A stretch of 64,000 bases of DNA, from positions 41,418,001 to 41,482,000 of the forward strand of contig CM119371.1 in the NCBI GenBank assembly GCA_051294905.1, read 5' to 3'. The notes under the pieces were generated by a model that was not told where the DNA came from, searched no databases, and saw only the letters and a list, made by a program, of their open reading frames with translations. This document shows, piece by piece, positions 1-64,000 of this stretch. A program made the translations under genes and the position numbers. Numbering within the stretch: position 1 is the first letter of the stretch; every line of letters starts with the position of its first letter. The stretch is from Botryllus schlosseri (Eukaryota).

Positions 1-400
1 AATTCATGGAGTACTTTACTTTGATGAATTATTCTCAGATAAATCGTCCCGTTGTGTTGCAGCGAGCAGTTGAATTGTCGTCAAAATATCGTTGGTCTTC
101 ACTGTATCGTAAAACACTGTCTGCAGAAACCAAATGTTTTTCAAAGCGGGTGGAAATAGGAACAATTCATCGTATAGATTGGTAAAGACTTGATAAACAC
201 GTCTCTGATTGTCCGTTCGGTACGCTCTGCGTTGAGATGTGCTAATTTCCTCTTGATGCAGCAGTTGATGACGTGTTCACGGTAACCGTTATTAGGTAAG
301 ATATTACAGATGTTGTCAAGCTCAAAATTCAGCTCGTAACCCTAACAGATCGGCAATTCTATGCTATAAAAGAATATATTAGCAGCTACGAGTTTATTGA
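1..400 (-). mobile_element. Degenerate Penelope-like retroelement fragment (RT thumb/linker before GIY-YIG)
   Basis: The minus strand reads IC*GYELNFELDNICNILPNNGYREHVINCCIKRKL...ISTRFEKHL...CFYDTVKTNDILTTIQLLAATQRDDL, resembling the PLE 'NNGYP' thumb and linker. Contains stops and frameshifts. Confidence 0.65.
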
Positions 401-2301
401 AAGTCGATTCGCGGCAGAAGATAAGGTACCGATGTGGATGTACAAGCATTACGTCGTGGCGGTACTAACATTGCCTTTGCTGGGCGCGATCGGTAAGTGG
501 ATTTGTGCGGAATATTCAGCCATCTGTATAGTGGACTGTACGCTACGCTGTAAATACATTGGCGAGGGCCGGAAATAGGTATATTCACCAGATTTTCAGA
601 TATACAGGTAGCCGAGAAAGAGACGACTTCTTAAATAGATTAGGACGCCACTATAGCTTCCGAAGACGAGATATATGGTATATCGCACATTCCGAATTAG
701 GCATAATATATATGTGGCAGACATCCGTACCAAGTACTGGCAAATTTATGTAAATTATGAAAATATATCGGTCTTGAGTTATAATCATGGTTTGATGCCC
801 TTGTTTAAATCATGTTTTTTATTGTGTTTTTTTAACCTATGACGTCACGAATCCCTAATTATGACTTCGCAGCGGATTGGCATTTACCGCATTTCCATAC
901 CTTACAGTACATGGATGTTATGATCCTTTACGCCATCAGGTAGCAGAAACTGCTTCATTATATCCATTTCTTTTCGTGTACCCTACTCTCTGCCTGAAGC
1001 CAGACGAACCACCAATTCAAATTCTAAATTGAAATCGAGCGCGCTCTACCGTAACGAAGGTGGTGACCCCTCTGCGTCACAGGCAAATATGTATGTATAT
1101 TTTATTGAAATATTACCCTCAAACTTGATGGTTTGGTCAGTTGAATAATATTATTTTACATATACAATAATTTATGTGATCCTCAAATGTACCGATAGTT
1201 TATGAATGCGAAATTCATGATAATTCACTAAGTATAAATTTTCTTGAAAGTAAGCCGCAGTGACGAAGTGTTACATATAAACGGAGAAATACGCAGAAGC
1301 GTTGCGGCGATAATGGCCCAATGCGTTTATATGCCCAAAAAGTGTGTCTGTACGCAGAATAAAGTGTTATGAAGTGTTCAATACGACCTTGCGGATTTAG
1401 AGTGTATATGGCATTTTTACGATCAGCTATATTTTTATTAGGTTTACTAATTGCGCGAAGTGTTAACACCGTATCCGACACAACTTCTCTGTAATGCTGT
1501 TCGACTAAACTTAAACTTCGGGCCTTAAAATATGGTGGAGGGAGCCATACCATGACATTTTCTAAATTGGGGTGTTGGAGTAAATAGAGGATTAGTATCG
1601 CATTCCCATATCAATGCTATCATTTTCATCAGATGAGGCGTACGAATGCTTATTGCTTATTATGCTGTCGAAAATTTATAGCTCTTGGGATGCATCAATA
1701 TGAATCAAGCTCTGCACCTTTCGCGTAGCTAAATTTGCAGCTTTGGACAGTCCATGCGAACAAATTACGATCGTTTTTACAACTACTTACTTACTTGAGT
1801 ATATTTAAAGTCAGTCAATTTTACGGGACTACTTCTACTGCTACCTGAGTAGATTTTTGCGTCGCTACTTCTATTTCTACTTGAGTAGCTGTCTTGACTA
1901 CTTTGACCACCTCTGACAACTTCTTAATGGGGTAATATCTGTAGCAAGTAAAGAAACCCGTTTTACACCCTGTTCAATATCAACGCCGCAATACTCAGGC
2001 GCCGAATACATTATCCGGTCTGGCCTGGACCGTTAAGGCGTAAACTGATGTTCCCTTGCAGGTCCTCGTCGAAATTGTTGGCAAAATATATTGATTTTGT
2101 GGGATTATTATATCATTTTATTGCCCCAGTTGATACATTTGGCGACGCTTAAAACGTCTATATGTAGTTCAGCATTGTGGTATTATGTGGCCACAGTTGT
2201 TGCTAGGTATCGTGTACGTACATTAATATAGGCTATTGCTTCACTAACATATATGATTGGAGTTAACAATATGACGTCACGAGACATCATGAGCTTCACA
2301 C

Positions 2302-3632
2302 CAGGGATGGTGTGAACGCGAGGTTCATGTTCGCGTTCTGTGTGTGAACCTTACAAAATTAGAGGTTCACGTTCACAAACGAACTTTGGTATGTTCTGCA
2401 ATGTGAATCTTTTTTCATATATTACAATTTTGACTTCAAATTTATTGAATTTATACTGCGCCCTCTCTATGCATGGCGCTGGCAGCATGAAAAATTCAGC
2501 ACTAACTGAGCATGTACCTTGAAAATTTCAAATATTTTACTTGCTTTGTTACAAAAGTTTGCTCGAAATATCCAGCTCAACGTTTGTGAATATTTAGTGA
2601 CTCTCTGCTGCAAGCTTGACCCGCAATCACACAGCATCAAGAGCGAAATACACTTCATGTAGGTAGTCAGCGAATAATGCTTATCTAACCAATCAATGAA
2701 ATTTATAGCGTTGTCTGATATAAAAATAAAAATCAAGCAGGCGTACGGGGTCGGTCTTGATTTCATGTTTATTGTATCATAGAAACAAAATCCGTGCGAT
2801 TAGGGTGTTGACTACCGCTGTATAACTTGTTAATGGAGCAATATCAGTAGCAAATATAGAAACCCGTTTTACATTCTGTTCAATATCAACGTACCAATAC
2901 TCAGACGCCGAATACATTTTCCAGGCTGGCTGTAAGCACACATTTCCTTGCAAGTTCTCGTCGAAATTGTTGGCAGAGCGACGGAAGATATTGATGTTAT
3001 GTACGGTTAACATACGTCTTCTTTAAAGGGGATTTGTCCTCATTTTTGACTTTTTTGAAAGTGTCCTCGGAGGACGTCCTTTTGTCCTCTTTTTTGAGAT
3101 TTTGACCTCTTTTTTGAGAATTTTGGTCATATTTATAGCAGAATTCGACTGAGATGCCGTAAATCAGCATCGAAGTGATGCCCCGGCGGGTATTTCGGGA
3201 GCTGAGTGGAAAGTTGACTTTTTTTTTATTAGTCAACCGACCACAAAGTGAGAAAAATTTACCATTTTCTGAGAATTCTCCATCGGTTTTGCAAGTCTGA
3301 AAATTCTGAAAATGTGTCCTCTTTTCAGCTTCCCAAAATATGGTAACCCTATGTTATGGGATTATTATATCATTTGATTGATCCAGTTGATATATTTGGT
3401 GACATTTAAAACGTCGATATATGCACTTCAACATGCGGTATTATGTGGCCCGAGTCGTCGCTAGGTATCGTGTACATTAATATAGGCTATCACTTGACTA
3501 AAATTTCGGGTTGGAATTAGCAGCATGACGTCACGTGCCGTCATGAGGTTCACGTTCGCGATCACACAAAACCTTTCAAAAAGGTTCGTGTTCACACGAA
3601 CCCGAACCTTTCAGAGGTTCACACCATCCCTG
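2302..3632. mobile_element. hAT-like MITE (TIR CAGGGATGGTGTGAAC) with a nested TAGGGTTACCATA MITE at 3002-3351
   Basis: Inverted termini at 2302 and 3632. The nested element is flanked by TGTTATG. 1930-2300 is a diverged partial copy of the same family. Confidence 0.7.
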
Positions 3633-3927
3633 CTAGATGATGAACGCTGTGAGTCCAAACTCCAAAAAATGTCAGGAACCATTTCCAATTGTTATGATAG
3701 ATAGTGTATAATGCCGGTAATTTCGTCACACATAGCGAATGTAGCCTACTATACAGCTTTGTTATACCAGCAGCATTTCGTCATATTACCTCGATATCTA
3801 ACGTCGTTACGTATTATACACATAATATGTTCTTGTCATGTGTGAAATTATATTATTCTGTGTGCTTGCGCAAAATCACCGTAGTTGAATGCTTGTAAGT
3901 AACTACGGCGTATGAGTACGTCACAAC

Positions 3928-4110
3928 CAGGGCTTTTAAAGCCGGAGCCGGAGCAAGGAGCCGGAGCCCCGGAGCCCCGGAGCCGTGCATTTTCACTGGA
4001 GCTGGAGCCGGAGCCGGAGCTTTACATAAAATTCAGCCGGAGCTGGAGCCCGGTATTTCAGGAGTAGCTCCGGCTTCGACGTATTTCATAAGATGCTATT
4101 ATATATGCAA
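3928..4110 (+). repeat. MITE end with (GGAGCC)n subterminal array; inverted relative at ~24200-24401
   Basis: CAGGGCTTTTAAAGCCGGAGCCGGAGC...; its reverse complement ends at 24401. Confidence 0.7.
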
Positions 4111-6034
4111 CAATCATATTTGCTGATTTCACATAATTTAATAGCAGGCCTGAATTTTAATGCTGTAAACAACAATGGCAGGAAGTAAAGTGCGTTCTAG
4201 TGCAACTATGATGTTATCGACAATTGACAAGTACTCATTATGACGTTACAAGCCGGCACGGCGGCACCTATGTCTTCGTTGCTGCATCCGAATCCGATGT
4301 TACTGACGGCTGACAGACTCTAGATGAGGCCTACTATTGATAACTAACTTAGATTAGTTATCTATCTATACCAGGGATGGCCAACCTTTTCGGCTACAGG
4401 GGCACATGCAATGGACCAACGAGTGCGCGGTCCACTAGCAGTGCCAAGCACGTAAAATTTTCAAAGTTTATAAATGAACTAGGTCAATAATATCATTACT
4501 TGAGTATATAGTGGGTCCACTGTATACCGCCAGATGGGGTCAGTTTGCAAGGACACTACTATTCGGCATCTGGACATATCGATATCGAAGGTATTTAGAT
4601 AAAAAATAGATAATCGGTATTTCGCTCTGATAGTTTAATTACACAAGTGGAATTATTTAGTTGTTCAAGCTGGTAATCTACCTCGTTTAATTACACTGGT
4701 CAACACATATTTTTAGGCAGACAAAGTAAGAGTGGTTTTATAGGTTCTGAAGGGCACTGATTTCGAATGACCTTAGTTTTTTCAAATTGGCTCTAATTTT
4801 GGAGATAATCCATGGTGCTATCTTGTACATAAATAAACTTCAATCATGTAATACGTATTTACCTAGATAGGCCTTCTCAAATAACGTTGCAATAATTGAA
4901 TCAGTTTTATGTCAACCACCTATTTTAAATTCAAAATAATCAGTTGGAATATAATATTAAAAACTTATCTTGAAGCAAAATTGGATCTTGTACTATTTTC
5001 GGTTGCAAGCAATTTAGTGCAGTTTTTCGAAAGGCTCCAGCAATAGTCTGCTGTAAGATGTTCGTCGCATCTGCACTGGTATCTTTCTTTTGTTGTTTTG
5101 ATGTATCGGTGGAACCTTTCCCCTTTCTATTCCATCTAATCAACAATATTATCGGAAAATATATCAAGATGACCGAAGAGGAAGTGAGATTTAATGCTCA
5201 TGTTGGCTCCAAGGCTTTCATATGCAGATACCAATTCTCGGACTAACTGTTGGCCGTTAGGTGCTTTGTGATCTTTCACAAAGTTTTATTTAGCCTACCA
5301 CCTAGAAGGGATTCCATGCAGTGAGCACCTTTCTTAATATGAAATTGTAATCCTCAGTCCGTATTTGAATCCGAGATCCATCAAAGATGCCAGATTTAAG
5401 CTTCTCGTTTGCCATTGATACTAGGTTTACCCACTTTATTGGCTTTATGGAAAATTATCCATTTACAAGTGAAAAGAGATGAGATGCATATGAGTATTGT
5501 AGTTAAGCTTTCCAGGGACACGCTTGATAGCTTTATACTCCTCTTTCATCTTGGTAGAACGATTAATTGGTACAGGAGAAAACATATTTCCATTGTGCAA
5601 AAGTACAATTTTTAGGTTTGACAAACTGCTTTTTTAACAATCAAAGTTCTCGCATCAGGTCATGTTAATATTGACGGAATAACTGAGAACGACGTGAGAG
5701 TTCATCATTGTCAATTAATTACTTATGCGCAGTATAAAAGTAGAAAAATCTAAGATTTACTTCCTACCAAGAGAAATATCCAAGGGTAAAACCATAGTGT
5801 CCTATATGGTGTCGACACAAGCAAATCTCACGGTTCAATGAAATTGTATCACGTCACAATTTCCATTTGGCTACAGGCAATTTGACGGTTATTTTTGACC
5901 GGCTTGCCGAGCAATAAATTTGATGAATCGGGTATCAATCGAAAGCTAACTCTGCACTGATTACGAAAATATAAATTTTATTCCACTCATGGCCCTGGAA
6001 CCCCCACAATCAGCCCCAAATCACTCATTGTTGA

Positions 6035-6590
6035 GTAGATTGGCAGTGTGACGCAACAATGCTGTCTGGCGAAACGAGAGACTAGCTCAAGAGCAAGGAT
6101 GCGGCCGAGCGGCGAGAGTGGGATCAGCTGACGTCGCGGCAATAGCAATGAGCAATCGCGTCGCAGAGAAACGCTCCGCTGTTGATACTTTTTCTATTTG
6201 CTTCGGTACAAACGAGCACGCCTTATCATGCAGCCTTTCCTTGACTTTTAGAACTGGGTCCACAGAATGTATTAGGGCTCCAGAGACGCGTGACGCTGTT
6301 GATACTTTCTATAGGCGCTTCGCTAAAAGCGAGCTCACATTACCAGCCTTTCCTTGATTTGTAAAGGTAGAACTGGGTCCGGGTATTTGGGACCTACGAA
6401 TTTTCCTGCAATATCCTTCAACTTATAGAGATCCTTCCGTCCAAGTATAGCTAGGTTAGTTATCTATAATTGCTCATTGCTATTGCCGCGACGTCAGCTG
6501 ATCCCACTCTCGCCGCTCGGCCGCATCCATGCTCTTGAGTTTCTCTCTCGTTTCGCCAGACAGCATTGTTGCGTCACACTGCCAATCTAC
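6035..6590. mobile_element. Fold-back non-autonomous DNA transposon with ~120-bp TIRs
   Basis: 6035-6157 is a near-perfect reverse complement of 6469-6590. A diverged internal ~90-bp direct repeat occupies 6171-6261 and 6290-6380. Confidence 0.85.
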
Positions 6591-7289
6591 AGTGACATTT
6601 TCTTTTCAAGAGCCAATCTGGCAAAACCAATGTGATATTTGTAATGAGCAACCTTGAAAACCCCAGAGACGGCTCCTAGATGTTCTGCCAAAATATTTTT
6701 TCATTTTGTTGCCATTGTTATCAATGCCCTCAACGAATTAATAGAGTCACAATATTTCTCTGGTGATTTTTTCGGCCCCGCACACTTCGAAAAAGGTCGA
6801 TCACAACTCATATTCCACACACGCACCGATAACGAATTCTGAACTGTTTAAAGAAGTCCTACATCCCATATCCGCAGACATGGTTTACGATTAAGATGAT
6901 ACAGCGATATACCCGAATGAGTTCGACCATAGCCGCAACTAGTGGGCCTATTATGCTCAAGCCAACTGTCAGAACCTGTCACGAGGACCAAGATCACGAC
7001 CTATAGTCGAAGTCTAGCCTATGTATAAAATTGGCAGTTTCTCGCCATTGAGATGTAAAATTTGTGTTCTGTTGCACCCGTCCCACATGACTGCAGTTTT
7101 ATAGGCTTTTACTAACGGAAATCCCAGCATTCATTTGCAATAGCAATTAAAGAATTCATTCAGCAACAGTAGCATTTAAATAGAAGAGTAATTGGAAACT
7201 ACTGACTAGGAAAACAATGATAAACTGATACATTATGACTTGATTAAGTAATAGTCCTGGCCTATCATCTTGCATCTCATTTCTTCAAG

Positions 7290-7451
7290 GCAGTCCAGTC
7301 TCGGTCAACACAACCAGAAACGTGATCGAGACCTGTGTTCCACCTTGTCTACAGGCCTTTTCTGCCAGCTTGAAATCTGCCAAGGGATATTATTGCGGAT
7401 GCCAAGCAGGATACCTCGAAATTGCGACATCGATTGGATTTCAATGTGGAA
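7290..7451 (+). CDS. aGPCR exon: EGF-like module
   Basis: SPVSVNTTRNVIETCVPPCLQAFSASLKSAKGYYCGCQAGYLEIATSIGFQCG; donor GTAAGT at 7452, phase 1. Confidence 0.75.
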
Positions 7452-10400
7452 GTAAGTAACTAATTGTTGGAGGGGTCGGGTTTATAAAATAGTTATCTGG
7501 TTAGGCCATACAGGCAACATTTTTATCTTCGGCTAGGCTATACTCATCATTTTTACAAAGACAAAAATCCAACGATTTCGTCTCATTGCTACTGATGCAA
7601 CTTATGTATATATGACTTGGACAAAGGATCTTTTCAGATGAAAATTAGAATTACAGCTATACAGTTTTTTTTTCAAATTAGATTTAAATAAGAATTAGCT
7701 AGACACATTATACCAATTTAGACTAGAATTACAATTCCTGAATTCGCGTTACCTTGGCGATTGAATCAAGTTCAGTTCACATCAAATTAGAGTTCATTCC
7801 CCTAATCGTTAGAATCGCAAATGCCTGTGCACTGCTGTGCAGCACTAAACAGTTCTCCTGTAGCATTTTTAGGGAAACTAGAAATTAGATTATAAATCGT
7901 AGCAAACAAACAATTAAATTAGAATTAGATTGCCGGTATTTCTCTCTAATTAGTGTAATTTCAACAACTAGAATTACCTAATTTTCCAATCTGATGTATG
8001 ATGTTTCTGTACGTGAGCTATACATTTATCATATCACAGTCTTTAGATATAATCCGTAACAATGTGCTATCTTATCCATACTGCTAGATATGAAGAGTAA
8101 GTTCCATTCATGAAGCTACCATTTACAATACCATACTTTTAGAGCCTTTGCTGTTAAAGCAAAAGTTCGGATTACCCTACAAAGAAGAATACGCAAACAC
8201 CAGCTCTCCAGAGTTCCAAAGAATCTCCGAAAACATAACTAAGATAATTAGAGGCGCTCTCGGAGAAATATCTTCCACGGTCAATGTCAAAAAGATCACC
8301 CAGGGCTCGGTTGTGGTCTGGTATGAAACTGCGACTGCGGACGGCAGAGAACTTTCTAAGAAAGATATTCAAAGCTTTCACGCAGCGGCTCTCACAGACA
8401 ACAATTATGGGTTTGGAAATATATCCATCGAAGCACCAGAGATTGGTAAGGACGTCTGCGGAACTGAAATACAGTCATCCAATTGGGACTGGGGTAACTC
8501 TATGCCTGTAAGGCAGGGGCCTGCAACTTCTCCAGTCGGCCGGCCAGATATAGGAATATTAAGTAGGCTACTTGGCGGGCCAGATTGCTGAATCGATACA
8601 TTATAGCCTATGCCCAATCATCCACATAAATTAGAAATAGATTTATTTAATAAATGTATTTTAACAGCAGCGATGTCACTCCAAATGCATTTCTCGCCGA
8701 TAATGACGAAGCCCATATAGCTTAGGGTTACCATATTTTTGTTTCACAAATTCCGGACGCTCTTCAGCGCCCACTAGCGGATTTCAAAATGAGGTGTGAG
8801 CGCATTGTCGATCAATATGACGTCACACCTACAACGCTGTGTCTATCGACTAGAAGTGGCCGCGATCCGGTTCAGCAGGAGTATGTGGTTGTGTATTGTA
8901 TGTTGTAACCTGGGCCGTAGCCACATATTGCAGCCCCATCCCACCCATGACCCAAATGGTCCATCGTAGGGTTTTCGATGCAAATTCTGGGGGTTTACTA
9001 TATGCATCTGGTCGTTAAATGATTTGAATGAATTGTGTCAATAATATTGGCTCTTCCATATATTACTGTATAATTTTAATGCTCTCTCCGTCCACATAAT
9101 CAGAGTCAACGGTAGGGAGCTGATGTAGAATGATGACTTCGAAAATGAAGGGGCGCAATTGTGCATCGTTAAGGGGGGAGACTACCCCTCGAATTGAAAA
9201 ATTAGTAAAATGCCTCTTACTTGAAAACTAATAGAGCTATCTATCTAAAATTTGGGCACAAGGTGTTTTAGTTGACATCCTAAATTTGACAAAAATTTCG
9301 CGGGTGTGCACTTCACCACTGATCTATATAAACACCGCACATCCGGTGTTTTTCAACCTTTTATGGTCCGGATCCGGCCCGCGGGCCGTATGTTGCCCGC
9401 CCCTGCTGTAAGGCAAGAGATTTCTATCTTATTCTGCAATCATTATCGAAACTATATGCTGTTGCCACAATTCCGAATAGTCAATACGCCTCTGATCCTA
9501 AATCTAAATGACGCATTCCGTCAATCAAGTAATCATGGACGATGTCTCTATGCCCTCCTGTTATGCATTATCCAAACTTGCCACAATCCCGAATGGTCAA
9601 TTCGCCTCTGATCGTAAATCCAAATGGCGCCATGCGTCATCCGTCCGTAATCATAGACGATTTAGTTAACAACTAGCGGCTGAATGAGTCTGAGTTTAAA
9701 GCAAGCGCCTATAAAGAATGATAGCATATTGATACAACCATCGCAGCGAATGACATCATAATTATGGTTTTTCTATTTTTGTACAATGTACATAATATAC
9801 ATTTATCTACGGCCTTATTTGCATATATTTAAATGTTCAGTCGCAGCTCCTGACACCTGTTTGCCTGACAAGATAAAGCCCCATGCGACTGTTGTATCAA
9901 GTTGGAATTTCGGCGAAAGCAAACCGGGGGATTGGGTTCGTTCAAACGAAAACTGTGAGGACGATGGTAATTATATAGTATCGTCAGACGCACTCTTCCA
10001 GCTTGTAGAATTCCCCCAAGTCAGCAACATGTAATATATCCCATGATTTCTACCCGTTATAGTCTTAGACACAGCTTGATTTAATAGTCGGCCATTACCA
10101 TCACGGACACTGAGTAAAAAGACAAAGTATATCGATCGCTTGCAGCACGATGTTCATGAGATACTTGTACAAAGTACCAACCTAGTTAGTTAGCGATTAT
10201 TCAACTACTTTTTTGGAGCTCATGAACAATACACCAACATTACCCGTCCATGGTGATCACTTTTATGACTAAGTACTTGTACACGTCAAACTTTTTCTTT
10301 TTTTATGCTCTCTCGAATTTATATTTCATGACTCGCAGATTTCTAGTTACGAGGTTTCAGTTTTTTCCGTTTACGCCCATTACGTAAAATACTTTACTTG

Positions 10401-13400
10401 AAACCTATTACAAACAATGCGCCGCCGGGATTATTTTTGTTTGCCTGATACCTATCTCAAATTTACTTAACGTGATACCAAAATTATAACATCACATTTC
10501 ACTACTTCCCTATACAAACTATTTATATCCTGTATTTACACTCAAATTTTAAGAACTATCTCTTACCTTCAAATTATGTCAGTCTCCGTTGTGTTCCGTA
10601 TTACACTTATCGCCATCAATTGACTTGTTCCGTTTTGTCTCCTCGTTTTCCTTAGACGACTTAAGGTTCTACGTCGACGACACCTTATACAACCTACCCA
10701 TAACACAATCACCCGAGCCATCAACCCTGTTACCACCATTATTACAACCACTGGTTCCACGATAGGTATCAGATTCGCACCTTCCATAATCATCCTATCG
10801 GTCAAAGATAAGCCTCTTACCTTATATCCACCTTCCATCATGACTAGTTCGTGCAGCCATCGAGTATAGTTGTAGTCGTCGAAATCTGTGGTTGTCTTCC
10901 CCACGGTGGCTCTTGATAGTCGGGAATATTCAGGTGCGGGTGTTCCCAACCTTTGGTTTTTCTGCCCAGGCAGCGGTGATGCGTCAACCATCGTTGACTC
11001 CAAGGTAGTATTCATTAGTTCGACACTCCTCGGGGACGAGTCGTCTTTGTCGTCTCCTGTTGAATACAAAACAGTTGTTTCGGTACTTACCTTACGGTTG
11101 TGGTCCGGGTTTTGGTAGTCCGTTCCGATGTCGGTCCTGCCGTCTTCCGTGGAGTTCTGCAGAGTTCTGCAGTTCTCAGTGGTGACCGGATACACTCGCG
11201 TCGTTGTAGGTGTTTCACCAATGATTTTCGTCATTCCGTCGGTTTGGTTTCGCGCGCGAAGAGTTTGCAACTGTTGCTTCCCATAAGTCGCATCAATTGG
11301 TTTGACAGTTTTATACTCCCCCTTTTTGTTAGCCATCGATTTCGATCGTCTTACTTGCACCAGCCTCGCTTTCATCCGCCATTGTATTGTTAGGGGTGGC
11401 AGATGTTTCAGCGCTGTAGTGCTTGGATCATAGTCTTTCGCCGCTGGAGTTACCCACGTCGGACTGTAGTAAGCGATCATGTACACTTCTTGGGATGGGG
11501 GTTTACCTCTGACGTCCGTCTTGCTACTATCGAGTGCGACTCGCCTTGTCTTGTAGTAATTCATTCATTTTCTCATGAACAACAAAAATAGCCAATTTTC
11601 ATTCGGCAAAACCTTGTTCAATAATACCAAAATAAGGTATTATATCTATTGCTTCCTTTAGTGCCTTCGCCTGACCCTCCCGCGTCGGGTTATAAGGGCC
11701 AAAAACGAAAGGCTTAGTCGATGGGTCCTTACGTTCTATGTCGCATTGGTATTTCATGGATTGGGGGGCGCTGAGTTGGCCCCGCAGGCTATCAAGTTCG
11801 GAAGCAAATGGATCATAAACGGCTGTCAAGACTCCTTCAGGAATGGCGATTTTTTCTAGGCCAGTCAAAAGTCAGGAGGTTTGTATGACAGTTTCGCCAG
11901 TGCTACCGATTGTGCACAGAGACTTTCGAGTTCCGTCTTCACGCTGGGACTGGTGTCTTGTTGTAAGGTTAGGCTACATAGTAATTGGGGCAGTTATTGG
12001 CCCAATGCGAATCTCGTGATGAACGGGGTTTTGGTGTTGGTGGAGAGAGGGCGAGGTTCTTCGTTGTCAGTGGGGATTCCCAACCTATTCAATCTGACCT
12101 CTGATCTCGGCGTGTGCCCACGCCTACCGTCACGCCGGCAGATTCGGTCGCCGCCGGGGCCCGTTTCTGGGGAGACGTGCATCTTAAAATCCCCAGACTC
12201 CTTGCCGGTCATGACCGGACATGTGTCCGGTTAGCCGGTAACAGCTGCTTTGTTTGAACCTTTTGGGGTAGTACTCATGACTGTGGCTGTCGTCATGCAT
12301 CTATGTGCCGAATCATTAGAGTTATTCGGACAAGTACATCCACGAGAGCATTTAGGACCAGTTTTCTCGTGCAGGTCCTTATTTACGCCAGCCGGGATTC
12401 CGCGCTCGACGTCTTCATTAATGGTGCCAGCAGGGATTCCTGACTCGACACATCTTTAGTTAGTGCCAGCAGTGCTAACTGACCCGACACTTTCTCGACT
12501 AGTGCCAGCAGGGGCTACCTGACCCAACACTAGGGATTTCCCATATTTTTTGACCTTTTGGGAAAGAAGGTAAGACAGTTGCCGTCGTAAGATCGGCGTA
12601 TTTATGATTGGTGCCAGCAGGGATTCCTGACTCGACACATTTCGCGCCAGTGGTGATTACCATCTCGACACTTGCGCCAGCGGCAACGGCATGCGGCGAC
12701 ACAGACAACGTGCCGGCTCGAAGCTTATTTGATTTGCAGCTTCCATCAACCCATCATCGGTTACAGTGTCGCGAAGACTGCTTCCGACTTTTGGTTCCGT
12801 CCCGTTGATCACACGAGATCCCGTCATGAAGCGTTACTAAAGACAACTCTTCGTTCGCATTAGGCGGAGATTCAAATTCAGTCGCTATGTTTGGTAATTG
12901 TTGTACATGATCAATCCATTTTAGACCTACAATATCGAGAGGTCTCCTTTCTCGATCGCAAATGGAGCCGATAGTCCGTTGAAATCGATTATTACTAAGG
13001 AGTCAACGTGGGAGGAGTCACCTATATCACGTAGTTTCATCTCTATAGGTTGCCGCTCCTCCCAGCTTGGCGGGTATTAGGTTTCTACGACGTTTATCAA
13101 TTTGAGGACGCTTCCCGTGTCGGCGCAGAAAACCCCAGTTGTGATCCTTCGACGATCTTTTCTTTTCATAGATTGGCGTTCGCAGATAGTAAGGAGGTAA
13201 TCGATGTGTTCGTCTTCAGACTCTCCCCCGTCCACTGAAATTGCCAAGAAATGACGCTGAGCCCCAGAAGACCTTCAGTTGGTGCCTCCATTTGATTATA
13301 GTGTAGCTTCATGGCGCTTGCCATGCAAGTATTCCACACTTGGTTCGATTTACTTCACAGAGCTCAACCCCATCTCCTGGCTTTTCCACATTTTTCCACA

Positions 13401-16400
13401 CCCCTTATACAACCCGGTTTTGTCGACGTTGATTTAAGCATTGGTTGTAGATTGATCGAACGAAGCAGTGACCTTGGAAGGTCCAGCGGCTCAAACTATT
13501 CATACAATAGACAAGCCCCTTGGCTTAATACAACCAACATACTCCAATAATTATAATGCAGACAGCAATGAGGTATCTATGCAAAACTCGGTTAAGTTGG
13601 CACTCGGAACATACGTCAATCACAACACGAGTCAAGATTTAACCTATTCATATTCATGCACGATTAATAACAGTTCAATACTCCAAGGTGTGTTTACACC
13701 ATAAATGTGACGGTATTTCCTGCCGACAATATACATGCATATAATATACAAAAAATATGCCAATCGATGCCACAAAAAAACAATACCACACAGAGTTCAA
13801 GTTGACCAATTTGCCGACCACCTTGTTTATCAGAGTTCCCCAGTCTTCCAGATGCAGATATCAAACTGCAATTAGTCCAGGAACCGACCCCTTGTTTGAG
13901 TCGTTACTACTTAGGATCATCAAGTAGCCTACTTGCGTGCTGTCGATTCGGAGATCGGGCATTCCAAGTCCAACAGAACGCAGGGTTTGTTGAGGGTTCG
14001 TTGTAACGATATCCCGAATGCAATACCTCTATGTTCTTGGCTCTTTCCATCTTTAGCTCATCGGCTTTATGGAGCGATTCCAGCAAATTTGATCGAGCTG
14101 CTTCATTTATGTATACATTGCAATTTCGGTTAGCAGTCGCACCCATTTCATCGCGCTGCTTTATTTCTGTATACTTTGCAACTGCAGCAAGCAGCCGATC
14201 CAATCAATAGCATGTCAAGATTTTTCAGAGGGACATCGGAACATCACCCTTCAATCTCAAAAGACGTCAAACCCTTTCGCAATGCCTCCGTCAATGTCCG
14301 GTTTTCTGGATATAGTCTGCTACTGGATGCTTCGTTTGGGGCTCTGTTTCAGACTGGCGGATTTACTTGGCATAGAGTCACAAGTTCGCCGAAACTAGCG
14401 GACGCACCGATGTCGTCTTTATATGCAATAATTGGATACTACAACTGATTGTACAATTCATGTGGACATCATACATGGCATAGATATGCATACATATATC
14501 AGTCATACTTCGGCTCACTGTAAAAGCTCGCATACATGAAAAAATGGTGGCGCCATTTTTGGTAAAGCAAACTGATGGTATAGCTAACACTTAACATGCA
14601 TACGACACAGTCCCAGATAAGCAGAAAATGATACCATCTCACTTATAATAGTCATATGTGAACCAATATCCCAATTGTAATCATGCTATATTCCTTAATC
14701 TCCGGTATTGGTGTGCTTAAGCTTTTTTATTCATTCGTATATATCGTGCTTCATAAGCAATAGACTAGGCTTATCGCGAATTTCGAACTCACATATGCTC
14801 CAATGCGTTACCCCAAGAGGTCTTTAAATACCCATGTTTCTATTGTCCTATGGTCCATTACACATCAAATTTTCAAACTTTTGTCTCGTTGGGGTGAAGG
14901 GTCCTGACACTAGTAAAGGGGCGGGGTCAGTTATGACGCCTTATTAATACCTACAGTTGTAGTACTCGCTATTGAATTACTGCAGTAACAACCAATCATT
15001 CACATATTAAATGTTCATAACTTATACCTATATCTAAGACATGTTAGCGTCATCTTAAAGCAATATGATGGTAGATGTCAAAGATTAGGTAAATGCAGTA
15101 CTTGAACAATATAAGAAAGATAGGCGTCACGTTGCAATAATACGTCATAGTGAACCCTCACATGAAAATACCCCTTTGCAGATTGATTTTTGCCAATACA
15201 GTAAACTTTCGTAGTTCGTACACGTAATGATTGCAATGCGACAAAATGGCGTTCGTCAGGCGCATTCACTTCGTAAAGTGAATACGCGGACAAAGCGGGT
15301 TTTAGGCTAGTGTCATTTTCCATCATCGACACATCAGTTTCGAAAAACGAATGTGTGGATAAGTTCAACCATGGGTTACTTTTCTAAGGTCTTTATATTA
15401 GCAGTACTGGCCTGAAGTATTCCTAATGTTATAGGCCTAGTAATTCCGGTTACATTATACTTCTTTATTAATCCTAGTTAGTAACCAAGGTATCGATGTA
15501 TATTAATCACAATAGTAGCCCTAAACTTTTGGAATATTAGTCGATCTTCTCCAAGGTCTAGCACCAAAGGTATCGATGTAGCAATTTGAAATCCGTTGAC
15601 ATTGTTGTTTGCGATTAGATAGTCGGCAACTATACTGGCGCTTCAGCGCTACGACGTAAAATCGACACAAGGCCCGATATATGTGACAACACAAAATGGA
15701 CATAGTAGCCAACGAGCTGACTTGCTGCTCCATGACCATTTACAGCGTCTCCACAGGGGCATTGACGTCTTGATCAGAATGGTATTGAGTGTATTGACCT
15801 TGCCGGAATAGTAGCGCTTGTGACGTTCAGATATAGGTAAATATATTTTCAATTTGAGTCAGACCAGGACAACTAGCAAATTTTGAGCTTTTCCAAATTA
15901 GATGAGATTTAGAGCTACACAGCTTTTCCAAATTATGTTAAAATTAGAATTAGAGCTACGCAGCTTTTTCAAATTATGTTAAAATTATATTACTGGCATT
16001 TCGCTCTAATTCCGTGAGATTAGACGACTAGAATTATTTAGTTGTCCAAGCCTGGTTCGAGCCGCCTGCTTGCAGTACCAATAATAAATCCAATTTGACT
16101 TTGTCCTTGTTATTACTTAATGCGACAAGTGGGTATATTTCTGAAGCTATTTTTGAGTTAGTGCGTTTCATCTTACGTCAGCGAGGTAAATTGTCCTCAA
16201 AAACATTAAACAAGAATGCTCTAAAATGCTGACAAAACCATGGAATATCTAGGTACAAAGGCACCCGCCATATTGTCGGCATGAATATGCACAGCGAACG
16301 GCACATATTTATAGACGCACTGCGATACTACACATTTACAACGCCGCAACATACCCTACGGAAACTTTATCGCTGCTAGCGATTATTTTTCATCCTCACT

Positions 16401-19400
16401 AATTCTTGGTCCTAGTTCGGCCCATGTAAGCTTACACGAAATAATAGAGTGTTTTTCGGCATATTCAAATCTTGACTGGAGTCAGGCTCACTTTCAACTA
16501 GACACTTTCATCTCGCCAAATCTGTCGCAGCCAATTACTAAACGCGACAGGATAGTTAGTACGACTGCCCTGGATCGCAGTTTCGTGGTGTTTTGAAATG
16601 ATGAAAATATTATTAAAACTGATTGACTAAACGCGGCATAAGCACTCGTCCTTTCCTGCTTTTATATCTCTAGATATTAGTATCTCTGGACTTTAATTAA
16701 ACTATACTAACTGTCCTACTCAAATTTTCGCGTAAATGAATTACATACTTTTCATATTGATTATTCGAGCGGGTTTCTGCAGATATGGATCAATACCATT
16801 AAGCATGATCCGTTTTGAATACTATCGATAAAACGTATTAATATAGTGTAGCCTTCTTTGTTTCATCCATGGCGACTAGGACTATATACCGCGCATGTTT
16901 GAGAACAAATGGCAATATTCGCGAAGGATTTCATATGTCATCACCCATTCGAATTACAACAGAATATGTCTGAAAGCGAGAGGTGGTCAGTAACGAAGTA
17001 CTTCTACTTTTTGGGATTACTCAAGTAGTTTTCCTCTACTTCTGGTACTTATTCAAGTAGATCTGATTTCCTCTACTTCTACTTTGCAATATTTTGTGAT
17101 CTACTTACTTACTTTTCGCTATTTTCAGTTTGTCAAGTAGAAGTAGTCTAATCCCCCAATACGAACGATAACTTGAGGAATTCCGCGGCTGTTTTCATGG
17201 AGTACCAACATTTAATATTCATAAGAGTCAAGTAAAGCCCAGAAATTTTGTTGCGCTTCGCGCATAGTAGTAATGGAGTGACAAATATGTTTTCGTGAAA
17301 GTATCAGTGAATGTAATTTAGGTACCGGATTGCTTGGTTCCTCTCACACCGCATTGTCGCCCATATGAAATATTTCATCACAGTAAATATGGCCCACCAC
17401 AACATTTGAAACTACCGTTTCGCAATCTAGCAATAGACACTTACGTGACCTTTGACACGAACCAATCAGGTTGCAGCAGGATGTAAACAAAGAACAAGGC
17501 CGGGCAAGCTTACTATGAGCTCTTATGGAAAAGGGTTGAAAAATGAAGGTTTTAAGCAAAATTACGTTGAATTATGGATGACTGGCCTTAATGAATAGTA
17601 ATAGCGTAGAGCTAGTATGTAGTTGCAGCTTTTAGTCTAGGATGAACATGAATGGTGGCAAGTATGCATCAGCGTGCCGTGTCCAAATGCATGAATTTTT
17701 GACAACTTTTCGGATTAAGCGACGATTGTTGTATACTATACTATAGGATTGTGGTAATGCATATTTTGACGATTTCATAGGCTCCAGGTCTCGTGCGAAA
17801 TTTTCAAGCATATCTCATGTTCAGAAATATATGCTTTAAAATATAGCTGCTGCCACGCATCACAATTTTGGTGTATTGATTATGAAACTTGAAAGCTATG
17901 GAGATTCTGTCGAATTTCTGGATTTGAGTGGAACAGCATCTTCTTCTAACACCGCGGAGAAAGCTACGAAGTATTTCATGGAGCGCTACGTACACGACTT
18001 AGGGACAAAGATTGAGGAGACAATCCACTCTTTGTGGAAGCAATATTCTAGTGAGCAGCCAATGTTATCGCAACTTGCGGAAAAGTGAGATATCACACTC
18101 AATGGAAATACACGTTCTCAGAAAATCCATTATTGACTCGTCTTGCACTTGTAAGACAGGGTAAGTAAGGAAAAGGACATTTTTTAGAGACTCCTGCAAT
18201 AGATAATGTACCCATGATTTATTTTCACATTAGGTTCTGATATGCTACAAAGACTACATTGTGATTTGCATCAGCATCAGCGAGCTCGATCGTGATTGAC
18301 AAGCAATCTCTCGACCGTACTCGCAGCGGATCAACTCCTGCCTCAAGGTAGATTTTGGTGTGTTCAGTTTTATAGCATTCCACCAAACACAAATAATCCT
18401 AGAACATTTTCACCTGGAGAATTGTTCATTCAATAAATTGGGCATCTACATGAGCTTCAATGCACACCACTGGAATATAGTATGAATAGACATGCACTGT
18501 TGGTACACATTGACCATGGCACCGCGCAATTATGATCCGTAGCATGCTATTAGGCATGACGATATTCACAATGGAACTGAATTTGCACAATTGCCGAATA
18601 TGTTGCGTCATTCATTTTAAATTTTTAATCTTGAATTAGAGTAAGCAATTAGTCCATATTTGGTTAGTTGATACGAAATGCTGCACAGTATGATACCAGA
18701 CAAAATTTTATACTCCTTGATTCTTCCAATCAGCTGTTCAATATGAATACGTTGTCTCGCCATCTTTCTTGTTGAGGAACAGTCTGGCTCAGGCATTTGA
18801 CGGTGTGCCAAATCATGTGCAGGAATATTTAAATCTAGATTCAATTTCTTGATTTCAGACTCAATGGTGAATCCCTTTTCTGCCATGATAGCATTTCCTG
18901 GTTCACCATAGCTGAACTCCATCATTTTCTTACATTTCTTGTCGAATCCACATATTTCACTAATATTTCGATCTGAAATGGTCCCTGTGAACAGTTCCTG
19001 CACAAAAGTATGTGCACCACAATCCATCAATCCTTTCAAATTGTAAGTAATTTATTGACAGTCAATAATCATTCTAGTTTTGAGAAATCATGAATGAATG
19101 CAAATGGTGCATTTTTAAGAACCACATATCTACGTGGCCAAATCGAAATTTATGAAGCAGTTACATACGGTTGACCCAATGGTTTAATACTATGCTTACA
19201 GCAATACTATAAACTTGACGTCAGTAGGATAAGTCGGGAAATTCAGAAAGAATTTAATGTAGTCAAGCATAAAATTTCAGCTTCTACGCATCTTTTGACA
19301 TTATTGATGCTCCTCTGAGAACTGAACTTCACTAGCAATAATTGTCCGTCAAATTGTAATTTTCCTGGACGAGTTTCCTGTTTTGTGCTTCTACTTCTTA

Positions 19401-22400
19401 CAGAGATTTGATTTTCTTGCGTTTTATCCATCGACTTCCTCTTTCTGCAGCTTCATAAAAGAGACATCAAGCCTGCACAAAAGATATAATATGTTTATTT
19501 TGCAGAGCAACACTGCTGTGCAGGCACCTATCAAGGCGTACTCGTCCGACTCATGCAACGTATCACCGCTACCAATTTCAACTATTCATCTAATTATTGA
19601 ACATATTGCTCTCAACAAGTTCAATCCATTACACACCATCAAGCAACAAAACTGGAGTGGAATAAAACGAGACACACACCAAGTCGATTGTGGCATCAAG
19701 TGTGACTGCCTTTCAGATTGGACTCATTTTGAAGCACAGAATTGTTTCATCTAAATTATGTCACTATTCAATATTTTTGGTACAATAATAGATGTCATTT
19801 TATTAATAAAATGAGAATTCAGATGACTACAAGGAAGTCCACATGCCTTTATCCAGATTTTACATTCTTCCATGCATGTTATTGGCTCTGGGAAAGGTAC
19901 AAGCGCACACCAGGAACGGTCTGGGTAGCCATCTCGAAATTACACAGGCTATTAGCAGTGTTTATCCAGCATTTGTCCCGATTGATTCAGTACATGAGCT
20001 AGAACAAAAAATGACGATTTCAGCTGGGAACGGATCATGTTGCCTAACATATATCATATTAATATGATCATTTAATATGCAGACAAGTGTCCAGTGTAAC
20101 AGTAATTTGCTAGATAATGATACAGACTGTAGTCTGTACTACATACGATTCCATAAATAGAACGCATATAACGCCAAGCCCACATAATGAATACCCCACA
20201 TATCCTGACTCAAGATTAATCTAATACATGCTATTCGGTACGACAATCTTATAGTATACGACTAAGGATAAAGGATAATACAGGAATAGTTGCTTCATCC
20301 GAAAAGTTGTCAGAAATCCATTCATTTGGACATACCATGCTCATGAGTGCTTGCCACCATTCATGGTTATTGTAGGTTAGAACACTGCAAATACATACTA
20401 GCTCTACGTTATTACCATTCACCAAAGCCAGCTATTCTCAATTCAATGTAATTTTGTTAAAAACCTTCATATTTCAACCCTTTTCCATAAGCGCTCATAG
20501 TAAGCTTGCCCGGCCTTGTTCTTTGTTTACATCCTGCTGCAACCTGATTGGTTCGTGTCAAAGGTCACGTAAGTGTCTATTACCTATCATACTGTAATCT
20601 AGCAGCTCCTTACGTGTCTTGATAATCTGAAAAATCCAGCTTTTTTGAACGTTACACCTGTTTTAGCAGATGACCTTTTAAGCTTTGTGGACAAAATACA
20701 GGAAATAAATTATCCGCTTTTTAGAAGTGGTATTTGTATTTCATTTTAATTGCGAGTATCATACTTTTACTTTCATAGATGTTAAAGCATAAACACATGT
20801 GTCGTAATGCCTCCATTTTCCGAAAATAAAACTAGCCTACACTAAATATAACTTTTGCGCTCCACAATATTTGTTATTAACGTATGATAATCACGCAAGG
20901 TGATGTAACCGTATCCGATACATTTTCTACGTATTGCTCTTCGCCTAAACTTGGGGCCTTATAATATGGGGTAGGGCGCCATCCCATGATATTCTCTAAA
21001 AACGGGGTGTTCCAGTAAACAAAAGATAAGTATCGCATTTTCATATCAGTACTATAATTTGCATCCCATGATGCGAAACAATAGTTATTATGTAGAAAGT
21101 TGATAACTCCTGGGATGCATCAATACGAATCAAGCTCCCTGCACGGGCCGCATAGCTCAATTCGCAGCTTTTGACAGTCCATGCGAACGAATTAAGACTG
21201 TTTTCAAAACTACTAACTTACTTGAGTAGATATAAAGTCAGTTAATTCTACTTCTACTTCAAGTAGTTTTAGGTGGCTTATTGAAGAAGTACTTCTACTT
21301 GTACTTGAGTAGATTTTTCCGTCGCTACTCCTACTTCTACTTGAGTAGCTTTCTTGACCACTTTGGCCACCTCTGCTGATATCATCCATAAGTCAGTTTT
21401 TCTTTTCTTTAGCAATTGTCATATAATTCGGACCCTCTCTGTCTTTCAGCGTTCCCTTTATTTGAATTCAAAACGACTAGCACTTTTTATACAGTTGCAC
21501 TGTGTTCCAGAATAGCTATAACCATAAACTCTTGTGACCTCAGAACAGTGTGGAGATCAAACCACTACCTTCGAGTCACGAGTCACCTTGAGACATTAGT
21601 CACATTACACATTTCGACCCGAGCCCAGCCAAGTACCGTCAAGTCATCATTCAAGCCAAATTGAATTTTCGAAGTATGCATGATTGCATGATGATGCAAA
21701 GTCACTACACTTTGCCAACTGGGTGTAGGACAAATTAATTGGTCATTTATCTTGAATCAAATACTGAATAAACTTAAATATACATACGCTCTGATCTTCG
21801 ATGACGTAACCTCGGTGCAACAATGCCAGCCTCGTCCGTGCGTAGATGCGGTCTGTCTAAGCTTCAATTCCTCCGCTTCGTGTTGGAGTCCGAATTGGAC
21901 TGGATAGATGGTGATTCGAGGCTGCTTATATGCATTTCTGTTTCAAAAACAAACAAAGACTTCCCTGCCAAGAGCTGGCTATAAGTTTCGGGCCCAGTTC
22001 GTGATGAGTTATTTTCTTTTTAATCTTTTTATGAATCACAGTTCGTGCTCCATCCGCGGCCATTAACTAATTGTTTTCGGCTCTATCAGCTACCAAAATG
22101 GCACAGCTTCGTGTGCGAGTTAATCTCCCTCATCATTATAAATGACCCATTATAACGACTTCGTGCACGAGCAGAAATGACCAAGTGTCACGATTCGGCC
22201 TCGGCTCCTTATTTGGATAGAAACATCGGTCGCCATTTTGATTTTGCGTCAACACAATACCTTGCAGTAGCCTACCTCGCTCGCTGCAATCACCTTTTCC
22301 TCGCTCAGGGAAATACTTTACTTTTTGGTTGCAAAGTAGGTACCCTATTTAGGTTTTCTTTCACCAGCTTACTCAGTAACCCACACGCAACAACGTCTAA

Positions 22401-25400
22401 CCACAAGAATTCTTCAATTCGGATTTCCATGCGAAGCCTAGCCAAAACTCCGAGATCTCAATATTTTTAGGCGTCAGAGGCATAGCCTATACGATTCAAG
22501 CCACGTTGACCCATAATTGGCTGAAGCGCCGACTTTGAGAATCACAATTAGCCCCTTTTTTTATCAAAAAAGACCCCTATTGCTCATCTATTTCTTTATG
22601 CCGCCAGCGGGCGCTGTTGTTTCATTATGCGCACAAAAAATTCAATCGAGGTTTCCATACACTGGACTATGGTACATAAATTTACAACATATGTCTTAAC
22701 AATTGTTCTTTTTGCGTTGTATTGAGGCATAGCAAGTTCATGGATCTTTTATTGACAACTTGGCCTTTCCTTACGCTATTCTCAGGGTATAACTAGGCTG
22801 AGCGCTGTTCGTAAATCATGGCATTTGAGATTATTCGCACGCACCACTAACGGCGCGCAAGATTCACGTCAGATACAATGTCGCAATGCTAAGGTCAGAT
22901 TACTTCGCATGTGGTGTGCAACTCAAGTTTCAGAACATCCAATCTAGCGATTACGCTTTCGCTCACGTACGCACGTAGCATAGAGAGTACCGCACGAATA
23001 ATTTGGCGATTATTGTATCTTCTTTGTACGGGCGAAATCAGAATACATGTAGGCTATTCTTGCGCGTTGTGTCAAATACAAGCGACATCATATGCCAACG
23101 ATTGCCAACATACTGCACTGATCACCGGCGTAAATAACAATCCAAATTGGGTTCAAATTTAGGATCACGTACCATTGTTGGTTTTCTTGCCATGAATTTA
23201 TTGGAATACTTTCAGCAGCAATTCAAAAGGTCATGAATTCCTTGCATTCGCAACGTATCTCCAAGGCTACGCGTAGCTCTCATAGGTCGTGGCTATTTGA
23301 TACATTCGTATTATAATTATCGTGTAACTCAACGCCTGAACTGTAATCGGCTTAGCAGCGAATCTTGGCCGGCTGGGAATTCAACGTCGAGTTAACTTTA
23401 TGTTTTCTTTCACCAAATAGTCACAAATTCGCGGAGTTTAAAAGGGTCCAAAAATACAACTACAGGTCACATTTCTTTAGTAAATTAACAGTCGGCTGCA
23501 CGCCTCATATTAACTTTGCTGCAACGATAGTTTTTCGCATCTCATTCTAGTTACCATATGGCATCGATTATGGAATTTGACTCCTTATAATTTCCTGAAT
23601 TTGCATCGCACGTCAACAAGCTTTCACGGATAGCCTATTCACTCTATCGGGCCAGATTTAAAAATGTTGCCGCAGTTCGCTGATTATAGCCGCGGCGTCG
23701 AGTTCATATTTCGACTCATTCAAAATGGCCGACGAATTATTCTTCTGTCAATTTATGGTTGTTTCTAGCAATTATCCTTGTTACACGTACACTACATTAA
23801 TACCCTCAAGTTCAGATTACTCTACACTACATTTCCACCATTTTCTTTACGCTTACACGTCAATTTTTGGTGGGGTTAAATTCATCTGTTCCATATAAGT
23901 TCAAATAAACTTCAATAAATTATATGCTTCGTCATAATGCACTTCTTTTACAACCATTCTTTCGAATTTCAAACAGTGTTCACCGTGTAGAGTAGGGTTC
24001 TTAGTATACTTGTACCACTTTTTTAGTAGTTCTACGTCTAGTTCAAGCTCCGGATTTCGAAAAGTAGTTGTAGCTCTAGTTCTAGTTATGTTGCTGTTAT
24101 TGTTTATTAAAAGAAAAATTTGGCGCTTATCACTTGTTTGTCTTTTGCACCACGGTCAATAATTGCGCAGGAAATGAAAAGCAGTCAATGATGGTTCTAG
24201 TTGTATATTTAAATTGTAGCGTAGCATCTCATGGAATACATCGGAGCCGGAGCAACATTTGAAACAATCGTCTGCAGCTCCGGCTCCGGCTCCACTTGAA
24301 GTTTATCCATAGCTCCGACTCCAGCTCACGATCCGCTGAAAATACACGGCTCCGGGACTCCGGCTCCTTGCTCCGGCTCCGGCTCCGGCTTCAAAGCCCT
24401 GCATCGTAGTCAGCTGGCAAGCTTCGTCAGGCTCATTGTCATTAACCTCGTGCGAAGCGTCGGCGAAAGTCGGGTTTGAGCAGTACCGATACTAATTCTA
24501 ATGGCCGGTTTGCGTTCGTCTGCGTAAGTGTCACAATAGAGGAAAGCTCAGTTTTAGTGTTTTATATGCACAACTGTTTAATTTTCCTCAAGGGCAACAT
24601 TTAAGGCAGAAATGGATTAGAGCAATTCCATGCAAAGATTGGATGGTTACTTATTACTATATACACCAGGGTGTGTGCGGAGCATTTCTTCTGAGGACTT
24701 CATGGAAGATATCCGGTGATACAAACAGCACCCGCCGAAACAAGCATAAAATTTAGAAATTATTCAGATCGCGTTTTACACCTGGTGATGTTCCTCACAT
24801 TTTCCAGATTTTCTCGGAATATTTGAGTGCACCGAGCCCCAAATCTCGGAGTACCACATCAAGTGCTTCGGCAAGACGTGATACGAAAAATTCTCTAATA
24901 GCGGCTCGTAAAAAGTAGATATTTCTGCTTGAGAAAATTGAAGCATTAGCTTCTCCGAATGAAAAGATTCATCGTGTGACACTACCTTCTGGATATATAT
25001 ATTTGCGTATAATAATGAGTCACTGCAATTTCACTTGATAGAGACAGAGAATCTTGCAACATCAATTGTCATAAAAAAGAAGTTGGAAGTATTTGCTTGT
25101 GCAAATTCCAAAACGGACCTCAGATCGATGTATGAGAACGTGAACAATGAAAGTAAGCGAAATTTCTGTTACAAGCTCTTAAAGCTGTTACAACTCGGAG
25201 AAGATTATAAATGGTTGGTGAGCTGTCTTTCGTCTGTTTCCGCACCGCTGAATTTTATCCCAACTGCATCGAATATGCATGGACCGCCAAGAATTGCTCA
25301 CCGTGACGATCCGGATGTGGATTTCTGCTTCCCAAAAGAATACAAAAGAATATTTAAAATGGCTGAGCGAGGTGGATATGCTGAGCCTACCGGGTTCTGC

Positions 25401-28400
25401 TTTGCAATGACGGCGCTTGGTGCTAAATATTCCACCATCATAAGTGATTCCATCGATTTGAAGAAAAAATGATTTAGTAGTCATCAATACCAAAGAACTG
25501 TATTCATTAAGGCAAATCATGAGGTGGTTCATTCCTCCAGCCTAATGCGCGTACTTTTGAAATAACTGTTGTCAATCTGGTCATGCTCACTTCAATTCCA
25601 GCGTCCAGCTTTTAATTGCTTTGCAAAGACCGAACTTGAGCGATTCAAATGCAAACCAACTCTTGTTCTGCTGCCAGCAAAGAAACTCTGCAAAATTAGG
25701 AAGATAGGAACTATTTGAGTTTTTTGTTGATAATCCCCGGATCAAGGATAATCCGACAATTATCAACGAAAAACGCGAATAACTCCGCTTCTACAAGTCA
25801 GAATTGACTCAAATTTGTTTTGCATCGTCTTTGAAGACAGCTCAAAAATTTCATGGGGTTGACAAAAAAATTTGAAATTTTTTTTTTTTAATTTTTATTA
25901 ATAAATTAAAAATTTCAATTCAAGATTGCACGGCCTTGACTGGTTGGAATTGAGTCAAATTTGGTGTGCATCGTTTTCTTGGACAACCTGACGATTTAGT
26001 CAGTAGGCGAGTGAGATTTGGAAAAAAAAGTTTTTTTTTGAACAACCCTAGTGTGTATGCTTGAAATCAGTACAGTGTGTAACGAGAAAATTAGAAAGAT
26101 GCATCTCTGTATTGGTTGCTGACTCATACACGAGAGCAACGCGTCGATTGTTATATCTACATTGTAATTATACAGTATGGGATATATGTCGTGTTCGAAT
26201 GATTCGTACATATTAGGTTGTTGAGAGTCCATGTTATGAAAACTGATAAAATATGAAAAAATGAAGGAAATTTAAAAAGGCAATCCTTCATGCATAGTGA
26301 ATAATTCGAGCTGTGCCACAATGAAACAATTTTGCATGTCATCGTTAATCATATGTTTAATGGTTATATGATAGTCATTTAGCCGTCACTGTGGCATATA
26401 ATTTTCGAAGTAAATTGGTAATATTGTTGGAGTCGGGGTTGGAGTCGGAGTCGGAGTAGGTATTTGTAAAGACTCGGGAGTCGGAGTCGGAGCCGGAGTC
26501 GAAGTCGGTACATTTACAGACTCAGGAGTCGGAGTCGGAGTCGGTCCATTCAAAATGTGTGGAGTCGGAGTCGGAGTTGGAGTCGGTGCTAAAATTTACC
26601 GACTCCACATCCCGGGCTCAGAGTCACGATAACTAAAAGTCTCGTAGCCAGGGGGTTGGTTTTTGGGGCGAAAACCCGTCCATTTCAACCTCAAAACCCC
26701 GCCCTTTTGAAATACCGATTCTATCTGCAATATTTCTTATCACATTTGCAATTCAGAAATTGGTATTATCCGGGCTGCTAACTAGCAACAATCGACAATT
26801 TCTTCGTAAGTGAATCCCGTTCGTTGTGGATATTTAAAGATCGTTAGTTCTATACTGCTAGTTGCGAGTTCTTATAAACATGAGCAGTTCTAGCTAAGCA
26901 TTTTGAAAATACAGTAGTCTGTACCAGTCTGGCAAGCACGTCGATTGTAGGGTCACTCCCGTGATTCCAGTGTTGGGATCAAGTCGCTACCTTCGAGTCA
27001 CAAGTCATTTCGAGTCATTGCCAATTTTGACTCGAGTCAAGTCAAGTCCCTCGATTTTCGGAGGTGACTCGAGTCGAGTCGAGTCAAGTAAAGTCAAGTC
27101 ACGAGTCAAGTTAAATTGTCTTTTCGAAGTATTCGAGGTATGATTAATAAGTCATTGCATTCCGCATATATTTTAAATCGAAGCCCTAATATAGAATTAA
27201 ATAGACATGCAAAAATGCGACGCTCACACATGCGTGGGATTGATAAACTACATAGGTATATGTCTACTCTATGTCTATAATGGAACATCTGATAGTTGAA
27301 AGGAATAGATATGATGCACTACACAATTTCATATCCATGGGATGCAATTTAAACCTGCGCCAGACGAGTAATATAAAATATGTTCGAATTCAATTTAAAT
27401 CATACATGAGGTTTGGTTAAGGTGAGCACCGTTCACCAATATCCCCTGATCAGTCTAGGGATACTTTGCTAATATATTGCTTTCCTACTAGTTACCAACA
27501 GCGTGCGTTGCAAGCTTCAGTCATTTCGTTTGCGGTCAATTTATTTGTTGTAAAACAATGGACGTTCATTAAAACGCAAAATCATTGAATGAATTAAATT
27601 GGTTGCTCTCACAGGTCACACCAGCGTATCGACAACAATCATAACATATGAAAGATACAGCGGTTTTAGCGACACCGATTTCTTGATGACTTGAAATTGA
27701 CTCGTATATTTTGCTCCGACTCAAGAGTCAATCCGCATTTTTGAAACGCCGAGTCAAGTCAAATTAAGTCATGTTTGCAAAGTGACTCGAGTCAAGTCAA
27801 GTCATACGAAAAAGGTTACTGGAGTCTGACTCGAGTCAAGTCAAGACTCGAGTCATCCCGTGCAACACTGAGTGATTCCCTGAAGAATTTTATTCTTCGA
27901 AATCAGTGAAACCATCCCATTCCAATAACAGATTACACCGCAACTATTCGATGTATAAACGGAAGTAATGGCGCGCGTTATGATCGGAGTTCTCTTCAAG
28001 AATATTCTTGTTCGGTTACATGGGAATCGGTGTCGATATACGTGAGTTGTTTAACTCAGTGACTCCTTTTCAGCAACAGGCACACTGTTACAATGTTACC
28101 TTCGAAGTGCATGCCTTATTCTAAGTATACAAATGAACTAACTCCAAAAGTTATCAACTGCTAAACTCATTAAATATTAAATTTTAAATTCAATCTGAAC
28201 CAGTGTCGGCAAAATGATAGCGTCCTAACGTTAGGGTTACCATACGTCGTCTTCTAAGAGGATTTGTCCTCTTTTTTTGAAAATTTTGGTTAAATGCATG
28301 TGAAATTTAAAATGAGATATAGTAAATTAGAACTCAACTAACTCTTTTGGGAGTTGAGCCAGAAAGACGATCTTTTTTTTACTCAACACCGCGAAATTAA

Positions 28401-31400
28401 AGAGAAAAGTGGGTAATTCCGCTGTCCAATCAAAGTGATGGTATTTTTTTAGTCAACCAAATACAAACTAGGAATAAATCTACAAATTTTTACCGATTTT
28501 ACTCCGGTATTGTAAGTATGAAAATTTTGTGTTCCAAATATGGTAACCCTAACTAACGTTCCATTTCGACATTTGGTGGTGGTCGAATCACACGCGCCTC
28601 ATAGAACAAGTCATTATTGCGACGTAGGATACTTTTCATCAGGCCCAATCCCACATCCCACTACAACTTGAAAGCCATATTTGCAACGCAAACCACGTCT
28701 CTTGTGTGCCTGGTAGAATATAGATAAGCCCATGTCTTGGGTTGCATTTAAAACAAACGGGGTTTTAAAAGACTTTGTTCAACACATGTTTTAAGCAATA
28801 TTTTTTAAAAAAGGCCTTATAACGAAATTGTGTTTGTTTTAGGTTGTAAAATTATGCCATAATTGTGTAAATAATAAACAAAAAAAACATGTTGTGTGAG
28901 CCTACGGACAATTATTTAACATCCGATTTAGCCGACGTATATCGATATGTGATGATTAGAACCCTCAAACTAGTCGGTTCAACAGCAATAGTACATATAT
29001 TTCGTCAAAGGAACTATTTTTACCCTGTATTTTCAATTGTCAATGTCAATCCACTATGGCGTCAAAATTGAATAACCGTGACGTCATGGCTTAAAAAAAC
29101 ACGAAAAACGATAAACAACATATTTTAAATTAGGGCCTTGTTTTAAACATGTTTGTTTTAAATTGATTTTTGTTTTAAATGTAACCCCACCCATGCCCAT
29201 TGTCAATCAGAGTGGCCGTCATGATGCAAAATGCGATTCCTTGGTATTTCCTGACGCAATAATTGGCACGTACAAAGTAGCCTACATATTTGGATTTCAG
29301 ACCCGTGAACGAAATGGTTCACAAAGTGGGGGCATCTTTAGTTACATCCCCTAACATTCAGGCTCCACAAGTCATAGTACAAAGTTAAAGCTGTTTGCGT
29401 GAGATGAAATTTTTAATGTGCTAGGCCTACGGTACCCAATGGCATGGGCAAGAAAAACGTTCCAAAAGCTATCCTTAATGAATAAACGACCATGCATGCA
29501 TATTATCTGTCATTATAGAAAATTGGTACGGTACACAATGAAATGTGCAGCTTAATGCAGAGAAAACGGTCTAAAACTTATACTCAATGAAGAAACCACC
29601 ATGCATACATATTATCTTTGATGATAGGAAAAGGGAGCTCAGCTTACAGAAGATTTGCTAACTGACTTCATGACTGCTATAACAACCCTATCTTCCAAAT
29701 ATAAGGAATCGACTACTGACGACTTCGATATATTCATCGATCTTTATCATGACATTTCGCAGAGCGTCGAGCAAACTGAAATCAAGGTAAGCAAAAGCTA
29801 TATTTGAAGAGTTAGTCACAAATAAATTTAAGACGCCCCTAAATTAGAGAGTATACAGACCAGAATTAAAATCCACCCCTAATTTACTGCAATGCTTGCT
29901 TTATGATACAAAAAGCTTGTTTGTGAAACATTAGTATACAAGATCTGAGCATAAATTGTACAGTACGCGTAAGGAACTGGTCATATGGCCTGGACACCTG
30001 AGCAGTGTAGGAATGACTCGAGTCACCTTTTTCGTAAGACTTGACTTGACTCGAGTCACTTTGCTAAAATGACTGGACTTGACTTGACTCGGCGTATATC
30101 AGGAATGTGGATTGACTCGTGACTCGGAGCAAAATTCACTAGTCAATTTCAAGTCATCAAGTAATCGGTGTCGATAAAGATCACTGTATCTTGCATATGT
30201 TAGGATTGTTCGGGAAACGCTAGTGTGAACCGTGAGAGAGACCAATCATTCAATGATCGTGCATTTTACTGAGCCTCCACTGTTCTCTCACAAATAAATT
30301 GACAGCTTACGTTGTCGTAAACTAGTAGTAAAGTAATTTAATGACAAAATATATTTTTCTGTTCTCTGTTTTTACTGAAATTGAATTCGGATATGGTTTC
30401 TATGCTCCTCAACCATTGGCGTGTGCTCGAATCGTATCATATCAATATGTAATTGGATAATACATTGCATCTTATCAATTCGTTTCTCTATTTTCTATTA
30501 TGTCTGGTAACTATAAACTGGGGCTGCTATACAATTACTTACGTATATAGTTTTACTGTTTATGTCGTACACGCCAAGGTGGATTAAATACCGCGTTCAA
30601 CGGAAGATGTGCAGTCAGGAGATTTATGTCAAAATCGGGCCAGTGTATTCTATTTCTGACACAGGGCGTGTACGACATATTTCCTTAATAACATCGGCTG
30701 ACAAATATATAAAGTTCGACCTCTGTGTGACTGCTGGAGCGTGAAGTTCCTGTGGAAATTCCAATAAATTGCAGCTCCATTACGGTGGTGTTCTGAAGAA
30801 ACGGTTGAGGACATTTTTTTTTCGTTTTGCGCTCAAATTTGAGACCACATTATTTTTAGAGTGCAGTGCCTCGATGTTACTTGGGACTCAGAGGTAGTGA
30901 CTTAATCCCAAGACTGCACCTGAGACCATTCGATACTATACTCTATACCTGGGGTCGGCAACCTTTTGTATGCAGCGTGCCAAAATGTCAAAAAAATGTG
31001 AAATTATTACCAACTGGCGTGCCAAGTATTTTTAATCTTGAAATATTTAACGTTTCAAGTAAGGAATCCCACCTACCGCTTATCAGCATCTGGCAACGGT
31101 GACGCCATTCGTTACGGTCGTGATTCTTAAATTACACCATGTAATAAAATTTTGCAAAAGTTTCCGTTTGCTGAAAAAAATTTTGTGTATTGTGTTTTAG
31201 TATTCCAATCTAATTACAAAAATACCAAAATTTTTCCTGAAGAGTCCCAATTTTCGAAGAAATGTCAATTTCTCTAATTTTATATTTTACTCATAATTGT
31301 TCCGTATTAATCACAATAATTCTTTATTGGAGATAAGAAAACGCTAATGAAAAGGTTAATATGAACAAATATAGCTTACTCATGCATCAAGTGACAAATC

Positions 31401-34400
31401 AACACTTTAAAAATCGTCAGAAGTGGTTTTGTTTGCGTGACTTGCCTCTGGGAAATGAGAAATCTTCTCTTATTATGGACCATCATAAACCATGCAACAA
31501 AATTTTGTAAAATTTTATTTGAGTGAAAAATTTTATGTATTGTGTTTTGCTATTCCAAACCAAAGTCACTCAACTATGACAAGTCGTCCGACTAATAAGC
31601 ACTATGCTATGAGAGTACTGGAGCGCAAAATGTTGCACAAAAGTCCGTCGGCGCTAACCTACGGTAAAGTAAATCCCTGCTTGCCGACCTTATATTTCGA
31701 CTTTTAACGGTTATTTCTCGAGAATTCTTTGGCTGTGTGTGATTTCAAGCAGCATAGTATGTATTTCAACGACATTAAAACGAAATATTTATAAATGGAC
31801 GACCTTCAAACGAAAGATACCTTATTCTGCTACAATATAAATTTCGGCTTGGAGCGAAAATATTACTAATCGGGATACGGGATTATTGCTGGTCATCGCC
31901 TTCCAGTTATACAGTCCACCATAGTCGCACGAATGCGATGACCTGCTGTCATTGCCCAATGGAACTCAAGTTCTCACTGACTGGAGCAAAACAACCTGCA
32001 AGCAAACAATAACTAGCCTATACCACCCGGCGCTCCGGGATTTCCGACTAGCCTGCACGTCTAAACAACGCATGTCTGCAGCAACTTTTATGCAACAAAC
32101 TGGAACTAAACATGTAAAAACCTCATCTCCAAAGTCCACAGATACCATAGTTTTTTTTATTGTTTGTTGCCTTATACATTTTTCTGCATACCGTTTTCTC
32201 TCTCTGATGACTCTTCAATTTCTCTTTAGCAATTCACAACCTGACCACAAATTTACAGATGATTTTTGCGATAGATCCATGTATTCGGATGACACGAAAT
32301 ATAGGTGGTCACACTCACAGCATATCATAAAAAGAACTAGCAATAAAAAGGATTAGTGTGAGTTGACGAGGTCGACATATCATGTCACAGTCCTGCCGGC
32401 TGAATAGTATCCCTTCAGTAGAAACTGATTGAATGTAGACCTAGACTGGCTTGACGACTGCCGGAATACTGTTCCACAGGTGTAGTCCGGAATACTTGAT
32501 GGAGCGATGTTAGACGGCGTAGACGGGTATGCGTTGTGCTTATGCAATTTTGATTCTAATATACAATGCTTTCATGCTCCAATTTATATCTGATGTGTAT
32601 GACCGAATATTCATCAATGTCGTATCTGGGTAATCGTGAAGTGGCTGAATGAATATTGACCAATGCACCACAACAAAATGAACGATTGGTGAACTGAGCG
32701 AGATAGTGTAATAGTTATGCATCCGGCTTCTCGAGCGGTAGGTCGTGGGTTCGATCCCCGGCCGGGTCATCCCAAAGACTCGAAAATTGGTATCCGCAGC
32801 TATCCTGCTAGGCGCTCAGCAATCACGGATAGCATGGAGGAGAAGAAAAACGGGGGCGCAGAATAGATGACCTCATGGGGCGGTATCGCAACTCCGTCTT
32901 CAAAGCATCTCGATGGTGCAGGCGAAAAATAATTTCATATCTCTCTCTCTCTGTGTGTCCGACCCGCCAGTGCCAGATAGTATAAGCCACTTCGAAGAGC
33001 GATTACATGCATAAACCGAGTCATCAAATTGGGGTTAGCATGGTATATGGAATAGAGTTACAGCGATCAGTTTTAAACAAATGACGAATTCCGTTGCTGT
33101 TGCATGATAATTCCTCACATGCAGACCTCAATAAAAATATAACATACTATATGAATAAATAAACCGAAACTAATCTCGTACCAACTTGAACCCTTTGTGG
33201 ACTGTCCAAACAAGAGAAAATCAAGGATCTGTTTTGCAGGCAACAGCAATTGCTTATGGCTACAATACAAAGTATGCTCGATAGTCGGCTTCAACTGGTT
33301 TGCTTGACGGGTAACGCAAAGCTGGTTTCCATGTATGATTGTAAATTTCATTCATTGAACAGGTGTAATGTAATCATTTGAAAAAATGCTCAAGGTCACT
33401 GATAATGAAAAAGTGCAAAATTATGATGAAAATATGCGCAATGACTCGAGTCCAAGTCGAGTCAATACACAAATTGACTCGAGTCGAGTCGAGTCATTTC
33501 CGTATTTTGAAAAAATGACTCGAGTCAAGTCGAGTCATCTGAAAATCGTGGCTCGAGTCGAGTCGAGTCATGACTCGAGTCATTACAACCCTGGTCCCGA
33601 CTAAATCATCGAACTCATTCTGGTTACGAATGTGTGGTTTTGGATTTATATTGCGGACCAGGTATGGCGTCGGATAACCTGCTAGAGTTGTAACCTGAGT
33701 CCCACGTAATGTGTGGCTGGGTAGATATACTTAGCTCTTTTCGTAGTAGACGCACGTCCCTGCGTTAGTCCTTGATCTGACAACTTCAACGTGAATGCAA
33801 CGACAGTATTGCCTCAGATAGATATATTGGTCGAATATGCATGGAATATACAGTAGGATATTGCAGATGAGTCTAGTTTGTAATTGAAATTGCCGGCCAT
33901 CCGACAGTCGACGAGCATGTCCACGTTCAAGTCGAAATACAAGCAATTACTACTAAATAAATGCCTCATGCCTCCTCTTTACATCGCCTAGGCCAAGGTG
34001 GGTGTCAGATTCCATAGACTACTCCTTGTCGCTTCGACATCTTCCTGTCTTTTTCATTGTATCGCATTTTTGTGGTGTATTGAACTGATAAAATTGCTAA
34101 TAAACCAATGATGATGATGAATGATGATGAAACGCACGAGCTGATAAATGGTAAGTCACGTGGTAGCGAGAAGAAAGATATAAGTCACGTGATATACAGA
34201 TATGGGCGATGTACCATAATGATGTTGTATCTTACAAAGTGTATGAACCGTGAGAGGGCGCAGGACGTCCTACAATATCTATATAGGAGAATTTTGAAGT
34301 CGTCATCGGAGTCATTTTCTCTACATGAAATGCCCAGTTTTTATCTTTGTCCCCAATTTTCATGCCAAAGTAAAGTTATTAGGTATAAAAACGTTACCTA

Positions 34401-37400
34401 TATCTATATTTTGTGCTCAACTTGTTTCAGCCTGATATACAAACCACAGATATATGAAAATCAGCCAGCAGGCAGATTACATTTGTAATGTTGACATTAC
34501 TGACGAGATTATACTCACTAGATCCACAATCAGATCCACAATCAGAACAAAACGAAAAGGAATTTGAGATTGCTTGCTGTAGCCAATGCTGACTAACCGA
34601 GACCGAGAAGATGATTGCTGCTAACAACTAACTATTATGAATTGAATGATGAATCAATGTGACGTCATAGTTATTAAGAATTTTAATAAAGGAGCTTTAA
34701 AAACATGATGAGGGCGGTGTAAAAAGCTGAACGACACTTGAGGCAAATAAATGCCAGAAACAAGTTTTACTAAAAATATGGTAAAGGAAATATCAAGAAA
34801 TCGGCTCAACTAAATTTTTGTTACATGGTGTTATTAGTTATTGGTCGCTATCGCACTGGTCATATCGCCTACTTACGTTATAGCCTATTTACATCATTTA
34901 TTTTATTCGCGCAATGATCGATCTTCTGTAGTTGCTTTGGTCGTTTCCAAGTCAACTGTGTTCGATACCATGTCCAATCAGTGACTGGCCAATCAATATT
35001 GTTACGATGATATGTCCTAATGATACAAAAATGTGCCCGCCTATGTATCAGTATATCATACAAATTGGTTTGATGTCACATTAAGGTCGATCTGACACTA
35101 TATTTGTCTGCTAAGGTCGCGGTAAAGCGGTGAAGGTTGTCGTTGCTCCAGATATCGCTAACACGTACCAGACGAACCTAAAGAATGTATTCTACCAAAT
35201 TCGCATTTCGACGCAGAGGCTCATTATTTTCTCGGCGGGTCTCATTTGAAATTTAAGGCTCAAGCTGGGGCGCTGGACTATTCGGCGCTGGTCATTTCGT
35301 TACAGTGGACATTATTAATGTCGAACGTTTTGGCCAACATGCAGCCGTTATTTTATTCCAAGGTTTTATCGACGCCGATCATTGTGGCAGCACACACACC
35401 GAACGGAGTGGCATGGCCGCATGTTACCCGAAACGTTATGTCTAGGTTGTTTCTTCTATTGCGTGAACATGCCCAGCGTCGAAATGCAGTTTCATACACT
35501 AGTCGCGATCCCGCACGCTGTACAATCAGTGCACACTCCTAGACTAAAGCGTTCAAACGGCTTCATACGATATTAAGTTGCCGCAGGGTTGTAAGTTGTA
35601 ACCAAGTCACAAGGCTCCGAGTCACAAGTCAATCTCACATTTATAGTTTTGGCTCGAGTCAAGTCGAGTCATTTCAATTCACCACCGAGTCAAGTCCGAG
35701 TCCAAGTCAGCGAGCAGAGTGCCGAGTCCGAGTCATGGAATTATGACTCGAGTCCGAGTCCAAGTCATTGTGTTGACTGCTCAGTTTCCATTTGAAGTCT
35801 TGGTAAACCCACTTTTTATAACTCTGTTTGGTGATATCGAATGGTTCGCATTTATAATATACCAATTTCCCTCACTTATAGCAGTTTATGGTCGCATTTT
35901 CAAGTACCAGTACCAACAGACGAAATCCCAATAGTGTGTTGGCTTCGGAATTACAATGAAGTGTCGGTCTTGGCCGTCTGAGTCTCGAGTCAATGACTTG
36001 GTTCGAGTCATGCGCAATGACTCGAGTCCAAGTCGAGTCAATACATAGATTGACTCGAGTCGAGTCATTTCCGTATTTTGAATAAATGACTCGAGTCAAG
36101 TCGAGTCATCAGAAAATCGTGACTCGAGTCATTACAACCCTGAGTTGCCGTTCTTTCATAATACGGATGGACTCATTTCTGTACATTATTCATATTTTGG
36201 GGGGTTCCCACGTTATAAACAAGAAATCATGATCCAGTAAGTCACGCGATGCTAGGAAAAAATCCAAGTGAAATAAAATCTGTCGCGAAAGACTATTTTA
36301 TATAGATTTACAAAATAAGTTTGGGTCGTCTACCAGCTTTGTACATTGTAAATACTTCAATTTAATTTTTTGCTAACACATGGTTATAATATGTCGTTTA
36401 AGTCAAATCATTTAGCGAGCCAGGAAAACTCATCTCGCGTGCCACAAATGACACGCGTGCCGGGGGTTGTCGGCCCCGCTCGATACACCCACTTGTAATG
36501 GTTGCAAAGTAACGCCTGCCTATCATTGGTAATTTTAGAGATAGTTATCAAGGAAGTTTCCTTCCAGGTTTCAGAGTTAGCAATGTACAATATAATATTG
36601 GCGACGGATAATCTACGCAAGGCTGTGCACCGTACTGTGGGACATCAACTTGAGAAAGCTGAAAGCACAAAACTAGTTAGATCTTTGGGAATCTTTGCGG
36701 ACAACATTGCGCTATCACAGAATCTCCTAAATATCGCGTCATGGTCAGTGAAATTTCTGGTAAGTATAACCATTGTGACATAATACTTGAGCAGACATTG
36801 GTGAAGGATACGTGATTAACCATCGTGATGTCGAAATTAAGAAATGACAACCGACTTCAGCAACCCTTTTCATCAAGCCTTGACTTGATTCTAACTTTTC
36901 ACTGAGCACGATTGCTGCAAATTCATTTTCGTTCCGGTATTCGTACTATCTATAGCAGAGGTCTCAAACACGCGGCCCGCCAGAGCATTTTGTGCGGCCC
37001 GCGACGACATTTTAGATTTTTGTTAATTTGACAATATATAAGTTTCACATATATCTTTTCAGGTTATAAAATGATAATTCCCTCTTAAATTGCTCCGAAA
37101 GCCTTAAACTATTCATCAAACTTCACTATCACATCAATTGCAAACGCTACCATGCAGTGGAAGATTCACTATTTCGCCACATTTCCAATTCATGATGGCA
37201 AAACCTGACCCTTAGACGATTCGTGACTGAAATTCGTGAGTTGGACTTGGACGCGACCTTTCTTAGAATTACTCAGACTCGGGCTAACGCGATGGCAAAA
37301 TGAAAGTTACTCGAGTGGACTTAGAGTGACTCGGAATTCCGTGAATTTGTTAAAACCATGGACGAAACAAATAGTAATAGATCAGAAGGTCGCAGGTTGG

Positions 37401-40400
37401 TATTTCGCTGACCAAGCAAGTAGTTATGGCAACCATTGGCAATCTGTTAGTTACATCCTCGGTCTCTAAATCATGTTATCAAGGCCACTTAAAGGTACCG
37501 AGTACCGTAGTGGTACGCTCCAACGATGTAACAGCAATGGGCCGTTCGGCGTTCCGACATTTCCTTCACTAGGACACATTCAATAATATATTTATGTTAT
37601 ATTTATATTTTTTCTGCTCCTATATTTGAAGATATTTGGCCATGAGATTAACAGCCTACTTATCAGAAGTAGGCTATTACCGAATCCTGGATTGGAATTA
37701 CAATGCTCAACTTAAAAATGTTTTGATATCAGATCAGTCTCTATTATCAGTCTGTTTAATTCAAAATATTCATAGTAGCTGAAAAATTATAACCCGATAG
37801 CTTTTATGATGGCATCATACATTTGTCGACCCATATGGTGTCTATATCTTATAAATAAATCTATATAAAAGTACAACAATAATTCTATTCAAATAGGTAT
37901 GAATGTGATGATTCTATTCGTGCCAGTCCTAAATTGATACAGGAGTAAATCACATTTTTACGATGTGTGTTTACTGTCAGTCTGCTGCTGGATCGGCTCA
38001 CTTTCAATAGGACAATTCATTTCCGCCAAATAAGGCCTACTTGGAAAGACATACAATACCCCTATAAATGCTGCGGCCCGCGGCGTCGTCAAAACTGGAA
38101 AACTGGTCCGCGAGCACATTTGAGTTTGAGACCTCTGATCTATAGGGTTACCGTATTTGGGAATTGGGGAAAGGAGGACACTGTTTCAAAATTTTCAATG
38201 GTAAATTTTCCACGACATTGTGGATGGTTTACTGAAAGGTCAACTTTCCGCCTCAATTCCAGAAATCAGTTTTTTTCGCGCTGTACATTGGTTGACTATA
38301 CAAAAAAGTCGTCACTTTCGAACCACTATTTAGCGTCATTTATGCCAATTTTCATACGAATCTATCCACTATCTAAGTTCTAAAAGCTGTAAATGAGGAC
38401 ATTTAGGCGTCTTCGTGGGAAATTTTCAGAAACCTGAAAAAGGAGAACAAATCCTCCTAAAGGATGACGTATGGTAACCCTATATTATTTGTATCTATCA
38501 CGATCAGTTATCGATATTACTGGACCACAATCTGATATATCCATATCACCTTCTCACACACGTCACCTCATTTTTATCGTTTGTCCTTCAACTGTCGTCG
38601 ATTAGCCTACTCTTAATTCAGTTTTCGTGCCTATTCTTTACATCGTCTAGGACCAGGTGGGCTACGACGTGTTCCTATCCTCTCATCAGATCGCAATTTT
38701 GAGGTGTTTTGATGTGATGAAATTATTAATAAACTGATACTGTTATGACTCCAACCCGAAGCAATCAGTAATGCAGTAATTATAAGCCGGCCTTACACTA
38801 TATACTGGTGAAGACATTTCGAAACATTCTTTATTGCCATCGAACCGTAGGCTCAAAAAGTCGACGGACTATCATCTGTTGAATTTACCGACGCGCCAGC
38901 CAGCGTTACTAAAGGAAATCGACGAATTATTACCGCTCATGTACCTCAGTCCGCTCTCAAGGCACCGACTAATTCGTTGCGGAATGCCGTGTTCTTCCTG
39001 CATAGAGACAAAACACTCTTCCCGACTAGTGACGAAGAGAATTCGGAGATGAGTGAGGTAATTCATCAATTCGTTTATTTCAAAACACCATCGCAAGACT
39101 TTGATACAATGTGATAAAGCAAAATTGAAAAGTCCGCACTTCCTAAACTCATTATTCATGTCTATATTTCCGAACTACAGCTAAACGAGTTTCAGATTAC
39201 TATACCGCTGCCTTTGGCTATAAAGTGTTTCATACTACGACTGTTTCATTTAGGGACAGCGTTGAATTTAAATCAAAAATCAATTTAAAACTAATATGTT
39301 TGAAATAAGGCCCTTGTTTAAAACATGTGTTTTACTGTGCTTTTTAGGCTTTTTTGTTATCCATGACGTCATGAATATTTAATTGTGACGTAACGATGGA
39401 TTGGCATTGACAATTGAAAATATTGGGTATAAATATGGCTCCTTCCACGAAAACGGCTTCTGATGACTGTCATTAACAGAACAAAACTATTTTTAACCAT
39501 TACATGGTTATACAGCATTTTTACGGTCGTTGGTAATCATCACCAGAACATCCATTCGGTACCAATGATCTATACGTGCAAAAACTGTTGAACCGGCGAC
39601 GATTTCGAGGGTTACAGCCACCCCACATTGTATACGTCGACTATTTTGGGTGCAATTGTCCGTAGGATCATACTACATGGTTTGTCAGATTTATTTAAAC
39701 AACTATCGCATAATTAGACAACGTTAGAAAAAAACCGCTTTTTTTCAAGAAGGCATTTGTTTAAAACACTGTTTAAAACATGTTTTGAACAAAGTGTTTT
39801 AAAACACCGATTGTTCTAAATGCAACCCTAGCTTCATTACAACAGTCGACATACAAGTCTTTACAAGATGCTGACGATAATAATCAATGATGAGTGTCAG
39901 CAGGAAATATTCGGGTTTATTTCAATTAGTCTGTTGCTAAACCGTAATAGCTTCATATATGTTCAGATACTCAGCATCCAGATTACAAACACAACGCTAC
40001 AAAACCTTCCAGAGACCATCAAAATATCATTTCCACTTCCCAATCAGATATCCGGTACAAACGAAGTCCTACTATCTTCGGTAACATGAAACCTAATGTC
40101 ACTCTTGAGCTTAGAAGTTTTAACTATAATGATTTTCAACAGGCTAGTCCAAGTGGATGCAGATTTACGACACAGAGGTGTACATTTCTCGACGTTGAAA
40201 CTGGGAATTGGGAATATAGCGGATGTGAAACTCAATACGGAGATACGCCGGAATATATTACGTGTAGTTGTAATCACGAGGCCAATTTCGCTGTGCTAGT
40301 GGTAAGAAACTTTCATCATGATGATAAATTTTTCACGTGATACAAATAATCCTGCGAATATACCTGAAATTTGGATTCAGAAAACAAACAACGTCAAAAA

Positions 40401-43400
40401 CAGTTATTACACCTTGGATATTGTCGGGAAGATTGGATGCACTTTGTCAATCGTTGGGCTGTCGTTGACGATTGTCACATACTTATATTTTAGGTAAGTC
40501 GTTTCTATGTTATTGGCGCTAATTGGTCAATCGCTTTCACATTTCTGTTGCTGAATGAGGCTACCGCTACGGCCAATTAAAATTTTTAAATTCACTGAAA
40601 ATAATATTCAAATTTTAATTTCAACCCCGTGAAATTGTTAAGATGCCTAAAACAACGATGTATAACTTTTTCGCTCACTTCCAATCGGAAGAAGCGAAGT
40701 CATTGCAGTTGAAAGTTTTGGATTTGCGAAAAAACGTTGATGATGGGTAATCCCCGAATCTAATGAAAAACTCAAACAACTTCACCTCTACGTGTTAGAA
40801 TGGCGTCAAATTTCATTTGCAACGTTTCCGTAGACAACTTAACAACTCCATTGGGTTGAGGGTAAAATTAGAATTTTTTTTTTTTCAAATTTATTTTAAT
40901 AAATTGAAAGTTTTCAATTTGCTGTGCAGCGGCTTCTACTGGTTAGAATTAATCCGAATTTGAAGTGTAGCATTTTTTGAGCAACCTAATCATTGAATCC
41001 AGGGAATCCGGGGTAAAAAGTTATTTTCGAACAACCCTTGGCTACACCCAATCAAATTTGTCATAGTCGATCTAAACATGTTCGGAATCATAATATTATA
41101 CCAAAAAAGTGAATCATTAAGTATTTAAGACCTAGTGTTGCCTAAAAATCCGAAAAATGTGAAATCGAAGTAGAAGCATTCGTCATTACTGATCAGAGGT
41201 GTCCAAAATAGCCATCGTTGACACTCGAGTAGAGGTATAGAAGAAGCGTCGTAAATTTTTACTCAAGTACATACTTTAAAGCAAGTAACAAAATAAGTAC
41301 TTTTGCTCTAGTTTGGCTTAATAATTCGAAAGCTGTGTGACGTAGAAGTAGCATTATTTTGTTACTGACCCCCTCTGCTGCTGATATTGCACGCATCAGT
41401 CCTTTCATTTTTCTATATTTTCAGAATATATATATATATATTCAGGTCCCTCCGAAAAAATAAGTTGACTCAGATCCATTTACACCTGTGTGCCTCGTTG
41501 CTGGTCGGTTACCTGACGTTTCTGGCTGGAGTCGAGAGACCACGTGCTTACGTCCCATGCCAAGTGGTTACTGCCGTCCTGCAATTCTCGTTTCTTTCCG
41601 CATGCGGGTGGATGATCACGGAATTTTACGTGATGTACAGGTCAGGCTTGTGTTACGCATGCGTGTATGTGTGACATTTACACTTGGGGTTGTAACCAAG
41701 TCATAAGGTTACGAGTCACAAGTCAATTTCACTTTTATGGTTATGAGTAGAGTCAAGTCGAGTCGGTGGCCAGATAGCGTATATAGAGGTAAAATCCACA
41801 GCTGCAACATCAATAGGTTGACGGTTCGAGTCCGACCGAGGTTGACACAACCTAAGTGTTGGTGAATACTATAAATATCAATTCACCACCGTGTCAAGTG
41901 CGAGTCCAAGTCCGGGATCAGACGATCGAGTCCGTGTCATAGTTGGTTTGTTTGTTTTGTGGTATTTATGGTATTTGTCGACTACTATGATCATTTTACA
42001 CCAGGACGATATTCTTCACTTTTATTCCGTGACCGCCGACTTTTACCAAGGCCCACTTCTAGACTTTTTGTAAGACACAGCTTACATGGATGAGGTGGTG
42101 AGGCGGAGCCTAGATAAACCTCGAATACTTGGGTATAGGAATTCTGAAATCGTGTTGAGACTACTTTTAATTTCTGTTGTGATATCTAAGGCTTCACATT
42201 CCTATACTCAAGTCATCATAACCCTGATTTGGTAACTGACGTGCCGATCACGCAGTGCAGTGGTTCCCAACCTTTTTGCCATCATTCCCCACTTCAGATT
42301 TATTCCGAGACTTCATTCCCCACCTGGACCGTAACAGCACTTCGTCACCCCCCCCCCCCCCCAAAAAAAAAAAAAATTAAAAAAAATAAATAAACCGTTG
42401 GTCTTGGATTCCTCACAGGGTGATAAACCCAACTTCTGGGGGCCACGCTCCCTAGAACCCCATCAGCCCCCTGAGCCTGTACGCTTTCTTCCCGTTAGTT
42501 ATCAGCTACATTGGGTCCACTGTTTCGAGCGTCGCCTTATTTCGACTAAACGCGCCAAGCGCGAAAAATTCATATTGTAAACGACTGTCATGCGCGAAAG
42601 CATAAGTAGGCCGCACGCAAACCAAAACCGTGACGGCACACACGGGCACAGGCAATCTGCGAGGCACGTGTTCTCAGAACCCGCATATTGAGGTCGGCGC
42701 GCTCGCGCTTCAGTCGTAAGATAGACAATTGGCTCCATTTCGTTTCATTTATTCTTTCTATTTCTTGTTTAACCGCAGTATCATTTGAACCTGGTAAATC
42801 TACAAGTTTCTGACCACTAATTACTACTATTTGGCTGTTCTGTGCTAGTAAAGAAAGCTCCTTGGATCTGCGTGTGTGATCAGGATTGCGAGAATACTCA
42901 GAGCGGTCATTAGTCAGTCAACTAGTGCGTATAACGGGAACTGTAGCTGTAGCGTCGACTCCAATCAAGTAATATACCAGCGTGTCTTGCAACAAGTCGT
43001 TGCAGCGACCGCTACAGTCAGAAACTTTACCAGTCATAAAGTTGAAAGTCGGAAACGTTTAAAATCATGGAAGCTGCAGCAACGTCAGAGAAAGCTGACT
43101 GCTCAGCCGCACAAAGTCAAACTGTGGCAACGTCAGAGAGTGCTGACTGCACAGTTCCACCAAGTTCAGAGAGTGTTGAAGACGGACGTGCAAGTGTCAA
43201 GAAAGAAATTGTGGACCAGAGCCCCGCGAATAGCAAGTCAGTGGGTTCTGATGTTCCAACCAGTAGTGACGGCACTTTCCATGGATTCGATCAGAGATTG
43301 GTTGAACTTGATCGTCAGTTCCGTGAAACAAAAGGAGAAGTGGAAAGACGCATCGAATCGGTAAAGGATATTATAACACAATCAGCAAATAAAGAAGTAC

Positions 43401-46400
43401 GGGAAGCAATGAAAGGTGTTTCCTACTGCAGAGACGAATTGCGGAAAATTACCGGAGAAATTACCTCCAAGTATGCTGAAAATTCGGAAACAAAGGATTT
43501 CACCAACAGTCTGAGGTTGGTTGAAATGAATATTAAAAAAGTCAAGAAAACCGCTACGGACTTCATGATGCTTCCATCCGAAAATGGATCCGTCTGTAGC
43601 CGCGCGAGATCTGGAGCCAGCTCGAGATCGAGTCGTCATACGCAAAACAGTCGCACCAGTCACAAACAGCAATTTTATGGTCATCAAAAAGAAGCGGCTG
43701 CTCTGAAAACCGGACTTGAATTTACGAAGCGAGAAACGGAAGCAAAAAGAGAGGCTTTCGAAAATGAAACTAAATGCAAGGCAGAAATGGAACGAATGAA
43801 AATTGAAAACGAACGATTGAAAATGGAAAACGAAGCAAAGTTGAAGCAATTGTCTCTGGAGTCTGAGCTAGCTGAAAAACTAGCCGTGATCGCAGTTTGC
43901 GAGCAAATTGAAAGAGAGGAAAACTCCTTTGGTCTTGATGACGATGAAGATGTCGTACGTGAAGAACTAAGTTTTACAGAAATACGGAGTAAGGTTCCCG
44001 TATTGAATTCGGTAGAGAAGGTACAAAACTTCGTTATTAGTAACCCGCGCGTGTGCCCTGAAGTAAGCCAATGTAATGTCGAATGTAGTGAACCCGTATC
44101 CTACGGCTCAGTTATTGATAAAACTCCTGTGCCAATAAACAATGTCCCACATGTTGAGCCGGAAGCAACCGGCCGAAACACGTTTGCAGAGATGCCCGTT
44201 AATCATTCTATTGATGTACCCATTGACCGTCAATACAACATGAAACCGTTGATGCGGATACCTGATATAAAAGTTTGGGTTTTTGATGGCGATGAAACTA
44301 ATTATATGGAATGGGAAAATTCGTTTAAAGCGTTAGTTGAAGATAGTGTGTATTGTGTTCATGAAAAGATGAATTTGTTGAAACAACATCTTGGTCCGGG
44401 CCCGTTGAAAGTTGTGAAATGTTATTTTTTGCGTGGTACCGAGGAATCTTATCGAAAAGCAATAAGTGACTTGCGAAGTAGGTATGGAAGTCCTGTCGTT
44501 GTTGGGCAGGCCTTTCTTGATAAATTGAAAGGTTGGCGTCATATAAAGGAAAATGATAGACTCGGGCTGCAAGAATTCTCTGATTTCTTGGAGAGAGAGA
44601 GAGAGAGAGTCTTTATTTTCATCGAACCAAAATACATAACAAACGGCAGTGATGGTGGTACAGAAAATATGCGTGCACAGTATTCGGTATTAGATAGGAA
44701 TGATCGATAAGACCGTGAAGGTCATCTAGTCTGATCACACCAGCATCAAACAAGTACACTTGACTCTGAACAGTCTGGCTGTAAAGAAATGTTTAGTTAA
44801 AGGAAAATAGAAAAAAAATTAAACAATGGTGGCAAATGATCAATGAAGCAATGTCTGGGCGAGGTAGGGCAACAGTGTTAGTGTAACGACAAGAGGTGAT
44901 CAAGTAGGGCTTTTTTGAATCTATTATAAGGCAATTCACGGATATGTGGTGGTAATGCATTCCAGATGATAGGTCCCGAGTAGTCGATAGATCTCTTAGT
45001 TAGGTTGCTATTGGGTGGGGGTAAGTAGATGTTTCCTTTAGACGAGGATCTCGTGTAATGGGAATGGACATGTTTAGCAGGTATGAAAAAGTCATCAAAC
45101 ACAGTAGGCGGACTATTGGAAAAATATTTGTGAACAACTTTTGATACTTCGAAGCGATATAGTTCATCAACTCGCAAAACTCACTTATTGATAAGTGGTG
45201 TTGTAAAGTGTCGAAGTACAAGGCACAGATGAATGATGTAAATTGCTACCCTCCATTTGAGTATTTCGTGTCATTTGTGAGGGATCAGTCTGAACGTCGA
45301 AATATGCCAGAATTCAGAATGTTGGATGAAAACCGAAATAGTAATGTCACGCAATCTGGTCAAAAGTTTGCCCGTGACAGGCCATGTGTTTCATTTGGAA
45401 CTAATGTTATGTCAGGCTAATATAATTGCATGTTTTGTGGAGAGAATGATCACCATATCCCAGATTGTGTGGATTTTGAGAATTTACCGTTTTCTGAACG
45501 AATATCGTTTATGCGTGACACGTTTTTATGTTATGGATGTGGGGACAGATGTACTAGGATGCAACACGGTGAAGATTGTCCAAACCGCGTAGTTTGTAGG
45601 AAATGTGGAAAGTTACATTTAACTAGCTTGCATCCGTGCTCTGCTCCCGTTGTTTCGAATTGTATTGAAGTGTCCGAGCATAAAACCGTAGGTGATTAAT
45701 GATAGTATAATTTGTGATTTGGTCTCAGATTATCCTTGTCTGTTTTGTACTATCGCTGTATGATGTATGTTATTAGCATTTGCCCGTCTTTGTTGCCTGT
45801 TATGGTCTATTTCTCCTTTTGTGTTCGATGCAATGCTTGTAAAAGTCCGATACCCTGACGTGGAGCCACATTGTTTATGAAAATAGTTGTAAAGACATTT
45901 TGTGTTGCACAAAAATGTCCTTAAGGGGGGAGTGTAAACAACTGTCATGCGCGAAAGCATAAGTAGGCCGCACGCAAACCAAAACCGTGACGGCACACAC
46001 GGGCACAGGCAATCTGCGAGGCACGTGTTCTCAGAACCCGCATATTGAGGTCGGCGCGCTCGCGCTTCAGTCGTAAGGTAGACAATTGGCTCCATTTCGT
46101 TTCATTTATTCTTTCTATTTCTTGTTTAACCGCAGTATCATTTGAACCTGGTAAATCTACAAGTTTCTGACCACTAATTACTACTATTTGGCTGTTCTGT
46201 GCTAGTAAAGAAAGCTCCTTGGATCTGCGTGTGTGATCAGGATTGCGAGAATACTCAGAGCGGTCATTAGTCAGTCAACTAGTGCGTATAACGGGAACTG
46301 TAGCTGTAGCGTCGACTCCAATCAAGCAGTATACCAGCGTGTCTTGCAACAAGTCGTTGCAGCGACCGCTACACATATAATTCATGTTTGAATCGGTCAA

Positions 46401-49400
46401 TATGATCGGGAATTGCACATATGTTGCTATCAATTTTTTATCCCCTCTCTGCTCACGTAATCGGATTTGCCGGTAGAGCCGAGTGAGGTGTGTTGGAAAA
46501 GGTAAGACTCCTAAATAAGTATTAAACATCTTCGGACGGATCCGTTGGTATATTGACTTCGTTACATTATGCTATTTCGTGACCTTCTATGTGCTATTTC
46601 AAAAGATATGGAAATCACCAAAACTAAAAGGCACACACGATTTCAATTTGGTATTGCTTTATTGGCAAATGATTTGTCCTCTGGGGTTCAGATCGCCAAT
46701 ACAGGAACAGTCGGCGCCAGCCATTTAGCCGCTTATGGACAAATAAACATATATGTATATTGTTTTAATGAAGTTTTCTGTCACCACTATGGCATTCATT
46801 CTCGGCCAAGCTCTTCTCGCTGCTTATCGTTCTGGCACACTGCTCGGAGTCGTATGTTACATGGCCTATAACTTCATATGTCTTGGTGCGTCGAGGCGCA
46901 GTAATGGCCGACGCCGAAGTGTCCATTTCTATAAATTCTACCTTTTTTCGCGGGGAAGGGTAACCAATAATCAAGATATTCGGTAACATTATATCGCGCC
47001 CCCAGCGCAAAAATATTTTGAAAAAGTGGCATAAATTTCCAAAAAATACTCTATAATTTATTTTAATTCACGAAATGATTTTCGGCAGCTACGGTCCTGT
47101 TCTCCACTACCCAATACTTTTGTCATCACAGACTACACAAGACACACAACCACACCAGTACGCAAGACAATCGCCAATAACTATAACATAAAACTCATTG
47201 TGAACTGATACCAGTAACGCTCAAAATTTCGAGAAAGCGTTATTTCGGGTCAAACTAGTCGTGCTGGATGCGTTTGTGACGCCATGATTGACCACCCAGA
47301 GTTAAAAATGAGGTTTTGTGAACAACATGCATTATAATTTTCGATACATACATTCCAGAGCAGTTAACCGGTAACGGTAATTACGCATGTGTCTTCGTGA
47401 ATATGTAAACTGTCCTGTATATAATACTGAACAAATGCGTATTCCCCACCAGAAACCATTGAATTCCCCGCCAGTGGGAAATTCTCCACCGTTTGGGAAC
47501 CACTGATGTAGTGTAAATGTAGACTACTATCAAGCCAGTAATCTTTATATGGGTGTACTAAACTGTAATATATTACCGTGCTAGTGTAACTAGGTAATGT
47601 TGGGTTGATTTTGCTTCTTATCGTTACCATCCAATATGAAGGAAATTCATTCGGGTGATGGAACACATCCACCGACGGTTTGTGTTTATGGCAAGTATTT
47701 TGGTGTACGCCGCTTCACTGACGACCACCGCCATTACAGTCGTGGTTGCTTTCACTGTCGACGATACTGTAGATGGTTGGATCCCGTCCAAGGACAACGG
47801 TTCGTATATGCTTTATATTTTGAGCTTAATATTAGCAATAGTTCTATATTTAGCTATAACTATACGTATTACACGTGTATGAGGACTCTACCTTGGTGGA
47901 TCTATGGACTTTGGAAAGCAGCTTCAGTGTATACATATAATGTTTGAAAATGTTTGAATTAAATCTGGAGGTGTTCAGTAAAGAAGAAGGGCCTTTACTT
48001 TTCCGAAGTACTGAAGTAGGCTTTGCTCTACTTACACAAGTAGCCTAGTTATGTCTGTAGACTACTACCACTTCTACTAACATAGTTTTTAGTATTTTAG
48101 CAAAACTACTGGAATACTGAAATACATAGGCTACTTTGTACTCGAGTAAAAGTAGATGTAATGTCGTAAATCTCTACTCATTTGCTATTAGAAGTTGCGA
48201 ACTCCGTGTTTGTAGAAAAGCAAGTATTTTAGACCTGTTTTCGGTAAGGCTGACAGAAGAGTATATCGTTTTCAGATCCATTGTGCTGGAAATCATCTTA
48301 CGCGGGCGACAGGCTCTGTTGGCTGCACTCGTATGCGTTGTATTTCGGGTTCCTGGTGCCTGTTGGGATTATGTTCGCCATCAATTTCGTGGGGTTCATA
48401 GTGATCATGCACAATATCAACAGGAAAAGACCGAACGTAAGATTCCATTCGATCGTCAATGTCATGGTTGTTGTTTAGTATTCATAGTGTTCCGACATCT
48501 ATCATCAGTTGACATTTTTTCAAGTAATTGTAATTGTAATTGAAATTGAAGCATTTCTAATTTGTGTAATTGTAATTGTAATTTGATAATAATTTTGCTC
48601 AAATACAATTTCAATTACATTGTTATGGAAACCTGACAATCACAACATAAAATAATCAATCAATCAAACATTTATTCGTCCCACCAGTGAAAATCCGGTA
48701 CGGACCAGGATGACGACGAGGGACCGTAAGGCCTTAAGGCCTTAGTACACAGTTGCCACCTGTGATAATTATCCTATTTACAACGGTATTCTGTGCATGC
48801 CGTGTTATAACTAGATAATTCAGTCATGCTGAACTGTTTCCCATACTTCAGTAGCAACAGAAAACGTTGTGAATTACAATATAGGCTAAACCAGTGGTTC
48901 ACATACTGGGGGACGTGGTGTTTTTCGATTACAATGATCATTTACACCAGGCCGATATTCTTGAGTATGATTCCGTATATTACGACTTGAAGCACGATCC
49001 ACTTCTGGGCTTTTAGATACCGCTTACGCATATCAAATTTCGTGGGGATACTAAAAATTTCTAGTTGTCTGGCTAGACCAGTGGTTCCCAACCTTTTTGT
49101 CGTCATTCCCCACTTCAGATTTATACCAAGCCTTCATTCCCCACCAGGACCAAAACAGCACTTTGTCAGCCCCGCTAATAAAAACGTAGGTCTTGGGCCC
49201 TCAGAACCCCATCAACCCCGCTGAGGGCTGAGCCTGTACGCTTTTTCACTGCATCTTATTAGCTACATTGGGTATAATGATTAGTGCGTCGCCATTATTT
49301 CGACTAAACGCGCGAAGCGCAAAAAAATATATAATTCGTGTTTGAATCGGCCAATATGATCGAGATTTGCATATATTTTGCTATCAATTTTTTAATTTCC

Positions 49401-52400
49401 TCTCTGCTCCCGTAATCAGATTTACCGGTAGAGGTGAGTGAGGTGTGTTGGAAAAGGTAGGAAACCTAAATAAGAATTGAACATATTCGGGTGGACCCGT
49501 TAGTATATTGACTTCGTTACATTATACTGTTTCTTGACCTCCTATATCTGACATGTCAAAAGATATGGAAATCACCAAAACTAAAAGGCACACACGATTT
49601 CAAATAGGTATGGCTTTACTGGCAAATAATTTTTCCCCGCGGGAGGGCATTTGTCGTGGGGTTCAGATCTCCAGGACAAGAACATTCGGTGCTAGTTATT
49701 TAGCCAATTAAACATATATGTATATTGTATATAGTGAAGTTTTGGGTCGCCTCAAGGGCATTCCTTCTCAGCCAAGGTCTTCTCGCTGCTGATCGTTCTG
49801 GCACTCTTCTCGGATTTGTATGTATCATGGCCTATAACTTCATATGCCTTGGTGCGTCGTGGTGCAGTAATGGCCGACGCCGAAGTCTCCATTTCTATAA
49901 ATTCTACGTATTTTCGTGGGGGGAGGGTACCTAATAATCAGATATTTGGCAAAATTAAATCGCGCGGGAAAAAAATTTGAAAAAGTGGCATAACTTCAAA
50001 AAAAATACTTTAATTTATGTTAATTCACGAAATAATTTTGGGCCCCTTCGAGCTCGCGGTTTGGGGTGCGACAGTTGCGGTCCTGTTCCCCACTACCCAG
50101 AACTTTTGTCATCACAGAGCAGCTATTTGCTGGTTTAACTACACAAGACACACAACCACACCAGTACGCAAGACAATCGCCTATAACTGCAACATATAAA
50201 CGGTATTGCGAACCGATACCAGTAAAGCTCAAAATTTCGCGAAAGCGTTATTTCACATCAAAGTAGTCGTGCTGGATGTGTTTGTGACGCCATGATACAC
50301 CATCCAGAGTTAAATATGCGGTTTTGTGAACAACAAACGCAGTTTAATTTTCGATATTTGCATTCCAGAGCAGTTAACTGGCAACGGTAATTGCGGATGT
50401 GTCTCCTTGAATATGTAGACTGTGCTGTAGTTTTAAACAATTGCGTCTATTCCCCACCAGAAACCATTGAATTCCCCACCGTTTGGAACCACGGGGCTAG
50501 ACTAATTAGAGCAAAATGTCGGTTATGCAATTTTAATTTGATTTGTGAAATGTTTCGATTCTCAGATTTTATTTCTGATCCAATTTCTGGTGTTCCTGAA
50601 AATGCTACAGCAGAACTGTATCGTGTATAACAAACCGAGATTGCTGCACAGAGACTTGCCATTATCATGCTTATGGGAAGCAACAATGATTTTATACGAA
50701 CTGAACTTAATTCAATCCCCGAGTTATGGAGAATCCAGTAATTCTAATTATAATCTAATTTCTGCTTCTCCTTAGATGTTACAGGAGAACTATATTGTGC
50801 GAAACGAGCCGTGCTCGGTGGACAGACATTTGCAATATATATTAACTCTGGCTTGATATAAACTGAAATTGATTCTTGTTGTCTTTCTTACTGATTAGGG
50901 ATTGAATTCAATTCTCAAGTTTTTGAGTATTCATTAATTTTAATTTAATTTGAAAGAGCTGAAAATTCTTAAGTTTCCCAACTTTACCGAGTATGGACGA
51001 CCGATTTTTCGTAATAATAACACCGTCCAATTAAATTCCAGCTTGGTCACCAAACCGGTGAAGACCCGAAATTGAAGGATCAGCTTATTCGAGTGTTTCT
51101 GATATCGAGTTTGCTGGGCGTCACTTGGATGTTCGCCGTGCCTCTGACGCTTTCAGAAGACGAGATCGTAAACAAAACGTTCAGCTGGCTATTCTCCATC
51201 GGAAACGCATTCCAGGTACACATAGAGTAGGGTTACCACAATACGTCCTCTTTCAAGGAGATTTGTCTTTTTTATTTTAATTTTTTGAGAGTGTCCTTGG
51301 AGGACGCCTAAATGGCCTCTTTTTCGAGATTTTTTCCTCTTTTTTGAGAATTTTGTTCAAAAATAGGGTAAAACTCGGGTGAGATACACTCAATCAGCAC
51401 CGAAGTAACGCTCCGGCGGCTATTTCAGGAGCTGAGCCGGAAAGTTGACCTTTCAGTCAACAAACGGAAGAGCATGGTAAAAATGCGTGTTTTTGGGGAG
51501 TCGAGACGAAGTGATGACCTCTTTTGTTAGTCAACCAACCACTAAGTCGGAGGAAATTGACCATTTATTCCGAATTTTACTCCAGTATTGTAAAGCGGAA
51601 ATTTTTTAAAAAGTGTGCTTTTTTCACATTTCCAAAATATGGTAACCCTAACATACAGTCACGATAAGTGAGAATCATGTGCTACGTATACAGTTTTGTA
51701 TATCACGACTCTAGAGGGGTCAATAGCGAAGTATAGTGTACTTTTTTGATTACTCAAGTAGATTTTTCCCATTACTTTCACTGCTTACCAGAGTGATTAT
51801 GTTTGACGACTACTTTCACTTCCTATTGAACAGCTTTTAAGCAAAACTTTTAACAATTTGGATTTCGAAAAGTAAAATTTAATTTTGGGTCAATTTTCAT
51901 CATTTCTACGAGTGAAATTGTTTTAAGAAACGCGTGAAATATCTTCCGTATCATCCTGAATATATTTACGGAGATTACACCGATGTGTACTGTCATTAAT
52001 CAATTTAGGTATTGCAAAGGCACATCTTGCAATTTCAAAAGTAGGGGCTCCCGTTTAAGTGCTAAAAGTAGTGAATAATAATTATTATTATTATTATCAC
52101 AAACATGAGTGGTACTTTTCGCCATTTATGGCCTTGTGCGCCACGGTCGTCAGGAAATTCAAATCAAGCAGTAACTAAATGAACTTATTACAACTTATCA
52201 CAAACTCGACGACGGCGGTGGACAATTGCGATGACGAGAGTAGGTTGCGTATGGTGAACGGTACATGTACCTGATTGCAATAGGTTATTAAAAATGATCG
52301 ATGAAAGTCGTATTTACTGCACGATATCAAAAAGTGTTCGACTGTTTCGATGACATCGCATTCTTCGCACATTGGAGAGTCCGAGCAGCCGATTCTGAAT

Positions 52401-54848
52401 AAATGGGATGCTACTCCACAGTGTCCTGACCGTAGTCGAAATATCAGGCGTTCGATATGGCGACTGCCGTTTTTCTCGGGTCCTGTGGTGAGTGTGCTGT
52501 GGAATTGCTTGTAGTGGGATCCCCGTTCATCGGCAGAGTATTCGCATTGCCAGATCTCCTGGGTAACTTTCTTCATCTCGGCTTTGGCGTCCGGCACGGT
52601 AATGATTGGAGTGTGGTTCGATTGATCTTGCGTTGACGAGCCTACTCGGGTTAATTCGTCTGCTTTTTCGTTACCTGAAATTCCTGCGTGTCCTGGAACC
52701 CAAGAAAATTCAACAGCGATACTGGTATCATGTATATGTTTAAATATTTCCAATATGGATACAATAACGTTATTTGATGGTCGGTTCAGAGGTCTAGAAA
52801 CCGCCGTTAATGCGGATAGGCAATCTGAGAAGATGACGTAAGTGTGGTTTCGCGTGCCGTGGTCGAGTATCCAAAATAATGCATGCTCAATCGCCTTCAA
52901 TTCCATTGTAAAGGCTGATGATATCGGTGAGCAGGTACGAGAGATTGCGATATCATGCACCGGAATATATACCCCGTAACCAGCGCCATTGGAATTTTTT
53001 GAGCCGTCTGTGTAGATTGCCACACAGCCCCCATATCGTTCAAACATGAAATCTAGGCATATGGATTTGATGTTTTCCAGTATTTCGCATTTCGAAGTGT
53101 ATTTAAGTAGATCCAGGTCTGCGACGGGGATCGTTATTGTCCATGGTGGTGTGGTAAACCATTGTTGTGTCTCGACAGTCACGCTGTCGAGAATATGCAA
53201 GAAGTGAATAATGACGGGCGGCGTATGTATTGCAGGGTATTATTTTCTTCGCCCTGTTCTGTTTGCGTCGAAACAAAGTGAGGCAGCTGTGGATAGCTCA
53301 ATTCAGCGTCTGCTGCAAATGCGACATAATCAAAAAGTCGAAAACAGGTAACTGTTCCGCTTCTACGCTTGTCTTGAGCATTGTTACAAAGTAAAGCTAT
53401 CTCAATCCGAATTTACCGATTTCCTCGTGCCTTGACGGCGGTTGTGTCGCATTTGTTATCGACTGTTCTACAAACAATTTAGAGTTGTTAAAACATAGCT
53501 TTTTTCATATTATACTGATACTAATTGTAATTTACTAATTATGCTTACAGTACTGATACCAATGCAATAAATAATGTTTGTAACAATTTGTTGGGTTGCC
53601 TATAAAAAGGCGCTGCACATTGAATTAGGATCCCTATCCCTGATTGCATTGTACATTGTGTGTGTCATGTTCAGATGAAAATATAATCGGACGAATATGA
53701 TATTTTTTTATTCACAGTAAAACTGGTAACACACATAATCACATAACCCGGTAAGCAACCTGCCCCCAAAAGAAAATTGCGAGATTGGAGTAAATTTTAA
53801 AACTTTCAGTAATGCAGTCAAATTGTTATTCCTGTGCAATACATGAAGATGTCAGATTGCAGTGGAGGCACGGGTTGCAGAGCAGAGGTAAAGATGATTG
53901 GGAATGAAGAATCGAAATCACAAACATTATGCTATGATTCACAAGTGTAAATTAGTCCAGTGGTGCATTCAACGCCTTCCGAAGAATATGCACAGTGCCC
54001 AATAACGTGAACGTTTGGATCATGTCGGATCGAACGTTTCCGGGAATCATTGGATATTATTTACTATTATTATTATTCAACCCATCGGAGAGCAGTTGTA
54101 ATGATAAAATGGGTTTGTTTCAAAAAATACAACCTATATTTTTATAGTTCAATTTGCAGATTGCAGCAGCATGAAATAGTCACGTTGTCAACAAAAACAA
54201 TGAATAGCAAATTTTGATTCGTTGCAACCCGTTGCAGTTAAGACATTGGATTTCAAAAAATATAGCATTTAATTCGGCAAATTCGATCATTAGGCTATGC
54301 TGCTCCAATAACGTCGCGTCGCTTCTGCAAGTTGGAATTGAGCCAAATTTGTTAAGCATTTCTTAGACAATGCAATAACTGCAAGGGGTAGGCAATTAAA
54401 TTTGAAGAATATTATTTCTATTTTATTTTAAATTATTCAAAAATGTTTTATTCTTCCGCTTCTGCTGTCAGCTGATTGAAACGAGTTAACTTCGATATGC
54501 AGCGTGTTATTGACGCAACCTAACAATGTTATCATAAATCCAGTATAATTTTAAAAAATAGTTAGTTTTGAACAACTTTAATAGACTGACGGAGCATTTC
54601 GGAGCATTATTAGTATTTTATTATTTATTATATAATTTTAACGCCCCATTAAATACCGATACCCTTATCCAGCTACTTCGTCGACATACGACACGGGAGG
54701 AACTCTTCCGTCAACAGTACGTTCCCAAAGTACGATCAGAGTGAAAAAGGGTAATTTTCCTTGATTACAGTATTATGATATCGTTAGAACTAACGGGATT
54801 TCGTTACGTTTAGATGAAATCGCCATGGCAAGCTTACAATCCGAATGA
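7290..54848 (+). CDS. Adhesion G-protein-coupled receptor (EGF-like/SEA/HRM/GAIN-GPS/7TM), 5'-partial, 17 exons
   Basis: Exons 7290-7451, 8143-8445, 9841-9966, 27932-28041, 29628-29786, 36568-36759, 38851-39057, 39967-40080, 40143-40301, 40381-40493, 41446-41640, 47642-47799, 48276-48436, 51042-51215, 53236-53347, 54673-54750, 54814-54848. All are AG/GT flanked, phases are compatible and there are no internal stops. Secretin-class TM motifs: IGCTLSIVGL, IHLHLC, WMITE, CWL, LLGVTW, NAFQG. Confidence 0.9.
8143..8445 (+). CDS. aGPCR exon: SEA domain
   Basis: YKEEYANTSSPEFQRISENITKII...VKKITQGSVVVWY; TTTTAG acceptor, GTAAG donor at 8446. Confidence 0.88.
9841..9966 (+). CDS. aGPCR exon: HRM domain, first half
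   Basis: VAAPDTCLPDKIKPHATVVSSWNFGESKPGDWVRSNENCEDD; phase 1-1. Confidence 0.75.
10569..11564 (-). CDS. 331-aa intronless ORF: RT-like N-terminus, Thr/Ser-rich stalk, single TM helix, basic tail (env-like topology)
   Basis: ORF track; hydrophobic VVVIMVVTGLMARVIVLWVGCI followed by RCRRRR; several N-x-S/T sequons (NQT, NST, NTT, NYT). Confidence 0.45.
   Translation of the reverse strand: MNYYKTRRVALDSSKTDVRGKPPSQEVYMIAYYSPTWVTPAAKDYDPSTTALKHLPPLTIQWRMKARLVQVRRSKSMANKKGEYKTVKPIDATYGKQQLQTLRARNQTDGMTKIIGETPTTTRVYPVTTENCRTLQNSTEDGRTDIGTDYQNPDHNRKVSTETTVLYSTGDDKDDSSPRSVELMNTTLESTMVDASPLPGQKNQRLGTPAPEYSRLSRATVGKTTTDFDDYNYTRWLHELVMMEGGYKVRGLSLTDRMIMEGANLIPIVEPVVVIMVVTGLMARVIVLWVGCIRCRRRRTLSRLRKTRRQNGTSQLMAISVIRNTTETDII
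10569..14460 (-). mobile_element. Degenerate Ty3/gypsy-like LTR-retrotransposon derivative (gag remnant, Zn-knuckle, aspartic protease, RT N-terminus, then Thr-rich TM ORF)
   Basis: On the minus strand: knuckle-like KCGK...NTC/HGKRH (~13300-13400); protease FCADTGS...PLDIVGLKWI (~12910-13140); RT start YDPFASELDSL...KPFVFGPY...GIIEQGFAE*KLAIFVVHEK/RRVALD (11500-11868). No YxDD, RNase H or integrase. LTRs not resolved. Confidence 0.6.
17435..20578 (-). mobile_element. ISL2EU-like (PIF/Harbinger-IS5 group) DNA transposon, decayed
   Basis: ~300-bp TIRs (17432-17520 is a perfect inverse of 20493-20581) and AT flanks. A THAP remnant WIKACGLP lies at ~19830-19860 and a DDE_Tnp_4-like ORF at 18617-19039 (GTISDR, IMAEKGF, RIHIEQLIGRIK). 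Confidence 0.85.
18617..19039 (-). pseudogene. Harbinger/ISL2EU-type DDE transposase C-terminal fragment
   Basis: MAEKGF where the consensus is MADKGF; RIHIEQLIGRIKEYKIL where the consensus is RIHVERxIxRIKxFxIL. Upstream frames are broken. Confidence 0.85.
24500..25720 (+). pseudogene. THAP-domain P-element-like transposase relic with internal deletion
   Basis: NFPQGQHLRQKWIRAIP...RVCAEHF and PGDVPHIF (THAP); MAERGGYAEP and AFNCFAKTEL (P-type C-terminus); frameshifted. Confidence 0.6.
26430..26615. repeat. (GGAGTC)n array, MITE subterminal type
   Basis: Tandem GGAGTC units ending GACTCCACATCCCGG. Confidence 0.7.
26968..27870. mobile_element. hAT-like MITE with GACTCGAGTC-rich subtermini
   Basis: CAGTGTTG...CAACACTG; 8-bp TSD CGTGATTC/AGTGATTC. 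Confidence 0.8.
27932..28041 (+). CDS. aGPCR exon: HRM domain, second half
   Basis: (D)YTATIRCINGSNGARYDRSSLQEYSCSVTWESVSIY; CAG acceptor, GTGAGT donor; phase 1-0 bridges the neighbouring exons. Confidence 0.75.
28232..28551. mobile_element. hAT-like MITE, TIR TAGGGTTACCATA (family also at 3002, 38143, 51228, 56458, 57168)
   Basis: TSD CCTAACGT/ACTAACGT here; ACATAGAG/ACATACAG at 51228-51650; CTTATAAA/CTTATAAA at 56458-56889. Confidence 0.85.
28737..29189. mobile_element. hAT-like MITE (GGGTTGCATTTA termini); inverted relative at 39251-39830
   Basis: TSD CCCATGTC/CCCATGCC; second copy has TSD GTTTCATT/GCTTCATT. Confidence 0.75.
29628..29786 (+). CDS. aGPCR exon: GAIN subdomain A
   Basis: EKGAQLTEDLLTDFMTAITTLSSKYKESTTDDFDIFIDLYHDISQSVEQTEIK; phase 0-0, GTAAGC donor. 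Confidence 0.75.
30003..30916. mobile_element. hAT-like GACTCGAGTC MITE (inverted relative of 26968-27870)
   Basis: Perfect 8-bp TSD CACCTGAG. Confidence 0.8.
32300..32540 (-). mobile_element. CR1/L2-group LINE ORF2 3' fragment
   Basis: HRSIKYSGLHLWNSIPAVVK motif. Confidence 0.6.
32696..32952 (+). mobile_element. tRNA-derived SINE (deleted copy at ~57915-58027)
   Basis: A box GATAGTGTAATAG, B box GGTTCGATCCC, central GGTCATCCCAAAGACT, (CT)n tail. Confidence 0.8.
33700..34130 (+). mobile_element. L2/CR1-group LINE 3' fragment with (ATG)n tail
   Basis: LPAIRQSTSMSTFKSKYKQLLLNK, then AATAAA and ATGATGATG. A related 3' UTR lies at ~38620-38735. Confidence 0.6.
35584..36142. mobile_element. hAT-like MITE CAGGGTTGTAA...TTACAACCCTG (GAGTC arrays)
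   Basis: Perfect TSD AGTTGCCG; relatives at 33400-33592 and 41685-42226. Confidence 0.85.
36568..36759 (+). CDS. aGPCR exon: GAIN
   Basis: VSELAMYNIILATDNL...STKLVRSLGIFADNIAL...SVKFL; TTCCAG acceptor, GTAAGT donor. Confidence 0.8.
36956..38137. mobile_element. hAT-Charlie-like non-autonomous element
   Basis: CAGAGGTCTCAAAC...GTTTGAGACCTCTG with GCGGCCCGC subterminal motifs; perfect TSD ATCTATAG. Confidence 0.85.
38851..39057 (+). CDS. aGPCR exon: GAIN subdomain B
   Basis: AQKVDGLSSVEF...AHVPQSAL...AVFFLHRDKTLFP; phase 0-0. Confidence 0.82.
39967..40080 (+). CDS. aGPCR exon: GAIN subdomain B
   Basis: ILSIQITNTTLQNLPETIKISF, a typical pre-GPS strand; followed by a 62-nt intron. Confidence 0.85.
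40143..40301 (+). CDS. aGPCR exon: GPS motif
   Basis: CTFLDVETGNWEYSGC...ITCSCNHEANFAVLV. Confidence 0.92.
40381..40493 (+). CDS. aGPCR exon: TM1
   Basis: LDIVGKIGCTLSIVGLSLTIVTYLYFR. Confidence 0.92.
41446..41640 (+). CDS. aGPCR exon: TM2-TM3
   Basis: SLRKNKLTQIHLHLCASLLVGYLTFLAGV...CQVVTAVLQFSFLSACGWMITEFYVMY; an alternative in-frame acceptor starts the exon at 41425. Confidence 0.92.
43067..45699 (+). pseudogene. gag: BEL/Pao gag, disrupted by a LINE insertion (44591-~45180) and a stop at 45418-45420
   Basis: The ORF is open from 43067 to ...FSDFL. It resumes as LIDKWCCKVSKY...YPPFEYFVSFV, then CMFCGENDHHIPDC...CYGC...CRKCGKLHLTSLH. Confidence 0.88.
44591..45180 (-). mobile_element. 5'-truncated CR1/L2-group LINE
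   Basis: HSHYTRSS...KRSIDYSGPIIWNALP...FKKAL; 3' UTR hairpin GACTAGATGACCTTCACGGTC, AATAAA and a (TC)n tail. Confidence 0.85.
47642..47799 (+). CDS. aGPCR exon: ICL2-TM4
   Basis: KFIRVMEHIHRRFVFMASILVYAASLTTTAITVVVAF; the donor GTTCGT was chosen to give phase 1 and is weak. Confidence 0.75.
48276..48436 (+). CDS. aGPCR exon: ECL2-TM5
   Basis: DRLCWLHSYALYFGFLVPVGIMFAINFVGFIVIM. Confidence 0.92.
49079..50494. mobile_element. hAT MITE, uninterrupted copy
   Basis: Perfect TSD GGCTAGAC; collinear with 42258-42575 plus 46379-47505. Confidence 0.9.
51042..51215 (+). CDS. aGPCR exon: TM6-TM7
   Basis: LISSLLGVTWMFAVPL...FSWLFSIGNAFQ. Confidence 0.92.
52080..53202 (-). mobile_element. 5'-truncated I-group LINE (RNase H + CCHC), (TAA)n tail
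   Basis: ORF 52175-53200 has YTDGS, ELKAI, FSDC, WVPGHAGISGNEKAD and RLRSGH...CEEC...ETVEHFLISC; 10-bp TSD AGTGAATAAT at 52070-52079 and 53203-53212. Confidence 0.93.
53236..53347 (+). CDS. aGPCR exon: end of TM7 and helix 8
   Basis: GIIFFALFCLRRNKVRQLW...CCKC. Confidence 0.9.
54673..54848 (+). CDS. aGPCR putative terminal exons (54673-54750, 54814-54848)
   Basis: ATSSTYDTGGTLPSTVRSQSTIRVKK / DEIAMASLQSE*; phase 1-1, 63-nt intron. Confidence 0.55.
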
Positions 54849-55235
54849 GGATTGTCAGTAATCCCTCAAGCAAGATGGGAGATGTATAGCAAAATAACAC
54901 ACTGCGGCATACGTTTCAAAATAAGCTATGCCCCAAGGGTCTTTCCCCTCAGTGTCGCAGCGTTAAATTCTTCTTTTAGAAATATAGTTATTCGCTTCCT
55001 TGCAGTGTAGTACAAATGATTTCAACATCGTTTTAGGGATACTAGTATCATTATTGAAATGAGATTGCAGGCTAAACCATTGCAAATCGCTGGTACCCTG
55101 GTTTTCCATATTCGAAAGCTATTATTTTCTTGAATTCCTGTCTTTGTAGCGCCCTAGCCTCTTGAGCTTTTCAACTTTTATGTTCCCTGTCGTTGGAATC
55201 GTGACAGCGTAACATTGATTAAATACTTTCCCCGC

Positions 55236-55480
55236 CAGGTGACAAGATAGCGCAGTGGTACGATCCAAAGGTGCAACACCAATAGGTTGCTGGGTCACGT
55301 CCGACCGAAATCGACACCTGAATCTTTTCCCTAGTGGCGAGGGTTTGTCAGGGATGTCTACATATCTCTTGGGGTTTATCTATGCTCCTTCTCGTCATCT
55401 GATTCGCGAAAGCATTGTCCTAAAAAGCCTAAAAGTGAGCCTTGCTACAAAGTGGCAGATGCGGAGTCAAAATAAATATA
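55236..55480 (+). mobile_element. Degenerate tRNA-derived SINE (relative at ~41765-41860)
   Basis: AGATAGCGCAGTGG A-box-like; CAATAGGTTG and TCCGACCGA are shared with the 41765 copy. Confidence 0.5.
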
Positions 55481-57522
55481 ATCGACCAATTGTAAATGAT
55501 TATTGCAGTCGAAAAACACCATAAAACAACACCAACGCCGGTGTTGTCATCCTGCCTAACGACAGGTAATTATTAGGGTAATAGTACTGAAGTATAACTT
55601 TTGTATAGTACGACGCGTTCAAATATTGTTAAACCGATGATAGCAATCAATAACTTTTAAAATACATGGTCTCTGTCCACGAAAGACGGGGAGTGGGCCA
55701 TAGTATTCAAGGCATACGGACATGGTTTCTGAACTGCCATCCTCGGTTTTGATGGAGTAGATACATTATCGCCGGTCACGACGATATGCGACGCCCAAAA
55801 ACGATCAAAGTTGACATTGAACTAAATTAAAATAAAACGAGAAGTTATTGTGTACACGCGCGCTCTTGAATATAATCGCGACATTCATCAAGTCACTTGG
55901 TTTTTACTATTATAGCGATCATCATTGTGTTAAACATAAAATACAACGAATTGCATTTCCATACTGTTCATTGATGCTCGTTCTTTGTGAGTTTTATATT
56001 ACTTTGGTTATGCACTTGCTTTGAAATATATACTCGATTGCTCATATATCCTGTCTCTCGCTCCATATCAGATTTTAGCTTATAAGTAGGGCAATTTTAT
56101 TTACCTAAAAAACGGAAGATTGTGATCAAAAAAATCAAAATTTTGACAATATTTGACCTTAAAAAACTTGATTTTCACCAAATTTTGACCTTACGTATGC
56201 AAATTAGTTGTTTTCCCACATAATGTTAGAATTGTACTACTTGTCTTCATTTCTGGTTCGAACTTTCCGTTCTTACAAAGTAGCTCGACCCGAAAAAACT
56301 TTTGTGACTCGAAAACTGACAAATTCTTTCATCGAAAAACTTAATTTTAACGAAATCCGGCCCTATGAAGAATTCTAGTAGTTCACTTATTATGGTAGAA
56401 ATAATTATAAATCACAATAAGCAGGCAATGGGCCGTCTACAGCGGTAGGCTTATAAATAGGCTTACCATACGTCCTCTTTTAAGAGGATTTGTCCTCTCT
56501 TTTGACTTTTTTGAAAGTGTTCTCGGAGGACGCCTTCTTGTCCTCTTTTTTGAGATTTTGTCCTCTTTTTTGAAAATTTAGGTCAGATTTAGAGGATATT
56601 GCGAGTGATATGCCGAAAATTAGCACAGAAGTGACGGTCCGGCGGATATTTCGGTGTGAAAAACGGTGAATTTAGCTCTGAGCGAAAAGATGACCTAGTC
56701 ATCCGCCTGGCAATGTGGAAAAAAAAACGGTATTTTGAGCTCTGAGCGGAAGTGATGACCTTTTTTTTTTAGTCAACCGATCACAAAGTGGGAAAACTTC
56801 ACCGGTATTTGAGGATTCTACTCCGGCTGCATCTTGTAGATTTCTGAAAAAGTGTCCTCTTTTTACATTTTCAAAATATGGTAAGCCTACTTATAAAGGA
56901 TAGGCTACAAACAGTAAAATGTCAAATGATAAGTTCACCGATACAAACAAAATGCAATTGTAAAAAATTGACATTGTTTACAATTTTGACATTTTTTTAC
57001 CGAACGCTACATTTTTGACATGTCAAAAAAATTGCAGAACTTATTAGTCATTAGCTGGTGAGTGTTAATGTTTCAGTTCAACGATAATAATGTGTTTTAG
57101 GGTCTGGATCCTTGTGCAATATGTGCTCGAACACAGGATTATTTGCATTATCCACTATATTATTACGTAGGGTTACGATATGTGAAATCGAAAATGTCCT
57201 CCGAAATCGCATAAAAGTCCTCCTTTTTGGCAATTCGTCCTCCTTTATAGCTTTTTGATAGCTAGGCTGATGGACAGGGCGAACTGAAATCCGGCATATA
57301 TGATTTTTTTAGTCAACGCCATATAAGAATCGTGAAAAGGGTATAATTCGGGAGCTGAGTCAAACTAACGACCTTTTTTAAGCTGTTTTCAATTGCGGTA
57401 AACTAACTTTTATGATCTGATAAAAGTTTCCTCCTTTTCCGATTCCAAAATACGGTACCCCTCCCTATTATTATACGAAATTGATGTTTTCAACGTAGCA
57501 TGACTGATATCACACCTTTTCG

Positions 57523-57837
57523 AGGGGAAGCGAGTGGCGCAGTTGGTTAAACACTGCTGTCACGACACCAACCGCTGGTGGTTCGAGTCACGGCTCTGCC
57601 ATGTTTCTATGCGTCGGAGATTTATCTGGGCTCCTCATCGCCGATCTCGCTGTATAGACAGCGCCTTGAAAAGCCCAGAAGAAGAGAGAGTCGACCTCTG
57701 GAAAGATGGCAGCCAATGACCAGAAAAAAGACGAAGCAAGACCGCAAAAGACATTGTGTTAATTCAATTCATGTGCTGGGCGCAAATAACCATATGTGCG
57801 ATAAGCGCCAATGATGTAATAAAAAAAATAAAAAAAA
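57523..57837 (+). mobile_element. tRNA-derived SINE with A-rich tail
   Basis: A box TGGCGCAGTTGG, B box GGTTCGAGTCA, A-rich end. Confidence 0.75.
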
Positions 57838-60800
57838 CATTTCGAGTATATAAGTTGAATATTCTTTATATATATATATATATGAGGAGATGCATTTCTG
57901 ATCAGGCAACAATCGTGAGATAGTGTAATGGTTATGCGTTCGGCTTCTCGAGCGGTAGGTCGTGGGTTCGATCCTCGGGTGATACCAAAGACTAGGTGCT
58001 CAGCAATCACGGATAGCATGGAGGAGACACCATTTTGTGCGGCCCGCGAATGCATCGAGAAACGTGTTAGAAATATCGATTAAAATGTGCAGTAAAAAAT
58101 TACTGAAGCGACTTGATTGAACTTTTTTAAATACATTTTAACTGGAAATTGATTAAGTTATAATCTTATTGTTGCATTTTATTATTTTATTTTTAGTACA
58201 ATAGCCCAACCTGGGGGCCTACGCATTTTGAAACTCTTCTGTTGCTAAATATCCATGACACTCAAAACGGAAATGAGCGAGTTTGGATCACAATTGTGAT
58301 TTTAGAGTAGAACTTTAAGCACTTAAAACAAACGATTCGTGTTTGGTGGATTCGTCCTCTATATGCGCAGTTAGTTGCAAATCATTAATAACTTCGGTCT
58401 CTACTCATCCATAATGAGTAGTCCAAAGCAATACAAAAAGCGGAAAGTTGAAGATGAATGGTGCTGCAATCAATAAAGAATCAACTTTTAGGTGGGCCTA
58501 CTTCCGTTGCGGCGTCGATGGTAACACAATTCGTATTACTTGTCATAATTTCACATTATTATAATGAATTCGTTTCTGCAATTCAAAATACCATTTGAAT
58601 CCAAACATCCGAATAATAGGCACAATTTATCGAATTATGAAGTGCAAAATATATCAACGGAATTATGTTAGAGACAGTATAGTAAATTATGTTGATGTCG
58701 TCCTCACAAAATAACGTGAAAGAGTCAGGTTGAATACAGTAAGCCCTGTGCTGAAACTCATTTAAAGGTAACATGTCGGTGTCAGAATTGTGTGTTCTGA
58801 AGTTTGACCAGACGGAGAATCAACATATCTATATAAGCCGATCGTAGCTCACATATTCAAATTTGCATCATATTTAGATGTATTGATTCAGGATGGCCGG
58901 TTTATAAAATCTCGGTAATGTTTCAGACGCGTGAGCGTTATCATCAAATCACCATTTTAATTGTTTTAATATACATTAATATGTACACATATTTATTATA
59001 TCCACGTCTTCGGCGGCTGAAAGTATGGGTCACGATGGCTATAATTTTGGGTCGCGATGGCATCTGGGTGATCTTTTAATATGTAATATCAGGGATATCT
59101 AAAACTTAAAACTTTTAGATATCCCTGGTAATATTTGATGAATTTCTTTCAACTACTCTAGGCCAATCATCAGCGAGACGCGTGGAAAAGTCATTACAGC
59201 AACTTGGCTCGATCATAAAAATGTGCCGACCGCTGTATTGGTTTGAACCCACCACAAGATTCGTCCGACCATGTTTTCTCTAAAACACACTGCCGAGGAT
59301 CGTTAGGATGCTCTAGTGTAGGGGTGTGCAAGCGCAGTGTGCAACGATCGGGTGCGAGACTATGAGAGAGATGACTTGCGATGCAACCCCTGTTGCGCCA
59401 GGACACATGAAGACACTATGTTTTGGCGAGCATATCGATAGGTAAAGTGCGGTACCAAAAAACTGCCGGCGATAAAACCAAATGACCTTCGCTGGTAGGC
59501 TAGTACCTTCGATATTGATATGACCGGTCGTCGAAATGGTTGGTACCGAATAGTCGGAGTATATAGAATATCATTACAAGTGCGACCCGAGGTCAAATAA
59601 CACACTCCAATTTGAAATTGCGTGAGTCAGAGATGTTCATTGTTCAATGTTCATAGAGCTACATTGCGTTCGACTGCTGTCTGCGCGTTCTCTATATCGT
59701 ATACATGCCCGTAAAATGTAGCATAGCTATATTAAAATGAATACGATTTGATGTGCGATGCTTGGGTCGCGAAATGCCACTAAAACTCGGATTTATGTCG
59801 CTGTCAAAATGGTTAAAGAACCACTGTTCTTATCATCGAATAAAAGGCTTATAATTACGATTTTACTATAGTGCGGCCCGCAAATCAATTCAGATGTTGA
59901 ATGCGGCCCGCGAGCTGAAAAGTTTGCCCACCCCTGACTTACAGTCTTTACTAAGGGTTTCTACGGCCGAAATGCAGCCAGAGTTCAAAGAACTTGTTGA
60001 CAACTTTGATCCACCACAGACGTCTCATTATCTTCAACAGCTATTGAAGTATTACATTACGTTAAGAAATCAATCAATCACGTTTTTTTCTCTATGTTTT
60101 AAACTAATAGTTTACATTAACTAAGGTTTATTACTTGCGATGGTGCATAAATACGCGATTATCAAGATAAGTAATCCGGCCCGCCAACTAGCCTACCTCA
60201 TTTTCTCATATCAGGCTTGCCTACTGAAGAAGTTGCCCGCCTCTGGTCAGAGAAATAATAGGAAGTATACGACTGTTGATAAACATCGAGAACGCCCAGT
60301 AGAAATTCGCACATATTTATTAACATCTGAATCGCTAGTGGCGGTAAACACGATATCGTAGTACATTTCTGCTTGAAGCCATAATAATGTAGGCTATAGA
60401 TAACGTCAGGATAACAGTTATCAGTACACAAACATAGGCAGCGTACTCGTTTAGGATCAGCAAGGAATCTGGATATCATCGCGTAACGACGACCTCGCTA
60501 TCGAAATTAAACACGAACGAGAAGCGCTGGAGTTATTCATTAACGGAAAGTATCATCCAGCAGAGCGGCATATTGAAATCATGAATGCACCTGTAGCCTG
60601 CAACATCATATACCAACATGATGTGTAGGCCTATATCGCAATTTCAAAGTGGCAAACCCAAAATATGGGCTATATATGAATATTATAAATATTATATATA
60701 TACTATAAATATATCAATCAATATATTTGACTTCGTGTGAAGACCATCTGTTATGAAATTTTGGTCGTGAAAAAGTAATTATATCATGCATATAGAAATT

Positions 60801-62888
60801 TAGGCATTGGTGAATCAGGAATCAGAGTTGGGAGTACGCTGCATACATTATAATTTAATACCCGTCTGGAAGATGGGTAACTTTGTATGCAAATAGCGTG
60901 ACGAGTCGTGATCTGGCGGAATTACCCCTTTAATTTTTAAAATTTACAGCATGTTTTGTAAGTGGAGGATTTCAACCAAGAATAAGACTTGCAAAATATT
61001 TATCAAAGAGTATACAAGGCAGATTTGTTAAAATTCAGGCAGTGAACCTACATTTTATGGAGATATACCTCTGGCCACGGGGACGGGGTAGGCTTGCAAT
61101 GGTAAATAGGCAACCGTGAAATTTACATTTACGACAGTCTTCCAAATCATACAATGGTACACTATGTATTGAACCATACCAACAAGGATATATGCTACAT
61201 TGGTTCGCTGCGTACCTGTACGTACACGTACGCGGGATATATTGGAAATGGAATACAAACTCAGAATTAAATGAATTACATAGTAGTGCACAAACTGATG
61301 AAATTTAGCAAAAATATCTCAAACGTGAACAACAGCCACGGTACAACTACGTTGTAATTTCAATGGCGAGCTTTGCAACAATTTTGTATTTGGTCCATTA
61401 CTTGCCAAAGTGAAAGATATCGCATCCCGAAAACACGACTGCTACGTACATCAGCTCATACGTTATATTGAATACACACCAAACTGAAAGGCAAATATTA
61501 GGTCTTGTGAGCAGGGTCATTACGGTTAGGTAAAGCAACAGGTGGTGATCAAAAGATGACAAAAATTAGGTAGCATAAATTGAACATTATTTCATGCATA
61601 ATACCCTTTAATATGATCGAGATATCTGGTCCTGCTGGGCCGAAAGAGACGCCGTCGGCCATATTGAGGCGGAAATAACGATTATAAATTATCACAGTGC
61701 GCGTGTGTATTGTAAAATTGTCCATTGGTCATGACTATAGGGCTGGGCATAGTGATTCGATTTAAATACTCAAATACTAATCGATTTTGATGATTGTCGT
61801 CCCGACACTTTCTTGTCGCTACGGGAGCCTTGAAACCACGACACGAGGTGGCATATCATTCAATACGTGCATCAAAAGGCAGACCACGTTCATGGAAGCG
61901 ACATTTCCGCACAGTAACGACCGTCAATCGAATCACAACGACACGTTGCTACCAGTAAATTATAAATAATTTACAAAATGAAGAGAAACCGGCATTATTT
62001 ACTTCGTGGTCGCATACAAAGCACGTAGTTGGACACTTCCATTCTCCCTTACTGATATGGCGCCATAATGCGTAGTTCGAGAATATTCGATTGGCCCGAA
62101 GCTTCACACTCGACACTTGACTCGAGATCCAACCGCACATATACTCGATTCGCCCAACCCTATTAGTCACGATCAATGGTCACTAGCTGCTCATTTCACG
62201 AAATCGGTATATATATAAACCACAAATGGTCAAAAGTAGACATCGTTGGTAAAGAAAGCAGAAATAGACGTAACGCCTAAATTTCAATTCCAGTACAAGT
62301 AAAAGTATTGATTTCCCAGTGAGCGAAAAAAGTAAGTATGCCTTACTCTAGGCCTGGTTGTTCTGAGCTGAAAACTGTTAAGTGATGGATTCTTAACCAG
62401 GGTTCCGTGGACCCCTTGGGGGTACGAAGCATACCAGACCACGGCTTACGAGATGCATTGTGGAATTAGGCCTATACTTTACCTAAAGCCTACGATCATT
62501 TTACAAACTGACAGAAAATGGAATGTTTTCTGGGCAGTTCTATTCGAATCAAAACTTTTCTTCGCATTATGCGAGATTTCATGTCACTTGTCTTTTTTTA
62601 ATTAATATTTTTAGTATAGGTACCATCAGAAGGTATGTAGAAACTGGAAAGGGGGTAAGAGAAACTGTTTTGAAAGCTCGATGGGTACGATCGCTAAACA
62701 GGTGAAGAAACACTGGTCTAAGTAGTACGTGTCGGCAAAATCTACTTGAGTACTCCGAAAAAGTAGAAGTACTTCGGTAATGACCAACTCTGATATAGAC
62801 TTTCTGCGAGGAACAATAACGAGGGGTTTCGCGAAGCTTTGGACTGGTAACCATCCAGTGTATATTCGGTTCATGTATAGTTCCAGTG

Positions 62889-63343
62889 TCACTGTTCCAG
62901 CATCTTCTTTGCCGATTCCGGTTTATCGTCAATGTCCTCCAAAATGTCATCCTGCTGTTTGGCGCAATACATTTTACGTACCATATACGCTGCTGAAACA
63001 CCGTAACCAAGCGCTAAGACGAATGCCAGCACCAGTACGGTCAGATTCCGTCCCCCGTTTCGGAAGGATTCTTCGTCAGGACACACGCCTACATCGACCA
63101 ATTCGTACGAGTCTTCGCACCACCATATAAACCAATGCGCCGTGACGCAGAATGCTCCACAAGCCGCGTACAGCATGGCCGCTATGGCGTTACAGATCAT
63201 GTCAATTTTAGCGAGGCCACGCGATTCGGAGAAGGACAGGATTGCGTAAAACACGGACGTGATAATCCATATCGGTAGAGTTACGGCTGCGCAAAACAGC
63301 GCTTGGTCGTGCACTTCTGGCGGCTCATCGCTTGTGGACAGTA
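62889..63343 (-). CDS. Probable last exon of a multi-pass membrane protein (3 TM helices visible; MARVEL/tetraspan-like topology)
   Basis: Open frame with three hydrophobic segments and a charged tail; TTCTTCATTTCAG acceptor at 63344-63345. Upstream exons not resolved. Confidence 0.6.
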
Positions 63344-64000
63344 CTGAAATGAAGAATACGTTGTTACCAGATCTTCTGTAAATTTCTACCCAATAACAGG
63401 GAGAAGTAGCGATTTCAAAGACATGCCCAAAACACATCAAGCAGAAATGACTATTGAAGATCTAAGTTTGCGATGACGAATCGGTGATGTGGTTTTGATG
63501 CTGTTAACGTGCGGTAGCACTAAAGATCCAACGTAACAGCTCATCTTGTGCAGCAGTTATTCTATACTCTATACTAGTAATGCATTAGATGGGTGATGTG
63601 GTAGATATTTGTCTTTGTTACTCAGTTAGATATCGGGCTTCGAAGGGTTGCGGGATATACCGTGACGGTTCGACAGGTTAGTAGAAGTTGATACTTATCA
63701 ACCACTGGTACATGAAGGCGTAAAATACATAAATATGACGCAAGGTTGAAGGTTTGATCAAAATTAATTCAAAATTAGTTCACAGACAGTACTGATATGA
63801 TGGATTGAAGATAATTTATTTGATATGATGGATTTATTCAGATATCTTGGGGTTTCGAGCACTTACGACATCGGCTGGGATTGGCATCCATTGTCTCTAA
63901 AGCAATGCCTACTTTGGACTGAAATCGCAAACAATGGTAGCGTCACGTCATTAATATACATTGTTTGACAAGGCGGCAGATGGGAGTATTTGCTGGTCGC

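What the first reader, a model, noticed from the sequence alone, without database searches (positions are those of the whole stretch)
10569..14460. Gypsy-derived element whose truncated RT is fused in frame to a mucin-like stalk and transmembrane anchor
Seen: on the minus strand, in pol order, a knuckle remnant, a protease (ADTGS...DIVGLKWI) and an RT N-terminus (GIIEQGFAE*KLAIFVVHEK, then RRVALD...QEVY...KDYD...KKGEY...TYG). That frame continues with no stop into a T/S-rich segment with N-glycosylation sequons, a TM helix and an RCRRRR tail. YxDD, RNase H and integrase are absent. Established: env-like ORFs in gypsy elements normally sit after integrase as a separate ORF. Inference: either a deletion joined RT to an env C-terminus, or this is a non-autonomous family encoding a Gag-PR-pseudoRT membrane polyprotein. 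The 331-codon stretch is much more open than the upstream pol, which hints at constraint or domestication.
Basis: partly seen in the sequence, partly recalled or inferred. Interest (0 to 1): 0.72.

Follow-up and report, generated by a model that had tools for sequence, protein, structure and literature searches.

The report
Pol-less repeat with membrane-anchor frame
A 5.5-kb repeat, shared in near-identical form by several sequencing runs and likely a non-autonomous gypsy-type retroelement of an animal, has no recognisable polymerase core but keeps one open frame ending in a predicted membrane anchor, which likely encodes a small membrane protein rather than a reverse-transcriptase fusion.

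Summary
The 331-codon frame (10569-11564, minus) is real and longer than chance gives. It has a Thr-rich segment, one hydrophobic helix and a basic tail. It lies in a multi-copy repeat of about 5.5 kb (10211 to at least 15716), so it is not a domesticated single gene.

The RT-like/stalk junction recurs in frame in another run's contig, so it is a family trait. Stranded RNA reads cover the membrane end but come from other copies.

The 'RT fusion' is weak. The best RT-like motif lies upstream, behind a stop and a frame change that near-identical copies share. The part inside the frame has no profile support. The protease has modest support. Gag, knuckle, RT core, RNase H, integrase and an LTR pair were not found.

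A diverged variant likely breaks the long frame in the stalk, and the weak signs of constraint sit at the membrane end.

Best reading (0.5): a non-autonomous gypsy derivative whose working product is likely a roughly 90-residue single-pass protein, sORF2/FAST-like in layout but without the myristoylation motif. Closest precedent: rotifer TelKA2n. New variant of a known kind; interest 0.42.

The parts
10211..15716 (-). Multi-copy repeat. The 3' edge is near 10211; the 5' edge lies somewhere between 15716 and the small repeat that starts at 15867.
   Evidence: Summed contig depth in X1 is 3.6k-16.5k in the element's bins, against 24-32 in the flank bins 9602-10135. X5 is 31-214 against 0. X1 steps from 11.4 to 4633 at 10211. 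Depth is not a calibrated copy number.
10569..11564 (-). 331-codon open frame
   Evidence: a contig bridges 10774-11492 with a frame-neutral gap (record 11)
10569..10841 (-). Candidate 90-codon small ORF from M242/M243: about 30-residue ectodomain, one helix, basic tail. The start codon is inferred.
   Evidence: M243 has A at -3 and G at +4, as do M192 and M260. The four highest hydrophobic moments of the frame lie in residues 249-267.
10695..10751 (-). Predicted transmembrane helix, residues 272-290
   Evidence: Kyte-Doolittle 2.59; helix with block-mean pLDDT 80-89
10638..10685 (-). Polybasic juxtamembrane tail with two nearby Cys
   Evidence: sequence: 7 Arg in the first 15 residues after the helix
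10860..11276 (-). Thr-rich segment ('stalk'), variable between variants
   Evidence: a roughly 85%-identical variant does not align over 11072-11393 (record 12 and joint table)
11277..11564 (-). RT-like by eye only, inside the open frame; no profile support
11565..11871 (-). Upstream RT-N-terminus-like piece in another frame, with a stop at 11599-11601; borderline support
   Evidence: 95 of 2000 shuffles as high with the best of three profiles
12367..12640 (-). 39-nt (13-codon) imperfect repeats in the roughly 1-kb spacer between the protease-like and RT-like pieces
12868..13199 (-). Broken retropepsin-like piece (DTG at 13121-13113), with one stop and one frame change
   Evidence: best glocal peaks at this site ranked 5 and 6 of 160
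10290..10312 (-). Purine-rich run, a possible polypurine tract, about 75 nt before the element's end
   Evidence: sequence only; no partner LTR found

Best explanation
The region is one copy of a multi-copy, transcribed 5.5-kb repeat, likely a non-autonomous Ty3/gypsy derivative with a decayed protease and RT start, whose one open 3' frame likely yields a small single-pass membrane protein from its last 90 or so codons rather than an RT fusion.

Shown: the repeat; the shared junction; shared upstream frame breaks; one-strand RNA from other copies; a hydrophobic helix with a basic tail.

Inferred:
(1) An old internal deletion or template switch removed the RT core, RNase H and integrase and put the RT stump next to a 3' accessory (env-like) ORF.
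(2) The family is copied in trans by an autonomous partner.
(3) Translation starts at an internal Met (M242/M243), perhaps from a spliced or internally started RNA.
(4) The product inserts N-out/C-in without a signal peptide, with the basic tail inside.
(5) It would work like the sORF2/FAST-type or reduced env-like proteins of other LTR elements, helping particles at membranes or between cells.
The RT-like and stalk codons would be passengers.
For: Repeat and continuity.

Junction shared: an X19 contig spans 10774-11492 with 40 substitutions and only a 6-letter gap, and an X5 contig spans 11228-12053 with 7 substitutions and no gap.

Upstream breaks shared: gap-free contigs run across 11463-11633 (X19) and 12790-13235 (X5).

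Constraint leans to the membrane end:
- Diverged X1 contigs are gap-free over 10670-10921 (38 substitutions), 10788-10964 (23) and 10900-11105 (23).
- One X19 contig has its 5 gaps in the non-coding 10513-10560 and none in 10572-10800.
- Of the 12 indel rows shown (of 21), 7 are single-base in the 3' non-coding part, and the 5 in the frame sum to frame-neutral.
- In 10689-10845, 10 of 17 listed differences are at third positions and 9 of 17 are synonymous (p 0.02-0.03). None of 29 differences in the frame involves a stop.

Long frame not universal: a variant seen in two studies (X19 record 12, X15 record 9) has an unalignable stalk and, by lengths, a net change of about -26 nt.

RNA: 71 and 222 reads of 22.2 million records each, 93-96% on one strand by my sums of the depth table. 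They pile at 10333-11003.

The layout fits several published sORF2/FAST-like criteria.
Against: Gypsy ancestry rests on a modestly supported protease and a borderline RT start. No LTR pair, target-site duplication or gag was found.

The codon test over all 29 sites is not significant (11 synonymous, p 0.15; third position p 0.07). The significant sub-window was one of five tried, and the antisense frame that shares third positions scores equally well. The sites are only the best-supported rows of long tables.

The variant's net +2 inside 10774-11071 is not fully located and could hit the small ORF too. That variant may be a dead copy.

There is no MGxxxS/T motif and no Tyr after the helix. No start site, splice or peptide was seen. 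The RNA pile is also what a 3'-biased library would give for any transcript of the element, and part of the peak at 10339-10382 comes from partly matching reads.

No homologue was found in the protein and contig searches. Atlas look-alikes of the membrane end scored 0.85 or less, which is generic.
Confidence: 0.5

Rival explanations
1. No protein is made. The open frame is a fossil: the 3' end of an old env or a captured host membrane-protein mRNA joined to an RT stump, amplified passively in a recent burst.
For: The overall codon test is not significant. Copies upstream of 11228 are about 98-99% alike (table 8), so little time was available to gather stops. The sense strand of the stalk is T-poor (16%), which lowers stop odds. 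The membrane end has weak look-alikes among host single-pass proteins. PMC5408684 reports mostly neutral intragenomic variation even in real ORF3s, so such tests have little power.
Against: The frame is far more open than composition allows. Contigs 10-15% diverged stay gap-free around the helix while the adjacent non-coding DNA takes indels.
Confidence: 0.25
2. One reading: a real 331-residue protein (RT relic, Thr-rich stalk, anchor) is made from the ATG at 11564 and sits in the membrane as a signal-anchored glycoprotein or a tail-anchored scaffold.
For: The frame starts with ATG and has no stop. It is kept in frame over 10774-11492 in a contig with 40 substitutions, and the one shared indel in the stalk is 6 letters. 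Four sequons precede the helix.
Against: There is no signal stretch before a 270-residue N-terminal part, and M1 has a weak context. The RT-like part has no support. No confident fold for 1-260 (single sequence, so weak). A variant from two studies likely shifts frame in the stalk, and one X1 contig has a 1-letter gap in 10900-11137.
Confidence: 0.13
3. It is not an LTR derivative but another class of repeat (for example DNA-mobilised) that carries a captured membrane-protein fragment. The protease and RT look-alikes would be chance.
For: No LTR pair, and no significant hit in window-wide profile scans. The protease-to-RT spacer is about 1 kb, far longer than in the Mag-type references.
Against: The protease piece beats shuffles in four of five measures, the best-single-reference test (5 of 60) being the exception. 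The protease-like piece precedes the RT-like piece on the same strand as the frame. No inverted repeat between the ends was found. Contig depth does not rise toward the 3' end, as it would for LINE-driven copies (expectation from general knowledge).
Confidence: 0.1
4. A domesticated single-copy host gene made from a gypsy element.
For: The frame is more open than upstream.
Against: It is a high-depth repeat. In X24 the reads show another letter than this copy at 10801 (29 of 29), 10878-10879 (25 of 25) and 10910 (26 of 26).
Confidence: 0.02

Closest known systems
TelKA2n of the rotifer Adineta vaga (PMC5408684, passages read)
   Same: Non-autonomous LTR family that lost most of pol and keeps an env-like ORF. 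Related rotifer families carry short (210-230 aa) transmembrane ORF3s of uncertain homology.
   Different: TelKA2n's ORF is called env-like and its autonomous relative is known. Here the frame has no env homology, is contiguous with an RT-like stump, and no LTRs or partner were found.
sORF2/FAST-like proteins of MDG1-group gypsy elements (10.1101/2025.03.14.642691; sections 8 and 10 and passages read)
   Same: Single helix, about 30-residue ectodomain with an amphipathic stretch (if translation starts at M242/M243), polybasic tail, cytoplasmic part under 150 residues, same orientation as gag-pol. Some lie downstream of pol.
   Different: No MGxxxS/T motif (also absent in Stalker1/2), no Tyr after the helix, not a free-standing ORF in this copy, and the host element lacks an intact gag-pol. 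The retrotransposon survey in that paper covered arthropods; the host here is unidentified.
Errantivirus F- and gB-type Env (PMC13524379) and Oikopleura Tor Env (PMC4402516); passages read
   Same: Membrane-anchored ORF at the 3' side of a gypsy-like element. Tor3b env RNA starts inside pol, a precedent for an internally started RNA.
   Different: Those have large structured Cys-bridged ectodomains, mostly with a signal peptide and furin site. Here there is one Cys before the helix, no signal stretch and no confident fold.
LARD-type non-autonomous LTR derivatives (search listing only; definition recalled)
   Same: Kilobases long, multi-copy, no functional RT or integrase.
   Different: LARDs are defined by LTRs and a non-coding interior. 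Here no LTR pair was found and one long frame is open.

Membership tests
Ty3/gypsy LTR retrotransposon (autonomous) | RT with YxDD, RNase H and integrase after the protease | tested here: not met
   no profile match above reversed or shuffled controls
Ty3/gypsy LTR retrotransposon (autonomous) | Gag with CCHC knuckle | tested here: not met
   region no more open than chance
Ty3/gypsy-derived element | Retropepsin remnant | tested here: inconclusive
   15-49 of 2000 shuffles as high, 20 of 70 identity; no Pfam hit; not significant window-wide
Ty3/gypsy-derived element | RT N-terminal remnant | tested here: inconclusive
   95 of 2000 with the best of three profiles, upstream piece only; pairwise at chance
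Ty3/gypsy-derived element | Pair of LTRs | tested here: not met
   no direct repeat between the ends of this copy; the 5' end abuts another repeat and may be cut
Ty3/gypsy-derived element | Target-site duplication and polypurine tract | tested here: inconclusive
   the one 6-mer candidate falls inside the neighbouring small repeat; purine run at 10290-10312
Ty3/gypsy-derived element | Primer-binding site | not tested
   no host tRNA set and no 5' LTR edge to anchor the search
Non-autonomous LTR derivative (LARD/TelKA2n-like) | Multi-copy, near-identical, without RT core or integrase | tested here: met
Non-autonomous LTR derivative (LARD/TelKA2n-like) | Autonomous partner sharing termini | not testable with these tools
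   no genome held; only 23 of 154 loose ends shown
Errantivirus Env (F or gB type) | Signal peptide or first helix, plus a large structured Cys-bridged ectodomain | tested here: not met
   only one hydrophobic stretch in the frame; one Cys before it; no Pfam or phmmer hit; no confident fold
Errantivirus Env (F or gB type) | Separate ORF beside an intact pol | tested here: not met
sORF2/FAST-like | Single transmembrane helix, N-out/C-in | tested here: inconclusive
   helix by hydropathy and model; topology inferred from the basic tail; no TMHMM available
sORF2/FAST-like | Ectodomain of 10-50 residues and cytoplasmic part under 150 | tested here: inconclusive
   29-30 and about 40 residues only if M242/M243 is the start; 270 if M1
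sORF2/FAST-like | At least 3 K/R in the 15 residues after the helix | tested here: met
   7 Arg (sequence; criterion)
sORF2/FAST-like | N-myristoylation motif MGxxxS/T | tested here: not met
   no Met of the frame is followed by Gly; Stalker1/2 lack it too
sORF2/FAST-like | Amphipathic motif in ectodomain and in tail | tested here: inconclusive
   ectodomain moments 0.59-0.62, the highest of the frame; tail at most 0.47; no control run
sORF2/FAST-like | Cell-cell fusion activity | not testable with these tools
   needs a bench assay

The most novel reading that the evidence does not exclude
A polymerase-less gypsy derivative has spread as a helper-dependent 'satellite' that supplies a FAST-like fusogen, encoded behind an RT stump, to particles made by an autonomous partner. 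This would extend envelope-free cell-to-cell retrotransposon transfer to a non-autonomous element and, if the host is not an insect, beyond the taxa surveyed so far.
Probability: 0.2. Interest if true: 0.72.

Novelty: new variant of a known kind. Interest (0 to 1): 0.42.

Why it matters
Small membrane ORFs of LTR elements escape homology searches, and their spread outside insects is open. A high-copy element that lacks a polymerase yet keeps such an ORF would show that the membrane protein alone can be selected in a parasite of a parasite. It would also give a testable candidate in a species that has single-cell RNA data. If the frame is a fossil, it is an ordinary deletion derivative.

Tried and rejected
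No host genome is held, so copies were seen only through laid contigs and reads.

Homologue searches found nothing:
- Word-index proteins: 0 of 1960 candidates.
- phmmer over 1.84 billion representatives: 0.
- Metagenome contigs: 0 of 61 pattern matches.
- Atlas, whole frame: no usable hit.
- Pfam: only sub-threshold PDE8, LFE_1968-like and MLANA rows.
- PDB sequences: one MRT4 row at E 0.04, and none.
- Rfam: none.
- Earlier scan notes: none.

The run search gave 'no RNA holder listed'. RNA run X21 (another organism label) had no reads on the element and only partial matches on flanking repeats; it is not informative.

Rejected ideas:
- My first idea, that a 10-nt duplication at 11152-11171 made the frame private to this copy. 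The shared difference there is 6 letters in X5, X15 and X19.
- A 6-bp target-site duplication; it lies in the neighbour repeat.
- LTR or inverted-repeat similarity between the ends; it is at shuffle level.
- BEL/Pao ancestry of the RT-like piece; considered by eye and not tested.

The host phylum was not identified: the host gene at 62892-63437 had one unnamed relative at 70% identity. No fold search was run, because the model is low-confidence.

My profiles cover only mdg1-type, Mag-type and two badnavirus-like references (clade labels are mine, from recalled motifs), so other gypsy lineages could score better.

Literature searches listed no description of an RT-stump/stalk/anchor frame. The library lacks most subscription journals, and no supplements were read; Repbase-type tables there could hold this family.
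Full report
OBSERVATION. The minus strand has a stop-free frame of 331 codons at 10569-11564. It is longer than any of 1000 composition-matched simulations of the region (maximum 305). It needs 0 breaks where simulations need 9.1+-1.8 (0 of 200). It has a Thr-rich middle (residues 97-235, 18.7% Thr), six sequons, one hydrophobic window (272-290, 2.59) and a basic tail. The single-sequence model shows a long helix at 266-325 and no confident fold for 1-260.

HOMOLOGY. Pfam, PDB sequences, the two large protein searches and the Atlas gave no usable match. I built gypsy profiles from fetched references: 85 RT and 37 protease segments of one type, and 71 and 15 of a Mag-like type (clade names are mine, from recalled motifs). 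Window-wide hmmsearch and frameshift-tolerant scans found nothing above reversed or shuffled controls for RT, RNase H, integrase, gag or knuckle. The protease site ranked 5-6 of 160 peaks.

In a targeted test with X at breaks, the protease piece was reached by 15, 17 and 49 of 2000 shuffles. It beat 60 of 60 shuffles in mean pairwise score, but 5 of 60 matched its best single score. It aligned colinearly at 20 of 70 identities. The RT-like pieces were reached by 95, 298 and 1065 of 2000 shuffles, essentially only the upstream piece aligned, and pairwise scores were at chance. So the protease is probable, the RT start is possible, and RT inside the open frame is unproven. Upstream openness is borderline for 11565-13274 (11 of 200) and absent for 13275-14460 (124 of 200).

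IT IS A REPEAT. No genome is held. Twenty runs from 11 studies hold part of 8000-16000 (shares include flanking small repeats, and X1 may be the source). I laid 7 of the 24 listed runs. Contig depth is high and continuous from about 10211 to at least 15716: X1 3.6k-16.5k against 24-32 in the flank bins, and X5 31-214 against 0. It steps from 11.4 to 4633 at 10211. Depth is not a copy number, but the contrast excludes a single-copy gene. Long pieces from X5 and X15 are about 98-99% alike to the window upstream of 11228, and pieces are 85-94% alike in the 3' kilobase. No LTR pair, inverted ends or credible target-site duplication was found in this copy.

THE JUNCTION IS A FAMILY TRAIT, AND SO ARE UPSTREAM BREAKS. 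An X19 contig spans 10774-11492 with 40 substitutions and a 6-letter gap. The same 6-letter difference is in X5 and X15. An X5 contig spans 11228-12053 with no gap. Gap-free contigs also cross the frame change near 11565 (X19, 11463-11633) and the protease region (X5, 12790-13235), so a Gag-PR-RT-anchor polyprotein cannot be read from the common form. One 88%-identical X1 contig has gaps in 11489-11659, and some upstream indels vary among copies, so not every break need be old. No joint or loose end shown leads from the RT-like part into a polymerase core, but only 23 of 154 loose ends were shown.

WHERE IS THE CONSTRAINT? Three diverged X1 contigs are gap-free over 10670-10921, 10788-10964 and 10900-11105. 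One X19 contig has five gaps in the non-coding 10513-10560 and none in 10572-10800. Of 12 indel rows shown (of 21), 7 are single-base in non-coding DNA, and the 5 in the frame cancel or sum to six.

Against a constrained long frame, a variant seen in two studies (X19 record 12, X15 record 9) aligns at about 85% over 10774-11071 and not at all over 11072-11393. By lengths it is about 26 nt shorter than the window, which is not a multiple of three. This assumes its first 99 letters map without gaps to 11394-11492. Its net +2 inside 10774-11071 is only partly located, and it may be a dead copy. Another X1 contig has a 1-letter gap in 10900-11137.

The codon test is weak. I used the 29 listed differences inside 10572-11500; the two next to the 5' break were left out, and the tables showed only 40 of 557 and 40 of 218 rows. 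They fall 5/10/14 by codon position, 11 are synonymous (p 0.15) and none involves a stop. In the sub-window 10689-10845, one of five tried, 10 of 17 are third-position and 9 are synonymous (p 0.02-0.03), but the antisense frame sharing third positions scores alike.

RNA. Two single-cell runs gave 71 and 222 reads of 22.2 million records each, 93-96% on one strand by my sums of the depth table. Reads pile at 10333-11003, are absent at 11004-11186 and sparse above. A mean record length of 59 fits a 28+90 layout. If this is 3' chemistry (inferred), the RNA is sense to the frame and the pile reflects 3' bias. Most reads are under 95% alike, and at 10801, 10878-10879 and 10910 none carries this copy's letter (29 of 29, 25 of 25, 26 of 26 in X24). 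So other copies are transcribed, not this one. No splice joint was listed.

MECHANISM. The frame has no N-terminal hydrophobic stretch, and the basic tail points inward by the positive-inside rule (general knowledge). A 270-residue glycosylated ectodomain is therefore awkward, and a cytosolic polyprotein would put the tail outside. A start at M242/M243 gives 90 residues with a 30-residue ectodomain holding the frame's most amphipathic stretch, 7 Arg in the 15 residues after the helix and a 40-residue tail. That matches several criteria used for sORF2/FAST-like proteins in 10.1101/2025.03.14.642691 (sections 8 and 10 and passages read), but not the myristoylation motif or the post-helix Tyr.

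I put 0.5 on a non-autonomous gypsy derivative with such a small protein, 0.25 on a fossil frame, 0.13 on a real 331-residue protein, 0.10 on another repeat class and 0.02 on domestication. Mobilisation in trans, the start codon, topology and fusion are inferred, not shown.

KNOWN RELATIVES AND NOVELTY. TelKA2n, a non-autonomous rotifer family missing most of pol but keeping an env-like ORF, is the closest architecture (PMC5408684, passages). Errantivirus and Tor Env have large structured ectodomains that this frame lacks, though Tor3b shows an env RNA starting inside pol (PMC13524379 and PMC4402516, passages). Seven literature searches listed no RT-stump/stalk/anchor frame; supplements were not read. 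It should not be filed as an errantivirus Env, an autonomous gypsy or a proven FAST protein. It is a new variant of pol-deleted elements with a membrane ORF. Interest 0.42.

Noticed in passing
window 43046-44710 (+), to about 45650: 554-codon ORF with DUF1759 (E 4.5e-7) and knuckle-like matches near 45424-45654: likely a BEL/Pao gag remnant.
   Followed up: partly
window 52175-53239 (-): 354-codon ORF with RNase H (E 1e-15), likely the 3' end of a non-LTR retrotransposon.
   Followed up: partly
window 17432-20581: About 3.1-kb element with long inverted arms (197 nt at 92%, plus 105 nt at 78%) around a DDE_Tnp_4 piece at 18617-19051 (E 8e-15): likely a Harbinger-type DNA transposon.
   Followed up: partly
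window 8094-8591 (+): SEA-domain-like exon (E 3e-4, below cut-off). Laid contigs 85-90% alike suggest paralogous exons. The element may lie in an intron of this gene on the opposite strand.
   Followed up: no
window 62889-63461 (-): 190-codon hydrophobic ORF, MARVEL-like by eye (recalled label), with no Pfam hit and one unnamed relative at 70% identity.
   Followed up: partly
window 12367-12640 (-): 39-nt imperfect repeats (13 codons) inside the element's spacer; the period is a multiple of three, which hints at former coding.
   Followed up: no
window 10339-10393: Short segment with extra depth in DNA contigs and RNA reads and many partial matches: possibly a cis element shared with other families, such as a helper element.
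   Followed up: no
run X5 on window 10136-15742: A run under another organism label holds the element at about 98-99% but not the unique flank 9602-10135. Low-level admixture or horizontal transfer cannot be told apart here.
   Followed up: no
window 6035-6590; 15867-16050; 8500-9400: Small high-copy repeats, one with 122-nt inverted arms at 97%; one abuts the element's 5' end.
   Followed up: no
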